Part shown: positions 1 through 53,500 of the stretch, piece by piece
How positions within the stretch are numbered: the stretch's first letter is position 1
Layout: every line of letters begins with the position of its first letter
DNA from: Thermoproteota archaeon
Lineage (GTDB): Archaea; Asgardarchaeota; Jordiarchaeia; Jordiarchaeales; Freyrarchaeaceae
Length of the DNA stretch: 53,500 nt
Reading direction: 5' to 3'
NCBI GenBank assembly: GCA_029258835.1
Contig: JAPDJY010000033.1
Coordinates: 1 to 53,500, forward strand
Position numbers and translations under genes: made by a program
Notes under the pieces: generated by a model
Seen by the model: only the letters and a program-made list of their open reading frames with translations
Databases searched by the model: none
Told to the model about the DNA's origin: nothing

Positions 1-2693
1 TTCTCTATTCCATGTCTTTTCAGTATCCAGAAATAACTGAATTCCTCTTTGCCAAGCCCTGACTTATTTTGCTCTTCTTCTGCTTTTGCTATATCCTCTG
101 CTATTTTTGTTAATTCCTCTAAGGCGGATTCTACACTTCTTTGCCTCTCTCTTAGTTGCGAAATAATCTCCTCAACTTTTTCGGCTATCGAAACTAAATA
201 GGGACTTTCCTTTCTTCTGTTTTCAATGTGTATTTTTATACTTCTATAAAGACTTGCAACTTTTACCCTTTGAGTAACTTTGTCCGCTTTAATAGTGCTA
301 GCTATATCCTCATTTATTTCATAAAGCGGAAGATTATCCGCTATATGCAAAAGCTCAACATTTTCTTTTATTAGATCTTCGGTCTTCTTAAGAATATCCC
401 TTCTTATTTTTCTTCTCTCCGCCTCTGGATTATAAGTCTGATAAATTATCTCATAAATCTGCACCAACAGTTTATATCTCTCAATATAATCTCTCAAGAA
501 TTCATCTGGGGATAAAATTTCATATATCTCCTGAATCTGCTTGAAGATTTTTGTATATTCCTTTCTCTTTTCTTCGTCAAAGAAATAATCAATTATATTC
601 TGGATTCTTTTCTCCTCATCTTCTAAATCAATCTCTTTTAAGATCTCATCAGATTTCTGCATTAGGTCTTTAAACCTCTCTTTGAGTTTTTCATAGTCGA
701 TAAGACCCGCTTCCACATCTCTTGAATAAAATGCTAAAGCCCTCTGTAGATTCTCAAAGATTCCTATATAATCCATAACTAATCCGCATGTTTTTCCTGC
801 GTAAGGCCTGTTTATCCTTGCTATTGCTTGAAGCAAAGTATGATCTTTCAATGGCTTATCGAGATACATCACATAGAGGATAGGAGCATCGTAACCGGTA
901 AGAAGTTTTTCGGTAACAATAAGAATCTTAGGAAGTTTTTCAGGCGATTTAAAGTCTTTTCTGATTCTCTTCTCTTCCTCATCAGAAATGTGGTATTTTT
1001 TGAGCAGTTCGCTATCTTTATAATTTCGTGTATATACAACTTTTGTGTAATCTGGCGGTAAATACTTGTCAATTGCCTCTTTGTAAAGTGCACATGCCTC
1101 CCTATCAACTGCAACTATGAAAGCCTTGAATCCAAGAGGTTCTATAAATTTCGTATAGTGCTCAGCTATATGTTTAGCTATGTTATCAATTCTATCCTTT
1201 GCCTTTAGCACAGCCTTTAGTTTTTGTGCTTTCTCTATGATCTTATTTATTCCTTCTATACTTGCTATTCCCTCCTCTTCAACAACCCTGAAAAATTCCT
1301 CCTCAAGCATTTCCTTATCAACATGAAGTTCCGTTTTTGCAAGCGTGTAATATAATGGGACTGTTGTCCCTTCCTCTATGGATTCATCTATTGTATACTT
1401 GTCAAGATAAGGTTCGTCCGGTGGATAACCAAAGGCTAAGAATGTGCCCCTTCCAACTTTTGTTTTGTCTACGGGTGTGCCTGTAAATCCGAAGTAAAAA
1501 GCATTAGGCAATGCTCCACGCATGTAATTACCTAAATCACCCTCCTGACTTCTATGTGCCTCATCTATCAGCAAAATAATATTTTCTCTCGTGTTTACGT
1601 GCTTTGGCATTCCTTCAAATTTGTGAATAGTTGTTATAATGAGACCTCTATAATCACTTTTAAGCAACTCTCTTAAGTGATTTTTACTTTCAGCTCTAAC
1701 AATATTTGGATAACCATAAGCCTGAAAATTCTGATAGATCTGATGCTCCAGTTCAATCCTATCAACCACAACAATGATTGTAGGGTTCTCAAGTTCTGGG
1801 ATCTTCCTTAACTCATCCGCTGAAACTATCATTGTAAGGCTTTTGTAAGCCCCTTGAGTATGCCATATTAAGCCTTTCTTTTTCTTTTCCTCTAATACCC
1901 TTCTTATGATTTTTACAATTGCCCTTCTCTGATGCTGTTTCAAGATATATTTCTGGAGTTCTTCGTCGATGGTCATAAAAACAATGTATGAGCGTAGAGT
2001 TTCAATAACTTCCCTTTTGTTAAAAAATGATTTTACAATTTTCTCAAAATTAAAACCGTTTTCAACTTTCCATCTATAAAATGTTTTACTTTCATATTTC
2101 CATGTAGGACCATAAAAAAGCCTTATTCCTTCTGAAACAGCATAAAACTGAATATATTTGAAAAGTTCAGGCAAGACGTTGTTGTATATTCTCACCTGCT
2201 CAAAAGCTTCCTCCTCAGCCTCCCAGACTGTTGGGCTTTTAAGCTCAAAATCACAGATAGGTATGCCGTTTATGAAAAGAACAATATCAAGCCTTCTTTT
2301 TTCCCTATCCTCAAACCAAAACTCCATTGTAAAGGCAAAATGATTGTTCTCAGGGTTCTCAAAGTCAATCAATTTGAAATTTCTCTCCCTTTTCTCTTTT
2401 TCAACATAAACGGTTTTTCTTCCCCTTATATACTCCAAAAATTCCTGATTACCTGTAAATGTGGAAGGTATAAGCCTTAATCTCCTTATCACATCTCCGA
2501 CATTTTCATCTGTTATTATTCCTAGATTAAGTTCTTTGAGCTTTCTTTCAAGAATTTCAAGAATAAAAGGTTCTCTAATATCAAAACCTCTCTTCTCCTG
2601 CAAGTCAGCAGGCGGAATATACTCCCAACCTATCGCCTGAAGGTAATTTATAACCCTATTCTGAACATCCCTTTTCTCAGTTATGAGTCTCAT
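1..2693 (-). CDS. hsdR: Type I restriction enzyme R subunit (3' end runs off the window)
   Basis: Manual translation from ATG at 2693: MRLITEKRDVQNRVINYLQAIGWEY... Nuclease motif DIVLFINGIPICDFELK, Walker A WHTQGAYKS, DEAH box LIDEAHRSQEG, and FGFTGTP. Lies downstream of hsdS/hsdM. Missing from the ORF track because there is no stop in the window. Confidence 0.95.
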   Translation of the reverse strand, partial: MRLITEKRDVQNRVINYLQAIGWEYIPPADLQEKRGFDIREPFILEILERKLKELNLGIITDENVGDVIRRLRLIPSTFTGNQEFLEYIRGRKTVYVEKEKRERNFKLIDFENPENNHFAFTMEFWFEDREKRRLDIVLFINGIPICDFELKSPTVWEAEEEAFEQVRIYNNVLPELFKYIQFYAVSEGIRLFYGPTWKYESKTFYRWKVENGFNFEKIVKSFFNKREVIETLRSYIVFMTIDEELQKYILKQHQRRAIVKIIRRVLEEKKKKGLIWHTQGAYKSLTMIVSADELRKIPELENPTIIVVVDRIELEHQIYQNFQAYGYPNIVRAESKNHLRELLKSDYRGLIITTIHKFEGMPKHVNTRENIILLIDEAHRSQEGDLGNYMRGALPNAFYFGFTGTPVDKTKVGRGTFLAFGYPPDEPYLDKYTIDESIEEGTTVPLYYTLAKTELHVDKEMLEEEFFRVVEEEGIASIEGINKIIEKAQKLKAVLKAKDRIDNIAKHIAEHYTKFIEPLGFKAFIVAVDREACALYKEAIDKYLPPDYTKVVYTRNYKDSELLKKYHISDEEEKRIRKDFKSPEKLPKILIVTEKLLTGYDAPILYVMYLDKPLKDHTLLQAIARINRPYAGKTCGLVMDYIGIFENLQRALAFYSRDVEAGLIDYEKLKERFKDLMQKSDEILKEIDLEDEEKRIQNIIDYFFDEEKRKEYTKIFKQIQEIYEILSPDEFLRDYIERYKLLVQIYEIIYQTYNPEAERRKIRRDILKKTEDLIKENVELLHIADNLPLYEINEDIASTIKADKVTQRVKVASLYRSIKIHIENRRKESPYLVSIAEKVEEIISQLRERQRSVESALEELTKIAEDIAKAEEEQNKSGLGKEEFSYFWILKRHGIE

Positions 2694-2699
2694 ATCTCC

Positions 2700-3056
2700 C
2701 ATCCTCTTCCTTTCAATTATTATCCTTTTTAAGTTTTTCTTTCAGAGCTGGAATGTCAACGGTTATTATGTCTCAAAAAATTATGCCTAAAATCTACACC
2801 AAACTTATCTTATCTCTTGTTCTTACAATTCCACACCATTCAACATCCTGATATTTATTCTTCAGGACACCCGAGATATTTTTTAGATGCTTCTCCAAGA
2901 ATCTCTACATTCCTTACCACAACATCCACAACCAAATCATTCTTATAAAAAATTATCGTAAAATAAATCATTTGTACATTTCAGCATCTTTTCACATATA
3001 AAGTCACATGCAATAAGCATGTCCATCACGAGCTCTTTATCTCCTTACTTAGGCAT
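2700..3056 (-). pseudogene. Degraded HepT/DUF86 HEPN toxin
   Basis: Fragments VVRNVEILGEASK, KYQDVEW and RTRDKI, interrupted by stops and frameshifts. Follows an MNT remnant. Confidence 0.75.
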
Positions 3057-3317
3057 ATTCAATTCCCTCTTTATTTCCTCTTTCACATGCTTTTATTCTT
3101 ATGGACCAACACCATCCGGGACTAAAGGGCCATTTCTTTGCCAAAAACCTCCTTAAGAAATCCAACAAGATCCGCAACATTTTTTAAATGTGGTTTACCT
3201 CTCTTGAGTTATGTAACAATATCGATGTCGCTCTCTCCCCTGCTTCACCTCTTACAAAAGAGCCAAAAAATCCCCCATTATTCTTTTCTTTTAACCCTTA
3301 ACCTTTTTTGCCATCAT
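3049..3317 (-). pseudogene. Degraded MNT (minimal nucleotidyltransferase) antitoxin
   Basis: ATG overlaps the hsdS stop (ATGA). Remnant GFFGSFVRGEA..ESDIDIV with frameshifts and stops. Confidence 0.75.
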
Positions 3318-4555
3318 ACCTCCACCTCTTTAAGCCTTATCTCTCCACTCATCAATTTATGAAGCATTGTTTTAAATAACTCCTTCAAACTCTGCTTTCT
3401 TTTCTGCTCAACCTCTATTTTCTTATCTACAACGCTTAAAATGTGAGCGGTTTGCTTTTGTTCTTCAAGAGGGGGAAGGGGGATTAACAAATTCTCTAAG
3501 GCATTACGAGGGAGTCTTTTTCTTCCAGTTGTTCCTTCCATTTTTGAAGTCAGATCACTTCTTATCCTTGGAAGCCTTAAGTATTCAAAAATATATTCTC
3601 TAATTATGTCTTCATCCTTAGGATGAAATGCAAAAACTTCAGTAGTTGCATACCCAAACTCCATAGGCAAATTTGTTAAAAGAGCTTGCTTTCCATTTTC
3701 AAATGAAGGAGTTATTTTAGCTACAATGATGTCATCTTTGAAAACAAAAGTCCCACTTGATATTTCTGAATATTTTTTCATCAACCACCCTGCATATTTA
3801 CCCGAATCTGGTATTAGCTCCATAGGAATAAAGGGAATCTCATCATTTTCTTTTATTCTTAAGTTTCTCGGTTTTCTACTAAATTCGACAACCCTCTCTA
3901 ATCTCACCACTTTCCAGCTCTTCGGGATTAATCCTATTTCCGTTTCCTTCTGCTCCTCGCCACAAAGCCCTTCTGTGAATAGCTTTTGCATGAGCGATTT
4001 TTTGAGGTTTTTAGCCTGCTCTATGATTCTGTCCTGAATTTCAATGGCTTTTTGAATTGTGTCAAGAACCTTGGCAATTTTGCGTTGCTCGGGAAGAGGG
4101 GGAAGGGGGATTTTCTTCTCTTTTAATAATGGAAAATGTCTGTTGTAACCTCGGCTTGGTATATTCAAAGTAAGAAAAGCAAAGAATAAAAATTTAGGAT
4201 CAAATAACTCTTTATTTGGGATAAGCACTTTCACGCCGTCAGCTCCAACTATGAAGGGAAAATCTACAAACTTAAAGATCCTTGTGTGGTCTCCAAATAT
4301 TATAACAGGTAGAGGGCCCCGGTAAGCTTTTTCATCATCATCACAAAATCCAGCGATGTAATTCTGACTTTGATCTATCACAGGGTATTTTCCAAATGGT
4401 TTATACTCTTGTTGTTTTATCTTTCCAACTCTAATTTTTTTCTTTAAAATAGCTCCTTCAAACCTCACCACTTCCCAATCCTTAGGAATCAAGCCGACTT
4501 CTGTTTGTTTGAAGTTGTTTTCTCCCTCAAATTTTTCAAGTGTTTTCTGTGCCAT
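3314..4555 (-). CDS. hsdS: Type I R-M specificity subunit
   Basis: Two-TRD architecture with repeated conserved blocks (TEVGLIPKDWEVV / TEIGLIPKSWKVV; IPLPPLPEQRKI / IPLPPLEEQKQ) and a C-terminal LMSGEIR. Confidence 0.96.
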   Translation of the reverse strand: MAQKTLEKFEGENNFKQTEVGLIPKDWEVVRFEGAILKKKIRVGKIKQQEYKPFGKYPVIDQSQNYIAGFCDDDEKAYRGPLPVIIFGDHTRIFKFVDFPFIVGADGVKVLIPNKELFDPKFLFFAFLTLNIPSRGYNRHFPLLKEKKIPLPPLPEQRKIAKVLDTIQKAIEIQDRIIEQAKNLKKSLMQKLFTEGLCGEEQKETEIGLIPKSWKVVRLERVVEFSRKPRNLRIKENDEIPFIPMELIPDSGKYAGWLMKKYSEISSGTFVFKDDIIVAKITPSFENGKQALLTNLPMEFGYATTEVFAFHPKDEDIIREYIFEYLRLPRIRSDLTSKMEGTTGRKRLPRNALENLLIPLPPLEEQKQTAHILSVVDKKIEVEQKRKQSLKELFKTMLHKLMSGEIRLKEVEV

Positions 4556-4561
4556 CTTTTC

Positions 4562-5017
4562 TCACCATGGATGTTCTACATAACTTCTCAATTGATTTGC
4601 AGCAAAATAGCACTTATCTGCATGCTTTAAAGCAAGTTCTGCCTCCTCTTTTTCAAACAATTTTTCCGGACCTACTCCAATTTTCTCCAAGCCGTATTTA
4701 GCCACCGTGTAAAAGCTAAGCCAGAATTTTGAATAAAGATAAAGCTTAGGAAAATCTAAATGCTTTAGCTTCTCAGGAATGTCTTCCAAAATTCCCTCAA
4801 ATTCTTCTTCCTTAAACTCGTGCTTTTTTGGATATTGTTTTTGAAGAAGAATGAAAACAGCCTTTACTGATAATTCTATACACTCTTGTGATGCAGATAT
4901 ACTCTCAGGATAATTATAATTTTTTAGATGATGCTTCGCCTCATCTAATTTATTCCACGCTCTTTTAAGGAAACTTCCAGCTATTTCCAAGTTTTTTTCT
5001 TTCATAATCTCCACCAT
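4562..5017 (-). CDS. HEPN domain protein
   Basis: FLKRAWNKLDEAKHHL..NYPESISASQECIELSVKA matches the HEPN (SACS/archaeal) pattern. Confidence 0.8.
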   Translation of the reverse strand: MVEIMKEKNLEIAGSFLKRAWNKLDEAKHHLKNYNYPESISASQECIELSVKAVFILLQKQYPKKHEFKEEEFEGILEDIPEKLKHLDFPKLYLYSKFWLSFYTVAKYGLEKIGVGPEKLFEKEEAELALKHADKCYFAANQLRSYVEHPW

Positions 5018-5304
5018 TCTTGTTCCTCAAGTTTGTCTTTAACAATTTTCAGCCTCGCTAATTTTTCTTTCTTAGAAACTGTGGGAAAAAGTCTGTTTGC
5101 TTCTATATCTTTTTCTACCTCTTCTATTATTGTTTGACACTCTATAACAGTTAAAATACCGTGCTGTATCGCAGATCTTATTTGCCCTATTATGTGATTA
5201 ACTGTAATGCCTCTTTTTCTTCCACCAATAAACTCCTCCAAAAGGCCTTTGATCCTTTTTTGTGTTATTTCTTTTGCAAATTTTCTTTCTTCCATTTTCA
5301 CCAC
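5002..5304 (-). CDS. Hypothetical helical protein inside the hsd operon
   Basis: 100-aa ORF overlapping both the hsdM stop and the HEPN start, with codon style matching its neighbours. Confidence 0.65.
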   Translation of the reverse strand: MVKMEERKFAKEITQKRIKGLLEEFIGGRKRGITVNHIIGQIRSAIQHGILTVIECQTIIEEVEKDIEANRLFPTVSKKEKLARLKIVKDKLEEQEWWRL

Positions 5305-6821
5305 TCAAAACCTATTTTTTCCATTATCTTCTTTAACTCCTTATCAACCTCTTTCCTTTCCTCTTCAACCTTTGCAAGCTCTACCAATATGTCCTCAACT
5401 GGCTGTATTTTTTCTTTTTCATCAACAGAAACATAACGAGATGGACTCAAGTTATAATCGTTCTTTCTTGCCTCCTCTATGGTTATTATCTTTGAAAATC
5501 CTTCGATTTCCTTCCAACCAAAGTATGCGTCAAGAATCTTTTTTATGTTCTCATCTGTGAGATAATTTTTCGGTCTTCCCTTTGCAAACTCCTTTGATGC
5601 GTTTATAAGCAAAATCTCACCTTTATGCTTCTTTGCCTTATTTATTACGATTATATTTCCCTGAGATGGAGTATTATAAAATAAATTGTCTGTAAGCAGA
5701 ATAACAACCTCAATTAAGTCATTTTCCACAAATTTTTTCCTTATCTCCTTTTCTCTATCTGTTCCAGAGCTCCCGCTTCCCCTTGTTATAACTCCTGTAT
5801 CAATAACAACAACAAGCTTCCCGTTATCTTTCAGAGATGCAAACATATGTTGAATCCATCCCCAATCTGAGCTTTGATTTGACGGCGGTATACCAAAACT
5901 AAATCTGTTGTAGGGGTCATTTTCAAAAACATCTTGAGGAAATTTCTGATTCCACATAGGATTTGCAATGACCTTATCAAATTGTTTGACTCTGCTATTT
6001 TCCACAAACTTTGGATTTCTTATTGTATCTCCAACCCTTATATCTGCATCCATGTCATGAATAAAAGCGTTCATCTTTGCCATTGCATAGGTGAACGGGT
6101 TTATTTCCTGGCCATACAGTTTCAGAGGTCTCTTCACCTCTTTTTTCTTCTCTTTCAAAACAAGCTGGGATTTTATAAGTAAGCCACCAGAACCGCATGC
6201 AGGGTCATAGATTTCCTCTCCTTCCTCGGGGTCAAGCAAGTAAGCCATTAATAATCCAACTTCTCTTGGTGTGTAAAACTCGCCTGCAGATTGTCCTGAA
6301 CCTTCAGCAAATTTCCTTAAAAGGTATTCGTATGCTCTGCCCAAAATATCAGGTTCAACATCATTTAAGCCAAGCCTGTATTTGCTGAGAATCTGCATTA
6401 ATCTGTGGATGTGCTCATCGCTTATTATCCTTTGTCCTGCCTGAGTTGCGTTAAAATCAACTATATCAATAACTCCCTGTAATTTTGGGTTTTCTCTGGC
6501 TATTTTCCTCAAGGCTTCTGTTAGTTTCTCGCCTACATCTGTTGTAATTCTTCTAACATTTTTCCATAGGCATTCTTCTGGAATATAAAACCTTATTAAT
6601 CTTCTATCTTTTGCTGCGAGTTTCCTTGCTACTTCTTCGTTTCCAAATTCCTCAGCAAGTTTCTTTATCTCATCTTCATAGACATCGCAGAGTCTTTTAT
6701 AAAATATCAGCGGGATTATGAAGTCCTTATACTTCGGTGCATCTATAGGTCCCCTAATACTGCATGCTGCCTCCCAAAGCCAGTTTTCCAGTGTTGAAAC
6801 ATCAAGCTTTCCAAACCACAT
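5298..6821 (-). CDS. hsdM: Type I R-M methyltransferase subunit
   Basis: LENWLWEAACSIRG, GEFYTPREV, YDPACGSGG (motif I) and ANPMW (motif IV variant). Confidence 0.97.
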   Translation of the reverse strand: MWFGKLDVSTLENWLWEAACSIRGPIDAPKYKDFIIPLIFYKRLCDVYEDEIKKLAEEFGNEEVARKLAAKDRRLIRFYIPEECLWKNVRRITTDVGEKLTEALRKIARENPKLQGVIDIVDFNATQAGQRIISDEHIHRLMQILSKYRLGLNDVEPDILGRAYEYLLRKFAEGSGQSAGEFYTPREVGLLMAYLLDPEEGEEIYDPACGSGGLLIKSQLVLKEKKKEVKRPLKLYGQEINPFTYAMAKMNAFIHDMDADIRVGDTIRNPKFVENSRVKQFDKVIANPMWNQKFPQDVFENDPYNRFSFGIPPSNQSSDWGWIQHMFASLKDNGKLVVVIDTGVITRGSGSSGTDREKEIRKKFVENDLIEVVILLTDNLFYNTPSQGNIIVINKAKKHKGEILLINASKEFAKGRPKNYLTDENIKKILDAYFGWKEIEGFSKIITIEEARKNDYNLSPSRYVSVDEKEKIQPVEDILVELAKVEEERKEVDKELKKIMEKIGFEW

Positions 6822-6870
6822 AGTTACCCTCCCTCTTTTTTATATTTTTAAAGGTAACGGCGGGCATTTC

Positions 6871-6960
6871 ACTTAACATTTTACGGGTATGCGAAGCTCT
6901 GAACATAGCGAAGGATTTGGGTGAACATCCTAAGTGCGAATCACATACTTACTGTTAGAC
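6871..6960. other. attC-like imperfect palindrome
   Basis: ACTTAAC (RYYYAAC) at 6871-6877 and GTTAGAC (GTTRRRY) at 6954-6960. Inner arms GGGTATGCGA / TCACATACTT and AGGAT / ATCCT. Length 90 bp. Confidence 0.5.
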
Positions 6961-7049
6961 GTGGGCAGTAGCCTCGAAGTGAGCGTAAGTGAACGGAAAG
7001 TTGGGCGATGTAGTAACATCATGTCTTTTTCTGCCTTATTTTTTATTGA

Positions 7050-7625
7050 TCAAATTCAAGTAGATATATCTTTGTTTTCTCGGATAAACTTTAATTCAAA
7101 GATCAGATTCTAACTAATGCAAAACACGGTGATAGAAAAATATGAAGAACAAGAGTTCCATTGTTTAAAAAATGTTTTTTGCTACACAATTAACTTAATC
7201 AGGAGTTGTAAGATGAAGTTGTTAACTTCTTTATTTAAGTATAAAAATTTTTTAAGTTAATAGAGTTTATTGGTTTAGAAGAGTTGAAGAATTGAGAGAA
7301 GTTTATAGACAAAGAAGAAAATTCCTCATCTAATTTCAGGAACTCAACATGAAGATTTGAGGAAAATTAGGATTTGATTAAAAAGTCAAGGAGATTGATG
7401 AAAGTTGAAAAACTTTAAATGAAGCTAAAATCAAGGAGATTGTTTTTTTAGCGTGATTAAGGAATATGAACTCATTTATTAACGGAGATGAACATACTTT
7501 AGAAGAAAAAGAAAGAAAAATATGATGGTAAAAATTGTTACGAGTGAAGAGGAAATTATTGAATTAGCGAATTGAGAATGGTTGTTAACAGATAGAAAGA
7601 AGGTAAATGGTTAATGAAGAAGCGA
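7050..7625 (+). pseudogene. Eroded tyrosine recombinase/integrase, C-terminal part
   Basis: Across frameshifts it reads FHCLK..FFATQLT*SGV..DEVVNFFI, resembling the HxLR...LGH box, then RVEELREVY. Many stops. Confidence 0.5.
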
Positions 7626-7627
7626 GC

Positions 7628-8389
7628 TTAATCTAACTTTAATGATAGTGAACCATTTTTTATAATTTTTTCCACTTTTATTATTCCAAGTTTTGTGAGT
7701 TTTATTCCATTTTTGTTAATATGGATAAACTTTTTCTTTTCAAGCCTTTGTAAAGTTGTGTTGAGAAGTTGTGGATACCTCGGTCTTATAGAAGATATAA
7801 TCTCATCTTTCTTAACTCTCTTTGGATAGTTGGTATATAAAAATAACAGAAGTTCATCGGAAAATGGTAAATTTTCTTTTAAAATTAAGATACTTCCATC
7901 CTCGAATTTCTCGACAAATGGTACTTTTCTCTCTATAAATTTATCTAAAACTTCTTTCATCTTGTGTTCGTCAATTTTTTCCATAAAGAGTAAGAGTTGT
8001 GAAAATATCCAATCAGAAGCTTCAATAACGTATTTAGCATCTATAAAATTTGGATCTATCTCCTTAAAATGAGCTACTTTCTTTTTGCTCCTTAAGGTAT
8101 AAATCGACTTTGCAACAATAGGTACCGCTAACGTTAATATTTCGTCTTTTGCATTCTTTTTTTGTAGATTAACTAAGATATTAAACATTTTATCAAACTT
8201 AAATTTTCTAAAATCCATGTTTCGAATGTTGTAGTACATCAAAATAGATTTCAGCACTATTTCAACAAATCTTCCACCAGAGATTATTGTTTTTTCAAAG
8301 TCCGATAAAATAAAGGAGTTCTTAATTTGATTGTACTCTTTCATTAATTCATCTATAAGTGGTATCTTTTGGAGTTTCATCGTGCTCAC
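7628..8389 (-). CDS. HEPN-like (Abi_C-like) protein with C-terminal winged helix
   Basis: Helical N-terminus GGRFVEIVLK, an R-x-H motif in IYTLRSKKKVAH followed by DPNFIDA, and C-terminal LQRLEKKKFI..GIKLTKLGIIKVE (wHTH). Confidence 0.6.
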   Translation of the reverse strand: MSTMKLQKIPLIDELMKEYNQIKNSFILSDFEKTIISGGRFVEIVLKSILMYYNIRNMDFRKFKFDKMFNILVNLQKKNAKDEILTLAVPIVAKSIYTLRSKKKVAHFKEIDPNFIDAKYVIEASDWIFSQLLLFMEKIDEHKMKEVLDKFIERKVPFVEKFEDGSILILKENLPFSDELLLFLYTNYPKRVKKDEIISSIRPRYPQLLNTTLQRLEKKKFIHINKNGIKLTKLGIIKVEKIIKNGSLSLKLD

Positions 8390-8958
8390 TTAAATTTGAT
8401 TTTCTCAATCTGTTCTTCTAGTAATTTCTTCGCTTCATCAATGCCTTGTGGTAAAATATCTACGAATAAATATTCACCTTCTTTCCAAATTTTGATGTAT
8501 CTTTTATATTTTTGGTTGGACAAATCTCTCTTTAATCGGGAAACATCGACCCAGTCCCTTATCTTTTTGGATAATTCCTTTAATTGAATAGGAGTTTTTT
8601 TATAAATTGTCTTAAGTGGTAATAAAAGTATTAACGAAGCTTTTAACTGCTTTCCTTTTCCTTCTAACTCTAGGTAATTAATATCTATATCATCTTCGCT
8701 AAAATTATAAACATACTGTAAATCTTCAAGAGAGAAACCTAGCAATTTTTCTATTTTTTCCTTTAGTTCCGACGCATCTTTCTTAGTGTAATGAATCTTT
8801 TCTTCAACAATTAAACGAGAATATAATTTTTCAAAGTTTTCTTTAACAAATTTTTCATTTCCTTTTACCTCAATTTCAACTTCACCAATTTTTATTTTTA
8901 TAGAGCATACAGAGTTTTCATTGTTTTCTATCATTTTTTTCACCATATTTGCTTTCAA
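8386..8958 (-). CDS. Hypothetical protein, possible C-terminal wHTH
   Basis: 190-aa ORF. N-terminal IKIKIGEVEIEVKGNEKFVKE motif and C-terminal ILPQGIDEAKKLL. Overlaps both neighbours. Confidence 0.7.
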   Translation of the reverse strand: MKANMVKKMIENNENSVCSIKIKIGEVEIEVKGNEKFVKENFEKLYSRLIVEEKIHYTKKDASELKEKIEKLLGFSLEDLQYVYNFSEDDIDINYLELEGKGKQLKASLILLLPLKTIYKKTPIQLKELSKKIRDWVDVSRLKRDLSNQKYKRYIKIWKEGEYLFVDILPQGIDEAKKLLEEQIEKIKFK

Positions 8959-9358
8959 GTTCTTTCAGAATTTTTTCGATTTTTGTTGGAATCACACGGT
9001 AAGTTCCTTTTTTTTCACGTATCGAAAGTTTTTCATCTTTAATTTCTTTTAGCCTAGCCGAAACTTGCATTTTATCTACCATAAAGAAATATGAGAGCTC
9101 TTGTGCAGAGAGCGATGGATTTATAGATTTATCCAGTTTGTTAGCAATAAACCTTGCTACTAATGTTAATTTGATCTTGTCTTTTAAAGAAAATTTCTCT
9201 CCAAGCTCTGTAAGGTCAATCTCGCCGGTTTTCGTGATTTTACAATACTTCATAAGGCGCTTTACATACTGCGCTATTTTTTTCTCATCAAAAGCTTTTT
9301 CATCGATTATCCATTTATTCTTTAGTTCTTCAAGATTCTCCATTCTCATAATCACCAA
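8918..9358 (-). CDS. Hypothetical wHTH protein
   Basis: LSAQELSYFFMVDKMQVSARLKEIKDEKLSIREKKGTYRV is a helix-turn-helix plus wing pattern. Confidence 0.7.
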   Translation of the reverse strand: MVIMRMENLEELKNKWIIDEKAFDEKKIAQYVKRLMKYCKITKTGEIDLTELGEKFSLKDKIKLTLVARFIANKLDKSINPSLSAQELSYFFMVDKMQVSARLKEIKDEKLSIREKKGTYRVIPTKIEKILKELESKYGEKNDRKQ

Positions 9359-9468
9359 CCTGTATTTTGTATATTGTATAATGTAAATTTAACCTTTATA
9401 AATTTTTCTGGTAGCTTATATTATGATAGGTAATTTACTAAAAATAAATTTGTATAAGATTTGTGTTA

Positions 9469-10008
9469 TTATGTAAATTGTTTTTTGATTTCTTCTTCTT
9501 GGAATATGCTTTCCATTATTTCATTTACTAGTGCTTCGCTGTGAAATCGGAGCATGTAATCTGGTGGTATGAGTTCAACATCTACAACACTTAGTGGGTT
9601 TATGCTGCCAATGTAAACTACTTCTCCGTCTATGATTACACTTTTAAAGTGGAGGCGACGTACTTCTATGACTTCCATTCCTGCTTCCTTAAGTTTTTCG
9701 ATACATTTTACATGATTTTGGTCTTTAACTTGATCAGCTGGTCTAACGGCGACTATGAATCTTACTCCTTTTTCAATGGATTGTTTAACTTCACGCCAGC
9801 TGAGAAAATTTTTAACTCTGGTGTAAGTAAGATACGGCGAGAAGATTAGGACATATTCTTGGGAATTATTTATGTCTTCACTTAAAGAAGCATCAAAGTG
9901 CTTTGAGTCGAGGAACTTAGTAGTAGCCTTAAATACTTGTTCTTTTAACCTCTTCAAAATGGGGCCTTTTTTAAACCTATCTTCGATGATTTTTTTAAAT
10001 AGTGACAT
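9469..10008 (-). CDS. Phospholipase D-like (single HKD) nuclease-family protein
   Basis: IFSPYL motif and HFKSVIIDGEVVYIGSIN (HxK x4 D x6 GSxN). Confidence 0.85.
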   Translation of the reverse strand: MSLFKKIIEDRFKKGPILKRLKEQVFKATTKFLDSKHFDASLSEDINNSQEYVLIFSPYLTYTRVKNFLSWREVKQSIEKGVRFIVAVRPADQVKDQNHVKCIEKLKEAGMEVIEVRRLHFKSVIIDGEVVYIGSINPLSVVDVELIPPDYMLRFHSEALVNEIMESIFQEEEIKKQFT

Positions 10009-10138
10009 AAATAATACCCCACGATTTTTTTACAAAATTTTTCGTTGTTGATTATTTATTTTCCTAACTTTGATTTATAAGTATTTTCGTATTTTAAAAA
10101 TTTTTTCTTAAGCTGTCAGCCTAAAAGATTTTCCTCGA

Positions 10139-10190
10139 TTTTAATAAACTTGTAACTTACCTCCCTTACACTGTTACAAGTTTATTAAAA
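10139..10190. repeat. Perfect 18-bp inverted repeat with 16-bp spacer
   Basis: TTTTAATAAACTTGTAAC (10139-10156) and GTTACAAGTTTATTAAAA (10173-10190). Confidence 0.9.
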
Positions 10191-10226
10191 AAGCTAATAG
10201 ATAAGATTAAGCTAGGCTTGGAAGTC

Positions 10227-10242
10227 TACTAGTATACTAGTA
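10227..10242. promoter_or_regulatory. 16-bp perfect palindrome (TACTAGTA x2), possible operator
   Basis: TACTAGTATACTAGTA in the intergenic region upstream of the PLD gene. Regulatory role is inferred. Confidence 0.4.
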
Positions 10243-10623
10243 TGTATTGGAACGCTCAAAGTTTAATTTCAACACTTTCTTTCATGATTACTAAAATTTT
10301 ACTTTTAATGACATTAAGCTTCCTTTCACTTCACTAATTGAAGCTAAGTTTTTAGTTTAAACCCTTCTAGAGTTGCGCTTTTTTCATGGAGTTAAAGCGT
10401 TCAAAAAATTCGAGGAACCGCTTAAGCTTGCTCATTTCCGTTTCAGAGAGAAGAAATCTAAAATTTAATCAATGAGTTACTGGTGTCCTGCTTATTCTGC
10501 GAAAGTTCCGTTAACCTACTTTTCAGGTGATGAATTATTTGTTGTTCGAGATTGGTTTTTCTGTGGTTGCCTTTTAGGAAGTTTTGCCTGTTGCTGTTAA
10601 CCCCTTTACTTTCTAAAGGGAGT

Positions 10624-11460
10624 TTAGGGCTGAGTGTCTTTTTCATCTTTAGTTTTTTCTAGTCTTTTCTTGAGGGTTTTCAGTATTTTTTCTTCTCCTT
10701 CTTTTTCCATGAGTTCCCATATTAGCTGGAATGCTTTGATCCTGTTTTGCGCCGAGTTTTTTGCGGTTTTGAATGCTTCTGGTGTTAGGGGTCCTACTAC
10801 TACTGTTTTGCTTTCTTCGTTGTATCTTATGTAGATGGAGCTGTGTGGGTCGGAGAAGGGGGATACGGTTGGGTCTACTGCCGAGACGGCGTCGATTATG
10901 AAGACTGGTAGTATTGAGTGGTCCCAGTACTGTTTTTCTCTTGCCTTGTAGCCTAGTAGGGTTAGTAGGAGTCTTGCCCCTGTTAGTTCTCCGTGGCCTA
11001 GGATGACGTATCCTGGGGCTTCGTGCATTGGGTTGGCGAGGCCTGCCTCGAAGAGGTAGAGGAGGGGTTCGCCTTCGCATGTTACCGTGGCCAGCAGTAT
11101 GTCCGGGAAGTCTGTCATTCCTAGTTCTCTGAGCTTTGAGTACCTGGACATGAGTTCCACTTCGGTTTCTCTGACTATGGCTTCAACTTCTCTCTTGTTC
11201 GGGTTTCTCGCGGCTCCCTCCTTGCTTTTGACGTGCTCCATTAGGTTCGTGTACTTGTTTCTGATGAGCTCGTATGCTCCTTTAACCAGCGCGGAGACTC
11301 CTGCGCCGGAGACCACTGCGAGCCCGTACTCTCGTCCGTTATCCTCGTACGTTACCGGGTAGACTTTCCTCTCCTCTCCGTAGACGCCGTAGCCGCTCAC
11401 CCTGGTGTCGGCTGCAACCACAACACCCTTGCCTAGAACCATGGCGAGAACAAGAGTCAC
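10624..11460 (-). CDS. Proteasome beta-subunit-fold Ntn hydrolase (divergent, stand-alone)
   Basis: GTG at 11460 gives (M)TLVLAMVLGKGVVVAADTRVS..RKV, with Thr1, ADTR and downstream K typical of beta-subunit/HslV folds. Later SGAG motif and DAVSAVDPTVS. Confidence 0.75.
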   Translation of the reverse strand: MTLVLAMVLGKGVVVAADTRVSGYGVYGEERKVYPVTYEDNGREYGLAVVSGAGVSALVKGAYELIRNKYTNLMEHVKSKEGAARNPNKREVEAIVRETEVELMSRYSKLRELGMTDFPDILLATVTCEGEPLLYLFEAGLANPMHEAPGYVILGHGELTGARLLLTLLGYKAREKQYWDHSILPVFIIDAVSAVDPTVSPFSDPHSSIYIRYNEESKTVVVGPLTPEAFKTAKNSAQNRIKAFQLIWELMEKEGEEKILKTLKKRLEKTKDEKDTQP

Positions 11461-11954
11461 CCGCACACCCCAACGGCAACCTGAAATGGAGTTGAAACAC
11501 GGGAGGAAACCAGACGTGTGCCTACTACAATTTGCCTCTTAAAAAATAAATTTCTTACTTTTGAGGGAAAATTTTAAGAGAATTAAATCAACATCGAGTA
11601 GGGGAGGGTGAGGGTGTCGGCTTACCGGAGAGGGTGGCCGTTGAGCGGGGATCGCTGGGCTGAGTAGAAAACATCGGGCCGGTGGGTTGGTGTGGTGGCG
11701 GGCTGCGGCGATTGGTTTTGACCCGTGTTGCTGGGCGGCTAGGGTGTGGTTGGGTTGTGGCCGTCTCGCCGTTCATTGCGCTGTGTTGGGTGCGTGTGGG
11801 TTATTGTTGAGGCTTCTTGGTGGTGTTTCTGGTGGGCTGGCGGTGTTGTTGGGCGTTCCTTTTTCGTCGGGGGGAGGAAAAAGGGTTGGGTTGTGGGCTT
11901 CTTGTTCTGGTGGGTGCTCTCTGTTTTGGTGGGGTGGTGTTGTGGTGTGTGGTG

Positions 11955-12158
11955 TTATGGTGTTTTGACGTCTTTCAGTTTTTCGCTGGCTTGTTCTCCT
12001 CCGACACCCCAGTTCTCCTTTGGAACCTCGTGGATTACGACTTCAACGGCTTCGGCGGGGATCCCCATCTCGGTGAAGACGCCGGTTACCCCGGATATCA
12101 CCTTTCTCTTAGCCTCGCTTGAAAAACCCTTCCAGACATACACGTGAACGATAGGCAT
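11955..12158 (-). CDS. 4-oxalocrotonate tautomerase family protein
   Basis: Pro1 (MPIVHV), GFSSEAKRKVI and EVPKENWGVGG; 67 aa. Confidence 0.92.
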   Translation of the reverse strand: MPIVHVYVWKGFSSEAKRKVISGVTGVFTEMGIPAEAVEVVIHEVPKENWGVGGEQASEKLKDVKTP

Positions 12159-12323
12159 AAGCTCAAATACGCCTGCCTCACTAAAAAACGTACTGATGGG
12201 TTGGGGACGGCTGAGGCAACACTACGGCTACCCGATGTCTGGTGGCGGCGAGGAACGTGTTCCTGGAGCGTGGCAGACCCGTAACCCGTAAAATGTGAAG
12301 CTTTTGACCCGCACGTCAAGATT

Positions 12324-12704
12324 GTGGAAGAGGCTAAACCTAAGAGGCCGCCGGGCGAAGACTATTATAGGGTTGCTTCTCAGGGCGTACTTTATTTAGC
12401 GGTGAGAAGGGCTCTGGAAGATATCGGCCTTGAGGCAGATCACGTCAGCTCCGAGTGGATAGGATACGAGAAGCCTATAAACTATTGTGGCTGGCTATCT
12501 GAGAGCCGCGCGGTTTTCGGCATTTACGCGAGGGATTTGGATGCCGCTGAAAAACTGTTGAATGCTGCAGACTTAACTGGGCTGGCTGACGTAGGCTATA
12601 GAACTCATATCGGGGTACGCTTCGTAGCCGTAGGAAGAACCATAGGTAACCTGCGTCTATGTGATGAACCGCTCAATGAGGGGATAGCGAAAGATGGATG
12701 CTGA
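12324..12704 (+). CDS. Hypothetical protein (possibly a fragment)
   Basis: 126-aa ORF with protein-like composition and no recognised motif. Confidence 0.45.
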   Translation: MEEAKPKRPPGEDYYRVASQGVLYLAVRRALEDIGLEADHVSSEWIGYEKPINYCGWLSESRAVFGIYARDLDAAEKLLNAADLTGLADVGYRTHIGVRFVAVGRTIGNLRLCDEPLNEGIAKDGC

Positions 12705-12949
12705 AAATGATGAAGGGAAGGCCTTAAGAAATATGTGTAAGGCCTGCGTGGGTCGGCTTCTCAATCTATAAGCCTCTATGGAATGCCAACAGAGTTCCCT
12801 CATATCCATGGGCCCTAGACCAGGTAAAGGGTTGCCTCTCAGATGAGGAATTAGGCTTAAAAGCGTAGCCGGATGGTATGCTGGCTTACCCCTTAAATTT
12901 GTTGGATTTAACGTTGCCTGTTTTTTGTAGTGAGATCCCCATATTCTGA

Positions 12950-13340
12950 CTTACCAGCATGTTTCAAATTAAATATCTCGCCTTTTTTCGAGTTTCTCCA
13001 CAACTTTCAGTATTTTATCCTCGTTCTCGTAGATTTTCTTGATCATGTAGAGCTGACCGCTAGAAGCATCAGTTTTCTCCGACGCTTGGTTCCGAGCCAT
13101 ACTCTGGGTCAGATTTGACTCGGTTTACACCGTAAGCATCCATTCCTTTGCTTTTGGCGTTAATTCTTGTCTTAGAAATGCTTTTCCAGATAAGTCTCCC
13201 GCGGAGTCTTTATTCTTTGCCTGTTCAGCTCCACTACTGCTACCTTCTCATTCTCGAACTCCTTCACCACGCAGGGGAACATATTTGAACCCAAGGAGAG
13301 TGCGGCCTTCCAGCGGCGATGCCCGCTCAAGATCACGCTG
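12950..13340 (-). pseudogene. ParB/Srx-like domain protein remnant
   Basis: VILSGHRRWKAA..PCVVKEFENEKVAVVELNRQRIKTPRE (GHRR motif), 5'-truncated and followed by stops. Confidence 0.7.
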
Positions 13341-13342
13341 TC

Positions 13343-13483
13343 ATGGTTATAGCATACGTCAACGTCAAGCTTCCAGAGGAGCTGGCTAGGAAAGTGGACA
13401 AACTCGTAAAAGGATGGAACCTCAGCTACCGTAGTAGACGCGCGCACTCAAGGTTTCCTGTCACATGCAGGGAATCGAGGTAG
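13343..13483 (+). pseudogene. Ribbon-helix-helix (CopG/NikR-like) regulator fragment
   Basis: Manual translation MVIAYVNVKLPEELARKVDKLVKGWNLSYRSR; the second helix is missing. Confidence 0.6.
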
Positions 13484-13565
13484 AGGTCTTCCTTCCGCAT
13501 GCTCTACCGACAGAATAGGCAACACTAAACAAAGAACGTAATTTTTATTTTTAAATGATGGCAAA

Positions 13566-13922
13566 ATGAAGTGTGTATACATAGGGGTTGCTCACATGAT
13601 ACCGCCCGAGCCGCTTGAAATAAAAAGGAAAGCGCTTGAAAAGGCCGATAGCGGCGAGTGGGCTATGATTAGGAGGGATAAGGTTATCAAACTATGGGGC
13701 CTTAGCGCCCAAGCGCTTCCCAAATATTTATGGTCGTATTGGAATTCAGAGCTTAAGGCTAAGGGATTGTCATGGCAGCTCTTCCTGAAGACCCTATCGG
13801 CCTGTGACTACGACGTGGTTAGGTGGGTCGAAGGACTGTTGTCCTGGGAAGATCTTGTGAGCATTATCACACGTGTTTTGGAGAAGGCTATAAAGGGGGT
13901 CTATCCACTTTGGCTACCGTGA
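13566..13922 (+). CDS. Hypothetical Trp-rich protein upstream of the BREX-like operon
   Basis: 118-aa ORF after an AT-rich TATA-like stretch, co-oriented with the DUF499 gene. Confidence 0.7.
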   Translation: MKCVYIGVAHMIPPEPLEIKRKALEKADSGEWAMIRRDKVIKLWGLSAQALPKYLWSYWNSELKAKGLSWQLFLKTLSACDYDVVRWVEGLLSWEDLVSIITRVLEKAIKGVYPLWLP

Positions 13923-14004
13923 ACTGTGAGGATTTGTGGAGGGTGCTCATGTTTTGGAGAAAGTTTTTGAGAATTAGGGATATGTTGTTGGAGGGAAAGG
14001 CTGT

Positions 14005-16536
14005 TTGAGGCTCGTTGATGTTGTTAGGTTGAGGGATGAGGTTGTTAGTGGCGAGGTTCATGGCTGGGTTAGCTTGAGGGGCATATTTGAAGGCGGGAGG
14101 GAGAGTGATCCCAACTATATATTTGATATGACTTATCCATCTGTTGAAATTAGAGATTTATTAGGGGCTGTTTGTGAGAAGCTTAAAGGCGTTAGGAAGA
14201 CTGGTTTCTTTATTCTTATGGGGGGTTATGGTACAGGCAAGAGCCATATCCTCTGCCTTCTATACCACCTCTTTAAGAATCCTAGTTTGGGTAGGAAGTG
14301 GCTTAAGGAGAAGAGTATTGATTTAGATTTGCCTGATGATTCTACGGTTTTAGCTTTCTCTTTGATTGATGAGCCTCCTAATTATCTTTGGGAGCCTATA
14401 TTTAGGGGTTTAGGTAGAGAGGATCTTTTAAGCGAGGTTACAACTTTTCCTGGAACTCGCCTTCTAAAGGAGGCTTTAAAGGATAAGGGCGTTACTGTTG
14501 TTATAATGGATGAGGTTGAGGGCTGGTATAGTGGGGTTGCGGATAAAGATAATAACTTGAACTTCTTGCAGGTCTTGAGCGAGGTTGCTTGTGAGGAAAG
14601 TTCTAACCTCCTTGTCTTCTGTGCTTTGTATGGTGAGGTTAAGGAGATTTTGGGCAGGGTTGATAGGGTTGAGCCCTACAGGGCGAATTTAACTTTATCT
14701 AGGGATAGAGAGAAGATTATATTGTTTAGGCTTGTTTCTGATGTAGATAGAACTGCTGCTTCTGAGATTGTTAGGAATTATATGAAGCATTATCATGATT
14801 CTGAGGTTGAAATACTTAATCCTCCATTTTATGAGCGCCGTATGGTTGAGCTTTATCCTCTGCATCCCGAGCTAGTTGATGTTCTCTTGACAAGGTATAG
14901 TAGTTCTCGGAATTATCAGAATACTCGTGGCGTCCTTTGTCTATTGGCTTCTGTTCTCTCTAAGAGGTGTGGTGATGTTGATCTTATTCTTGCCTCTGAT
15001 GTTGATATGGGGGAAGGTGATCTCCTATCGCTTAATAGAGTTCTTGTTGAGAATGCACAGAAGGACGCTGAATCTATTGGTGATAATTTCATTAGGAGCC
15101 TCCTCAACACGGTCTTACTATACTCCTTTGGTGAAAGTGAGGTTGGAGCCTCTAGGAATGACGTTGTTTTAGGCGTTCTTAGGCCTGGGATGAATGTTAA
15201 TGATGTGGATGCTACCCTATTGAATCTCCCTAATCTCGCTCCCCATGTTTGGGTTAAAGATGATAAGTATTTTATCGGTTATGAGGCTAACATCGTTACT
15301 TTAATTCAGAATAGGGCTGTTGAAAACATTGAGGGCGGAAAGGTTACTGAGGCTCTAAATGTTATTAAGAGCATGTTGAAGCGGGATCTCTCCTATTTGA
15401 TCTACCATCCTAACCCTGAATTCGGGGATGAGATCGAGGATACAGATCGCATTAGAGTTGTCGTCTCGCTCAAAGCCTTAAACAATTCAGAGATTAATGA
15501 GTTTTATAAGGGCAGAACCTATGCCAACTGTTTGATTTTATATGTTCCTAAGAGTGGTGATTTAACGAAAGACGAGGATATACTCGTTATTGCTGAGAGA
15601 CTTCGTCTCAGCGATCAGTATGAGGGGCAAGTCTCTGGTGAGACTAGGGAGCTCCTCGATAGGCTTAGAGATAGGGATAGGAGAACCCTAAAGAATAAGC
15701 TCTCAGACTTCTATGGTTATTGGGTTAAGGTTACAGGCTTTGAGGATGGTAAGGTTGAGTATAGACTTGTCCCATGCGGGTTAAATGAGGTTAAGGGTAA
15801 AGTCAAGGAGAGTTATGATGTCGGAACCATACAGGGAGAGGTTCTTAGACATTTGGAGGGTAGAGAAGATGGACTTAGACTTGACGAGATAAAATATGAC
15901 TTTAAGATAACCCCCGGTAAGCCTATAATCCTCGTCTCAAGTCTCTTCGATGAAGCCATCAGATCCTTATATGGAGAAGGTGAAATCGCCATCGAGTATA
16001 GGGGCAGATACCTACGTGAACCTGACTCTCTGCCACCATTAAGGGATACTATGAAGATTATCTTGAGTAAATATGCTCCCCCACCGCCGGAGGAGGTTGT
16101 TGAGAGAGGGGAGGAACCTGTTAGAAAGATTAAAGAGCCTACTAGGGGGCCGGGAGCGCTATCACCTTTCATCAAGGTTACGCAGCCTGAAGTTAGGGTT
16201 GTGGAGGAGAGAAGAGTTACTCAGACCATCGAGACCGGCGAGCATTCATCCCCTTACCAGTTGAGTGTTGAGGCTGAGAGGAAGATTCGTGAGGGTGCTC
16301 AAGTTAGGGGTATTGAGATAACCTTTTCCGGGAGTTCGTTTGAGGATTTCAGTTCCTTCCTTAAGTTTGTTGAGTCTCTTAATGTTGGGAGACCTAGAGT
16401 TTGTGATGTTAGGTTAAAGTTAGTTATTGAGGGACCTATGGACAGGGATGGAGTTATAAGGTTGCTGGATAAGTTGCCTCCTTCTCTTGGTGGCGGTAGC
16501 GTTAAGGCTGTTTTTGAGGTTGAGGAGGTTGCTTGA
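14005..16536 (+). CDS. DUF499-family (BrxC/PglY-like) AAA+ ATPase
   Basis: Walker A GGYGTGKSH, Walker B VVIMDEVE, and YPLHPEL...YQNTRGVLCLLA (DUF499 FQRTRG-type motif). Confidence 0.88.
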   Translation: MRLVDVVRLRDEVVSGEVHGWVSLRGIFEGGRESDPNYIFDMTYPSVEIRDLLGAVCEKLKGVRKTGFFILMGGYGTGKSHILCLLYHLFKNPSLGRKWLKEKSIDLDLPDDSTVLAFSLIDEPPNYLWEPIFRGLGREDLLSEVTTFPGTRLLKEALKDKGVTVVIMDEVEGWYSGVADKDNNLNFLQVLSEVACEESSNLLVFCALYGEVKEILGRVDRVEPYRANLTLSRDREKIILFRLVSDVDRTAASEIVRNYMKHYHDSEVEILNPPFYERRMVELYPLHPELVDVLLTRYSSSRNYQNTRGVLCLLASVLSKRCGDVDLILASDVDMGEGDLLSLNRVLVENAQKDAESIGDNFIRSLLNTVLLYSFGESEVGASRNDVVLGVLRPGMNVNDVDATLLNLPNLAPHVWVKDDKYFIGYEANIVTLIQNRAVENIEGGKVTEALNVIKSMLKRDLSYLIYHPNPEFGDEIEDTDRIRVVVSLKALNNSEINEFYKGRTYANCLILYVPKSGDLTKDEDILVIAERLRLSDQYEGQVSGETRELLDRLRDRDRRTLKNKLSDFYGYWVKVTGFEDGKVEYRLVPCGLNEVKGKVKESYDVGTIQGEVLRHLEGREDGLRLDEIKYDFKITPGKPIILVSSLFDEAIRSLYGEGEIAIEYRGRYLREPDSLPPLRDTMKIILSKYAPPPPEEVVERGEEPVRKIKEPTRGPGALSPFIKVTQPEVRVVEERRVTQTIETGEHSSPYQLSVEAERKIREGAQVRGIEITFSGSSFEDFSSFLKFVESLNVGRPRVCDVRLKLVIEGPMDRDGVIRLLDKLPPSLGGGSVKAVFEVEEVA

Positions 16537-17392
16537 GGAGTATTTTGTGAGGCTTGTTGAAGCTGATGACCCCGTTCTTGAGGTTTGGGATATTCTTGTT
16601 GGTTTGTGGGATGCTGACCGGGATGTTAGGTCCTACTTTCGTTTAGAGGAGGTTGCTTCTGAGTTTGAGAGGGATCTGAATAGTGTCTTCTTTGAGTTTT
16701 ATGATTATCTTTATCGTCGGATAAGAAGTGCGGCCCCCGGGTTCAGTCTGCCCTTGATTATTGTTGACGGCATGAGTGTTAGGGAGGGTAACCTTCTCAT
16801 TAGGGACTTGGAGAGGGAGGGTTATGAGATTCTTGAGTATAGCTGTAGCTTCTCCGCTCTTCCATCCAACACTATGAGCTTTAGAGAAGCCATGAATGTC
16901 AAGTTTACAGAGGTTAGGAGCGGTAAGGCTCCATCTGACTTAGATTTCAGGCTTCCTGTGTGGATCTCCTATCCTGATGAAATTTTACACCATGCTGCGG
17001 GAATTCTTCCTCCCGAGAAGGCTTATGAGATGACGAGGGACTGCATCTTCAAGGTTTTAGATATGGTTGGGAGTGGCGAGGTTACCTTAATTTCTGATCA
17101 CGGTTATATTATGGTCGATTATGTATGGTCCTTAGCGAAGGGCGATAGCCGCTTCCTGAAGGAAAAGGTTTTCGGCTCTCAGCGTTTTGTTAGGATTGAT
17201 GAGGTTGATGCTTCGGCTTTAAGAAAGCTTAGGGATCTTCCGAGGGATAGAAGTTATGTCTTAGTTGATGATAATTACTGTTATGTTAGAGGCAGGTATT
17301 TCTGGCCTATTAGAGGTTACGGCAGAGTTGTAGCTCATGGAGGCTTATCCTTGATGGAGTGTATGGTTCCTAAGATTAGGGTTAGGGTGTGA
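16529..17392 (+). CDS. pglZ: PglZ-like alkaline-phosphatase-superfamily protein (minimal)
   Basis: IIVDGMS, SALPSNT, ISDHGY and AHGGLSLMECMVP. Likely TTG start at 16529 overlapping the ATPase stop. Confidence 0.85.
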   Translation: MLEEYFVRLVEADDPVLEVWDILVGLWDADRDVRSYFRLEEVASEFERDLNSVFFEFYDYLYRRIRSAAPGFSLPLIIVDGMSVREGNLLIRDLEREGYEILEYSCSFSALPSNTMSFREAMNVKFTEVRSGKAPSDLDFRLPVWISYPDEILHHAAGILPPEKAYEMTRDCIFKVLDMVGSGEVTLISDHGYIMVDYVWSLAKGDSRFLKEKVFGSQRFVRIDEVDASALRKLRDLPRDRSYVLVDDNYCYVRGRYFWPIRGYGRVVAHGGLSLMECMVPKIRVRV

Positions 17393-19944
17393 AGAAAATG
17401 AGTTATATAGAGAAGGATTTTCCAATCGAGAGGCTTAACGAGATCGCCCTTAAGGAGGCTAATGCTAAGAAGCCTGTCTATCAGATTCATAAGTGGTGGG
17501 CGAGAAGGGTTGGAAGCATCTTTAGGATGATCATATTGGCTGCTTTTTCTCCTAAGGATATTTCTGAGGCTGAGTTGTGGAGGAGATTCTACCGTAAGAC
17601 CGATCTTGGCGGTAAGATTATACTTGACCCCTTCATGGGTGGCGGAACCACAGTTGTAGAGGCTTTAAAGCTTGGTTGTAAAGTTATCGGGATAGATATT
17701 AATCCCGTCGCTTGGTTCATAACTAAGAAAGAGGTTGAGCCATTAAACCTTGACAAGTTTAGGGAGGAGTTTAGGAGGCTTGAGGAGAGAGTTGCCGACA
17801 AGATCAAGAGATACTATAAGACTATATGCCCGAGTTGTGGGGCGGAAGCAGATGTCATGTATGTATTCTGGGTTAAGAAGGTTAAGTGCCTAAGATGCGG
17901 GAATTGGGTTCCGTTATTCAACTCTTTCAGAATAGCCTCTCTGAGTAAGCGTCTCCACGTCGTCTTCTGTCCAGAATGCAAGGAGATCATAGAAGTGGAG
18001 GACGTGAATGAGGAGGCTGTATGCCCCTTATGTGAGAAGAGGTTTATCCCGTCTAAGGGCTATGCTGGGAAGGGATATTATTACTGTCCTATATGTGGCC
18101 ATAAGGGTGAGATACTTAGGGCTGTTAGGAGAGAAGGCAAGATCCCAGAGATGGAGATGTATGCTATAGAGTATTACTGCCCATACTGTCGTGAGAGAGG
18201 ATACAAGAAGGCTGAGGATTATGATAGGGAACTATACCTGAAGGCGAAGGAAGAGTTTGAAAGAGGGAAGGATGAGCTGCTCTTCCCAAGGCAGAAGATA
18301 CCTATAGGAGAGAAGACGAGAGAGCCGTTGAACCATAACTATGAGTATTTTTATCAGATGTTTAATGAACGCCAACTCCTATGCCTCTCCACACTCCTTC
18401 AAGAAATCCTAAAGATAAAAGATGAAAACATAAAAGAATACATGATACTAACATTTTCAGATTGTGTAAACGCTAATAACATGTTTTGTAGATATGAATA
18501 TAAACCGCGAAAACTCGCTCCGTTATTCGGTCCCCACGCTTATTGGCATTATAATATGCCTGTTGAAAACAATGTATGGGGAACAAGATATGGAAGAGGC
18601 ACCTTTAGGAGATATTTTGAGAAAACCGTAAAGGCAAAGATATACACATTAGAGCCCTATGAATATACGGTTCACAGAAACAAAGTGATTGTTAGTGGAA
18701 GGTTAAAAGCAACCTTAACGGGAGATTTTAAAGAGCTTTCAACGAAACAATATAACGTAATACTAAAAGCGCAAACTTCTGAAGATTTATCTTTCATACC
18801 AGATAAATCTGTAGATGCTGTAGTAACTGATCCTCCTTATTATAGTAATGTAATGTACTCTGAGTTAGCGGATTTCTTTTATATCTGGCAAAAATTAGTG
18901 TTAGAAGACAGGTATGAATGTTATGAAGGCTATCTTTCTCCACGCGGAAGAGAGATCATAAAGAACGATACGCAAGGAAAGGATGCTGATTTCTTTCTAA
19001 AAGGTTTAAGAAGAGTTTTTGAGGAGTGTAATAGAGTTTTAAAAGACGGAGGCATTATGGCTTTCACATTTCATCATGAGAGAAGTAAAGCTTGGGCCTC
19101 AACCTTACGTTCCATCTTAGAGGCAGGCTTCTATATAATAGCAACTTATCCTATTCATTCTGAAAGTAGAGGCGAGTATCTTCATAGTAAAGGAATACGA
19201 TACGATATAATAATTGTCTGTAAGAAGAAGGCCTTTGAGGAGCCTGAGAGAATAAGCTGGGAGGCCCTTAAGGATCAGATTCATGAAAGAGCAAGGGAAG
19301 TTTTAGAGAGGCTGTGGCTCTCAGATAGAGAGCTCAGAGACGAGGATATGTTCGTCATCGCTATGGGTAAGTGCCTTGAACTCTACTCTAAGCATTATCC
19401 AAACATATACAAGCATGGAAGAAGAGTCGAGGTCGAGGAGGCTGTATCGGATATAGATGACATAATAGACTCATTACTGAAGATTAAGGATATAGAGGCC
19501 CTGCCGGGAGCTATAGACGAGATAACAAGGATATATTGCACATACATGGCGGGAATAGACATGATGAGCTATGACGCCCTTCATAAGAGACTAAGTAAGG
19601 GAGGAATAGAAGCCAGCAGATTCATAAAGGAAAACCTAATAGAGAAAACGGGGAACACGGTTAAGATTCTAAAGCCGGAAGAGAGGAAACCATACATAGA
19701 AGAGAAGATAAGGAAGGGAAAGGAGCTCCTAACAATAGACAAAATCCACCTGCTATATACAGTCTATAAGGAAGGAAAGCCAATAATAAGATACCTCTCA
19801 GAACATGGGGGAGAAGACGTTAAGAAAGCCTCAGAACTAATATACCGGAAAACAGGAGACGAAACATATGCAAAGATAGCGGGGGTCGCAGCAACGATGC
19901 CAAGAAAAGTAAAACCAACAACCCTCGAAGAATTCACGACGTAA
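17389..19944 (+). CDS. DUF1156-family adenine DNA methyltransferase with Zn-ribbon insert
   Basis: IHKWWARR, DPFMGGGTT, TDPPYY and six CxxC pairs. Confidence 0.92.
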   Translation: MKKMSYIEKDFPIERLNEIALKEANAKKPVYQIHKWWARRVGSIFRMIILAAFSPKDISEAELWRRFYRKTDLGGKIILDPFMGGGTTVVEALKLGCKVIGIDINPVAWFITKKEVEPLNLDKFREEFRRLEERVADKIKRYYKTICPSCGAEADVMYVFWVKKVKCLRCGNWVPLFNSFRIASLSKRLHVVFCPECKEIIEVEDVNEEAVCPLCEKRFIPSKGYAGKGYYYCPICGHKGEILRAVRREGKIPEMEMYAIEYYCPYCRERGYKKAEDYDRELYLKAKEEFERGKDELLFPRQKIPIGEKTREPLNHNYEYFYQMFNERQLLCLSTLLQEILKIKDENIKEYMILTFSDCVNANNMFCRYEYKPRKLAPLFGPHAYWHYNMPVENNVWGTRYGRGTFRRYFEKTVKAKIYTLEPYEYTVHRNKVIVSGRLKATLTGDFKELSTKQYNVILKAQTSEDLSFIPDKSVDAVVTDPPYYSNVMYSELADFFYIWQKLVLEDRYECYEGYLSPRGREIIKNDTQGKDADFFLKGLRRVFEECNRVLKDGGIMAFTFHHERSKAWASTLRSILEAGFYIIATYPIHSESRGEYLHSKGIRYDIIIVCKKKAFEEPERISWEALKDQIHERAREVLERLWLSDRELRDEDMFVIAMGKCLELYSKHYPNIYKHGRRVEVEEAVSDIDDIIDSLLKIKDIEALPGAIDEITRIYCTYMAGIDMMSYDALHKRLSKGGIEASRFIKENLIEKTGNTVKILKPEERKPYIEEKIRKGKELLTIDKIHLLYTVYKEGKPIIRYLSEHGGEDVKKASELIYRKTGDETYAKIAGVAATMPRKVKPTTLEEFTT

Positions 19945-19955
19945 GGTGAAAAAAG

Positions 19956-20351
19956 ATGAGAAGACTAAAACTGATGGAAGTAGGATACAACTTGGTCGAA
20001 AGAGAACTAATAGGAGAAGAATACGAGGAAATAGAGGATAAGATGAGCATCATAGAATTCCTTAGAAGACTTAGAAGAAAACGAACACCAAATCCGAAAA
20101 TATCAGTAACAGGTTTTGAGGAGGCTCTCCTATCAGGAATAAACACAGCAACATACATCAGAAGAATACTGAGGGACTCAACAGGCAGACTAAGAAACCA
20201 CATAATACAAATCCCAATAAATGGAGAACTAACATTAAACAGACAACCAAAAATAAGATACAGAGGAAGAGAGATCCCACTAACACCAATCTTCGGAAAC
20301 AGAATAAAACCAAAAGCAATAGGATACTACCATTCACCACCAAATATATAA
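19956..20351 (+). CDS. Small hypothetical protein, last gene of the BREX-like operon
   Basis: 131 aa, 11 bp after the MTase stop, preceded by a GGTGA RBS. Alpha/beta pattern (ISVTGFEEAL, IIQIPI). Confidence 0.75.
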   Translation: MRRLKLMEVGYNLVERELIGEEYEEIEDKMSIIEFLRRLRRKRTPNPKISVTGFEEALLSGINTATYIRRILRDSTGRLRNHIIQIPINGELTLNRQPKIRYRGREIPLTPIFGNRIKPKAIGYYHSPPNI

Positions 20352-20810
20352 AAATTAATATAATAGGTTAGAGCTACATCCCGACAACGCTGCGTTAATT
20401 CTTTAAGGTTACTGCTCTTTACTGCCTTCTCCACGGTAAGGGAAGTGGGAAGAGAGGTAAGCTGATTCACGGACATCGCAGCGTTGACCTAGAAATCGTA
20501 TGGAAGCCGTAGAAAAGGAAATTCCACCCTCAAACCCAAATTCGAAAAATACTGGAGGGAGTGGAGGGGTAAGTTGAAAGGCGGTGGGCACTTTGTGTTT
20601 CTCCACACCCTCGTCAGGGCCGCTTAAGGTGGATCTTATGCTACTCCATTTAAGCCTTCTTGAAAGCTTTTCTCATTAATCGTTTTACTTTTCCAAATTG
20701 CCTGCGACGCGTGGTCTGATGGTTGTGTGACTCGTGATTATATGAGTTGGGTTTTATGTCGAAGTTTTGGAGAGGAATTTTTGTGGTTATTCGGTTTAAG
20801 CCTTGAGGTG

Positions 20811-21467
20811 TTAAAGATGCTTAGTTATTTCTGAGCTTATTTTTTCTAATGTTTTGTTTGCGTTTGCTGTGAGCCCTATCCAGAGTCTGCTTCTGCCGCT
20901 TGGGTGTGGAGCAACGGTTATGTTGGTTGTTACTCCGCTTATTTTAACATCGTTGAATATGCCTCCCTTGACAAAAATAAGTTCTTTTAGATTTCCTTGG
21001 AGTCTTTTATCACCGGAATACTCTAAGAGCGCTTTAACGGCTTCTTTTCCGACCGCAACTATGAGCTTAGGCTTTAAGGCTTCGATTTCCCTTTTCAAGT
21101 ATTTAGCTCCATACGCACATATTTTGAGCGCCTCTCCTTTGTGTTTTCTCAGGTCTCCTCCATTTTTTGTTCTTAGGAAGCATTTTCTGACGTGGGTCCA
21201 GTATGTGTTGGTGTTATTGCCGTGTTTTTCGTAGCATGGTTTGAAGTTGCCTTCGAAAAGTGCTTGTAGAAAAGTGAAGGTGGGATGGTTTGCTATGGAG
21301 GCTATGAATTCGCGGGTAGCCTCCTCGTTAGGCCCCTCTGTGATAACCATAACTTTAACCCAATTAACGTGGTCGCCGTCAAAAAGCAGCGGGCGGCTCC
21401 TATCTTTAAGAGGACAGTTATTACAGTCCGCATGATTCCTAATATCTTCCCAAACTCTCCTCATCAT
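20811..21467 (-). CDS. Uracil-DNA glycosylase superfamily protein (divergent)
   Basis: CNNCPL, VMVITEGP, YWTHVRKC, LKREIEALKPKLIVAVGKEA and PHPSGR. Confidence 0.85.
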   Translation of the reverse strand: MMRRVWEDIRNHADCNNCPLKDRSRPLLFDGDHVNWVKVMVITEGPNEEATREFIASIANHPTFTFLQALFEGNFKPCYEKHGNNTNTYWTHVRKCFLRTKNGGDLRKHKGEALKICAYGAKYLKREIEALKPKLIVAVGKEAVKALLEYSGDKRLQGNLKELIFVKGGIFNDVKISGVTTNITVAPHPSGRSRLWIGLTANANKTLEKISSEITKHL

Positions 21468-21569
21468 TTCACCTAAGCGAAGTGATGCAGGTCAAATTTT
21501 CTTTGGTTTTTCATGTAAAAAATTTATGTTAATTGGACTAAGCTAAGCGGGTTAATTAGATGAGACTCT

Positions 21570-22040
21570 TATTTTCAGTATTTTTACATGAAATAAGCAT
21601 GTCTGTTAAAAACTCTTTGTCTCCTCGCTTAGGCATATTTAATCTCCCTCTTTATTTCCTCCCTGACATGCTTTATTCTTATGGAGTCGGTTCCGTCAGG
21701 AGTTAGAATATCGACTTTTCTGCCAAAAAGCTCCTCGAGGGAAGTCAACGAGACCACAAGCGTTCTTGAGTGTTGCTTTAGCCTTTCTCAAATTCTACTA
21801 CGAAATCAATATTGCTTCCCTCCTTCTCCTCGCCTCTTACGAACGAGCCGAAAATTCCGATTCTTTTGACTCCAAAGCTTCTTATCTTGTCCTTGTTTTC
21901 CCTTATCCTCTTCAGGATTTCCTCTTTATTCATACCTCCACCTCTTTAAGCCCTATCTCCCTACTCATCAACTTATGAAGCACTTGCTTAAAAGTTCTTT
22001 TAGAACCTGTTTTCTTTTGGTTCAACCCCTTCTTCCAGAA
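21570..22040 (-). pseudogene. Second, diverged copy of hsdS 3' end + MNT + hepT 5' end
   Basis: CATACCTCCACCTCTTTAAGCC is identical at 3315-3336 and 21931-21952. MNT MNKEEILKRI..GIFGSFVRGEEKEGSNID is followed by a stop. hepT start at 21636 is truncated. Confidence 0.85.
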
Positions 22041-22369
22041 CACTGGGGTGTGGGCGTCTTCCTTTTCAGGGGGAAATGTTTCCTTTTGTTCTCTTTTCTA
22101 GCTGGCAGCTTCTATCATGTCCACGGCTGGAATGTTTTCGAGCATCCTGCTCGATTACCTGCCCTTAAACCTCTACGCTTTTTGACCTGCCTTCCCATGT
22201 TTTCACCACTTAAGCCCTGTTTTTGCATGATTCCCTTCCCCCTTTATCTCTGGGAAGGAAACGCGGTCACCTTGTTTTAACGCTGAAGGACGAGTTGTTT
22301 TCATTGGGAGAGTTGAGTGCTTTCGTGAGGCTCATAACCTTCATATTTCCGGGCTGCTAAGTATGTGTT

Positions 22370-22795
22370 GTGTGCTGTATGACTGGGGGTTTACGCTTGG
22401 ATGGGTACGTGTCTGACTGGCTTAGTGAGGCGAGGGAGGAGCTTGAAACAGCCAGGCACCTTCTTAATCTTAAGCGTTACGCTCACTCCTGCTTCCACTC
22501 TCAGCAGGCGGCTGAAAAGGCTCTTAAAGCCCTGATCATCCAGCTTAGGAGGGTGGTGCACAGGTCGCACGACTTGGTTGAGCTGTACGAGGTGGTTAGG
22601 GAGGATTTGAGGCTGGAGAGGGAGGTTGAGGGGAGGCTCCCTGAGCTCTCAGCATACTACACGCAGTCCCGGTATCCTAACGCTGGGCTGAGGAGGCCGT
22701 CCTCCGAGATAGGGGTGGAGCAGGCTGAAAGGTGTTTTGAGGCTGCTAGGAGGGTTGTGCGTGCGGTTGCCGGAAGGCTTGGAGTCGAAGTTTAG
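22370..22795 (+). CDS. HEPN domain protein
   Basis: WLSEAREELETA..CFHSQQAAEKALKA..SHDL..YTQSRYP. True start is probably TTG at about 22397. Confidence 0.92.
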   Translation: MCCMTGGLRLDGYVSDWLSEAREELETARHLLNLKRYAHSCFHSQQAAEKALKALIIQLRRVVHRSHDLVELYEVVREDLRLEREVEGRLPELSAYYTQSRYPNAGLRRPSSEIGVEQAERCFEAARRVVRAVAGRLGVEV

Positions 22796-23075
22796 GAGTG
22801 CTATTGAAGAGTTCCTGCGCCGCTTGGAGGGTGAGCTTCAGGGGGACTTCGAAGCGTACCTTTTCGGAAGCCTCGCCAGGGGGGACTACCTGCTTGACAG
22901 CGACGTGGACATCGTGGTAGTGACTGATAGGCTGGCGGGGATGAAGCCGTGGGAGAGGTTCGCCTACCTCAGGAGGCTGGCGCCGTCAAACGTCGGCTTC
23001 GACATACTATGCTACACGAGGAAAGAATTCAAGGAAGCACGGAAACTGATAGAAAACCTTCTGAAGATCAGGTGA
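22737..23075 (+). CDS. MNT nucleotidyltransferase
   Basis: LFGSLARGDYLLDSDVD (GSx10DxD). True start is probably TTG at 22779. Confidence 0.92.
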   Translation: MRLLGGLCVRLPEGLESKFRSAIEEFLRRLEGELQGDFEAYLFGSLARGDYLLDSDVDIVVVTDRLAGMKPWERFAYLRRLAPSNVGFDILCYTRKEFKEARKLIENLLKIR

Positions 23076-23788
23076 ACGCTGGCATAACACGAAAAACCAT
23101 CCACAACCCCATCACAAAGCACTGCTCTCAGCCGTAGGCATGCCAACCAGAAGCCAGCAACCCATAGGTGGACAGGTCATTTGATGGGGGAGTAATGAGA
23201 GAGATCCCCAAGGGAAGACTGCAACTTGGTCATGGGCGGGCAGAATGATAGGAACAATTTATAATTACAGCTTTCATAGCTAGGAGAGTGGATGGAGCTG
23301 GGAGGGGGGAGTAATGTGGCAGGAGAGGTGAAAAAGATGGTTGATGCGCCCATGCTTCTGGCTTCCTGTAAAGGGGATTTCACCTTAGGATTGGGAAGCT
23401 GGTGTGCTTTACGTAGGATTTTAAGCCCTTAGAAAGCTGGAGATACGGGAGTTACAGGTGGGGTTCTGTTGAGATGCAGGGAAAACAAGCTTTTGGAATA
23501 GCGATCCTTAGTGCGAGCGGGTTTAGGGTTAAAGCATGGGGGTGTATGGCCTGTTGAGCTGTGATGCGTGGTTCACAGGGGGTGTTTCGTTAACTTTTAA
23601 GTGCTGGTGATGTAAAGTTAGAGTGGAGGTGTGGAACCGGTTTTAAGTCTTGGAGGGTGGGTGGAGGGTGGAGCTGGCGGTTTATGGTTTGGCTGTCTGG
23701 TGGTTGGAGGGGTTCGGGCTGTTTTCAGCCTCCTGGGAGACTTAACGTTTATATTAATCTCTTCTTAAAGAGTGTGGGGAGGGTTGAG

Positions 23789-24736
23789 ATGGGTGAAGGG
23801 TATGCTTCTATGGTGGAGGTAACGTATGAGGACTATTTTAGGTTTATTAAGGGGCGTAGGTTCGTGGTGGTGGAGGGTGTGGAGCTTGAGATAGGGGGGG
23901 ATTGGAGGATTAATGGGTTTCAGCCTGAAGGGTTTGAGTTGGAGCCGACTAATGTTTGGAGTTTTCCCAGGCGTGGCGGCTGGGCTACGCACTACCTTAA
24001 CGCGAGGTACCGTGGGAACTGGGCTCCTCAGGTTGCGAGGAACCTGATACTCAGGTACTCCAGGGAGGGGGATGTGGTTTTGGACCCGTTCGTGGGGTCG
24101 GGGACCACCTTGATTGAGGCGAAACTGCTGTTTAGGAGTGCGATTGGGGTTGACGTGAACTTGGACGCCGTAATGCTGACCTTGGACCGTTTGAGGTTCG
24201 ATTACAGGCCGCTGGACGTGGACGAGAAGCCCAGAACCTGGATAAGGGTTTTCGTTGGGGACGCGAGGAACTTGGATAAGATAGGTAATGAGAGCGTCGA
24301 CCTGATAGCAACCCACCCGCCCTACGCAGACATAATAGGCTACTCGAAGAACTCTGACAGGCCTGAAGGCGACCTGTCAAAAGTGCACTCCGTGGAGGAG
24401 TTTGTAGGTGAGATGGGGAAGGTTGCAGGGGAATTCTTCAGGGTGCTTAAACCCGGAAGGTACTGCGCGGTTCTGGTGGGGGATACGAGGCGGCGCAAGC
24501 ACCACGTCCCAATCTCCTTCAGGGTGATGCAAGCCTTCCTCGACGCAGGGTTCATCCTGAAGGAGGACATCATCAAACTCCAGCACAACATGAAGGTCAC
24601 CCCGCTGTGGAGGAAGAGGTCTGCAGAACTAAACTTCCTGCTCCTCCAATACGAGCACCTCTTCGTGTTCAGGAAGCCAGAGAAAAACGAGAAAACCAGC
24701 ATGTTCAAGGAGAGCATGAAATGGTGGCAAGAATGA
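23789..24736 (+). CDS. Orphan N4-C/N6-A DNA methyltransferase
   Basis: RGNWAPQV, DPFVGSGTT and THPPY. ATG at 23789 is in frame with ORF 23657. No adjacent restriction nuclease. Confidence 0.88.
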   Translation: MGEGYASMVEVTYEDYFRFIKGRRFVVVEGVELEIGGDWRINGFQPEGFELEPTNVWSFPRRGGWATHYLNARYRGNWAPQVARNLILRYSREGDVVLDPFVGSGTTLIEAKLLFRSAIGVDVNLDAVMLTLDRLRFDYRPLDVDEKPRTWIRVFVGDARNLDKIGNESVDLIATHPPYADIIGYSKNSDRPEGDLSKVHSVEEFVGEMGKVAGEFFRVLKPGRYCAVLVGDTRRRKHHVPISFRVMQAFLDAGFILKEDIIKLQHNMKVTPLWRKRSAELNFLLLQYEHLFVFRKPEKNEKTSMFKESMKWWQE

Positions 24737-24920
24737 ACAAAGGCAACAATGACCACTTAAATCAACAATCATGAGCTTCAAGGTGAAGGCGGGAAACCGA
24801 AATCAGAGATAAAACTGCCTTTGCAACCTTCTAAGGCCGAAAAGAAGGTGTGGAAATCATGGGATTAATAGAGGAAAAATAAAATCTCATGAATGGGTTA
24901 AAGTGGTAAGGGGGAGAGAT

Positions 24921-25325
24921 GTGAACGAGAAGATAAAGAGGATACTGGCAAGTATTAAAGAGTATCTAATCGAGAACTATGGGGGCAAGATAAGGCAGGT
25001 TATCCTTTATGGTTCTTATGCACGGGGGATTACGATGAGGATTCCGATGTTGACGTATTGATTGTTGTGAGTGATGATGTTAACCCTATCGAGGTTGAAG
25101 AGTCCTTAAGCGATTTACTTTTTGAAATCCTTCTTAACGAGAAGGAGCTTTGCTCGGTTAGGGCGATACCAGAAAAATTGTTCAAGGAATACAATTCCCC
25201 CTTCCTTTTAAATGTAAAAGAGGAATGCGTGATGATATGAAAAAAGAAATAGGAGGCCTTCTAGAGAAAGCTAATGGATACCTGAGAAGTGTGGAGCTAC
25301 TAATTTGGAGCTATTAGTTAGATGA
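24921..25325 (+). pseudogene. Frameshifted MNT plus truncated HEPN
   Basis: VILYGSYARG / DYDEDSDVDVLIVV is split by a 1-nt loss in a G run near 25025. Overlapping MKKEIGGLLEKANGYLRSVELL stops after about 28 codons. Confidence 0.8.
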
Positions 25326-25525
25326 AGCTAATCCTAAGAAGTTTGTTGGCTGTGTGAAGTGCGCATGGTTTCGGTTTCACTGTCTTTTTAAATAAATTTT
25401 TTCCGTGTTAAAACGGTAGAAAGGGGGCTTTAAGACGGATTTAATGGGTGTTGTTTGGTTTGCTTTCCTGCCGGGTTGGCTGGCGTATTGTGTGGTGTTA
25501 TGTGTGGTTTGAGGGGGACGGGTTG

Positions 25526-26140
25526 CTAGGTGTTTTTCTTTGTTTGCTGGGGGTTGGGGCTGGTTTTTGCCTTGATTTCTTCTATTAGTTTTTCGCATTG
25601 TTTCCAGCGTTTGCTGAATTTTGCTGGTGGGAGCCTTTTCTCGTAGAAGTGCTCGTGGAGTTCTCCTCCATACGTTAATAAGTCTTCGAACAGGCTTCTT
25701 AACTCTTCCTCCACATTGTTAGCCACGAACTTGTCCAGTTTCCTGCGGCTCCAGTGCTCTATGAGTAGGTGTTTTCTGGCGGCGTAAGCCTTCACCAGCG
25801 CCGTGATAGCCCCCCACATTTTCTCCGCTGCCTGCAAGTCATCACCCTTATTCCTTAACTCAACCGCCTCCCGGTAATACTTCTTGAAAATGCTCCAGTA
25901 CTCCTCTTCCCGCTCGCTTGGATCCACGTCTAAGTTTCTTAGGTCCTCCTCGACGTCCTCCCTACTCCAACCGGAAGCCTCAACAATCTCATTTAAATTC
26001 CACCGTTCACCCTCCGTAAGCTCTCCTCCACCCTTCAGCTTCCTCGAAAGCTCCACTACCTCTGGGTACTCTCTTTTAACGGTCAAAACCGCTTCTCCGG
26101 GCAACTCCACTCCTCCTGCTCTTCTCCTAAAAGAAACCAA
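25526..26140 (-). CDS. PaREP1-family (HEPN superfamily) protein
   Basis: YYREAVEL..GDDLQAAEKMWGA..LVKAYA...LHEHFYE. Confidence 0.88.
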   Translation of the reverse strand: MVSFRRRAGGVELPGEAVLTVKREYPEVVELSRKLKGGGELTEGERWNLNEIVEASGWSREDVEEDLRNLDVDPSEREEEYWSIFKKYYREAVELRNKGDDLQAAEKMWGAITALVKAYAARKHLLIEHWSRRKLDKFVANNVEEELRSLFEDLLTYGGELHEHFYEKRLPPAKFSKRWKQCEKLIEEIKAKTSPNPQQTKKNT

Positions 26141-26809
26141 TATCCATTTTACCAGTCTCCTATGCTAAAATCTTACGGCCCCCTCTTAAAACTCCTTTTA
26201 ATAGAACTTTTAAGTCAAAAGGGCTAAAATAAGGTTAAACACCCATGAAAACCCCCTAAATCCAAAATCCTAACAGCACTCATAGCCAACTAACCCAAAT
26301 TATTCCAAGCTAACATTCCCCCTTTTTCTCTTAGGAAGGAAGCGGCTTAAGAATCCACGTCCCTTTAAGGTTTACTCGTTCGCTCGGGCTTAAGAATGTG
26401 CCTCTTCACGCTACCTTCTTAAGGTTTGCCATCGCCAAATTTATGATTCTGGCTTGGGAAGCGTTGCTTAGGGTGGTTAAAAAGCGGTCAAAACCGCTTC
26501 ATGCTTCGCTGCTTCTTGTGAGGTTTCGGACGGCAACTTGCCTATTTAGCCCTTACAGTTGTAGCCTTTGCAGTTGCGTTTTTAAGCTGTCTGTGGCGGG
26601 GGCGTCGGTTTGGCTGGGAGGGCTGGAGGGGGAGATTGCTGGCCTGGCAGCGGATGGGTTGTTGGTTGTTTCCTTGCTTTATGTTAGCGTTTTCTGGTTT
26701 AAGTTTGAGGCTGCTCGTAACCTGCACTGCGTTGCCGCTTGCCTGAGCGCTTTAATGCCGGAGTTTTCCTTTGGTGCTATTTGGCATTGTGCTTTTTTAC
26801 GCTGTTATG

Positions 26810-27874
26810 TTAGGTTGGCGTTGAAGTTCTGAATTGCTCTGTGAGGTGTTCGAGTTTGCGGCTTATTTCCTCTCTTCTCTCTTTTTTCGTGTAGAATGTT
26901 GCGTTGGGGTGGTCTTCGGGGACCCTGTCGCGTGCGTCCTGCTTTATCCATCCCTTGAGGAGGAGTGATCTGACTACTTTTTTGGCTTCGTCTACTGGCA
27001 TGTTTAAGCTGTCGGCTACCTGCCTTGTTGAGACCCTGTGTGGCTGGCTTCTTATGAAGGCTAGAGCCTCCTTCTCCTTTTTGCCTAGTAGTTCGACGCT
27101 TAGTGCTTCGCCGTCCTTGAAGACTACTACTTTCCCTTGGGGGAGGGGGTGCCATTTTTCCCCTCTGGTTAGCGGGGTTGTCGCTACCAGTGCCGCCTTC
27201 TCGTCCGGCTCCTTCATGCGTGCCAGGTTGACTTCGAAGTCCTCGTCCATCAGCCTTACGGATCTGAGGTGTGGGGGGTGCCTGAAGAGGTAGTGTAGAC
27301 GCCTATGCATGTTTGCGTGGGCGTAGAGGTGTTTCCCGTCTGAGAGGAGGAAGTTGAAGGCTCCGTACCTGCCTATCCTCTCGGCGGCTTCCTGGAGGGT
27401 GTCACGCACGGTGTAGGGGTTCCTTAAACCCTTCCCTCCCAGCTCTCTCAGCCTGTCCATGATGTAGCAGAAGGCGTGTTCGGAGTCCGTCTGGCCGATT
27501 GGACTGTAGCATTCAAGCCTGAACTCGTCCAGCCCCTTTATAGGGGATACGTCCCCGTTGTGGGCGAAGACCCAGTCCCTGCCGTTGAGCTCCCGGCTGA
27601 AGGGGTGGGTGTTCGCGTAGGTTTTCCCTCCCTCGGTTCCCATTCTAACGTGGCTGACCACGATTTTGCCTCGAACGTAGTCCGTGTCCCTCAGGATCCT
27701 CGCCATGCTGCTGTCGGGCGCAGGCAAGGGCTCCTTCACGACGATGGCTGCTTTGTCATTGTAGAAGGCTACACCCCACCCATCCCTGTTACTTTTACCC
27801 CTCCTCAGGAACCCCCTCCACGTGAAGCGGACGCCGACAACCCTGTTCGAGGAGAGGGCGAACAGCTCGCACAC
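26810..27874 (-). CDS. Class II glutamine amidotransferase (YafJ/EgtC-like) with C-terminal wHTH
   Basis: GTG at 27874 gives Cys1 (CELF). DGWG, SHVR, NTHPF, FAHNG and GQTDSE are present. C-terminal STRQVADSLNM..LLLKGWI. Confidence 0.9.
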   Translation of the reverse strand: MCELFALSSNRVVGVRFTWRGFLRRGKSNRDGWGVAFYNDKAAIVVKEPLPAPDSSMARILRDTDYVRGKIVVSHVRMGTEGGKTYANTHPFSRELNGRDWVFAHNGDVSPIKGLDEFRLECYSPIGQTDSEHAFCYIMDRLRELGGKGLRNPYTVRDTLQEAAERIGRYGAFNFLLSDGKHLYAHANMHRRLHYLFRHPPHLRSVRLMDEDFEVNLARMKEPDEKAALVATTPLTRGEKWHPLPQGKVVVFKDGEALSVELLGKKEKEALAFIRSQPHRVSTRQVADSLNMPVDEAKKVVRSLLLKGWIKQDARDRVPEDHPNATFYTKKERREEISRKLEHLTEQFRTSTPT

Positions 27875-27999
27875 AGCCTCCACCTCTTTAACCCGGACGA
27901 CACCACAGCACCTTCAAGTTAAAAAATCTGCACAACACAATTTAAGCACACCCCTAAACCCTCACGGAAACCCTCCTGAACCCCTCGAGGACGCAGCTT

Positions 28000-28132
28000 C
28001 CTGTGGAAGGGTTTGCGGGCGAAGTGGAGGGGGCTGCAGGGTTTTTCAGGCGCTTGAGCCGGGAGGTACTGCGCGGTTCTGGTGGGGGATACGAGGCGGC
28101 GCAGGGGCCACTCTAAGTTTCCCTCCAAGGTG
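28000..28132 (+). pseudogene. Duplicated internal fragment of the 23789-24736 methyltransferase
   Basis: 40-bp exact match between 28064-28103 and 24458-24497, with diverged flanks. Confidence 0.85.
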
Positions 28133-28154
28133 TCTGCTCGTTTCCGGCGAGACC

Positions 28155-28592
28155 CTACGAGCTTGGCTTACCTATGAGCTCCGCCTTCACGTATTTTCTG
28201 GCTGCCTCAAACTGCCGTGCATCCGACGTTTGAAGCTTAGCCCCCAGCCTCTCGGCGAGAGCTATGTACAACGCGTCGTAAACCGTAACCTTCTCGCTTA
28301 GCGCTATGCTTAGGGAGCGCTCAAGGTAGTCTTCAGCCTTGAAGACGTGGAGCCCCCTCGCCAGCAGCGTCAACGCGCCACACCTCTCCTTCGCATCATC
28401 CTCATCCAGCCTCCCCCGAACCGCGGCCTTCCACAGGGCGTTCAAAACCTCAACGAGCGCATGGTTCAACGTCGCCGTTTCACCAGTAAGCTGAACTCTC
28501 TCCCACCCCTCCTCTTGGAGGAGAACCATGGCAAGGGCTGAGGCGTCAACCACCACTACCACTGGAGCTCTCGCCGCCACCGGCACTGTCAC
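28155..28592 (-). CDS. vapC: VapC PIN-domain toxin
   Basis: VVVDASAL, EVLNAL, TVYDALYIALA and TSD. Confidence 0.92.
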   Translation of the reverse strand: MTVPVAARAPVVVVVDASALAMVLLQEEGWERVQLTGETATLNHALVEVLNALWKAAVRGRLDEDDAKERCGALTLLARGLHVFKAEDYLERSLSIALSEKVTVYDALYIALAERLGAKLQTSDARQFEAARKYVKAELIGKPSS

Positions 28593-28800
28593 GATCCTCC
28601 CTTACGGACTGGGCTGAGAAGCCCGCCTCAACCCCTCTCCTACCCTTAAGCATCCTGAGAGCCTCCTCTACGCTTTCCCTTCGCTCCTCTTCTTCAACGC
28701 GCTGAGCGATGAACCTCCTTATTTCCTCGCTCCAGTTCACGTTCAGCCTTCTCATCTTCACCCTTAAATCATCCGGGATCCTGACCGTAATGACGCCCAT
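28546..28800 (-). CDS. VapB-type RHH antitoxin
   Basis: MGVITVRIPDDLRVKMRRLNVNWSEEIRRFI...SVREDRD, overlapping vapC. Confidence 0.88.
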   Translation of the reverse strand: MGVITVRIPDDLRVKMRRLNVNWSEEIRRFIAQRVEEEERRESVEEALRMLKGRRGVEAGFSAQSVREDRDSAGGGESSSGSGG

Positions 28801-28962
28801 GTAGTACCACCTGAAATACATCAAGCATCGCAGCGTATTAAGAGTTACGTTGTCAAAGGCCTCAAGAGAGGGGTTAACGTAAACGCGTGGCGAAGAACTA
28901 TTTAATGGCCTCGCCCTTTTCCTTAAATATTTTACGGGAAAAATTTTTAAGTAAGGGGAAGC

Positions 28963-29775
28963 ATGCTAGCTCAAGGGATACGCATGAAGTTTTTGAAGCG
29001 GTTCAGGCCATGCTCCCCCAGTGAATCGTGGGATGGGTTCATAGAGGAAATGTACTCGGTTAAGGAGGGGATGCTCAGGATTCTGGACGGCCTCGCCTCA
29101 GGGGAGATCCCGAACGAGGAGTACAGCCTCTACGCTCTGAAAGAGTTTGTAAGGTCCCTGATAGTTGCCCAGGAGGACGCTGGCGACTGGTGGAGTGGGC
29201 CGCCGGATGCAGGGTACTGGTGTCTTGGCCCCATAGACCTGATCCTGAGCGGTGAGTCCGACGTGAGGGTTGACTTCCTGTACGAGCCCACGTACATTGC
29301 GGTCGCCATCCTCACCAGGGTGCTGCTCGACCACCGCGTAGTCGCGTTGAGGTTCCCCGAGTACGAGTACGTCCTCGGGAAGGGGATGCGGTTCGCTACG
29401 GGACGCGGGCTGTGGGGGCACGGGTTCGACGCGGAGTGGGGGCAGTTCCACGCTGTAGAGGTTCTGTGGAAGGGTAGGGTGCCGGAGTTCCTCTCAGCTA
29501 ACCCTGACTTCTGCCCTGAAATGTACGGGTTACTGGTGGAGATAAGGCGCCGCTACTCTGCGAAGATCGCCGGCTACTCCTCCCTGCTCAGCAGAGGCAT
29601 AACAAAGTTTACAGGTGACTGGCACCGGGTGTGCGACACGAGGGAGGTTCTCGAGCGCTACAAGAAGTTTAGGTCCATGCTGGACCCGCTGAAGCACGCT
29701 CGGGCTGCTTCACGCCGCCCTCGCCCGCATGAGCCTCCACGCTCACCCACCCCTCGCAAGCATTCACCTGGGTGA
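28963..29775 (+). CDS. Hypothetical protein
   Basis: 270-aa ORF after a TATA-like AT tract, containing conserved-looking RVDFLYEPTYIA and GRGLWGHG. Confidence 0.7.
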   Translation: MLAQGIRMKFLKRFRPCSPSESWDGFIEEMYSVKEGMLRILDGLASGEIPNEEYSLYALKEFVRSLIVAQEDAGDWWSGPPDAGYWCLGPIDLILSGESDVRVDFLYEPTYIAVAILTRVLLDHRVVALRFPEYEYVLGKGMRFATGRGLWGHGFDAEWGQFHAVEVLWKGRVPEFLSANPDFCPEMYGLLVEIRRRYSAKIAGYSSLLSRGITKFTGDWHRVCDTREVLERYKKFRSMLDPLKHARAASRRPRPHEPPRSPTPRKHSPG

Positions 29776-29843
29776 ATGGCGGCTTTCCTCCACTTAACCC
29801 CTGCCAGGCTTAACCCTGTAATGTGCCGGCTGATGGGTGCTGG

Positions 29844-30548
29844 TCATATTTTGGAGAGTAGGCTCGAGTACTTTTCCATCCTCATTTTTCTCCCTTCGGG
29901 CTGTATGAGCCAGGTCATCCAGCACAGTTCTATGGGCTTGTAGCCGCACGTCTCCGCCAGCCACTCCGCCCTCCTAACGAACTCTATGTCGTCGCTGACC
30001 GGCTCTAACCCTGCTTCCACGAGTATCCCGTTTATGACGCGTTTAACTATTTTGTCTGGCATGACCGTGTCGACCCCACCCATCATCCTCAGGTACTGGT
30101 AGGTGACCAGGCCAACCCCCTTCATTCTGCCTACCGGGTTCTCCCTCCAGTTTTCAAGGCTGGAGCTCCTGGCCCAGCTCCTCAGGGCTTCCCTGTCGTC
30201 GCCGCTGAGCTTTGAAAGGTAGGCTGCCACGCTCTTCGCTGCGAGCCAGGACCTCTTGTTCCGCCACGTCTCCCTGAGCTCCTCCACGCTTGCCCCTGCA
30301 AGATCTCTTAGGCACGTTATTCTCCCTGTTTCAACAAACCTCTTATTGAACTCCTCAACCTTCGGGACGACCGCCGTGAAGTAGTTTAGCCCTATCGAGG
30401 TGAAGGCCGCGTCGACGACCATGAGGACGACGCTTCCACCCCACCTCTCGGTCCTGAGGCACCTCTCGCAGTGCTCCCTTAAACCCGGAACCTTCCTCAT
30501 GTACCCGTCAACTATCTTCTTTAACACATCCTTTGTGGACTTGTTCAT
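29844..30548 (-). CDS. HhH-GPD-like DNA glycosylase-fold protein
   Basis: HhH-like MKGVGLVTYQYLRM followed by TVMPDKIVKRVI. ATG at 30548 is preceded by GGAGG. Confidence 0.6.
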   Translation of the reverse strand: MNKSTKDVLKKIVDGYMRKVPGLREHCERCLRTERWGGSVVLMVVDAAFTSIGLNYFTAVVPKVEEFNKRFVETGRITCLRDLAGASVEELRETWRNKRSWLAAKSVAAYLSKLSGDDREALRSWARSSSLENWRENPVGRMKGVGLVTYQYLRMMGGVDTVMPDKIVKRVINGILVEAGLEPVSDDIEFVRRAEWLAETCGYKPIELCWMTWLIQPEGRKMRMEKYSSLLSKI

Positions 30549-30731
30549 CCCTCCCACCACCTGAACCCTTTTGAGAGGTGGCGTGTCTGCTCTCCCTCTT
30601 CCGGCTTTTGACCGTTGACCGTGTTCACCTGTTTGCACGCTTCACGCGGCCTCCTCAGGCTTCCCCCAGAACCCCTTGAAACCCTAGTTTTAGGGAGGGT
30701 TTTGAGGGCGTATTAGCTATTTATGATGCCC

Positions 30732-32000
30732 TTACCCCTTCAATTTTAATCCCTTCTGGCACATTTTTGCAACGGTTTTTATTTTCTCTTCACTGTACTT
30801 AAGTAGTAGCATGCCGTTCTCTTTTTTGACTTTAACGGTGTTTCTTTCAAATCCTGAGTGAGCTAGAAAGTTTCTTTCATCGATTTCTCCTATTTTTCTC
30901 CCTATTACGCTATTGTACGTTTGCCAGTCTCCGACCTCTTTCCCCTCTAGATCCGTTTTTAAGGAGTGAATGTCATTCTCGATCCTCTTCTTTAAGCGTT
31001 CATCGAATTTGAAAAGGTTTTCTGTTAAGCTTTCGATCTCGTTGAGTGATACTTCCTTTTTCTGTGAAGAAACTAATCCTTTATCGCTTAGTAACGATGC
31101 AATCATGTAGGCGAAAACGTAGACTTTAAGGTCGTTTCCCATTCTTACTCGTCTCGTTACTCTCAGTTTACCCTGGCTTTCAACCTTCACATACTTTTCA
31201 TACAAGTTCAAAGTTGTAAGTATGGTCTCCCTTAACCTGCTTTTTTCAGGGTAGAACCTGAAGAGGGCGAGGGGTAAACCGTTGTATAACGCTCCGATGA
31301 AGGCTGAAAGCTCTAAATCGTCTATTTCCCTAACCTTCTTTAACTCATCCTCGAAAAGCCTCCTTCTCTCGTCGGGGCTTAGGTTTAATGGCTCTAACGG
31401 CCTTTTCTGGGTGATCTTTTCAGTGAAGGGTGTTGGGGTGGGGGCTGACTCCTCTATTACGTTGATGGAGAGCTTATCCGTTGCCGACGGCAGTGATGGA
31501 TCCGCGTTATACGCTGTAAACCGGGCTTCCTTGAAGATAGAAATGGCTTCCGCCATTTCTCTAATAGCCTTATAGGTGAGGATCGCCGTGTAGTTTATGC
31601 CATGGGTTAAATCAAGATGTATGCTCAGCGTGTCACCTACGTGTTCGAGAAGGATGAATGCGACCCTTGCAATAACGTAATAGTAGTAGTCGAGTGCTCC
31701 TCCGTGGAAGGCTCCCCTCGGAAAGACTCCTACTCCCGGAGCTATTAGCACCTCGTAGCCTTCCAGCCCGAACCTGTCAGCGTATTCCCTTATCTTCTCC
31801 TCAGCGTCCACCTTCACATCATGATAGTTTCCCCCTTTCTCTGCGAGCGTATCTAAACCGATTATTACCGTTCTATCCGGGTCTATAGCGTCCTGAAGAA
31901 CCCTTAACGAGGTATACGCCTCTGCACTCTTTCCACCAAACACGTAAACCACCCTCCTCCACCCACCCGGATCCCCCCACGGGGCTATTAAGAGCTTCAT
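30732..32000 (-). CDS. csx1: CRISPR-associated CARF-HEPN ribonuclease Csx1
   Basis: APWGDP, DLTHGINY (DxTHG), YNADP and HEPN RNFLAHSG. Confidence 0.95.
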   Translation of the reverse strand: MKLLIAPWGDPGGWRRVVYVFGGKSAEAYTSLRVLQDAIDPDRTVIIGLDTLAEKGGNYHDVKVDAEEKIREYADRFGLEGYEVLIAPGVGVFPRGAFHGGALDYYYYVIARVAFILLEHVGDTLSIHLDLTHGINYTAILTYKAIREMAEAISIFKEARFTAYNADPSLPSATDKLSINVIEESAPTPTPFTEKITQKRPLEPLNLSPDERRRLFEDELKKVREIDDLELSAFIGALYNGLPLALFRFYPEKSRLRETILTTLNLYEKYVKVESQGKLRVTRRVRMGNDLKVYVFAYMIASLLSDKGLVSSQKKEVSLNEIESLTENLFKFDERLKKRIENDIHSLKTDLEGKEVGDWQTYNSVIGRKIGEIDERNFLAHSGFERNTVKVKKENGMLLLKYSEEKIKTVAKMCQKGLKLKG

Positions 32001-32005
32001 GTCCC

Positions 32006-33025
32006 TTACACCTCGAAGTACCCGTAGCCGGCAGACGTCCTCGCGCCGATGCCGCAGCTTTCCAGCGCCTCCCTGAGCAGGCGTTTCGCCTCTCCAACTA
32101 GGTCCCTGTCCCTTGACGCTAAGGCGAACCTGAACTTCACTCCTTCCACGGCTAGGAAGAACACTGGGCTCGGCTTCACCCAGTCTCCCGGAGGCGTTCT
32201 GCCGCTCCTATCTTGGTAGTACTCCTTGTAGTGCACGTTCACGACGTCGAGGACTATGAAGCACTCGTTTTCCCCGCTTAAAACGGGTAGAGCATCGAAA
32301 AATATTACCTTCCCCTTTTGGCTCCGCGCCCCGAACACGTCAATTAACGTCTTAAACTTAACCCCGTCCACCTCGACGCCCAAGTCTTCACCCTTCTCAA
32401 GTGCCGCGTCCACCCTCCTAGCGGCATCCCCGTAGGGGGTTCCCTCCAGCTTCTGGATGGCTCTGGCAAACTTTCGAATGGACAGGTGCCTCGTAGCACC
32501 CTTCACAGCGCTCCCCGGAATGTAGGGAACCGAGTAATTCCTGTGGAGGAGTAGGGATGCCTCGTAGATGCTTGCGGCACCCAGGTTTACAGCGAGCCTC
32601 CAGCTGAGAGGGAGCCCTGACCGCTCATCAGGCAGATACTCCACGTGGAACCCCATTTCCCCCAGCGTGCTGAGCATCCGGGTCATCCTACTCATGTATG
32701 ACTCGTAAACGCTAAGTGGAACCGCGTCGACTGGTACACATAGCCTCCCGTCCTCCGCCAGCCTCCTCCTGAACTCCCCGTTGGGTATGCTGAAATCCCC
32801 TAACAGTCCTTTCACCTCTTGGGGGTCACGGCAAACCTTCCTGAGAAGGGAAACCTGGACGTCTAACCCGTGCTCCCACCTGCCCTCCTCGTCATCGTAA
32901 CACCACAACACGTACTTGTCAAGGAATAGCCCAAGGTTTAGCTCTCTGCCTTTCACGGCGCCGGCCACGACGTCGACAACCTCCCCAGCCGGCCTCTTAG
33001 AGGAGATGAAGCCCCTCATCATCAC
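32006..33025 (-). CDS. cmr6: Type III-B RAMP Cmr6
   Basis: PYIPGSAVKG, GKVIFFDALP, DVVNVHY, P.P..FLAV and GIGARTSAGYG. Confidence 0.95.
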   Translation of the reverse strand: MMMRGFISSKRPAGEVVDVVAGAVKGRELNLGLFLDKYVLWCYDDEEGRWEHGLDVQVSLLRKVCRDPQEVKGLLGDFSIPNGEFRRRLAEDGRLCVPVDAVPLSVYESYMSRMTRMLSTLGEMGFHVEYLPDERSGLPLSWRLAVNLGAASIYEASLLLHRNYSVPYIPGSAVKGATRHLSIRKFARAIQKLEGTPYGDAARRVDAALEKGEDLGVEVDGVKFKTLIDVFGARSQKGKVIFFDALPVLSGENECFIVLDVVNVHYKEYYQDRSGRTPPGDWVKPSPVFFLAVEGVKFRFALASRDRDLVGEAKRLLREALESCGIGARTSAGYGYFEV

Positions 33026-33096
33026 CCATCACCCATCACCCATCACCCATCACCCATCACCCATCACCCATCACCCATCACCCATCACCCATCACC
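33020..33096. repeat. Perfect 7-bp tandem repeat x11 (CATCACC; GGTGATG on the coding strand)
   Basis: Eleven exact units counted, spanning the cmr5 stop and the cmr6 start. Confidence 0.97.
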
Positions 33097-33510
33097 CAGC
33101 TCCGCTTCTGCAAACCTCTTCATCCAGCCGAGTAAAGCTATAATTTCCCTCGCAGCATGGAAGACCATCGTTGATGGCGTGTCCTCTCCGGTCATCCACT
33201 CAAGGATATCCCTCCCCTCTTTAAACCTCTTCCTGAACCAGCCGTTAAGGTGCTCGTAGACCAGCTTATAGGCTTTCCCCTCGGTGCTCATCCCTCCTTC
33301 CCCCCTCTTCAAGTCAGGCTCAAACTTAGACCTGTAAAAAGCCATGGTGTTCCCTAAACCGTTTACCTGAATGTAAGATGCCGCCCTCCTAACACACGAC
33401 TTGTACCTTCCCTCCAAGTCAGCATCTCCCTTTACTTCTCGAATGCACTTCCACGCGTATCTAGCTCTTTCCTGCTCAAGGAGCCGCAGCACTCCCCACC
33501 CCTCCTTCAA
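33085..33510 (-). CDS. cmr5: Type III-B small subunit Cmr5
   Basis: LEQERARYAW, IQVNGLGNTMAF and WMKRFAEA. Confidence 0.93.
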   Translation of the reverse strand: MKEGWGVLRLLEQERARYAWKCIREVKGDADLEGRYKSCVRRAASYIQVNGLGNTMAFYRSKFEPDLKRGEGGMSTEGKAYKLVYEHLNGWFRKRFKEGRDILEWMTGEDTPSTMVFHAAREIIALLGWMKRFAEAELGDG

Positions 33511-34432
33511 CCATCTTCACCCTCACAAACCCCCTCCCAACGGTCTCGCCTCCTCCTACCTGCAGTATCCTCCCCCCGTACCTCTTGAGCAACTCCACGA
33601 CGTCCCCGGCCCCCCGCGCGCCAAGCCTGCTCGGAACTAAAATCACAGAGTACATTATGGTGTCTGCCGGCAGATACTCCTCGGACCACAGTCCACCCGC
33701 CTCCACAGTTCCGGTTTCAGGGCTTACCTTAACCCTCGTAACAACCTCCGTCGTGAATAACACCAGGTCTCTGAAAACATCGTCGGAAACCACGATCAGG
33801 TCTCTTCTGAGCTTCTCCCTAACCTCCCGGTAGACTTCACCCTCCGGCACCGCCCCCACCACCTCCTCTGCGACGGCGTCTACGACGCTATCCCTCTCGC
33901 ACTTTAACTGTAAATCCTCTACATAAACGTACTCTTCTGCCTGCGATCGCGTGCAGACCATGGCTTCCTCGCAGCCGGCAGGCTTCGGAACAATCCAGTT
34001 AGCCTTGACGCCGGCTAACTCCAAGTCCCTTCTATACCTGTCCAGAACCAGTGGGCAGGTAATCCAGCTGAACACGCCTTTTAACGTTCTAACGGGGAAC
34101 GCGAGAACCCTGGCGTCGGTCACCGTGACCCCGCCGGCTCCATTACGTGCACCGAATATTTGACTGCAAAGTTCGCATGCCTCCCTCACCTCGCCGGCCT
34201 CCCTTACCGGGCACCGCCCACACTCATCGCTCAGCGCGATGCCGCCATCCTTGCTGGCCCCTTTGGGCGCACTCCTCAACACGCCTTTAAGCGAGGATCC
34301 CCGTATGATCGGGAACCCGGTGTGCCTCTCCCTCTGTATCGGCAGGTCGGCAACCTCGCTGACGGCCAAGCCGCCTCCCGGATGCAGCGGGGTTTCCGCG
34401 TACATGTACATGACTAAGGCTTTCTCAAACAT
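33476..34432 (-). CDS. cmr4: Type III-B RAMP Cmr4
   Basis: AETPLHPGGG, DLPIQRERHTGFP (catalytic Asp retained), DARVLAFPVR, LWSEEYLP and QVGGGETVGRG. Confidence 0.96.
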   Translation of the reverse strand: MFEKALVMYMYAETPLHPGGGLAVSEVADLPIQRERHTGFPIIRGSSLKGVLRSAPKGASKDGGIALSDECGRCPVREAGEVREACELCSQIFGARNGAGGVTVTDARVLAFPVRTLKGVFSWITCPLVLDRYRRDLELAGVKANWIVPKPAGCEEAMVCTRSQAEEYVYVEDLQLKCERDSVVDAVAEEVVGAVPEGEVYREVREKLRRDLIVVSDDVFRDLVLFTTEVVTRVKVSPETGTVEAGGLWSEEYLPADTIMYSVILVPSRLGARGAGDVVELLKRYGGRILQVGGGETVGRGFVRVKMVEGGVGSAAAP

Positions 34433-34453
34433 GTTACCACCTTGCGAAGCCAA

Positions 34454-34986
34454 ACCTTAAATCGGGCGTTTTCATCGGAACCTCCACCGGTAAGCCAAGC
34501 CGCCTCCACCCTCTCCGTTAAGTAGACGGCTCCAGCATCCACCACTTCCACAATGGCTTCTCCTACGATAGGACGCAGCCGCCCATCTTAACTTGTCAAC
34601 TAGCCATGAAAGAGCATCACGCAGCATTCCAGCACCCCTCCCGGCAACCTCATCCCGTAACCCCTCTTCTTCAAAAGCATTTTAACATTTTAACCATCGC
34701 ATATTCGCGTACATTCTCCCTGCACCACTCCTTTGCACCCTCCATCTAATTTTTCGGCGAGATCGTAAATGAACCTACCGGAGAGCTTCCCCTTTCTCCC
34801 TCCGTCCAGGCGCCTCTATCACCTACGAACCCCTCTTAAACCCGCAACTTGCCCACTGGATGTAGCACCGTGAACGCTTCGCTAAGGCTGCGCGAAACCC
34901 CCCTTCTTTTCCTTTTTTCTCCCTCCATCGCACCTTCAACCTTACCTGGAGGGGTGTGGAGGGGCGCTTACTCCGCTAGAAGCCAT
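34454..34986 (-). pseudogene. Collapsed remnants of cmr2/cas10 and cmr3
   Basis: ATG coupled to the upstream stop, then fragments F*RSK..APLHTPPGK (cf. Cmr2 LHDPP), LHPVG and KLSGRFIYDL, followed by Cmr3-like LRP..VVDAGAVY..SDENAR. About 0.5 kb in total. Confidence 0.65.
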
Positions 34987-35384
34987 CACCCCTCCTCCTC
35001 GATCCTCCTCTTAATCTTCTCATACACGTCTTGCAGACAGTCGACGTACTCGTTTTTAATTTTCCTGAAGATTTCACGGGCTTTCTCCATTTCGTACGTG
35101 TGTACAAGAGTGTTCCTGTCCTCTATCATCTCCATCCAGAGACGCTCATCTTCTATGATCTCAACCCGGCGTGCTTCTCTGAACGTGTCACGCGGCGACC
35201 TACAGATTATGCCGACATCAGCCAGGTACTCCTTTATAAGCTTCCATACGAGCTCGTAGCATAGCTCAAACCGCTTAATAGCGCCGTCAACTTCAATGTC
35301 TGTCCGTGCAACCTCAACCCCCTCCCTGAGGTTTCGTAAAGCCTTCTCGTAGTTAGTGAAGTACCGTTTAACCCTCTCTCTCAT
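34986..35384 (-). CDS. HI0074-family HEPN (nucleotidyltransferase substrate-binding) toxin
   Basis: DGAIKRFELCYELVWK, SPRDTFREA and DRNTLVHTY (Rx4HxY). Confidence 0.92.
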   Translation of the reverse strand: MRERVKRYFTNYEKALRNLREGVEVARTDIEVDGAIKRFELCYELVWKLIKEYLADVGIICRSPRDTFREARRVEIIEDERLWMEMIEDRNTLVHTYEMEKAREIFRKIKNEYVDCLQDVYEKIKRRIEEEG

Positions 35385-36735
35385 ATATGACCACCCCTTC
35401 CCTCTCCATCAACTCCTCTACGTCCTTAGAAGTCCTCCTCAACCAAACGATGTCCACGGGGATATCCTCCCTCATGACCGGCTTCTCGGAGTCAACCGCC
35501 AGGTCGATGTCTGCACCCCTATGAGCATCCCCCCTAGCCCTGGAACCGAAAAGAACGATCCTCCTCGGGTTCACCTCCCTCCTAACCCTCTCAACTATCT
35601 CATCCAGCACGAGAGGCGTAAGCAGAACCCTCTCGCACCCTGCTCTCCTCACCTCGCCCCAAAAGCCGTCTATAGCCGTATAATCCGGCTTCTGCGTAAC
35701 CCTCCCGTCGGTAACCACCCAGCCCTCCGGCAGAAACTCCCCTGAAAGCCTTATTAACCCCCAGTAGTAGCTCCCCCCAGACCTGAACACCTTAAATATT
35801 AACGGGGATGAGCGCCTATCCACCCTCCTACCCCCCTCATCCCTCCCGAAAACCGTAACTTTCCCGTGGGAGACCGGGAGGCCGAAAACGGCCATGTCCA
35901 AGTAGTTTCCTCTGTGCTCGAATCTATACCTCTCATACCTCTTCCCTATATCGTTCAAGGCGTCCTTCCAGGAACTCCACGCCTTCCCTGACACGATGAT
36001 CCGCGAAAGACACAGGTTCGAGTACCTGGTTGAGAAACCCCTCGGCTTCTCGCCGTCGTTCACGATCCTCACGGCTTTCTCCACGTTTTCCACAACCCAG
36101 TCAACCACCCTCCTAGACCCGTCCTTGTTAAGGGTGAAGTCCAAGCCGGTTAGGGAGGACGCATAATCCGGCGCTCCCCCCCGGGGTGAAATGGTTAAGC
36201 CTCCAGCCCCCCTTCTAGCCCTAGCGCCGAAGTTCCCCAAGTATACTGCACACCAAAAGCACGCTAACACCTTCCTCAACACGTCCTTGTCATCACAGCT
36301 TAAGTCCACTGTAAACCTTGAACCCGGCTCTATGAACGGCCTCCCAGCGTCAACCACCCCCCCGGCCGTAACCATTAAAAGATACGCAACACCCGAATCC
36401 TCCCCCGTAACCCTACGATTCACCTCGTCAAACCCCACGTTTAAACCCATCCTCTCGCTAACCTTAAGCCTCCCCTTAACGCCGCTTCTCACAGTAACCC
36501 TGCTTTTAACGAGCGAAGAGCCAAAAACCTTCTCCTCCTCACGCAGCAACTCCCGTAAGTTATCGGTCGCCTTCAAAGCCCTAAACCACCACCTCAGCAC
36601 ACCCCTCAAACTCGGCGCCCGTAAACCCTCACCCTCCACGCTCCTCTGATCCGCACCGGCAATAAACAGGGGAGTTACACTCTCCAGCTCAAAGGCCACC
36701 CTCACGTCTTCCAACCCCCAACACGGCTCCAACAC
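35368..36735 (-). CDS. cmr1: Cmr1 RAMP fused to C-terminal MNT domain
   Basis: VTPLFIAGA, LRAPSLRGVLRWWFRA, GNFGARARRGAG, FGLP and RRSSPL, then in frame IVLFGSRARGDAHRGADIDLAV...EGVVIYE. Confidence 0.92.
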   Translation of the reverse strand: MLEPCWGLEDVRVAFELESVTPLFIAGADQRSVEGEGLRAPSLRGVLRWWFRALKATDNLRELLREEEKVFGSSLVKSRVTVRSGVKGRLKVSERMGLNVGFDEVNRRVTGEDSGVAYLLMVTAGGVVDAGRPFIEPGSRFTVDLSCDDKDVLRKVLACFWCAVYLGNFGARARRGAGGLTISPRGGAPDYASSLTGLDFTLNKDGSRRVVDWVVENVEKAVRIVNDGEKPRGFSTRYSNLCLSRIIVSGKAWSSWKDALNDIGKRYERYRFEHRGNYLDMAVFGLPVSHGKVTVFGRDEGGRRVDRRSSPLIFKVFRSGGSYYWGLIRLSGEFLPEGWVVTDGRVTQKPDYTAIDGFWGEVRRAGCERVLLTPLVLDEIVERVRREVNPRRIVLFGSRARGDAHRGADIDLAVDSEKPVMREDIPVDIVWLRRTSKDVEELMEREGVVIYEREG

Positions 36736-37110
36736 ACCTCAAGAAGAACTTCAATACGCCAACATCAGCCCTCCACCTTAAAACCGGTAGAACACGACGC
36801 CAACGCGAACACAAACTTCAGTCTTCCACCCTCCACGGCCAACCTAAGCCAAACCCAAGCCGCCCCATTGAACTCCTTAAGCAGCTTACAGCAACGCCAC
36901 TATTTAAATCGAACTCCACCTAATCCCCCGGTCTCCTTCCTCGCCTCCCGGTCATCCTCAAACCCAAGCAACTTCAACCACGTTTAAACGTAAGCACCCT
37001 CAACACGAAGCTACCCGTGCAAGAAAGGTTAAACCTTCACACTATAAAACTTTCCCCCCTCTCAGGCCAGTCAAAAACCTACCTACAGTTTCTACGAGAC
37101 ATCACACGGG

Positions 37111-38421
37111 CTAGTAGCGGGACGGCGCCCCCTCACAGCCCACATCCCCGGTTCTCATGTACCTTTCAATCATTTCCGCGATCTTTTCCTGTCTCTCCCA
37201 CGCCCCGTAAACCTTGCCCTTGCAGATGAGGCTGTTAATCGCCTTTCTGAGCTTCCCGCTCACCCGTCCAGCTGGCGCCTTCGCGAACGGCGTCTGGGGT
37301 AGCGGCATGAACGTGTGCGCGTGTATCCTCGCACCCATCTCCGCCAGCTCCTTCATGACCTTTATGGTTTGCTCGGCGTCCTCCTCGGTCTCCCCGGGGA
37401 GGCCGAAGATGAAGTCCACGTTCGCCTTTAACCCCGCCTTCAAGGTCAGCTTCACAGCGTTGTAAACGTCCTCGACGCTGTGCCCTCTATGACACGCGTC
37501 TAGAACCCGCTGGCTTCCCGACTGCGCCCCTATCACCAGGTTGTCGTTGCTCGCATACTTTAAAACCAGCTCCACCGTCTCCTCTGTTACGTGTTCTGGC
37601 CTAACCTCTGAGGGGAAGGAGCCTATGAACAGCCTCCCCTTCGGCCCGACGGCCTCCCTTACGCCTTCAAGCAGCTCCTCCAGCCTCGCAACATTTAATC
37701 TTTTCCCGTCTGGCGACCCGTAGGAGAACGCGTTGGGCGAGGTGAACCTGACGTCTGTGAGCCCCCTCCTCCTCATGACCTCCACGTACCTGCAGACCTG
37801 CTCCACGCTTCTATGCCTCACACGGCTGCCGAACATGCGCGGCGTCTGGCAGAAGTAGCAGGCGAAGGGGCACCCTCTGGTTATCTCGATTGGGCCGAAC
37901 ATGCCGTGCCTGGCGGCGAACGGGGGATACCTGTCCAGGTTGACAGGCGGCCTCCAGCCGGTAAACCGGTATTCCCCGTCGAAGTACGCAACCCCCTTAA
38001 CGTCAGCGTAGCCTTCATCGCAGTCGAACCTTTTAAGCAGCTCGGCCAGGGTTTCCTCCCCTTCCCCCCTCACAACCACGTCAAACCCCATTCTAAGGGT
38101 TCCCTCCGGATCCCCTGTCGGGTGTGGTCCTCCCGCAACGTACAGCGCCCTGTCAGCGTATTTACGCCTTAACTTCTTAATCAGCTTGCACACGTCCCAC
38201 AGCTGAGTTGTGAAGAAGGAGAACCCAACAATAACCTTCTCATGCCTTTCGATCACTCCCCCCAGCTTTGAGGCAAGCTCCCCTCCGTGCTCCACGAGGT
38301 AAACGTTCAGGTTGTTGAAGTACTCGTCCCCTTCTAGGGCGCCGACCAGAACGTTAAACCCGTACCTGTTCGGCTTATCGTAGTACAGGACGAGGGCGGT
38401 GTCGTGGATCACGGCTGACAC
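37111..38421 (-). CDS. B12-binding-domain radical SAM protein (TIGR04013-like)
   Basis: AGGPHPTG, GEGE, EITRGCPFACYFCQT (CxxxCxxC) and FPSEVRPE. Confidence 0.92.
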   Translation of the reverse strand: MSAVIHDTALVLYYDKPNRYGFNVLVGALEGDEYFNNLNVYLVEHGGELASKLGGVIERHEKVIVGFSFFTTQLWDVCKLIKKLRRKYADRALYVAGGPHPTGDPEGTLRMGFDVVVRGEGEETLAELLKRFDCDEGYADVKGVAYFDGEYRFTGWRPPVNLDRYPPFAARHGMFGPIEITRGCPFACYFCQTPRMFGSRVRHRSVEQVCRYVEVMRRRGLTDVRFTSPNAFSYGSPDGKRLNVARLEELLEGVREAVGPKGRLFIGSFPSEVRPEHVTEETVELVLKYASNDNLVIGAQSGSQRVLDACHRGHSVEDVYNAVKLTLKAGLKANVDFIFGLPGETEEDAEQTIKVMKELAEMGARIHAHTFMPLPQTPFAKAPAGRVSGKLRKAINSLICKGKVYGAWERQEKIAEMIERYMRTGDVGCEGAPSRY

Positions 38422-38627
38422 CCAGCCTTAACCGGGTAGCACTCCGCTAAAAATCTTCTCTTCAAATCTTCAAGGAAGTCAGCGAAGCCTTAAATACCTT
38501 GTAGGGTGGTAGTACCCTAACGGTGCCAATGGCTAGCTGGGCGAGCGCCTTCAGCATCGAAGGCCTCATTAGGCCTGTAGACCTCTCAGGAGGTGACGGT
38601 GCCCGTGGTGAACTTAACTATCTGCTT

Positions 38628-39035
38628 TTAAGCAGTTTTCAGCCCGGTCCTGAACTTCACTACTTCCACGTCCAACCCTTCGAAGTGCTTGTCGTCCGTC
38701 ACGACCTTAGCACCAACGGAGTAGGCGCTCGCCGCTATCAAGGCATCGGCAATTGGAATCGCTTTCACCTTGTACTCTCCCGCCTTTAATGCCACCTTCT
38801 CGTCTATTGGAACCACCTTCAAGTTTGACAATCTTATTTGCTCCACCCTCTTCCTAGCGACTTCTCCTCCAACTCTTCTCGAGTAAAGGTAGTAAATCTC
38901 TGTCAGCGTGATGGAGCTTATGAATCCTTCTGCCTTGTCCTCGTCAACTTCTCTCAAAAGTTTCTCCACGAACTCTGCTCCCTCCTCATTGTTGAAGAAT
39001 GCAATCAGCGCTTTAGTGTCGAAGAGGTACCTCAT
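38628..39035 (-). CDS. vapC: VapC PIN-domain toxin
   Basis: YLFDTKAL, ITLTEIYY, IADALIAA and VTDD. Confidence 0.92.
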   Translation of the reverse strand: MRYLFDTKALIAFFNNEEGAEFVEKLLREVDEDKAEGFISSITLTEIYYLYSRRVGGEVARKRVEQIRLSNLKVVPIDEKVALKAGEYKVKAIPIADALIAASAYSVGAKVVTDDKHFEGLDVEVVKFRTGLKTA

Positions 39036-39277
39036 CGGTTCCCCTCAAATTCTTTATTCCATTCTTCTCTTATCTCTTCAATTTCTTCTGACGCCCTCTC
39101 TATTTTGTCCACGCCTCTTAAATCGGACAGTTTGACCATTGGCTTTAGAACTATTGCGTCCCCTCTTCTTTCAAGCAGTAGTTTGTCTCCTTTTGATAGT
39201 TTTAGTTCTTTCCTGAGTTTTGCTGGGATTACGATCTGGCCTTTTGAAGATAGTTTTACAACTTCCATTTTTACCAC
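39032..39277 (-). CDS. AbrB/MazE-type antitoxin
   Basis: LSSKGQIVIPAKLRKEL..GDKL, with ATGA overlap with vapC. Confidence 0.93.
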   Translation of the reverse strand: MVKMEVVKLSSKGQIVIPAKLRKELKLSKGDKLLLERRGDAIVLKPMVKLSDLRGVDKIERASEEIEEIREEWNKEFEGNR

Positions 39278-39399
39278 GTTTTAGAAATTGTAAGAAAAAC
39301 TATTTAAGTCTTACTTCCCCAACCGTACTTTGGCGGGAAAGACCGTCGTCATTTCGCACTCTCTTCGCTAACTCTGTGATTTGCCATCTAACAGCTCAT

Positions 39400-39840
39400 C
39401 CAAGAGAAGAGCCGATGCTTTACGGTTTCTGGCTGTTGAGGACAGATTTGGTTTAGATGTAGCCGTAGAGCTGAACGAGAAAATCCGGGAAGACATGGGC
39501 GGGAGATCGGCAAGGGGGATTAAAAAGAGACTCAAGAAGATAAGGGTTTAGGGATTTGTGAAAGCTATCAAGTACTTCCCAATGGGCTATCATTGTTGGT
39601 TACGAGGTTGAGGAGGGTGAGGGTAAGGTTACAATAAAGCCCTAAGCTGTCCTCTGCAGGCGGAGAGAATTAAGAGCGGTAGAGGAGTTCCGTGTAAGGA
39701 GATGCACCCCAGAGAGTTCAGAGAGTTCGCGGCGGAAATAGGTGAAAGAATAGGTGAGAGGATGGAGGCTAAATGTATCTTTGCTCCTCCACGGACATAT
39801 GAAGACTGTTTCTGAGCGTGGGAGTTAGATGAAATCTTAA
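39400..39840 (+). pseudogene. Degraded DUF6125-like protein
   Basis: Fragments FLAVEDRFGLDVAVELNEK, FPCKEMH..FREFA and CIFAPP..DCF*AWE across several frameshifts. Confidence 0.6.
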
Positions 39841-39862
39841 GCTTGCTGAAGCCTAGTAGCGT

Positions 39863-40309
39863 TTATTTCCTTATCCTTGCTACGGTTGCTCCTCCTATGA
39901 TCTCGGAGGGAGGGATCAGGAGCAGGTGCTTTTCATCCCCTCCACCGCCGTAGACTTTCTCGTTTTCAAGAACTCTTTCATCAAGGATTACCTTGCAGTT
40001 ATGTCCTACAGGTGGAACGCCGCCAGCTGGGAAGCCTGTGAGACGTAGAACTTCCTCCCTTCCCGCAACCCTCACCTTCTTTCCGATCAGCTTTTCAACC
40101 CTCTTTAGGTCAACGGACGATGCGCCGTCGACGATCGCAATAACAGCCTCATCTTCGGCAACGAGCACAATGGACTTTATTATCTGCCTTTTACTGCAGC
40201 CAAGCTCTTCAGCAGCCTCTTTAACAGTTGAAGCCCTTCTGACCTCTATGATCTTTGCATCGATATTTCTCTCTCTAACGTAATTCTTAAGCCACTCAAC
40301 ACCCTTCAT
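39863..40309 (-). CDS. YbaK/EbsC aminoacyl-tRNA deacylase family protein
   Basis: TVKEAAEELG..QIIKSIV, TGFPAGGVPPVG and YGGGG. ATG at 40309 overlaps the upstream stop. Confidence 0.92.
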   Translation of the reverse strand: MKGVEWLKNYVRERNIDAKIIEVRRASTVKEAAEELGCSKRQIIKSIVLVAEDEAVIAIVDGASSVDLKRVEKLIGKKVRVAGREEVLRLTGFPAGGVPPVGHNCKVILDERVLENEKVYGGGGDEKHLLLIPPSEIIGGATVARIRK

Positions 40310-40614
40310 TTCTCCCTGATAACCCTCCTCACCGTGTTTTCTGGATCCGGGCACTGAAGAACTTCAACAGCGTTCATCCAGTCATCCGATGGTGTCTCCC
40401 TGTAAGCTGCTGTAGTGTATGGAATCAGGGCTGACAGAGCGTATGTGCAGACCTTACCCTTTACAACCGGATCTTCAACCTCGATTACATCACCCTTCTC
40501 GCAGCCAGCATAGCACTTCCCCTTCACATCCTCCACAACAATTTTCAGCCTGTACACTCCCTTCACACCCCCCACAACGTTTTCAGCCTTGCATAATGAA
40601 ACTACCTGAGACAT
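40306..40614 (-). CDS. TIGR04076-like small Cys protein
   Basis: VKGKCYAG.EKGD...VCTYALSALIP...QCPDP. Confidence 0.8.
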   Translation of the reverse strand: MSQVVSLCKAENVVGGVKGVYRLKIVVEDVKGKCYAGCEKGDVIEVEDPVVKGKVCTYALSALIPYTTAAYRETPSDDWMNAVEVLQCPDPENTVRRVIREK

Positions 40615-40985
40615 TTATGAAGATTTCTCAAGCCGCTCAGACGGGTACCTCGAGATAAATAAGGTAACAAATTTACCAGCAGACGCAGGTGGGTTGTGAA
40701 CGGATACTGCACCCTGCGGGGTTAGAATGAGGATCCAAAGGATCAAAAGAGCTAAGAAGATCGGGAGAAGGTGGCACAGGAAAGCTGATCCCTACGGGTG
40801 CGCCTTCCCCCTCATGAGTTCCTCCAGTACCAGAGCGTGCAGAATCCTCCTTCGTTGCACCCGCATTCCCCCGGTAGTGTCTGGCATGGATAGAGCTCCA
40901 AACCCCCGTCTTTTCCATTCATCCTTCTAACCAATCGATATCAATTCTTGGCTCCCTTTAAGAGACCTTTACGTTCGCAATCCTC

Positions 40986-41285
40986 TCACAACTTCTTGAT
41001 ACTATAAGCTCCATAAATTCCAGCGTACCAGTTAAAATGGTCGTGCCCGCATCCGGGTCTTTTGCACACGAAGCCGTTTTCAAATTCGGCTTTATGCTTC
41101 TCTTGTCTCTTCGGGTTTTGACACCAGCCTCTCCGATAGTATCTACTTTGCCTGAATTTACTCAGGAGTTCCTGATAATGGTGTTCCTTTAAATGCTGTA
41201 TTATTTTATCTTTCACCTTGCGTTCTGTATTAGCCAATATCTCATACCCGCAGAGGTTACAAATGGCTTTAAACATACTCATCAC
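40986..41285 (-). CDS. Small Zn-finger protein
   Basis: CNLC...HLKEHH (C2H2-like) plus a further Cys/His cluster; GGAGTGA RBS. Confidence 0.65.
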   Translation of the reverse strand: MMSMFKAICNLCGYEILANTERKVKDKIIQHLKEHHYQELLSKFRQSRYYRRGWCQNPKRQEKHKAEFENGFVCKRPGCGHDHFNWYAGIYGAYSIKKL

Positions 41286-41766
41286 TCCATTTATCGGTTT
41301 CTCGTATTTCCTTTACTCACATTCGAAGATCTTCCACCTCTTCAAAACTTTAAAACTTTTTAAACCATTTTACCATTTTCCAGTATTAAGCATCTTTTCC
41401 TCTGCTTTAACTCCCCCAAGCTTTTTTGAGCAAAAGATACGCATACAAAACCATCTTTGCCGTATCTTTAGGGTTTAGCTCCCTAGATTTTCCTGACAGT
41501 ATCCCTCAAACAGCTTCTCCAACCCATCACAGCTCATTTTCCCGCCGTAAGCACCGGAAAAGGCTATGTTTCTAAAGCTTAGAAATCTCAGCTACCGGTT
41601 TCTTTTTCGTTATCAAGATCGGCTTTAAGCCTTTGTAGAATTCATTTTATTTCTTTTGGCAGCGTGTAGGACTCGACCTTGCCATCTTTGACAAAAAAGA
41701 ATCCGGATCGGAACATCTCCCATTCTGATTTTATCACTTTGACAGTTTATTTGATTTTACGAAATT

Positions 41767-41929
41767 ATAAAATTTTATTATAAAATTTTATTCCGACTTT
41801 ATAATTATAAAGCGAAGGTAAGACACCTTACTAAGCGTAAACAAAGCATGGGGAAATCAAAGAGAAAACAAAAATAACAGATTAATTGGATTAAACAGTA
41901 ATATACACAGTAAACAGTAATATGCACGG
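41767..41929. promoter_or_regulatory. AT-rich intergenic region with palindromes and a 19-bp tandem repeat
   Basis: ATAAAATTTTAT x2 (41767-41778, 41780-41791), CTTTATAATTATAAAG (41797-41812), and TAAACAGTAATAT(A/G)CAC(A/G)G x2 (41892-41929). Confidence 0.6.
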
Positions 41930-41960
41930 TCAATAAGGTTGTGGACGGTAGGAGGGTTGG

Positions 41961-43790
41961 ATGATGTGTCCTCAGGGTGCTCCCTCCTGGCTGAGGGAGC
42001 TTGTAGAGCGAGCTGTGGAGAAGTGTAGCTTCGCAAGGGAGAAGTTTGCTAAGTACGCTGGCGGTAAGGTTTTCGCCTTCGAGTACAGTGACTTGGGTGT
42101 CTCATACGAGTTGGAGTTTGGAGAGGATGGCTCCGTAAGGGTTCACTGGTCTCCCACCGGAAGGTCTAGGGTTACGATATCCGCTCCGTCGCAGGTCTGG
42201 GATGGCATTTTCTCCGGTAAAATCCTCCCGGCGGATGCTTACGTAAGGAAGGAGTTAACCCTTAAAGGGGACGCTGAATCATTCATGAAGGCTGTCAGCA
42301 TAGTTCCAGACCTTATAACCGCCTACTCCGCTGCGAAGGAGGAGCTGGAGAAGGGTGTGTCCGTCCCCGTTAAGGCGGAGCGCTTCCGGTACGTCAACGT
42401 GTGCGAGGCGTACGCCGACTTCACCGTCAACCTACGCTTCGAGGACATACCTGAAAGCGCCGTGAAGGCGGCTAAAGACCAGCTTCTAAACATTCTCGCA
42501 GCAACGTTCGCTGGGGCTAGAACTAAACCCGCTCAGATACTAGCTGAAACCGTCAGGGCTTGGGGTGACAGGGAGGAGTCGTCCGTGTTCGGGTTTAACT
42601 TTAAAACCTCGATGAGGGCTGCAGCGTTCGTGAACTCCTGCAACGCCGTGAACCTTGACTACGACGACCACATACTCACATGCCACGCAGGAGTGTCAGC
42701 CGTCCCGACATCCCTAGCTGTAGGAGAAGCCCTCGACGCCAGCGGAAAGGAGGTCTTAACGGCCCAGATAATAGGGGACGAAATAGAAGCTAGGATTGTT
42801 CAAGCCACGTGGGATTCCGTGATAAAGGGTCAGGTTCTAAGTGGGCCGCCGCACGCCATAGGAGCAGCTGCGATCACGGCACGCCTCATGGGGCTGGGTA
42901 AGAAGGAGACCATGGAGGCATTAGGGATAGCTGGGTCGATAGCGTGTATGCCCTGCGTTGCAGGCTTCTTCGGACCGGACTCAAAGCACCTCGTGGCGGG
43001 AGTACCCGTGGTTAACGGGATCGTAGCCGCCCAGCTGGCTAGGAACGGTTTTTATGGCAGCTATGAGATCTTCGAGTCCCTGCCTATGCCCTTCAGCTTC
43101 CCGTCGGTGGTCGCCGTCCCATCCACGCCGGACTACACCAAGCTTACGAAGGGTCTGGGGGAAAGATACCTTATCGAGGAGATAGCCCACAAGCCCTACG
43201 CTGTTTGCGGCTACTTCACATCAACCGTTGACTGCCTGTTCGAGATAATAGAGAAGTACGACGTGAAGCCTGACGAGGTGGAATCCGTCAACATACTACT
43301 TCCAGAGCTTTCGATGAACGCGCGTTGGTCGGAGACGATGGGCGTCGACATCGAAACCCTGAGGAACAGGAGGTACTACGTTAACCTTGAGTTCTTCGTA
43401 CCCTACGCCGTGGCCATGGTGCTAATCGACAGGGAGCTTACGGCTGAACAGTACAAGGAGGAAAAGTACCTGAACCCGAAGGTTCACGAGCTGATGAGGA
43501 GGGTGACGTTCTCAGCCGACCCGGAGCTGACGGAGCTGACGAACAAGTCGAAGGAGGGAGGCCTCCTCCTAGGGTCAAAGGTAACGGTCAAGCTTAAAGA
43601 TGGAAGAGAGTACCATGCGAGAGTGGACAAGGCGACTGGAAGCCCAGGGAAGCCATTCCCAATAGAGGAAAAGTTCAGAAGGGAGGCTGGAAAACACCTC
43701 AGCAAATCAACAGTAGAAGAGGTAATACAGCTCGTGGAAAGGCTGGAGTCGGCTTCAGTAAGAGAGCTCGTAGAGCTTCTAACCAGTTAA
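41961..43790 (+). CDS. SCP2 sterol-carrier domain fused to MmgE/PrpD-family enzyme
   Basis: N-terminal WDGIFSGKILPADAYVRKELTLKGD (SCP2). PrpD motifs LDYDDH, CHAG, HKPYAVCGY and GSPGKP. Confidence 0.88.
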   Translation: MMCPQGAPSWLRELVERAVEKCSFAREKFAKYAGGKVFAFEYSDLGVSYELEFGEDGSVRVHWSPTGRSRVTISAPSQVWDGIFSGKILPADAYVRKELTLKGDAESFMKAVSIVPDLITAYSAAKEELEKGVSVPVKAERFRYVNVCEAYADFTVNLRFEDIPESAVKAAKDQLLNILAATFAGARTKPAQILAETVRAWGDREESSVFGFNFKTSMRAAAFVNSCNAVNLDYDDHILTCHAGVSAVPTSLAVGEALDASGKEVLTAQIIGDEIEARIVQATWDSVIKGQVLSGPPHAIGAAAITARLMGLGKKETMEALGIAGSIACMPCVAGFFGPDSKHLVAGVPVVNGIVAAQLARNGFYGSYEIFESLPMPFSFPSVVAVPSTPDYTKLTKGLGERYLIEEIAHKPYAVCGYFTSTVDCLFEIIEKYDVKPDEVESVNILLPELSMNARWSETMGVDIETLRNRRYYVNLEFFVPYAVAMVLIDRELTAEQYKEEKYLNPKVHELMRRVTFSADPELTELTNKSKEGGLLLGSKVTVKLKDGREYHARVDKATGSPGKPFPIEEKFRREAGKHLSKSTVEEVIQLVERLESASVRELVELLTS

Positions 43791-44478
43791 AAGATGCCTC
43801 AAGCGTCGAAGACACGCACAGCTCCCCCCTTTTATTTTCAGCATGAAATCTTCAAATAGACTAACAGCCCAATCAGGCTGTTTGTGGCGTTTAACCGTGA
43901 ACTTCCAAGCAGAACACCACCGGAAGCCTTTGAAGGAAAAAGAATGGAAGATCGGCTTTTAAGCCTGCTTTCGAGAAGCTGCGGTTGCTACCGCTGCAAC
44001 CGCTATTAAAGCTGCGCTGGCGGCTCCCGTGGGCACTGGGTGCCATGCAACGGACCGGTAGGCCACGGCTTGGGCTATAACTCGCATAGTTAAAGCACGT
44101 TAACTCTCTGCATTAAGCTACGCTGCGGTGACTCGTTTATCATGCTTGTTGCCTGGTTTAGCGGTATACCGGCATGCTCGACACGGATTCGCTGTGCTTA
44201 GGGCTTCGTCCATGCGGAAGTAGTCCCTGTGAAGCTGATCCTCAAAGTAGTGAGGGCTGGTCAGCGTAGTGCCTCGACTCGGAAACATTACTTTCACCAT
44301 ACGGAAGAATACTCTAGGAGGTTATGCTGCCGGGTTCCAAGCAGACAGCTAGACGAGGAACGAGCCACATGGCAATCCGCCTTGAAAGAATGGTTTAATG
44401 GCTGCTTAATGGGTTCTAAACGTTCTAGGGGGTTGCCCTGTTAACGTTAAGCTTTATCGTGGAGGCTGCGTCCGCTGT

Positions 44479-44811
44479 TCACGTTACGTACGTTACTTCC
44501 ACTTTTTCCTTGCCTTCTACATCCCATCGTGCAGCCCTTCTCCGCCTAACCCATCTCCTAATGAATTCTTCTATTGCCTTCCTGTAGTATTCGTCTTTCC
44601 ATAGCTGCTCGAGTGCGTCGCACTCGTAAGCCCCCTCAACACCTAGGTACCGTGTTAAAACGTGGAGGAGCTCGTCCCTCTCGCTCTGGGAGAGGCTCAT
44701 ATGCAACGCTCTCAGGATCCTGTTGAGGACTATCCTGCTCATTTCCGCCACCCTATCATGGAGATCGCATCCACCCCTTAGAAACCTTTCCGTTTCCTCC
44801 CTCCCGCTCAC
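44479..44811 (-). CDS. Hypothetical protein
   Basis: 110 aa, 7 bp downstream of the ATPase stop, with GGAGG RBS. Confidence 0.7.
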   Translation of the reverse strand: MSGREETERFLRGGCDLHDRVAEMSRIVLNRILRALHMSLSQSERDELLHVLTRYLGVEGAYECDALEQLWKDEYYRKAIEEFIRRWVRRRRAARWDVEGKEKVEVTYVT

Positions 44812-44818
44812 CCTCCTG

Positions 44819-46234
44819 CTACATTGGCCGGTATCCTGCTTTCACCGCCATCCTGTTCAGCTCTCTCTCTGCAAGGAGGAATACGCCCTCCTTCCCTTCA
44901 GCTTTCCTTAATGTTTCCTCTTTGAACCCGAAGTAGGATGCTAGGATTCCCGCCAAGACCTTCCCCTCTATCTTCTCCGTTATCGCCATGCTCCTCTCGA
45001 GCTGATCCAGCTTTTCCGGCGGGCATTTCTCCCCGAAGTACGCCTCCACGGCTACCGCTCCCTTCCGGGTTACAGCAACCACGTCCACCTCTCCCAGCGC
45101 CCCCTCATACCTGTAAACGTTCACCACCCTTGGAATGGTCAGCTTTCTTCCAAGTTGATCCACGACCTCAACCTCGCCTCTTATGAACGCGAAAAGCTCC
45201 CTCAGCAGCGCTTCGAAGCCCAGCGTCGCCACCCTAAGCCTCTTGAAAGGCGTCTGCTTCAAGGCTGGGAAGGGTGTCAGGGCAAGCCACCCCTCTAAAA
45301 CCTTGTCCACTATCATGTACCTGACATCCTTCCTGCCGAACTCAACCCTAACAATCAGCCCTCTTCGGATGAGAGATGAGAGAGCCTCGTTAAGGTTTAT
45401 CCCTGCAGTCAGCTTTTCCACCTGCGAGTACCTGTTGTACCCTCTCGCCAGCACGTGTAGAACCTCAACCTCCGAGGGTGACAGCTCCCTTACCAGGCCG
45501 GTGAAGAGGGCGTTAAAGTATCCTCCCTTAAGGGATTCCTCGAACGCCTCCTCCACCTCCTCCCCCGTCGGGTCGTCTGGGAGGACGTAGGTTAACGCCC
45601 TGATGTAGTCTGGGTTTCCACCCGTAAGCTCTGCCACCCTTAACGCCGCCTCACCGGTAACCGTTACCCCCATCAGCTCCGCCAGCTTCTCGGCGAGCTC
45701 CCTTCCACTCTTCAACGTTAAGGGGTGGACGGTGAGCACCATGTCGAAAGCCCTTGCCAGCGGCTTAGTGTACTCTCCAGCCACCTCGCTCAGCGTCTTC
45801 AGGGACGTAGCCGAGAGGAAGACGGGTATCCTCACAGCCTGCATCAGGCTCCTCAAGTGCGACGCAACCGCATCCCTCCCCCCAGCCCCCCTGTACGGCG
45901 ACGCCGCCCCAAACCTAACTATCAACTCCGTGAACTCGTCCATCATTAAGGGCCGGCCAACCTCTTCAGCCTTCACGAAGAAATCCTCAAGGCAGCTGTA
46001 CGCGTCGTCAAACCTTATGCTTACACCCGTCTCCTCCTCGAAGAACGTTGAAAGGTGGCTTGGACGCAGGACCCTCTGGAAGTCAACGTAAACCCCTCCA
46101 ACCTCCTCCCTTAACCGTAGTAGTAGGGCTGTTTTCCCAACACCCCTCAACCCCTTCAGCAAAACCTTCCCCCCCGTCCTCACGGCCTTCCTCAAAGCCT
46201 CCATTTCCTCCTCCCTGTCCACGAACAGACTCAA
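44819..46234 (-). CDS. Archaeal ATPase (ATPase_2/STAND-like) with wHTH and degenerate PD-(D/E)xK tail
   Basis: FVDREEE, GLRGVGKT, MMDEF, TGGNP and C-terminal EVDVVA...VEAYF. Confidence 0.88.
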   Translation of the reverse strand: MSLFVDREEEMEALRKAVRTGGKVLLKGLRGVGKTALLLRLREEVGGVYVDFQRVLRPSHLSTFFEEETGVSIRFDDAYSCLEDFFVKAEEVGRPLMMDEFTELIVRFGAASPYRGAGGRDAVASHLRSLMQAVRIPVFLSATSLKTLSEVAGEYTKPLARAFDMVLTVHPLTLKSGRELAEKLAELMGVTVTGEAALRVAELTGGNPDYIRALTYVLPDDPTGEEVEEAFEESLKGGYFNALFTGLVRELSPSEVEVLHVLARGYNRYSQVEKLTAGINLNEALSSLIRRGLIVRVEFGRKDVRYMIVDKVLEGWLALTPFPALKQTPFKRLRVATLGFEALLRELFAFIRGEVEVVDQLGRKLTIPRVVNVYRYEGALGEVDVVAVTRKGAVAVEAYFGEKCPPEKLDQLERSMAITEKIEGKVLAGILASYFGFKEETLRKAEGKEGVFLLAERELNRMAVKAGYRPM

Positions 46235-46425
46235 GGGTAAAACCTCCTACGGTAAAACCATTTACCCTAAAACCCAATACCCAAAAACAATCGAAAAAAT
46301 AAAAAAGTTTCCCCTCAGCTCAACAGGCGAAGGCGGAAAGCTGCAACAACGCCTTAACGAACCCGCAACCCTCAACGCTGAAAGAAGTTGTTAATGCTCA
46401 GAGTGTAAGGGGGCTCCGCGCACCC

Positions 46426-47673
46426 TCACCTCAGTGGGGTGGGCTTAGCCAGCAGGAATTCTCCCGCCTCGATCAGCCGTTTCAGCCTCCTCGCAAGCAG
46501 GTTAGCCCTGCTCCTGTTAGACTGCCTCAACACTATGGGAATCTCCCTACCCATGGCTTTAATGCTCCCACACCCCTTAAAGTCCTGCTCAGGGCACACG
46601 TAAAGGCACGTGCAGCAGTTAGCACACCTCCTCTTGTCGATGCCTTTCACCTTGGAGAAGGCGCCTGTTGGGCAGTACTTTTCAGCCTTGCAGACGCTCA
46701 GCTTGCAGTCAGCGCATTTCCCCGTGTCGAACCGCACCTCCAGCTCGGCTCCCTGCCATACCTGGGCGTAGCTGCTCTCAGCTATCGGAAGCCTGCTGTG
46801 AACGTCCACTACTGGGAGCCTGACGTCTTCATCCAGAACCTTGAGGTTTTCGAGAACCTCTTCGTCGAGCACCGGGATGGGCACGGCGATGGACGTTATG
46901 CACTCGGGTCCGCTGGACGTGACGAAGCCGCCCATGAACTCGGGTTTCATCCCCTTCATCTCGGCAACCACCGACAGGTTAGGGTGCTCCCTGCTGCTCC
47001 TCGTCCCCTCACCCACCACGTACCCTACGCCCCCGTTCACGAGTATCCTTGTTCCAACGCCGACCGTCCGCATTTCCGGGTCGTTCTCCAGGGGGTTAAC
47101 CTCGCCTGTTCCCGAAACGGTAGCCTCCCTTAGAGGCCCCTTCAGCCCCGTCACGGAGAATATGGTTTTCACGGAGCCCTCCCTGGTGTTTACGAAGGCG
47201 GCGTAGTTCTTGAAGGCGGTGCGGGTTGTAAACATTCTGGCGAAAGGCATCTCGCTGAGCGTAACGTCCCTCTCGAAAACCCTACCACCAGCCCTAACCT
47301 TCACGTTAACGGGTTTGCCCTCCACGAGGTCCCGGAAAAGATGTCCTCCACCATAGTTGCGGCTTGCATGGGCGGTTCCGTAAACGATCAGGTCAACCAT
47401 TCCAAGCCTTTCATTAGGGCAGGGGCCAGGGATGGCTGGAACACCGTTAAGCCACGCCTCCTCCGCCCGGTCAAAAGCCCCCCTTTCCGCCACGGGAACG
47501 GTTAGGATCGCCGCGGTGCCGGACATCAAGCCACAGGTAGCAGTGGTCACAACGTCCACGTCCTCCAGCCTGACAGTCTCCCCCTTCCTCACCATCCCCT
47601 TAAGCTCCTCGGCCGTCAGGACGACAGCCTCCCCCCGCCTTATCTTCTCATTTATTTCATCTATGCTCCGCAT
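46426..47673 (-). CDS. Methanogenesis marker 16-type metalloprotein (DUF39 plus ferredoxin)
   Basis: INEKIRRGEAVVLTAEE, VDVVTTATCGLMSGT, GPCPNE and C-terminal 4Fe-4S motifs. Confidence 0.88.
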   Translation of the reverse strand: MRSIDEINEKIRRGEAVVLTAEELKGMVRKGETVRLEDVDVVTTATCGLMSGTAAILTVPVAERGAFDRAEEAWLNGVPAIPGPCPNERLGMVDLIVYGTAHASRNYGGGHLFRDLVEGKPVNVKVRAGGRVFERDVTLSEMPFARMFTTRTAFKNYAAFVNTREGSVKTIFSVTGLKGPLREATVSGTGEVNPLENDPEMRTVGVGTRILVNGGVGYVVGEGTRSSREHPNLSVVAEMKGMKPEFMGGFVTSSGPECITSIAVPIPVLDEEVLENLKVLDEDVRLPVVDVHSRLPIAESSYAQVWQGAELEVRFDTGKCADCKLSVCKAEKYCPTGAFSKVKGIDKRRCANCCTCLYVCPEQDFKGCGSIKAMGREIPIVLRQSNRSRANLLARRLKRLIEAGEFLLAKPTPLR

Positions 47674-47842
47674 CCACCTTCACCACAAACCACCCTTTAA
47701 CATCCTCCTTGTAAACCTTACGCACGCGGAAGCCCCGAACACCATTCCTCGATTAGCCTTAAATGCTTAAAGAGGACAGGTTACACTTATTACTTATTTA
47801 CTGCTAATTATTACTGGCGGATCAGGTGTTGAAGGAGGTTAA

Positions 47843-48625
47843 ATGGTGAAGGTCGTGGTGTGCGGTAAGGGGGGCAGTGGTAAGAGCACGGTTGCAGCGA
47901 TGATCGCGAAGAACCTGGCTAGCAGAGGGTTCAACGTCCTCGTCGTAGACATGGACGAGTCAAACTTCGGGCTTCACAGGCAGCTTGGAGTAGAGCTACC
48001 AGAAGACTTCGTAAACTACTTCGGAGGCAGAAGGAAAACAGCTGAAAAATTCCTGTCAAAAGGGGGAAAGAAGGATAAGGGTGAACCCCTAAGGCTCAGG
48101 GTCCGCGACATACCCGAAAGGTTCCTGTCCAGAAAGGGGAACATATCCCTTCTAGCCATAGGCAAGGTTCACGGCTTCGGCGAAGGGTGCGCCTGCCCCA
48201 TGGGGGCACTGGCGAGAACCCTGCTTGAAAGCCTGGAGCTTGAAGAGGGCGAGTTCGTCATCGTGGACACCGACGCCGGAATAGAGCACTTCGGGAGAGG
48301 CGTCGAAGGGGGAAGCGACCTCATCCTGGTAGTAGTCGACCCAACCTACGAGTCAGCAAAGCTCTCAGGAAAAATAATGGAAATGGCCGAGAGCATAGGT
48401 AAGCCAGCCTACCTGATCCTCAACAGGGTCAACGGCGAAACAGCAGAAGTGGTAATGAAGCTGGTAGACGGGTCAAGGGTTCTAGGGGTCATACCTGAAA
48501 GCAAGGAAATATTCCGGGCAGGACTGCTGGGAGAAGAGTTGAAAGCACAGCCAAAGGAGGTCGCGGAAATAGTGGATAAGCTGATCCAAGCCGCCCACTC
48601 CACATCCCACCAGTCGAAGCGGTGA
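47843..48625 (+). CDS. cooC: CooC/AcsF nickel-insertion ATPase
   Basis: GKGGSGKST, GCACP and DTDAGIEHFGRG. Confidence 0.9.
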   Translation: MVKVVVCGKGGSGKSTVAAMIAKNLASRGFNVLVVDMDESNFGLHRQLGVELPEDFVNYFGGRRKTAEKFLSKGGKKDKGEPLRLRVRDIPERFLSRKGNISLLAIGKVHGFGEGCACPMGALARTLLESLELEEGEFVIVDTDAGIEHFGRGVEGGSDLILVVVDPTYESAKLSGKIMEMAESIGKPAYLILNRVNGETAEVVMKLVDGSRVLGVIPESKEIFRAGLLGEELKAQPKEVAEIVDKLIQAAHSTSHQSKR

Positions 48626-49173
48626 AAAGCCGGGAGGCAGGGAGAAAGCCTAACTGGCAACTCCTAAGGGGCTGGGGTGGGAGGATAGCTGGATTGAAGA
48701 GAGCCCTTGACAGGTACCTTTTAATGAGGCCGTCTATTAGAGGGTTCTTCGAGCTCATAGTACTGGTGGGTAGCGGGGTTCTCGGATACTTCTTTTCGGT
48801 GTTACGCTATCCTTTCAGCATACCCGTCTTGGCTTCAGGAGCGGCCTTATTCACGGTGGGGATGGTTATCCATTGGATGTCGCACAGAGAGCACCATCAA
48901 GCCCACTCCACGGCGGAGGAGGTTGAAAAACTGGCGACGGCGGGCATATACTCGAAGATCCGCCATCCCGGATATTTGGGGTTAATCCTGTTCTACATTG
49001 GAATGGCACTCTGGTTCTCCAGCCTACTGCCAGTCATCGTCGCAGCAGCCTTCTCAGCGCTATATGTTCTAACAGCCCTAAGAGAGGAGGAGGTCATGCT
49101 CTCAAGGTTCGGAGAGGAATACAGGGAGTACATGAGGAGGGTTCCTTGGAGGTTCATACCGAAAGTGTTCTAG
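48622..49173 (+). CDS. Isoprenylcysteine carboxyl methyltransferase (ICMT/PEMT) family membrane protein
   Basis: GIYSKIRHPGY and EEEVMLSRFGEEYREYMRRVP.RFIP. Confidence 0.88.
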   Translation: MKSREAGRKPNWQLLRGWGGRIAGLKRALDRYLLMRPSIRGFFELIVLVGSGVLGYFFSVLRYPFSIPVLASGAALFTVGMVIHWMSHREHHQAHSTAEEVEKLATAGIYSKIRHPGYLGLILFYIGMALWFSSLLPVIVAAAFSALYVLTALREEEVMLSRFGEEYREYMRRVPWRFIPKVF

Positions 49174-49513
49174 ACAGCTCACACGCCTCAAGGTAGCTTA
49201 AGCAGCTCCTGTTAGACGTACCGAAAAGTTGCCACGAGAAATCTCAACACCCTAAAAACCCTTCCTCCCTTAACCCACTGCAGCACCCGTACGCTCAGCA
49301 TTACCCCCCGGAGGGTGGAGGGACGCTGCTCAGCTGAGATCGCTTTTCCAGAGGCGCTGAAAGGCGCCGCTCCTGTGCTCTTCAGCGTAGACGTGGTGGG
49401 TGCTTTGCTGGGGTGGCGGAAGCTGGGGGTGGGTTGAAGCTTGTGGGTGCTCTCGGTGCCCGAGGTGTTCTTCTAACGTGGGGTGGTGGAGGCATGTTAC
49501 GAGTTGGCTGTTG

Positions 49514-50333
49514 CTAACCGTAACCCTTCCACTTACTGTTTAGCACGCTTTCAAGCTTTCTCTTACTTATGACTCTGTATTCTCTGTCCGGGGAGAATAC
49601 TTCTAGGGTTATCGTCCCCTTGTACCCTTTCTCTGCTAGCTGTTTTAGTGGTGTTGCGTAGTCTGTTCTTCCTGCTCCTAGTGGGAGGTGGTCGTCTCTT
49701 TCTCCAAGGTTATCGCTGACGTGGACGTGGGACAGCAACCCGTAGAGCTCCTCTATGAAGGATTGGGGTGGATCTGACCTTGGGAGGTTTGCGTGGGCTA
49801 TGTCTAAGACGAAGGAGAGGTTTTCCAGCTGTAGCTGGCTGAAAAGCTTCTTGAACTCGTCCACCCTCGTGAAGTGCTCTGAGAGGGGAGGCACTCCTGC
49901 GGGGAGGTTCTCGACGCCGATGGTCAAACCGTAGTCCTCGGCTTTCCCGGCTAGCTTCCTGAGGGAGTTGACGGCGTTCTGGAAGGCTCTCTCCCGGCTC
50001 AGAAGGGGGAAGCGGAAGCCCGGGTGAACGGTTAGAAAACCGATTTCAAGCTTGTATGCTGCGTCGAGGGCTTTCACCGTTTCACTGATCGACGCCTCCC
50101 TCAGCTCGTCGTAGAAGTTGGCTATGTCCACGAAGGTCTGCGTGTGGGCGAGCCTGGTGAGCTTGTAGGTTGACAGCAGGTCTAGCAGCTCATCCTTTCT
50201 AGCTAGAACCTGCTCGGGCGTCGAGGACGGGTACTCAAACGCCAGCTCAACGCCGTCAAACCCGTTCTCACCCGCAAACTTAACCTCGTCTAGAAAGTCC
50301 CTGTAGGGAACGCTCATCATGCAGATCTTCAAC
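49514..50333 (-). CDS. Sugar phosphate isomerase/epimerase (AP endonuclease 2 TIM barrel)
   Basis: GFDGVEL, VHPG, VENL, LDIAHA, HVSDN..DDHLPLG and TLEV. Start is probably TTG near 50333. Confidence 0.88.
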
Positions 50334-50524
50334 CTTCCACCTCCCCCTACTAAGGAAAAAACAAACCTGTTAAATGTTTCTGACATCATGCTGCGACGCC
50401 CATGGCTGCAGGTTTGAAGCGGACTAGGTCGTTTATGAGCCGGGCGGAGCCGCAAAACACGTCATCCGGGCTGAGCGCGGCGAACACTAATACTAATAAA
50501 AAGAGGGGAGGGTTCGGAGCCGCC

Positions 50525-51946
50525 TTAGAGTGGTGGCTTCTTATCCTGCCATGGCCTCAGCTTCTCGAATGCTCTTGAAGCCTGCAGCACCCCTAGGTCG
50601 TCGTACCTGTCTCCCACTATTTGAAGCCCTACTGGTAAGCCGTCCTTGGTGAAGCCGCACGGCACGGACGCCGCGGGCTGCCCCGTGAAGTTGAACGGGT
50701 AAGTGAAGGGCATCCACCCTATCGGGCTCACATCCTTCCCGGCGATCTTGCTTGGCCCCATACCCTCCTCAAGCTTAAACGCTGGCACGGCGGTCGTCGG
50801 GGTCAGGAGGAAGTCGTACTCTTCAAATATCTTCCTGACTTCGTCCCAGAGCTCGTCTCTTTTAACGCGTATCTTTATGTAGTCTTTGAGGGAGACCATG
50901 TCCGCGAGGGGTAGGAAGTCGAGGTACGCCGGGTAAGCCATCTTCTTCCACTCCTCCAGCTTGTCCCCAACCGCCGCGACAACCTCCGTGGCCACTAGGG
51001 TGACGAGGTCGCCCTCCATGTTCGGGATCTGGACGTTAACCTCCTTGACCTTTGCACCCGCCTTCTTAAACGTGGACGCCGCCTTCCTGGTGATCTCCTC
51101 AACCTCCGGGTCGACGGTGGCGTATCCCAGGTTCGGCGAGTAGGCGAACCGCTTCCCCTTAACCCCCTCCTCAATCCTGTCAAGGTAGCTGAAATCGACG
51201 GCTGGCAGAGAGTACCTGTCGCGGCTGTCAGGGCCGGCGATCACGTCCATCACGAGGGCTGCGTCGGCAACAGTCCTGGTGATCGGGCCGTTGGAAACCA
51301 TCTCCAAGAATATCGGCAGGTCGCGGTAGCTTGGAACGCGTCCGAAGGAGGGCTTAAACCCGTAGACCCCGCATAACGCTGAAGGAATCCTTATTGACCC
51401 TCCGCCATCATTCCCTATCGCGACCGGGCATATTCCCGATGCCACAGCGGCGGCCGCCCCGCCGCTCGACCCGCCGGGAGTCCTGGTTAGGTCCCAAGGG
51501 TTCTTGGTGGCTCCGAAGAGGGGGTTGTCCGTTATCGCCACTAAGCCAAGCTCGGGCATGTTCGTTTTCCCAACTATTACCGCCCCTGCCTCCCTCAGCC
51601 TCTCAACCAGTATGGCATCCCAGTCTGGTACGAAGTTCTCATACATCTTAGACCCAAGCGTCATTTTAACGCCTTTCACTGCAATGTTATCCTTTATCGT
51701 GACTGGAACGCCGAGGAGAGGCTTCCTCCTCCCCTTCTTAGCCTCCCTTTCAGCCCTTTTAGCCTCCTTTCTGGCTTCCTCCTCCAGCAACGTTATAACA
51801 GCGTTTATCTTCGGGTTGCAGAACCTGATTCGCTCCATCACGGCGTCAACAACCTCAACAGGGGAGACTTCCCTCTCACTGATTGCCCTAGAAAGCTCGA
51901 CGGCGCTCATCCAACACAGGTCTTCACCCGCCAACCACATCACCAA
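50525..51946 (-). CDS. Amidase signature family enzyme
   Basis: GVPVTIKD, PGGSSGG and GNDGGGSIRIPS (Ser-Ser-Lys triad). Confidence 0.95.
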   Translation of the reverse strand: MVMWLAGEDLCWMSAVELSRAISEREVSPVEVVDAVMERIRFCNPKINAVITLLEEEARKEAKRAEREAKKGRRKPLLGVPVTIKDNIAVKGVKMTLGSKMYENFVPDWDAILVERLREAGAVIVGKTNMPELGLVAITDNPLFGATKNPWDLTRTPGGSSGGAAAAVASGICPVAIGNDGGGSIRIPSALCGVYGFKPSFGRVPSYRDLPIFLEMVSNGPITRTVADAALVMDVIAGPDSRDRYSLPAVDFSYLDRIEEGVKGKRFAYSPNLGYATVDPEVEEITRKAASTFKKAGAKVKEVNVQIPNMEGDLVTLVATEVVAAVGDKLEEWKKMAYPAYLDFLPLADMVSLKDYIKIRVKRDELWDEVRKIFEEYDFLLTPTTAVPAFKLEEGMGPSKIAGKDVSPIGWMPFTYPFNFTGQPAASVPCGFTKDGLPVGLQIVGDRYDDLGVLQASRAFEKLRPWQDKKPPL

Positions 51947-52186
51947 AAGTAGTAGAAGGAACCATGAAGGCTTTTAAGCTTACGGTGCCCTTCAACCGAG
52001 GAGAGATAGTAATTTCTCTGGAAAAGGGTGGCGGCTAACGTTCAAGTTCAACCCGCGGCAGCCTCTGCCAACCACTTACCAGGGAAAACAGGGGAAACCC
52101 CGGTGAAAGTTAAAGTTTAATTTGGATTCGACTTAACTTCAGTACCACTGGTTTACCTTTCAGTTAGAGGGAAGGAGAGTGGTTGT

Positions 52187-53011
52187 GTGGAAACCGTGAT
52201 CTACAGGAAAGACGGACACGTAGTAACTATAATCATAAACAGGCCGGAGGTTCACAACTGTATAGATCCTGAAACAAACCGGAGGCTTGCCGAGGCGTGG
52301 CGTAGGTTCGGTGAGGACGATGACGCATGGGTGGCGATAATCACCGGAGCGGGGGATAGGGCGTTCTGCACGGGTGCAGACCTTAAAAAGTGGCCTTCAT
52401 ACTTGAGAGGGCGGAGGGTTGGCTTCTTCAGGAGGAACGCGTATTATGGGCCGGGGTTCGGAGGGATCACACGTGGCATGCAGATATTTAAGCCTATTAT
52501 AGCGGCGATCAACGGGATGTGCTACGCTGGAGGCTTGGAGCTGGCGTTGGCAGCGGACATAAGGGTCGCGTCGGAGGACGCCAGGTTCGGCGTTCTGAAC
52601 AGGAGGTGGAACGTCGGCCTCGGCGATGGCGGAACGCAACGCCTCTGGAGGGTTGTGGGGCTGGGGAGAGCGCTTGAACTGATCCTAACAGGGAAGGAGA
52701 TAGACGCTCAGGAAGCCTACAGGATAGGGCTCGTCAACGAGGTGGTTCCCAGAGGAGAAGCCTTGAAGCGGGCAAGGGAGATCGCCGATGTAATATGCAG
52801 TTATCCTCAAGGGTCCATAAGGACGGATAAGGAGGCACTAATAAGAGGGATAGGTGTGCCGTTGGAGGAAGGGTTAAGGCTTGAAAGCCTGCTCTTCTGG
52901 AGTCTACTGCTTAACAGGGACTTCTATGAAGGCCCGTCAGCCTTCAAAGAGAAAAGGAAGCCAAGCTACACTAATGAAAGCGAGACGCTCGAAGAGGTGC
53001 TGAGGATCTGA
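52187..53011 (+). CDS. Enoyl-CoA hydratase/isomerase family protein
   Basis: AFCTGADL, KPIIAAING..AGGLELAL and GGTQRL. Confidence 0.95.
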   Translation: METVIYRKDGHVVTIIINRPEVHNCIDPETNRRLAEAWRRFGEDDDAWVAIITGAGDRAFCTGADLKKWPSYLRGRRVGFFRRNAYYGPGFGGITRGMQIFKPIIAAINGMCYAGGLELALAADIRVASEDARFGVLNRRWNVGLGDGGTQRLWRVVGLGRALELILTGKEIDAQEAYRIGLVNEVVPRGEALKRAREIADVICSYPQGSIRTDKEALIRGIGVPLEEGLRLESLLFWSLLLNRDFYEGPSAFKEKRKPSYTNESETLEEVLRI

Positions 53012-53058
53012 AACGCTAACTCTCCCTCGGCTGCTCCTTGAAGCAGCTGACGCCGAGT

Positions 53059-53310
53059 CTATGACGCCATGTTACGCTTCGGCTTTAATCCAAGCCTGTT
53101 GGCGTACAGCAGGTGGACTACCACGTCCCTGGCATGCCTCCCCCATTTTTCTGCGACATCTCTCACGGTGTCTGCGTCTTGAAGTTCGCCGTTAAAGTAG
53201 AACTCTGAAACAGCCTTCCTGACGCCTAGGTCGTCGGCTGGGGTCACGTTCATTCCCATCGAAGCCACCATGACGAGCTCAGCCGTCCACCTCCCAACCC
53301 CCCTAAAATG
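53059..53310 (-). pseudogene. AlkA-type 3-methyladenine DNA glycosylase, C-terminal fragment
   Basis: FRGVGRWTAELV..PADDLGVRKA (HhH-GPD); 5' part absent. Confidence 0.78.
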
Positions 53311-53500
53311 CCCGAATTCCAGCGCAGGGGCATTGGAACCAAGCTATTAAAATTTGGAATTGCAAAGTCTCCGGCATCAAGAATTTACGTTGGAACGTGG
53401 AAAGCTGCAGACTGGGCAATCCGTTTTTATGAGAAGAATGGTTTTGTAAATCTTGGAAATAACAGGGAGTTGCTGAGAAAATACTGGGGTGTTCCAGAGA
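53308..53500 (+). pseudogene. GNAT acetyltransferase, C-terminal half (runs off the window)
   Basis: Manual translation PEFQRRGIGTKLL...VGTWKAADWAIRFYEKNGF; N-terminal half absent. Confidence 0.75.

What the first reader, a model, noticed from the sequence alone, without database searches (positions are those of the whole stretch)
7628..10008. AT-rich PLD / wHTH / unknown / HEPN-wHTH cluster: candidate uncharacterised antiviral system
Seen: four co-oriented intact ORFs, three of them overlapping, in visibly more AT-rich DNA than the flanks. They lie between an integrase remnant and a perfect inverted repeat, next to a type I R-M operon. The last gene has an R-x-H motif (RSKKKVAH) plus a wHTH; two small partners look wHTH-like; the first gene is a single-HKD PLD. 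Established: HEPN RNases and PLD nucleases are common defence effectors. Inference: this is a multi-subunit DNA-sensing abortive-infection module that I cannot match to a named system.
Basis: partly seen in the sequence, partly recalled or inferred. Interest (0 to 1): 0.8.

Follow-up and report, generated by a model that had tools for sequence, protein, structure and literature searches.

The report
HEPN–winged-helix operon beside unrelated PLD
Three of the four genes form a conserved, unnamed operon of mostly archaeal genomes, encoding a predicted HEPN RNase fused to a DNA-binding domain plus two small DNA-binding partners, probably a toxin–antitoxin-like or antiviral module; the PLD nuclease gene is only a neighbour.

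Summary
There are four intact minus-strand ORFs. The DNA is AT-rich (GC 0.28–0.35, against 0.51 for the rest of the window). There is a decayed tyrosine-integrase remnant, a perfect 18-nt inverted repeat and a type I R-M operon. One gene is a single-HKD PLD, and the 253-aa protein carries RSKKKVAH.

The four genes are not one system. The three genes at 7628–9358 recur as a tight operon in about 90 loci. These come mostly from archaea (Bathyarchaeia, Archaeoglobi, Thermoplasmata, Pacearchaeota, Asgard) and from one bacterial MAG. The PLD gene is in none of those loci. It also lies outside the segment shared with the closest relatives.

The 253-aa protein (D) models as a HEPN four-helix bundle. 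R100 ends helix 3 and H107 sits in the following loop, which is the canonical catalytic position. Both residues are invariant. A β-hairpin and a wHTH follow. Both small partners carry related wHTH modules; in other genomes they are fused to each other or to D.

No Pfam, NCBIfam, PADLOC or PHROG model covers D. Its HEPN domain defines about 400–700 clusters (50% identity) in 1.8 billion proteins.

The best reading (about 0.55) is a HEPN-RNase toxin–antitoxin-like or abortive-infection module with wHTH regulators. This is a new variant of a known kind. First-stage readers of this scan noted the same module on two other genomes.

The parts
7628..8389 (-). Gene D: HEPN domain (about residues 5-140), then a β-hairpin linker (about 157-170), then a wHTH (about 170-250). 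The likely start is ATG 8380.
   Evidence: AlphaFold model has pLDDT 86.9. The N-terminal domain best matches HEPN structures: 2hsb Z 12.4, rmsd 3.3 Å, 122 residues; 1o3u Z 11.1; Csm6 6tug Z 10.3; 1wol Z 9.9. The C-terminal domain matches MarR/PadR/AF1382 wHTH at Z 10-11. R100, K102, K103, H107, D117, E160 and L184 are invariant in 62 sequences.
8386..8958 (-). Gene C (family X): a low-confidence β-hairpin plus helix N-terminus, then helix, β-hairpin, wHTH and C-terminal helix.
   Evidence: Model has pLDDT 80.7, and above 90 for residues 70-188. The wHTH matches AF1382 (2qvo) at Z 8.1. The C-terminal half is related to the C-terminal half of D (hhalign E 7e-5). It is conserved upstream of D.
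8918..9358 (-). Gene B: small wHTH protein. The likely start is ATG 9349, preceded by a GGTGA ribosome-binding site.
   Evidence: Family alignment A4. A homologue in L005 matches Pfam AbiEi_4 at 1.6e-5 and PADLOC Csa3 and AbiEi wHTH models. hhalign to the wHTH of D gives 95% probability, E 3.5e-8. B forms the N-terminus of the 456-aa fused proteins (98.5%).
9393..9408 (-). BRE/TATA-like promoter of the B-C-D operon (AAAAATTTATAAAGG).
   Evidence: It is conserved in position and sequence upstream of B in the window, L002 and L013. Homology to those relatives begins here and stops just before the PLD stop codon. Promoter function is inferred from the archaeal consensus.
7175..7625 (+). Decayed 3' third of a tyrosine integrase gene, convergent with D.
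   Evidence: tblastn with the 444-aa integrase of L002/L012 covers residues 297-443 in two frames. That protein matches Pfam Phage_integrase at 1.3e-14. DNA homology to L002 ends near window 7120.
9469..10008 (-). Single-HKD PLD nuclease-like gene. It is a neighbour, not part of the conserved module.
   Evidence: Pfam PLDc_2 and PLDc. PADLOC matches only the PLD region of MkoC (6e-15) and DrmC (5e-7). It is absent from all related loci. Its relatives in 6 other genomes of 400 are never next to D.
10139..10190 (.). Perfect 18-nt inverted repeat with a 16-nt spacer, about 130 nt upstream of the PLD start.
   Evidence: unique in the genome. RNA fold is -18.5 kcal/mol, z -3.2. Its function is unknown and it is not conserved with the module.

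Best explanation
The locus holds two independent things.

(1) Window 7628-9408 (minus strand) is a self-contained operon with its own promoter. Gene B encodes a small wHTH protein. Gene C encodes a β-hairpin/helix N-terminus plus a wHTH. Gene D encodes a HEPN domain, a β-hairpin and a wHTH.

Most likely this is a toxin-antitoxin-like or abortive-infection conflict module. D would be a metal-independent HEPN endoribonuclease using the invariant R100...H107 dyad (inferred). The wHTH partners would bind D and/or the operon DNA, keeping D silent and auto-regulating expression (inferred). Loss or displacement of the partners, for example on invasion by foreign DNA or loss of the element, would release RNA cleavage and stop growth (inferred).

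All three proteins share one related β-hairpin-wHTH module. A plausible control mechanism is therefore mixed wHTH oligomers that compete with the D-D pairing an HEPN active site normally needs (speculative).

In this genome the module arrived with a tyrosine integrase that has since decayed. It sits in a low-GC defence island.

(2) The PLD gene is a separate small Nuc-like HKD phosphodiesterase that happens to lie next door.
For: HEPN fold:
- The model is confident (pLDDT 86.9).
- Every structural match to residues 5-140(156) is a HEPN-superfamily member: 2hsb Z 12.4, 1o3u Z 11.1, Csm6 Z 10.3, sacsin HEPN Z 10.1, 1wol Z 9.9, 1ufb Z 9.7. Foldseek also lists 1wol, Csm6 and AbiV.

Catalytic motif:
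- R100 closes helix 3 (H80-101) and H107 lies in the loop to helix 4. An extra helix is inserted between helices 2 and 3.
- Anantharaman et al. 2013 (PMC3710099) describe exactly this placement for Rx4-6H, with a polar residue after the R. Here that residue is S or N.
- The dyad is invariant in 62 homologues.
- It is kept as Rx5-6H in the full-length cluster representatives examined.

Operon conservation:
- In 56 of 66 loci with enough upstream DNA, a partner of family B, C or X, or a fused B-X-X protein, directly abuts D. The junctions mostly overlap or leave under 20 nt.
- At least 5 of the other 10 loci have partners one ORF away.
- All full-length hits in an independent scan of 400 genomes also have partners.

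Gene fusions:
- B-X-X proteins of 456 aa occur in 13 loci.
- One representative is a D-C fusion (P0083).

Shared module: hhalign links the C-terminal half of D to B (E 3.5e-8), to X (7e-5) and to C (6e-5).

Distribution and context:
- The distribution is patchy: about 11 of 400 genomes in the phylum and 0 of 10 others in the order.
- Long-flank loci show type I or III R-M, GmrSD-HNH, an OLD nuclease, integrases, a serine recombinase and a terminase.
- The gene order, small DNA-binding proteins first and the nuclease last, matches type II TA operons (established knowledge).
Against: - No activity, toxicity or binding has been measured.
- The Z scores (10-12) lie in a range where helical bundles can match without homology, as the tool's own note says. 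No sequence model of any HEPN family detects D.
- Neither partner resembles a known antitoxin of HEPN toxins; there is no MNT domain.
- D carries its own wHTH, so it could act on DNA-bound targets or be mainly a regulator.
- Many neighbours are housekeeping genes (ETF, HycI, eIF5A, CDC48), and no formal enrichment test against a background was done.
- The family is absent from IMG/VR viral contigs and PLSDB plasmids. That gives no support for carriage on those elements, but it does not speak against defence.
Confidence: 0.55

Rival explanations
1. The three genes are the regulatory and maintenance cassette of a small integrative element (integrase plus three genes, about 3.3 kb). The wHTH proteins would act as repressor or excision factors. 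D would be an addiction toxin that stabilises the element rather than defending the host.
For: In the closest relatives L002 and L012, an intact 444-aa tyrosine integrase lies convergent to D, and the window keeps its remnant. The segment shared with relatives is exactly integrase plus D, C, B and the promoter, about window 7120-9445. Its GC of 0.28 is distinct from both flanks. An earlier scan note (e1-1394505) proposed att-like repeats 3265 bp apart, and I find them at L002 8979-8994 and 12244-12259.
Against: That integrase accompanies D only in the closest relatives. Only 4 of 120 neighbour proteins are tyrosine integrases of any kind. The 'att' repeat is a BRE/TATA-like motif lying about 25-40 nt before the next gene's start, so it may simply be two promoters. 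No relatives were found in viral or plasmid collections.
Confidence: 0.2
2. B, C and D form a non-toxic DNA-binding regulatory complex. The HEPN domain would serve as a ligand- or partner-binding sensor, as in non-catalytic HEPN domains, and the operon would control neighbouring genes.
For: All three proteins carry wHTH domains. HEPN domains without nuclease activity exist, such as NTase-fused HEPN and MtlR (PMC3710099).
Against: Non-catalytic HEPN domains typically lose the Rx4-6H motif (PMC3710099). Here R and H are invariant across a family with 20-40% identity. The neighbouring genes are not conserved, so there is no common regulatory target.
Confidence: 0.15
3. One reading: PLD, wHTH, unknown and HEPN-wHTH act together as one four-subunit DNA-sensing abortive-infection system.
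For: The four genes are co-oriented and adjacent in low-GC DNA. HKD DNases and HEPN RNases both occur as auxiliary effectors near BREX-related systems (PMC12839542).
Against: The PLD is absent from 83 of 83 related loci, including those 79-86% identical. Homology to relatives stops between the operon promoter and the PLD stop codon. A 110-nt spacer with a conserved promoter separates them. GC is 0.35 against 0.28. PLD relatives in the phylum are never next to D.
Confidence: 0.05

Closest known systems
HEPN-MNT (HepT/MntA) type II/VII toxin-antitoxin modules
   Same: Both have a small HEPN-domain protein with an Rx4-6H motif as the last gene of a tightly coupled operon. Both are patchily distributed, mobile and frequent in archaea and in defence islands.
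   Different: There is no minimal nucleotidyltransferase partner; the partners are wHTH proteins. The HEPN domain is fused to a β-hairpin-wHTH module. No sequence model of PF05168 or any other HEPN family matches it.
AF_0298 / TM0613 / ST0689 stand-alone HEPN proteins (PDB 2hsb, 1o3u, 1wol)
   Same: These are the best structural matches to D residues 5-140 (Z 12.4, 11.1 and 9.9).
   Different: Sequence identity is 10-12%. According to PMC3710099, AF0298-type proteins usually lack the H of the motif, whereas D keeps both R and H. They have no wHTH fusion.
Type IX retron effectors (HEPN nuclease plus winged-helix protein; bioRxiv 10.64898/2026.07.14.738597, abstract only)
   Same: A HEPN nuclease is paired with a separate winged-helix protein as a defence effector set.
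   Different: No reverse transcriptase or ncRNA gene accompanies the module. PADLOC retron models match only the wHTH of D, and weakly (E 2e-4).
AbiE (AbiEi wHTH antitoxin / AbiEii toxin) and tripartite TA operons such as omega-epsilon-zeta
   Same: A B-family homologue matches the AbiEi_4 wHTH model (1.6e-5). In both, upstream DNA-binding protein(s) precede a downstream toxin, and a three-gene layout is known for TA systems (established knowledge).
   Different: The toxin is HEPN-like, not an AbiEii nucleotidyltransferase or a zeta kinase. The similarity is limited to the generic wHTH.
Nuc/NucT-type single-HKD PLD nucleases, and the PLD domains of Mokosh MkoC and DISARM DrmC (for the neighbouring gene only)
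   Same: It has a full HKD motif, a size of 179 aa, and matches to PLDc_2, MkoC (6e-15) and DrmC (5e-7).
   Different: There is no helicase domain or DISARM partner. Only the PLD region of MkoC (model positions 979-1103 of 1136) is matched. It is not linked to the HEPN operon elsewhere.

Membership tests
HEPN superfamily (structural) | Four-helix up-and-down bundle, often with an insert between helices 2 and 3 | tested here: met
   The model has helices 12-27, 31-52, an inserted helix 65-73, then 80-101 and 113-137. The top matches for this domain are all HEPN structures: 2hsb Z 12.4, rmsd 3.3 Å, 122 of 126 residues. Caveat: Z below 13 for a helical bundle is not decisive on its own.
HEPN superfamily (structural) | [quoted passage not shown] | tested here: met
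   R100 is the penultimate residue of helix 80-101 and H107 is in the loop at 102-112. R-[S/N] and H are invariant in 62 sequences and kept in the cluster representatives. The criterion is taken from PMC3710099.
HEPN superfamily (structural) | Metal-independent endoribonuclease activity | not testable with these tools
   Needs biochemistry.
Pfam HEPN-clan families (PF05168 and others) | Sequence match above the family cut-off | tested here: not met
   No HEPN-clan family appears even at E up to 1. There is no PDB sequence match. hhalign to the window's own PF05168 protein gives 0.3% probability. The Atlas lists Hypoth_Ymh and DUF4145 clusters only at scores of 0.79 and 0.76, which are leads only.
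HEPN-MNT toxin-antitoxin | Adjacent minimal nucleotidyltransferase antitoxin | tested here: not met
   The partners B and C have no NTase match in Pfam, NCBIfam or PADLOC. The model of C is a wHTH.
AbiE system | AbiEi wHTH antitoxin together with an AbiEii (DUF1814) nucleotidyltransferase toxin | tested here: not met
   Only a generic AbiEi_4 wHTH hit in one B homologue. There is no AbiEii-like gene in the operon.
Retron type IX | Reverse transcriptase and ncRNA next to the HEPN and WH effectors | tested here: not met
   No other ORF of at least 40 aa fits between 7628 and 10008. The upstream partners in related loci belong only to families B, C and X.
PLD superfamily (gene at 9469-10008) | HxKx4Dx6GSxN motif | tested here: met
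   H120, K122, D127, G134, S135 and N137 are read from the translation. PLDc scores 2e-6 and PLDc_2 scores 1.2e-9, both above their cut-offs.
Mokosh / DISARM (gene at 9469-10008) | RNA-helicase (MkoA or the MkoC N-terminus) or DrmA/DrmB partners | tested here: not met
   Only the PLD part of MkoC and DrmC is matched. The neighbours are the wHTH operon and an unassigned 280-aa protein.

The most novel reading that the evidence does not exclude
An undescribed defence or toxin-antitoxin system, dominant in archaea and present in Asgard, DPANN, Bathyarchaeia and Halobacteriota MAGs and a few bacteria. A DNA-binding HEPN RNase would be controlled by paralogous wHTH proteins through mixed oligomers of a shared β-hairpin-wHTH module. 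Foreign or altered DNA, sensed by the wHTH array, would license RNA cleavage.
Probability: 0.25. Interest if true: 0.7.

Novelty: new variant of a known kind. Interest (0 to 1): 0.5.

Why it matters
HEPN RNases are the killing component of many immune and toxin-antitoxin systems, including Cas13, Csm6, HepT, PrrC and AbiV. This family adds a fixed HEPN-wHTH architecture with its own set of wHTH partners. Its HEPN domain defines about 392 clusters at E ≤ 1e-10 and 702 at E ≤ 1e-3 among 1.8 billion representatives. No current Pfam, NCBIfam, PADLOC or PHROG model covers it, so it is missed by defence and TA annotation of archaeal genomes. The way the partners are built (split, duplicated, or fused to each other or to D) offers a tractable case for studying how DNA-binding modules gate an RNase. 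For this window specifically, the result corrects the picture. The island holds a three-gene module plus a separate PLD gene, not a four-subunit machine.

Tried and rejected
Contexts came from the search for related loci and the genome search instead.
- Complex prediction of C (alignment A3) with D (alignment A2) returned 'no answer' (score 0.00). This is no evidence either way.
- Sequence searches of D found nothing beyond generic wHTH hits. These were against Pfam, NCBIfam, PADLOC and PHROGs, PDB sequences and the window's own PF05168 HEPN protein.
- Foldseek alone gave no hit at E ≤ 1e-3 for D or C. The assignments rest on VIA-align Z scores plus motif placement.
- A direct scan of the genome with Pfam Phage_integrase missed the remnant in the window. 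It was found only by tblastn with the relatives' integrase.
- No relatives of D turned up in IMG/VR viral contigs or PLSDB plasmids.
- My first iterative HMM searches for B and C drifted into each other and into the wHTH of D. I re-clustered with coverage limits.
- The ~16-25-nt direct repeats flanking the module plus integrase in L002 were considered as att sites. I set them aside as uncertain because they look like BRE/TATA promoter motifs.
- Ten of 120 neighbour proteins matched PADLOC 'mad8'. I did not interpret this, because it may reflect a generic ATPase domain.
- One search of earlier findings failed because it had too many words.
Full report
**The observation.** The region holds four intact ORFs on the minus strand:
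- A, 9469-10008, 179 aa.
- B, 8918-9358, 146 aa.
- C, 8386-8958, 190 aa.
- D, 7628-8389, 253 aa.

B and C overlap. The stop codon of C and the start of D overlap as GTGA, or are 5 nt apart if D starts at ATG 8380.

GC is 0.28 for D, C, B and the sequence downstream of D. It is 0.35 for A, 0.34-0.38 for the type I R-M genes at 3-6821, and 0.51 for the rest of the window.

The perfect 18-nt inverted repeat at 10139-10156/10173-10190 is real and unique in the genome.

The 'integrase remnant' is also real. Window 7175-7625 (+ strand) matches residues 297-443 of a 444-aa protein that lies convergent to D in the relatives L002 and L012. The match is split over two frames (tblastn E 7.5e-16). That protein is a tyrosine integrase (Pfam Phage_integrase 1.3e-14).

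**The four proteins.**
- A is a single-HKD PLD with a complete HxKx4Dx6GSxN motif (PLDc_2 1.2e-9). PADLOC matches only the PLD part of Mokosh MkoC and of DISARM DrmC.
- B, C and D match no Pfam, NCBIfam, PADLOC or PHROG family, apart from weak generic wHTH hits.

**Relatives and gene neighbourhood.** A word-indexed protein search found only seven relatives of D. Pattern scans with their alignment gave far more: 10 loci in GTDB genomes and 73 in metagenomes. The genome loci come from Bathyarchaeia, Hecatellales, Archaeoglobaceae, Thermoplasmatales, Pacearchaeota, Promethearchaeota and one Bdellovibrionales MAG.

I called ORFs in all loci and clustered them. The genes upstream of D on the same strand fall into three small families:
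- Family B: about 140 aa, a wHTH. The window's B belongs here.
- Family X: about 190 aa. The window's C belongs here.
- Family C: about 149 aa. The window has no member, although its N-terminal β-hairpin resembles residues 17-53 of the window's C.

In 13 loci a single 456-aa protein replaces the partners. hhalign shows it to be B followed by two X modules (98.5%, 96.9% and 94.5% probability).

Architectures seen include B-C-D, C-X-D, B-X-D (the window), BXX-D, B-C-C-D and C-D. Of 66 non-redundant loci with at least 700 nt upstream of D, 56 have such a partner directly abutting D. The junctions mostly overlap or leave under 20 nt. At least five of the other ten have partners one ORF away.

An independent profile scan of 400 genomes of the same phylum found about 11 with a full-length D, and none in the 10 other genomes of the window's order. 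Each full-length D again came with partners from families B, C or X.

**The PLD is not part of the module.** No relative of A is present in any of the 83 loci. That includes L002, L012 and L013, whose B, C and D are 71-87% identical to the window's.

DNA alignment with L002 and L013 shows that homology runs from about window 7120, inside the integrase remnant, to about 9445. It ends just before the stop codon of A at 9469.

A conserved BRE/TATA-like motif (AAAAATTTATAAAGG, window 9393-9408) and a GGTGA ribosome-binding site precede B. B-C-D therefore has its own promoter.

Relatives of A occur in 6 other genomes of 400. They are small stand-alone genes or about 1200-aa fusions, and are never next to D.

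In L002 the position of A is taken by Hsp20, Hsp20 and CDC48 genes.

**Structure of D.** With the 62-sequence alignment A2, AlphaFold gave pLDDT 86.9. Residues 5-140 form a helical bundle: helices 12-27 and 31-52, a short inserted helix 65-73, then helices 80-101 and 113-137.

All structural matches to this domain are HEPN-superfamily members:

| Structure | Z | rmsd (Å) | Aligned residues |
|---|---|---|---|
| 2hsb | 12.4 | 3.3 | 122 of 126 |
| TM0613 (1o3u) | 11.1 | 2.9 | 116 |
| Csm6 HEPN domain (6tug) | 10.3 | 3.6 | 133 |
| Sacsin HEPN (3o10) | 10.1 | 4.4 | 124 |
| 1wol | 9.9 | 3.6 | 112 |
| 1ufb | 9.7 | 4.4 | 120 |

Such Z values alone are not decisive for helical bundles. The motif placement adds independent support. 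Anantharaman et al. (PMC3710099) state three things about HEPN domains:
- The residue after R is polar.
- Inserts between helices 2 and 3 are typical.

In D, R100 ends helix 3, S101 (N in most relatives) follows, and H107 is in the loop. R100, K102, K103 and H107 are invariant in 62 sequences.

A profile of the HEPN domain alone (A8) found 702 cluster representatives at E ≤ 1e-3 and 392 at E ≤ 1e-10 among 1.84 billion. Nearly all are 245-285 aa, so the HEPN-wHTH architecture is fixed. All full-length ones examined keep R-[S/N]-x(4-5)-H at the same place.

Residues 170-253 are a MarR/PadR/AF1382-type wHTH (Z 10-11; profile hit to ScaR at 3.6e-4). A conserved β-hairpin (PxxExFEDG, with invariant E160) links the two domains.

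**Structure of the partners.** The model of C has pLDDT 80.7, and above 90 for residues 70-188. It shows a low-confidence β-hairpin plus helix, followed by helix, β-hairpin, wHTH and a C-terminal helix. Its best match is the same AF1382 fold (Z 8.1).

hhalign relates the C-terminal half of D to family B (E 3.5e-8), family X (7e-5) and family C (6e-5). All components therefore share one β-hairpin-wHTH module, and D is that module with a HEPN domain in front.

One representative, P0083 (344 aa), is D fused to a family-C module. Another, P0088, has wHTH modules in front of the HEPN domain.

**Context.** The neighbours beyond the module are not conserved. Among 120 flanking proteins no Pfam family occurs more than four times. 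They include:
- Integrases, a serine recombinase and terminases.
- DNA methyltransferases, type III Res and GmrSD-HNH.
- An OLD-family nuclease immediately downstream in the Asgard locus L011.
- HerA- and STAND-type ATPases.
- Housekeeping genes: ETF, HycI, eIF5A and CDC48.

No relatives were found in IMG/VR viral contigs or PLSDB plasmids.

This is the pattern of a small, horizontally mobile accessory cassette that often lands in defence islands or integrated elements. I did not compute a formal enrichment.

**Interpretation.** Five observations fit a toxin-antitoxin-like or abortive-infection module best:
- An invariant HEPN catalytic dyad.
- The nuclease gene last in a translationally coupled operon.
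- Small DNA-binding proteins upstream.
- Patchy phyletic spread.
- Defence or mobile-element neighbourhoods.

In that reading D is the RNase and B/C restrain or regulate it (confidence about 0.55). How the restraint works is not shown. The shared wHTH module and the fusions suggest hetero-oligomers. The one complex prediction I could run gave no verdict and says nothing either way.

The alternatives are:
- A maintenance and regulation cassette of a small integrase-borne element (0.2). The integrase link exists only in the closest relatives, and the proposed att repeats look like promoters.
- A non-catalytic regulatory complex (0.15). The invariant R/H dyad argues against it.
- The original four-gene model with the PLD (0.05).

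**Known or new.** Anantharaman et al. 2013, the archaeal 'dark matter' surveys and the 2026 BREX survey describe no such HEPN-wHTH family with wHTH partners. My search covered only open-access text.

First-stage readers of this scan noted the same module on two other genomes. One note describes the L011-type locus, a triple-wHTH protein plus HEPN-wHTH plus OLD (e1-5498756, e1-5498766). The other describes an L002-type locus, an integrase plus three ORFs next to cdc48 (e1-1394505). I checked these layouts here.

I classify the module as a new variant of a known kind: a HEPN-toxin operon with a new fused architecture and a new partner type.

Noticed in passing
window 4562-5304 (minus strand): A canonical HEPN protein (PF05168, 1.5e-12) and an overlapping 100-aa ORF with no family are embedded between hsdM and hsdS of the type I R-M operon. 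This is a second, unrelated HEPN gene 2.6 kb from D.
   Followed up: partly
window 10624-11466 (minus strand): A 280-aa ORF at GC 0.51 has an N-terminal sequence that looks like a proteasome beta or HslV protein, but it has no Pfam or NCBIfam match. It marks the edge of the low-GC island.
   Followed up: no
L011:10818-12803 (Promethearchaeota MAG): An OLD-family nuclease (AAA_15 plus OLD-like TOPRIM) lies immediately downstream of the fused BXX-D pair, on the same strand. It may be a third component in that lineage.
   Followed up: partly
P0083 and P0088 (cluster representatives): Two rare fusions. P0083 (344 aa) is HEPN-wHTH followed by a family-C wHTH module. P0088 (360 aa) has wHTH modules in front of the HEPN domain. 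These Rosetta-stone links join D to its partners.
   Followed up: partly
L091, L093-L095 (genomes G113, G184, G227, G290): Partner order is not fixed. Examples are X-B-C-D, B-C-X-D, and B-D-C with a partner downstream of D.
   Followed up: partly
L002:8979-8994 and L002:12244-12259: Two CCAAAA(G/A)ATTTATAAA repeats 3265 bp apart bracket B-C-D plus the integrase. They could be att sites or simply two BRE/TATA promoters.
   Followed up: partly
Alignment A5 (120 flanking proteins of related loci): Ten of 120 neighbours match the PADLOC model mad8 (best E 7.8e-22), and 3-4 match mad2 and mad3. I did not resolve whether this reflects real MADS-like systems or a generic ATPase/MTase domain.
   Followed up: no
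window 1-10600 versus 10600-53500: The composition is layered: GC 0.28 for integrase remnant plus B-C-D, 0.34-0.38 for type I R-M and the PLD, and 0.51 for the rest. This suggests at least two separate acquisitions in the island.
   Followed up: partly

Follow-up and report, generated by a model that had tools for sequence, protein, structure and literature searches.

A GGTGATG heptamer array of variable copy number at the cmr5/cmr6 junction of an archaeal CRISPR module

The cmr module and the array at the cmr5/cmr6 junction

The window (the whole 53,500-nt stretch of DNA that was analysed) belongs to a metagenome bin of 2.72 Mb in 91 contigs, with an estimated contamination of 6%. It carries a module consisting of a Cmr1 fused to a nucleotidyltransferase, a HepT-like gene, cmr4, cmr5, cmr6 and csx1. 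The genes cmr4 (33476..34453, minus strand; TIGR02580, 233.6 bits), cmr5 (33085..33510, minus strand; PF09701, 104.5 bits, and TIGR01881, 80.8 bits), cmr6 (32006..33022, minus strand; TIGR01898, 166.2 bits) and csx1 (30732..32000, minus strand; TIGR01897, 247.7 bits) were assigned by HMM matches that all lie above the curated cut-offs of Pfam and NCBIfam, and cmr4 and cmr5, which share the operon, have overlapping frames. Cmr4, Cmr5 and Cmr6 place the module in type III-B (Cmr), with no Cas10/Cmr2 or Cmr3 found in the same module: in genome-wide searches, matches to these two proteins lie only on contigs C49 and C16, and the gene calls of related contigs show no Cmr2 or Cmr3 between the HepT gene and cmr4. 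The Cmr1 fusion (34986-36735, minus strand) has an MntA-like nucleotidyltransferase part, and its layout is conserved in all related contigs, where the gene next to it gives HepT-like/NTase_sub_bind matches in the gene calls. In addition, the genome has a second, complete type III-B-like operon (C49:6112-15717), in the order Cmr2/Cas10, Cmr3, Cmr4, Cmr5, a second Cmr4-like RAMP, Cmr6 and Cmr1.

A tandem array of 11 perfect GGTGATG units (33020..33096, minus strand, read from 33096 down to 33020) is located at the junction of cmr5 and cmr6. Tandem Repeats Finder delimits it as 33020-33098, with a period of 7, 11.3 copies, 100% matches and a score of 158, and its head-to-tail identical short units make it a heptamer SSR. 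Each unit holds the SD core GGTGAT, a TGA and an overlapping ATG; a first-pass annotation of this DNA had described 11 copies with an SD-like GGTGA and the overlapping stop and start codons, and this description agrees with the sequence letter by letter. In the other phase, the array reads (GGGTGAT)n, a G3N4 tract. Nine perfect repeats (unit 2-12 nt, total length at least 24 nt) occur in the 2.72-Mb genome, and the array is the second longest of them. A whole-assembly pattern scan revealed no second site with three tandem GGTGATG units, and a sample of 399 other genomes of the phylum contained no array of at least four units. The array is thus far beyond chance.

The longest perfect repeat of the genome, (AAACA)25, lies outside the window (C35:3528-3652) in an AT-rich spacer between divergent ORFs (2473-3243, minus strand, and 3736-4110, plus strand), and may be a promoter-region tract. 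An Rfam search over 32700-33400 returned nothing at E values up to 1. A plus-strand ORF with HHPSPIT repeats (32916-33143) runs through the array antisense to cmr5 and cmr6, and was taken as spurious. In predicted folds of 33000-33115 (minus strand), the upstream flank of the array (GAAGCGGAGC) base-pairs with the downstream flank (GCUUC...CUCC); according to this model, the array would be the loop of a hairpin formed by its flanks, whatever the copy number.

The cmr5 frame ends with ...KRFAEAELGDG*, its TGA (33087-33085) lying in unit 2, and units 1 and 2 supply its last three codons and stop (GGT GAT GGG TGA). The cmr6 start is the ATG at 33022-33020 in unit 11, with the GTG at 33025, from which the frame is open, and the ATG at 33019 as alternatives. 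Because 24 homologues have an N-terminus M(N)KGFF at the position aligned with this start, either the unit 11 ATG or the next ATG is the start codon. The HMM matches and the translation bear out the earlier gene calls, with cmr5 stopping in unit 2 and cmr6 starting in unit 11. The cmr5 stop and the cmr6 start are 62 nt apart, and this gap (33023..33084, minus strand) is filled with SD-AUG-UGA mini-ORFs, an ATG in a middle unit opening the mini-ORF MGDG*. From the ATG of unit 10, an out-of-frame ORF of 10 codons, MGDDEGLHLL* (32997..33029, minus strand), overlaps the cmr6 start. Both kinds of short ORF had been noted before and were reproduced by our translation.

The 16S rRNA gene of the genome (1515 bits with the archaeal model) has the 3' end ...GGATCACCTCCT, and GGUGAU can therefore pair with six bases of the rRNA tail. 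An SD match of 5 nt or longer was present in the 20 nt before the ATG at 47% of 327 operon-internal starts (starts closely behind an upstream ORF), as compared with 13% of random positions, and the SD spacing peaks at 5-9 nt genome-wide. The GGTGAT of unit 10 (33028..33033, minus strand) is the SD for the cmr6 ATG, its GGTGA core ending 6 nt before the start; likewise, every ATG of units 2-11 has a GGTGA ending 6 nt upstream. With its complementarity to 16S rRNA, a spacing within 5-9 nt and a genome that uses SD motifs, the cmr6 start qualifies as an SD-led initiation site. For n=2-12, opening the region from the cmr6 SD to the AUG at 75 C has a predicted cost of 2.3-2.9 kcal/mol that shows no trend with n, and no copy-number effect on ordinary RNA structure was thus seen at the cmr6 ribosome site. 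The first-pass annotation had cautioned that de novo initiation at the SD motifs might blunt an effect of copy number; given an SD 6 nt upstream at any n, such initiation is probably the main route to Cmr6. Further downstream, csx1 starts 5 nt past the cmr6 stop with GAGGTG ahead of it, an arrangement suggesting that csx1 is probably translationally linked to cmr6 and would follow it.

Copy number in related strains and origin of the array

The Cmr6 cluster at 90% identity has eight members, and their contigs were compared. All eight contigs that span the junction (L019, L020, L021, L022, L024, L025, L027 and L028) carry exactly three units. Right beside the array, the window and these eight contigs are letter-for-letter equal, and their longer flanks are 98.3-100% identical to the window; L027, which has three units, matches the window at 100% over 1443 nt downstream. 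Neither alleles of 4-10 units nor any even allele were seen among the eight spanning contigs, and the 11-unit allele is known from one assembled contig.

Three other contigs start at the array edge: the three units are preceded by TG in L023 and L026 and by G in L029, the last being 100% identical to the window over 1442 nt. When de Bruijn graphs were simulated, no contig broke at the array edge for a 3-unit allele alone. The start at TG, followed by three units, appeared at larger k (31, 55, 99) only if the 3-unit allele was mixed with a longer one, and the start at G, likewise with three units behind it, appeared at k=23 for any array of at least four units. The three further assemblies therefore show indirectly that alleles of more than three units exist, although a SNP in the last base ahead of the array would interrupt the contigs in the same way; some of the other assemblies are possibly re-assemblies of the same read sets and so not fully independent. 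One related sample, Ga0180301, is hydrothermal sediment of the Guaymas Basin (PMC6478937). A scan of JGI metagenome contigs for further alleles gave only two contigs already in the comparison, and searches of genome collections found no close relatives by Cmr6.

The copy number differs between close relatives with the same flanks (11 vs 3), as is expected of an SSR. The comparison of related genomes that the first-pass annotation had proposed thus uncovers heterogeneity, with three units in eight contigs and 11 in the window, and the slipped-strand change that it had invoked gains support from the 3- and 11-unit alleles between 98.3-100% identical flanks and from the contig breaks at the array edge. 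Judging by these comparisons, natural strains differ in copy number, and the allele with 11 units arose by expansion only recently.

In relatives with ~54% Cmr6 identity, cmr5 and cmr6 have an ATGA stop/start overlap (-4), the final cmr5 codons contain an SD (GGTGA or GGAGG), and no tandem repeat was found at this junction. The array is derived, because these relatives carry the plain ATGA overlap without the repeat. A junction with GGTGA...ATG would have been duplicated to three units in the species and later expanded to eleven in the lineage of the window, the step from 3 to 11 being apparently quicker than a single substitution in 1.4 kb. A single-unit version of the cmr5 frame (33000-33100, minus strand) would read ...AELGDDEGLHLL*, and the GDDEG in this reading resembles KDKEG at the same place in the Cmr5 tails of relatives (L034, L032). 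This likeness hints that the ancestral junction had one unit.

With dN/dS of 0.13-0.20, cmr6 and csx1 are, on codon comparison, under purifying selection; the csx1 differences comprise 95 synonymous and 79 non-synonymous ones. Relaxed selection on a decaying module does not agree with dN/dS of 0.08-0.26 for cmr4, cmr5, cmr6 and csx1. Meanwhile, csx1 of the window is only ~86% identical to csx1 of L019, L020 and L024, whereas cmr1-cmr6 and the region past csx1 are 98-100% identical; L027 and L029 carry the csx1 type of the window. Since dS is 0.45 in csx1 as against 0.02-0.03 in the neighbouring genes, the csx1 allele was probably replaced by recombination.

Effect of copy number and alternative readings of the array

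Neither protein depends on the copy number once n is at least two, since unit 2 then always holds the cmr5 stop and the last unit the cmr6 start, and the same context of SD, 6 nt and AUG is rebuilt by the last two units at every n. The stop-to-start gap equals 7(n-2)-1 nt, which gives -1, +6 and +62 nt for n=2, 3 and 11, respectively. PMC10666635 reports that coupling in Haloferax volcanii reporters was down 40-60% at +13/14 nt and lost at +22/23 nt, that coupling in E. coli reporters was down 40-80% at +13/14 nt and almost all lost at +38 nt, and that -8 to +10 nt was treated as predictive of coupling. The window allele, at +62 nt, lies outside the overlap or ~10 nt within which termination-reinitiation is expected. 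By analogy with the haloarchaeon and E. coli, the 3-unit allele could be coupled, and the 11-unit allele could not, unless through a relay of mini-ORFs.

The explanation that we favour, and regard as rather likely, is that a genuine heptamer microsatellite, polymorphic in copy number and recently expanded, has arisen from the cmr5/cmr6 coupling junction. The unit would be the junction itself, combining the SD core GGUGAU, the stop UGA and the start AUG, and replication slippage would be the cause that alters the unit number. Three units would be the usual population allele, from which the source genome would differ by a recent expansion to 11. This expansion would remove direct termination-reinitiation coupling from cmr5 to cmr6, and cmr6, with csx1 behind it, would then be reliant on SD-led de novo initiation, while nine extra decoy SD-AUG mini-ORFs would lie upstream of cmr6 in the 11-unit allele. 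For Cmr6, we infer a net effect that is most likely either small or somewhat negative; the expansion to 11 units was probably close to neutral and did not evolve as a parity switch. The effect could exceed this estimate if ribosomes relayed through the mini-ORFs or a G-quadruplex formed.

Two alternatives concern the unit number itself, either as counted by the ribosome or as counted by the assembler. The first-pass annotation had proposed that ribosomes hop along the TGATG ladder by two units, so that an even n leads to the cmr6 AUG (ON) and an odd n to the out-of-frame ORF (OFF), with parity tuning Cmr6 and perhaps Csx1. The geometry of this proposal is exact, from the stop in unit 2 through each MGDG* ending two units on to the MGDDEGLHLL* from unit 10; with two units, the stop of cmr5 would overlap the start of cmr6 as TGATG (-1), a common natural coupling layout (PMC6728339, PMC10666635). 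However, the alleles seen (3 and 11) are both odd, with no even one in eight spanning contigs, and the two would therefore share the same proposed state; MGDDEGLHLL* also opens at the penultimate unit of the 3-unit allele. The common allele would be OFF, or "uncoupled", yet cmr6 and csx1 are under purifying selection as judged above. In addition, the next AUG lies only +6 nt from each stop, within the range treated as predictive of coupling in PMC10666635, so parity could flip at each relay step, and SD-led de novo initiation at the last unit is possible for any n. We consider the parity switch most improbable and find no support for the claim that an even copy number would couple cmr5 to cmr6. 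An assembly artefact, in which the true number would be 3 or another one and the assembler would have mis-resolved a short-period loop, is very unlikely. Short-period repeats do give loops in de Bruijn graphs, the 11 units occur in one contig alone of a bin with 6% estimated contamination, and L027, identical downstream, has three units. Against this, the 77-nt array is shorter than a typical read and formed one unitig at k=99 in the simulation, and its flanks join without other anomaly. The edge breaks in contigs of three other assemblies, among them the 100% identical L029, are as expected with longer alleles and therefore argue against an artefact peculiar to the window.

Other alternatives grant the expansion and ascribe a function to it. 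The tract may be a selected contingency locus, kept since its length tunes the dosage of Cmr6 and Csx1 gradedly at any parity, whereby subpopulations would differ in type III-B activity like those with phase-variable restriction-modification genes in bacteria. This is compatible with near-identical strains that differ in copy number, with three contigs suggesting mixed alleles within samples, with a place in a defence island, where variation under selection would come as no surprise, with the 5-nt distance of csx1 behind cmr6, through which effects would propagate, and with a gap that goes from inside to far outside the coupling range published in PMC10666635. However, three units are kept in all eight spanning contigs despite flanks up to ~1.7% from the window and dS of 0.01-0.05 in the three strains analysed, so the tract is not hypermutable in its usual state. 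Furthermore, a single expanded allele was seen, none of the 399 phylum genomes has such an array, and the predicted accessibility of the cmr6 ribosome site is constant with n. Phase variation acts by frameshift or promoter spacing, and here the tract is intra-operon between two ORFs with no frame change; our literature search found no specific report of an SSR-switched cas gene or of archaeal phase variation. We regard a selected contingency locus as unlikely. It is distinctly unlikely that a heritable, reversible unit number sets the level of Cmr6 and Csx1 via coupling, decoy initiation or a quadruplex. The quadruplex idea taken by itself is quite improbable: at least four units of (GGGUGAU)n would fold the mRNA or the non-template DNA into one to three G-quadruplexes, which would mask the SD/AUG ladder, reduce the translation of cmr6, or arrest replication and so lead to further changes in length. 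By sequence the array qualifies, having at least four G3 tracts with loops of 1-7 nt, and its 11 G3 tracts with 4-nt loops fit the G3+N1-7 consensus. ViennaRNA at 37 C gives one quadruplex for 3-4 units and two for 11; GGGAATC of Xanthomonas and GGGGAYT of Nostoc were described as quadruplex-forming intergenic repeats (PMC4692102), and earlier work cited in PMC4692102 found quadruplexes to repress translation in an artificial bacterial system. In contrast, ViennaRNA gives none at 70 or 85 C (with a crude temperature scaling), related samples come from hydrothermal sediment, and ribosomes on cmr5 would unfold the first units.

If the length only drifts, the locus is a natural example of a coupling junction that seeds a microsatellite with both genes undamaged, and the breaks that such arrays cause in metagenome assemblies are a warning. 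If the reversible unit number did set expression, this cas operon would be the first reported to have a repeat-driven expression switch, and one of the first such cases in any archaeon; likewise, if length tuned Cmr6 and Csx1, repeat-driven bet-hedging would extend from bacterial pathogens to archaeal CRISPR immunity. The 3- and 11-unit alleles form a natural allelic series for the distance rules of coupling and the cost of decoy starts in an archaeon, and this natural pair makes the coupling, decoy-start and quadruplex ideas directly testable.

Comparison with other heptamer arrays and known systems

The same heptamer recurs elsewhere. Arrays of (GGTGATG)5-18 are present on more than 120 contigs from a diversity of bacteria, and some genomes, such as those of a Coleofasciculaceae cyanobacterium and a betaproteobacterial MAG, have many such loci. 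Among the interior arrays, 66 of 79 lie within 200 nt after the end of a same-strand ORF, and 16 supply the TGA of that ORF from unit 1 or 2, as in cmr5. The idea of the SD ladder as a general device was rejected after a survey of 120 mostly bacterial contigs with at least five GGTGATG units: an ORF of at least 80 aa starts within 30 nt on the GGTGATG strand for 18 of 123 arrays, versus 25 on the opposite strand, a control that is possibly undercounted. Because the bacterial arrays mostly follow ORF ends, GGTGATG appears to be a recurrent microsatellite and not a special archaeal device.

Heptameric intergenic SSRs that vary between close strains are a known class for which polymerase slippage has been proposed (Rehm et al. 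2015, PMC4692102); an excess of heptamers was the subject of a 2007 survey cited in PMC4692102. Like the Xanthomonas GGGAATC and Nostoc GGGGAYT repeats (PMC4692102), the array has a period of 7, a G3 tract plus 4 nt, perfect head-to-tail units, an intergenic position and a variable length, and Nostoc arrays also occur inside an operon (pecE-pecF), as here within the cmr operon. Those families have many loci in bacteria, whereas here a single archaeal locus is involved and the unit is the gene junction. A stop-containing heptamer a few nt from starts is also seen in the TAACTGA repeats of marine Beggiatoaceae, Cyanobacteria and Bacteroidetes (MacGregor 2015, PMC4679880), which number 169 loci in one genome, and for which a translational role was suggested and a protein-binding site proposed (PMC4679880). 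TAACTGA is not an SD; GGTGATG, by contrast, is complementary to the anti-SD and provides the stop and start codons that the two genes use.

The array also resembles the SSR contingency loci of Haemophilus, Neisseria, Campylobacter and other genera in having a repeat at a defence-related gene, a variable copy number and slipped-strand mispairing as its likely source (PMC11868660, PMC2651432). However, those loci act through ORF frameshift or promoter spacing, and the effect here would act on translation initiation or coupling. A further parallel in layout is ATGA/TGATG termination-reinitiation coupling (Huber et al. 2019, PMC6728339; PMC10666635); the parts of these papers that were consulted do not describe a relay through repeated 4-codon ORFs. 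The ~54% relatives have ATGA, the units form TGATG, and the 3-unit gap is +6; with 11 units, the gap of +62 takes the junction past the distance at which reporters lost coupling (PMC10666635), and so sets the window allele apart from that system.

Follow-up and report, generated by a model that had tools for sequence, protein, structure and literature searches.

Why does a subunit of a CRISPR effector complex carry an antitoxin domain, with the gene of a putative toxin directly behind it, in an operon that has neither cas10 nor cmr3? The question is raised by an archaeal locus in the window, the whole 53,500-nucleotide stretch of DNA that was analysed (contig JAPDJY010000033.1, assembly GCA_029258835.1).

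A Cmr1-MNT fusion and its HEPN neighbour

The fusion gene, cmr1-MNT (Cmr1-MntA), lies on the minus strand at 35368-36735. With the GTG start as listed it encodes 455 aa and has zero internal stops; the JGI gene call starts 7 codons further downstream. A contig from an RNA library (X16) covered 36511-36786 only, which is too short to claim transcription. The Cmr1 part comprises residues 1 to approximately 372 (35620-36735, minus strand) and was assigned by TIGR01894, PF03787 and Foldseek. Residues 17-182 matched the TIGR01894 Cmr1 profile with 56.5 bits (cut-off 28.65), and the PF03787 match scored 49.6 bits. An AlphaFold2 model of the fusion had a mean pLDDT of 85.9 and a pTM of 0.89. Two RRM/RAMP domains make up the Cmr1 part, with a helix (353-363) and a strand (366-370) as terminal elements. 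The best Foldseek matches of the model were all Cmr1 (9l7c_A, 4w8x and 4l6u; E 2e-18 to 2e-15) with TM scores, normalised to the target, of 0.66-0.72, the best being Cmr1 of A. fulgidus and P. furiosus at 0.71-0.72. On the basis of these matches the Cmr1 part was considered complete. Its identity is supported by the profile score above cut-off, the two-RRM fold and an operon shared with cmr4, cmr5 and cmr6.

Cmr1 relatives without the fusion end at approximately residue 366. In the fusion the MNT domain (MntA-like minimal nucleotidyltransferase; residues 373-455, 35371-35619, minus strand) begins straight behind the last Cmr1 strand with no linker. PF01909 and PF18765 matched residues 377-455, and the catalytic motif GSx10DxD is present as G397-S398-x10-D409-x-D411 (35503-35547, minus strand).

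The end of the fusion gene overlaps the start of the next gene by 17 nt according to the ORF coordinates (35368-35384, minus strand), which was read as translational coupling. This gene (34986-35384, minus strand) encodes a 132 aa HEPN protein of the HI0074 type (HepT-like), with scores of 117.7 bits for PF08780 and 109 bits for TIGR01987 HI0074 (cut-off 55.8). Its nearest solved relatives are the HEPN toxins 8xdj and 8yuf (PDB match E 1e-8 to 3e-17). An RNx3HxY motif, R90-N-T-L-V-H95-T-Y97 (35094-35117, minus strand), would represent the RNase motif and a tyrosine matching the AMPylation site of characterised HepT toxins. As this is the sole PF08780 gene in the genome, the fused MNT is the only plausible cognate. 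The initial annotation had described one frame running from Cmr1 into an MNT with GSx10DxD and overlapping an HI0074-type HEPN with Rx4HxY, and ORFs, profiles and fold confirmed this.

At the level of sequence, the two genes show all the hallmarks of a type VII (HepT/MntA-type) toxin-antitoxin system: GSx10DxD with a third acidic residue, Rx4H with a tyrosine, and an antitoxin-first overlapping two-gene operon. According to an account that cites Yao 2020 and Songailiene 2020 (PMC13000451), MntA oligo-AMPylates a tyrosine beside the HepT Rx4H motif. The fused MNT and the HEPN belong to the HI0073/HI0074 branch, to which AMPylation would be extended by extrapolation. The MNT scored 33.9 bits against NCBIfam NF047752 MntA and the HEPN 24.7 bits against NF047751 HepT, each under the equivalog cut-off of 60; these scores count against the AMPylation-based addiction model preferred below. 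A complex prediction for the MNT (residues 345-455) and HEPN, run without controls, scored 0.00 and speaks neither for nor against binding.

The older view of HI0073/HI0074 and of kanamycin nucleotidyltransferase offers another reading, in which the MNT would be the catalytic and the HEPN the substrate-binding subunit of one nucleotidyltransferase. Its substrate would not be HEPN; it would be a nucleotide or nucleic acid at the Cmr1 end, possibly fragments of target RNA or the 3' end of the crRNA. Cmr1 is located at the crRNA 3' end, the target-capture end, of Cmr complexes, which agrees with such a role, as do the invariant catalytic residues of the MNT and the Pfam family name 'nucleotidyltransferase substrate binding protein like'. 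However, the invariant Rx4H and adjacent tyrosine are the signature of a toxin and AMPylation acceptor, and characterised MNT-HEPN pairs are all type VII toxin-antitoxin systems (PMC13000451). This reading is considered very improbable.

Loss of a stop codon, a frameshift or a chimaera in the assembly could also have produced the long frame. An artefact would suit the origin of the contig, a metagenome-assembled genome whose contamination is estimated at 6%, and the uneven G+C content along the contig. Against this, the identical frame was found in four assemblies. Three of these, from other samples (L009, L097 and L098), had 94-99% nucleotide identity and the same fusion, overlap and downstream layout. 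Logan contigs of three public DNA runs had the same junctions, a single contig from run X1 covering 33400-36800 and one from run X2 covering 33400-35750. Approximately 43 homologous fusion clusters, complete genomes among them, and the solved structure of a homologue also oppose an artefact, the chance of which is regarded as negligible. A one-off lost stop or assembly error, named in the initial annotation as grounds for abandoning its proposal, was ruled out by the four assemblies, the clusters and the invariant catalytic residues.

The family in bacteria and archaea

The fusion has a named homologue in the PDB. In entries 9z7q, 9z7v and 9z7x, which describe the Dissulfurispira thermophila Cmr complex (type III-B), one chain bears the name "Cmr1-MntA" (9z7q chain I); its sequence is that of protein P0035 of locus L006. 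Residues 13-455 of the window protein aligned with residues 4-434 of the chain (E 6.7e-89, approximately 38% identity). The two proteins are collinear and share both domains, the junction and GSx10DxD. The fusion gene of D. thermophila also overlaps an HI0074 HEPN gene, which is followed by cas10; the window copy differs in being archaeal and in lying in an operon without cas10 and cmr3. The arrangement is therefore not new, as the fusion was already named in the PDB, and what is specific to the window is the clean loss of cas10 and cmr3 with cmr4-6 kept under purifying selection. No publication on a Cmr1-MNT fusion or 'Cmr1-MntA' was found in a full-text literature search. A survey of type III accessory genes yielded no toxin-antitoxin pairs (Shah et al. 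2018).

The same three entries also hold D. thermophila Cas10/Cmr2. Since Cmr1-MntA was deposited together with Cas10/Cmr2 of its own organism, the fusion is a subunit of an assembled Cmr complex. This backs the earlier proposal that the antitoxin is tethered to the Cmr complex. The HEPN partner chain is absent from 9z7q, 9z7v and 9z7x, which likewise counts against the addiction model, and the partner was found in no PDB entry.

Approximately 43 clusters (90% identity), drawn from archaea and several bacterial phyla, share the two-domain architecture. A scan of genome contigs added at least two further fusion loci (L012 and L014). In an alignment of 28 fusion proteins (32-63% identity) G397, S398, D409 and D411 were invariant, as were L371 and P374 at the junction, and D428 was conserved in at least 90%. 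R90, N91, H95 and Y97 were invariant among 12 aligned HEPN partners. The HEPN gene directly followed the fusion in all ten lineages inspected; whether HI0074 always comes next in other genomes with such fusions was a check that the initial annotation had suggested. The next genes were cas10-cmr3 in eight of the ten, including L096, the closest relative. Overlap length was taken in nine of the ten lineages, L014 being left out; it was 17 nt in eight lineages (the window, L005, L007, L012, L092, L093, L094 and L096) and 29 nt in the Dissulfurispira locus L006. The layout has thus been conserved in both bacteria and archaea.

The divergences of Cmr1, MNT, HEPN and Cas10 between pairs of loci were correlated (r 0.48-0.84), which fits one co-inherited module descended from a single old fusion. 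Mean identity was highest for HEPN (0.59), followed by MNT (0.52), Cmr1 (0.47) and Cas10 (0.38).

Thermophiles carry mobile MNT-HEPN cassettes in abundance (PMC3632139), and the fusion might accordingly be a hitchhiker, a selfish cassette that entered between cmr1 and cas10, became fused by chance and has no CRISPR role, with the window locus a remnant en route to loss. The closest free-standing relative agrees with this, being an ordinary MNT-HEPN pair beside lon in a non-CRISPR context (L062), and so does the rarity of the fusion in the phylum, where 1 genome out of 400 has it. However, the junction, both catalytic centres, the gene order and the 17-nt overlap were kept through approximately 60% divergence and a cross-domain transfer, which would not be expected of a neutral fusion.

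Conservation of the module can also be read as a sign that the III-B complex uses the HEPN RNase as an output, beyond any role as an addiction toxin, with the RNase parked on the MNT at the Cmr1 end in AMPylated or bound form. Target RNA binding, anti-CRISPR attack or ATP consumption by Cas10 would then halt re-AMPylation or release HEPN, giving an abortive-infection response independent of cOA. In favour of such an effector role, the pair occupies the same operon position in different phyla, and conservation is higher for HEPN than for the core Cas proteins. The fusion is also predicted to be rigid, judging by the pTM and the invariant junction. Moreover, MNT-HEPN pairs entered III-B operons independently at least once more: one is built into the III-B operon of L054 and a second pair follows cmr6 in L092. 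On the other side, Cmr1 is far from Cas10 in known Cmr structures, and the link between target binding and MNT or HEPN activity is purely hypothetical.

Two groups of loci are informative here. L093 retains only the fusion and HEPN, which adjoin a CRISPR array and a type I locus, with no Cmr backbone. In a sister lineage (L010 and L096) an 18-nt deletion in the HEPN gene lies just before Rx4H, with a 1-nt frameshift besides in L096, while the CRISPR genes are intact; the toxin is therefore dispensable there. Both cases speak against the HEPN as a III-B output, and plain addiction fits the orphan pair of L093 better.

An operon without cas10 and cmr3

Downstream of the fusion and HEPN genes, on the same minus strand, are cmr4 (33476-34453; TIGR02580, 233.6 bits), which was intact in all strains, cmr5 (33085-33510; TIGR01881, PF09701), cmr6 (32006-33025; TIGR01898, 166.2 bits) and a CARF-HEPN gene, csx1 (30732-32000; TIGR01897, 247.7 bits). 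The gene csx1 is the last of the operon in the closest relative, L096, as well. No Cas10 or Cmr3 matches were found on this contig, and a complete type III-B effector is accordingly not encoded there. Comparison with L096 placed a non-coding gap of 532 bp (34454-34985) where relatives have cas10 and cmr3.

No assembly of this species contains either gene; L096 has both precisely there. The same 532-bp gap was found in L009, L097, L098, X1 and X2. No significant remnant of either gene was found by tblastn and profile searches of the window and the gap. Pairwise tblastn of the gap gave three weak matches whose order and strand were as expected (E 0.009, 0.03 and 0.4 in a 560-nt search space). 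Profile HMMs were built from eight family members and compared with shuffled sequence; the observed scores were reached by 6 of 100 and 7 of 100 shuffles. With scores at the level of shuffled sequence, a cas10 or cmr3 remnant in the gap was regarded as not demonstrated. The two genes were deleted without recognisable remnant, and the earlier description of them as decayed was corrected.

Other type III loci of the genome are on C49, C16 and C2. A search of the genome for methyl-coenzyme M reductase, made as a probe of its taxonomy, was negative. No CRISPR array was found on this contig. The window and the gap contained no Rfam families, CRISPR arrays or repeat-like elements of the genome's three repeat types, so a CreA-like mini-array was unsupported.

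The strain comparison gave 1-3 differences for the fusion and HEPN genes, for which dN/dS is without power. For cmr4-6 pN/pS was approximately 0.18-0.19 (P approximately 5e-5 versus neutrality), and these genes are still under purifying selection. The initial annotation had offered the toxin pair as a possible reason why cmr1 stayed intact. Since cmr4, cmr5, cmr6 and csx1 are intact too, the toxin-antitoxin pair alone fails to explain the retention. The selection on cmr4-6 also opposes a hitchhiking cassette in a locus en route to loss, a reading with which the absence of the essential Cas10 and Cmr3 and of an array on the contig would agree. Overall that reading is judged unlikely. An output role for the HEPN gains from purifying selection on the Cas10-less gene set of this species and is rated as rather unlikely.

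A further proposal takes the set without Cas10 and Cmr3 (Cmr1-MntA, HepT, Cmr4, Cmr5, Cmr6 and Csx1) as a derivative that still works and is maintained by selection. Its Cmr backbone, guided by crRNA and either on its own or with Cas10-Cmr3 borrowed from another type III locus of the genome, would have the tethered MntA/HepT switch as its direct output. Target binding or damage to the complex would halt AMPylation and unleash the HEPN RNase in cOA-independent abortive infection. This is considered quite improbable.

A proposed addictive module and its counterparts

The explanation preferred here, with slightly better than even confidence, is an addictive toxin-antitoxin module tied to the Cmr complex, the locus being a horizontally acquired archaeal copy of a III-B variant. 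The full gene order of the variant is cmr1-MntA, hepT, cas10, cmr3, (CARF), cmr4, cmr5, cmr6. An HI0073/HI0074-type MNT-HEPN pair would have been captured once and its antitoxin enzyme rigidly fused to the C-terminus of Cmr1. By analogy with HepT/MntA, the MNT would use ATP to oligo-AMPylate Tyr97 beside the Rx4H of HEPN and so hold the RNase inactive. With its antitoxin built into the Cmr effector as a structural subunit, the module would be addictive and control of the toxin tied to the effector: a stable RNase would be set free whenever cmr1 was lost, truncated or destabilised. A single deletion would have removed cas10 and cmr3 together in this species, while the fusion-HEPN pair, cmr4-6 and csx1 persisted.

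The pair outlasts the rest of the operon here, where cas10 and cmr3 are lost, and in L093, where all but the pair is lost. In these two natural decay states it outlives core cas genes, as expected of an addictive element, and the orphan pair in L093 lends some comparative support to the reasonable idea of addiction or of a guard. The sister lineage is losing the toxin instead. Three further observations stand against the addiction model: addiction protects only cmr1, and cas10 and cmr3 were lost here regardless; retention of cmr4-6 under selection is unexplained by a toxin-antitoxin pair; and the HEPN toxin is dispensable in L010 and L096.

If the proposed mechanism is true, the antidote to the RNase encoded alongside would be a subunit of the CRISPR effector itself. 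This could stabilise a type III locus despite its cost, or penalise its inactivation by agents such as anti-CRISPRs. A homologous complex has been solved and the question is therefore directly testable. The window adds comparative material beyond the structures, as the module crossed between bacteria and archaea and the toxin partner is its most conserved component.

The named counterparts of the pair are the HepT/MntA type VII systems of Shewanella oneidensis (SO_3166/SO_3165), Aphanizomenon flos-aquae (HEPN/MNT) and Legionella. They share an upstream MNT with GSx10DxD and an overlapping HEPN with Rx4H followed by a tyrosine. In contrast, a CRISPR effector subunit here has the antitoxin as its C-terminal domain, and the window proteins score under the MntA/HepT equivalog cut-offs. 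HI0073/HI0074 of Haemophilus influenzae (PDB 1jog), Thermus TTHA0048 and TTHA0636 and the toxins 8xdj and 8yuf are of the same subfamily as the window HEPN but are free-standing two-gene modules with no CRISPR link. In FhepTA (PMC13000451) the antitoxin is a covalently attached regulatory domain, as in the window fusion, but the MNT is fused to its own toxin and not to a Cas protein. Craspase (Cas7-11 and Csx29) resembles the window system in having an effector enzyme anchored physically to a type III complex; that enzyme is a protease, and Craspase is without toxin-antitoxin logic. The closest concept is CreTA, which, as cited in bioRxiv 10.1101/2023.03.03.530964, safeguards the type I-B Cascade (Li et al. 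2021, Science 372:eabe5601). There too, by that account, a toxin of the cas operon stays curbed for as long as a component of the CRISPR effector is there and no longer, and the effector is addictive for this reason. CreTA consists of RNAs and acts through transcriptional repression by Cascade, whereas the window system is a protein fusion that presumably acts by enzymatic modification; the two share no homology, and the Cmr1-MNT family, if its mechanism is as proposed, would be a protein-level counterpart of CreTA.

The Cmr1-MNT fusion gene and its HEPN neighbor

The fusion gene (35368-36735, minus strand) is a single open frame of 455 codons. The Cmr1 model TIGR01894 matched residues 17-182 with 56.5 bits against a cut-off of 28.65, and the Pfam RAMP models matched likewise. 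Residues 377-455 matched the minimal nucleotidyltransferase (MNT) families PF01909 and PF18765 and carried the catalytic signature G397-S398-x10-D409-x-D411. An AlphaFold2 model of the fusion (28 homologs) had a mean pLDDT of 85.9 and a pTM of 0.89. In this model the first MNT helix (375-388) continued directly from the last Cmr1 strand (366-370). The best structural matches, the Cmr1 proteins from Archaeoglobus fulgidus and Pyrococcus furiosus, were covered over the entire target, so the Cmr1 part is complete. The predicted protein is a whole Cmr1 with an appended MNT domain, and a truncated Cmr1 is ruled out on the model.

The HEPN gene (34986-35384, minus strand) encodes 132 aa of the HI0074/NTase_sub_bind family (PF08780, 117.7 bits; TIGR01987, 109 bits). 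It overlaps the end of the fusion gene by 17 nt and its protein bears R90-N-T-L-V-H95-T-Y97. A non-coding stretch of 532 bp without a credible ORF (34454-34985) lies between the HEPN gene and cmr4, followed by cmr5, cmr6, and csx1. The upstream neighbor of the fusion is an unrelated B12/radical-SAM gene. Further upstream, sister strains carried a 1.4-kb insertion between VapC-like PIN and radical-SAM genes (window 38421-38628 compared to 3185-4822 of contig L097). None of its three reading frames, an orphan MNT gene of 114 aa and two small ORFs, were in the window.

The same fusion, overlap, and gap before cmr4 were found in three metagenome contigs from other samples (L009, L097, and L098; 94-99% nucleotide identity). 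One Logan contig of public run X1 spanned 33400-36800 gaplessly and one of run X2 spanned 33400-35750. The fusion beside a HEPN gene, as proposed in the initial annotation, was thereby confirmed by the open frame, the profiles, the 17-nt overlap, and these contigs. The junction held in the Logan contigs, which are assembled contigs and not raw reads. With the same arrangement in all of these, an artefact is extremely improbable.

Distribution and conservation of the module

A word-indexed search found RAMP and NTP_transf_2 combined in one 420-470-aa protein in approximately 43 clusters (90% identity), so the fusion is not a one-off. Approximately 20 full-length fusion clusters were found in an exhaustive search of 50% representatives. 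Named sources included Caldisericum, Thermodesulfovibrio, and Dissulfurispira; among the matches listed in the contig scan were also one Caldanaerobacter and one Nitrospirota MAG. G397, S398, D409, and D411 were invariant in 28 aligned fusion members with 32-63% identity to the query, as were L371 and P374 at the junction. This invariance points to one old fusion event maintained by selection.

Gene neighborhoods were inspected in ten independent lineages (the window species, L005, L006, L007/L008, L010/L096, L012, L014, L092, L093, and L094). An HI0074-type HEPN gene directly followed the fusion in 10 of 10, which answers whether this partner is always present among the lineages inspected. 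The overlap was 17 nt in eight lineages, including the window, and 29 nt in L006 (L014 left out). In eight of the ten the order continued with cas10, cmr3, sometimes a CARF gene, and then cmr4, cmr5, and cmr6. R90, N91, H95, and Y97 were kept without exception in an alignment of 12 HEPN partners. A two-subunit nucleotidyltransferase working on RNA is a very unlikely reading of the conserved pair. Mean pairwise identity was highest in the module for HEPN (0.59), followed by MNT (0.52), Cmr1 (0.47), and Cas10 (0.38). Divergence between pairs of sequences was correlated across the four components (r 0.48-0.84), a pattern expected of one unit inherited together.

Among free-standing proteins, those most closely related to the two halves formed an ordinary MNT-HEPN pair adjoining lon in a Desulfurobacteriaceae MAG (L062), which shows the source of the cassette. 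Other arrangements were also seen. A Bacteroidales MAG (L054:903-4692) encoded cmr1, a free-standing MNT, cas10, MNT, and a HEPN of a different family (PF05168); this III-B operon with embedded MNT genes is apparently an independent case. At L092:17380-19286 a second, free-standing MNT-HepT pair lay right behind cmr6 of the fusion operon, followed by a Card1-type CARF nuclease. P0132 (782 aa) is a close Cmr1 relative with 36% identity over residues 12-352. Its C-terminus is an AAA_21/AAA_15 (AbiEii/OLD-like) ATPase in place of the MNT domain. Accessory modules seem to have been attached repeatedly at the C-terminus of Cmr1.

Loss of cas10 and cmr3 and the state of the remaining genes

The host genome is archaeal as evidenced by the DNA polymerase D large subunit. 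The fusion was found in only one of 11 genomes of the order and one of 400 of the phylum, and the G+C content of its contig is patchy. Horizontal acquisition of the locus is the simple reading of its rarity and this patchiness. The G+C content was 28-40% over window 1-10000 compared to 45-60% across most of the remainder; this step marks either an island of foreign DNA or a chimeric assembly of the MAG contig, and the fusion locus is unaffected. The same genome contained a complete, divergent III-B locus on contig C49 and another type III locus on C16. A type III operon with a Cas10-like gene of 1097 aa was located at C2:149770-153475 (L099:2871-6576). Here a 141-aa PIN gene overlaps the 3' end of the Cas10-like gene and sits ahead of a RAMP gene. 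No CRISPR array was found on the contig of the fusion; large arrays were present on other contigs of the genome.

The closest relative, L096, is approximately 60% identical with an archaeal gene context. Its gene order is that of the window, with csx1 again last, except that cas10 (891 aa) and cmr3 (395 aa) separate HEPN from cmr4. Both genes were absent from every assembly of the window species. A tblastn search for them found nothing on the contig. Three weak tblastn matches lay in the expected order within 34454-34985, and profile searches of this gap scored no better than shuffled sequence. The initial annotation had described cas10 and cmr3 as decayed; clean deletion is the right description.

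Compared with L097 or L098, the window had 13.5-15 synonymous and 8.5-9 non-synonymous differences in cmr4, cmr5, and cmr6 together. This corresponds to a pN/pS of 0.18-0.19, which departs from neutrality with P about 5e-5 (L097 and L098 are not mutually independent). All strains compared are without cas10 and cmr3, and recombination with unseen complete operons is possible. On these counts the Cas10-less remnant is evidently not drifting. The fusion and HEPN genes differed by only 1-3 nucleotides between strains and so gave no selection signal. For csx1 (30732-32000) the pN/pS was 0.24 and amino acid identity to L097/L098 was 83%, compared to 98-99% for the adjoining cmr genes. Nucleotide identity fell from 98.8% to about 94% at a perfect 7-nt repeat between cmr5 and cmr6 (33020-33096; CATCACC on the plus strand, GGTGATG on the gene strand). 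The window had 11 copies compared to three in L097 and L098, making this a length-variable simple repeat. The csx1 divergence looks like allele replacement via recombination at the repeat.

Other lineages showed different states of decay. L093 (GCA_900175155) retained intact fusion and HEPN genes with every catalytic residue present. Ahead of the pair lie a type I cas operon and a CRISPR array with roughly 25 repeats (estimated by reading the sequence), and cas10, cmr3, cmr4, cmr5, and cmr6 were all absent within 9 kb. In the sister lineage of the window, an 18-nt in-frame deletion in the HEPN gene (L010:1805-2188, L096:11364-11717) removed the conserved helix right before Rx4H. L096 has an additional 1-nt deletion that shifts the frame and may reflect a sequencing error in this single assembly. 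This lineage keeps the MNT domain and every cmr gene intact. These states show that the pair can persist without the effector and that the toxin can go while the effector stays, and both fates are typical of toxin-antitoxin modules. A hitchhiker without function is quite unlikely.

Proposed role and comparison with known systems

By analogy with characterized HepT/MntA systems (PMC13000451 and work cited there), the MNT domain would oligo-AMPylate Tyr97 and silence the HEPN RNase. The fusion would make Cmr1 the sole carrier of the antidote; a cell losing cmr1 would be punished, and the Cmr complex, depending on its state, could affect toxin control. A toxin-antitoxin addiction or guard reading is somewhat probable. 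A true effector-arm role, with HEPN freed upon target recognition, is unlikely. The interpretation in the initial annotation stands for the fusion with its conserved HEPN partner and falls for the decay of cas10 and cmr3.

PDB entries 9z7q, 9z7v, and 9z7x hold a 438-aa chain named "Cmr1-MntA" by the depositors. Residues 13-455 of the window protein align with it (E 6.7e-89). The chain is identical in sequence to Dissulfurispira thermophila protein P0035, encoded at L006, and the same entries contain Cas10/Cmr2 of this organism. The architecture and its place in a Cmr complex were therefore already known to at least one laboratory. Architecture, conservation, and operon position are established for the family, and complex membership for this homolog only. 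No PDB entry contains the D. thermophila HEPN. A full-text literature search found no paper using the name "Cmr1-MntA" or describing a Cmr1-MNT fusion, and no account of the role of the HEPN gene beside it. Due to the PDB deposit the window copy is a new, archaeal, partly deleted member of an already known kind. What it usefully adds is a comparative series of decay states and the selection acting on a backbone without Cas10. The nearest concept in the literature is CreTA, in which Cascade is required to repress a toxin encoded within the cas operon.
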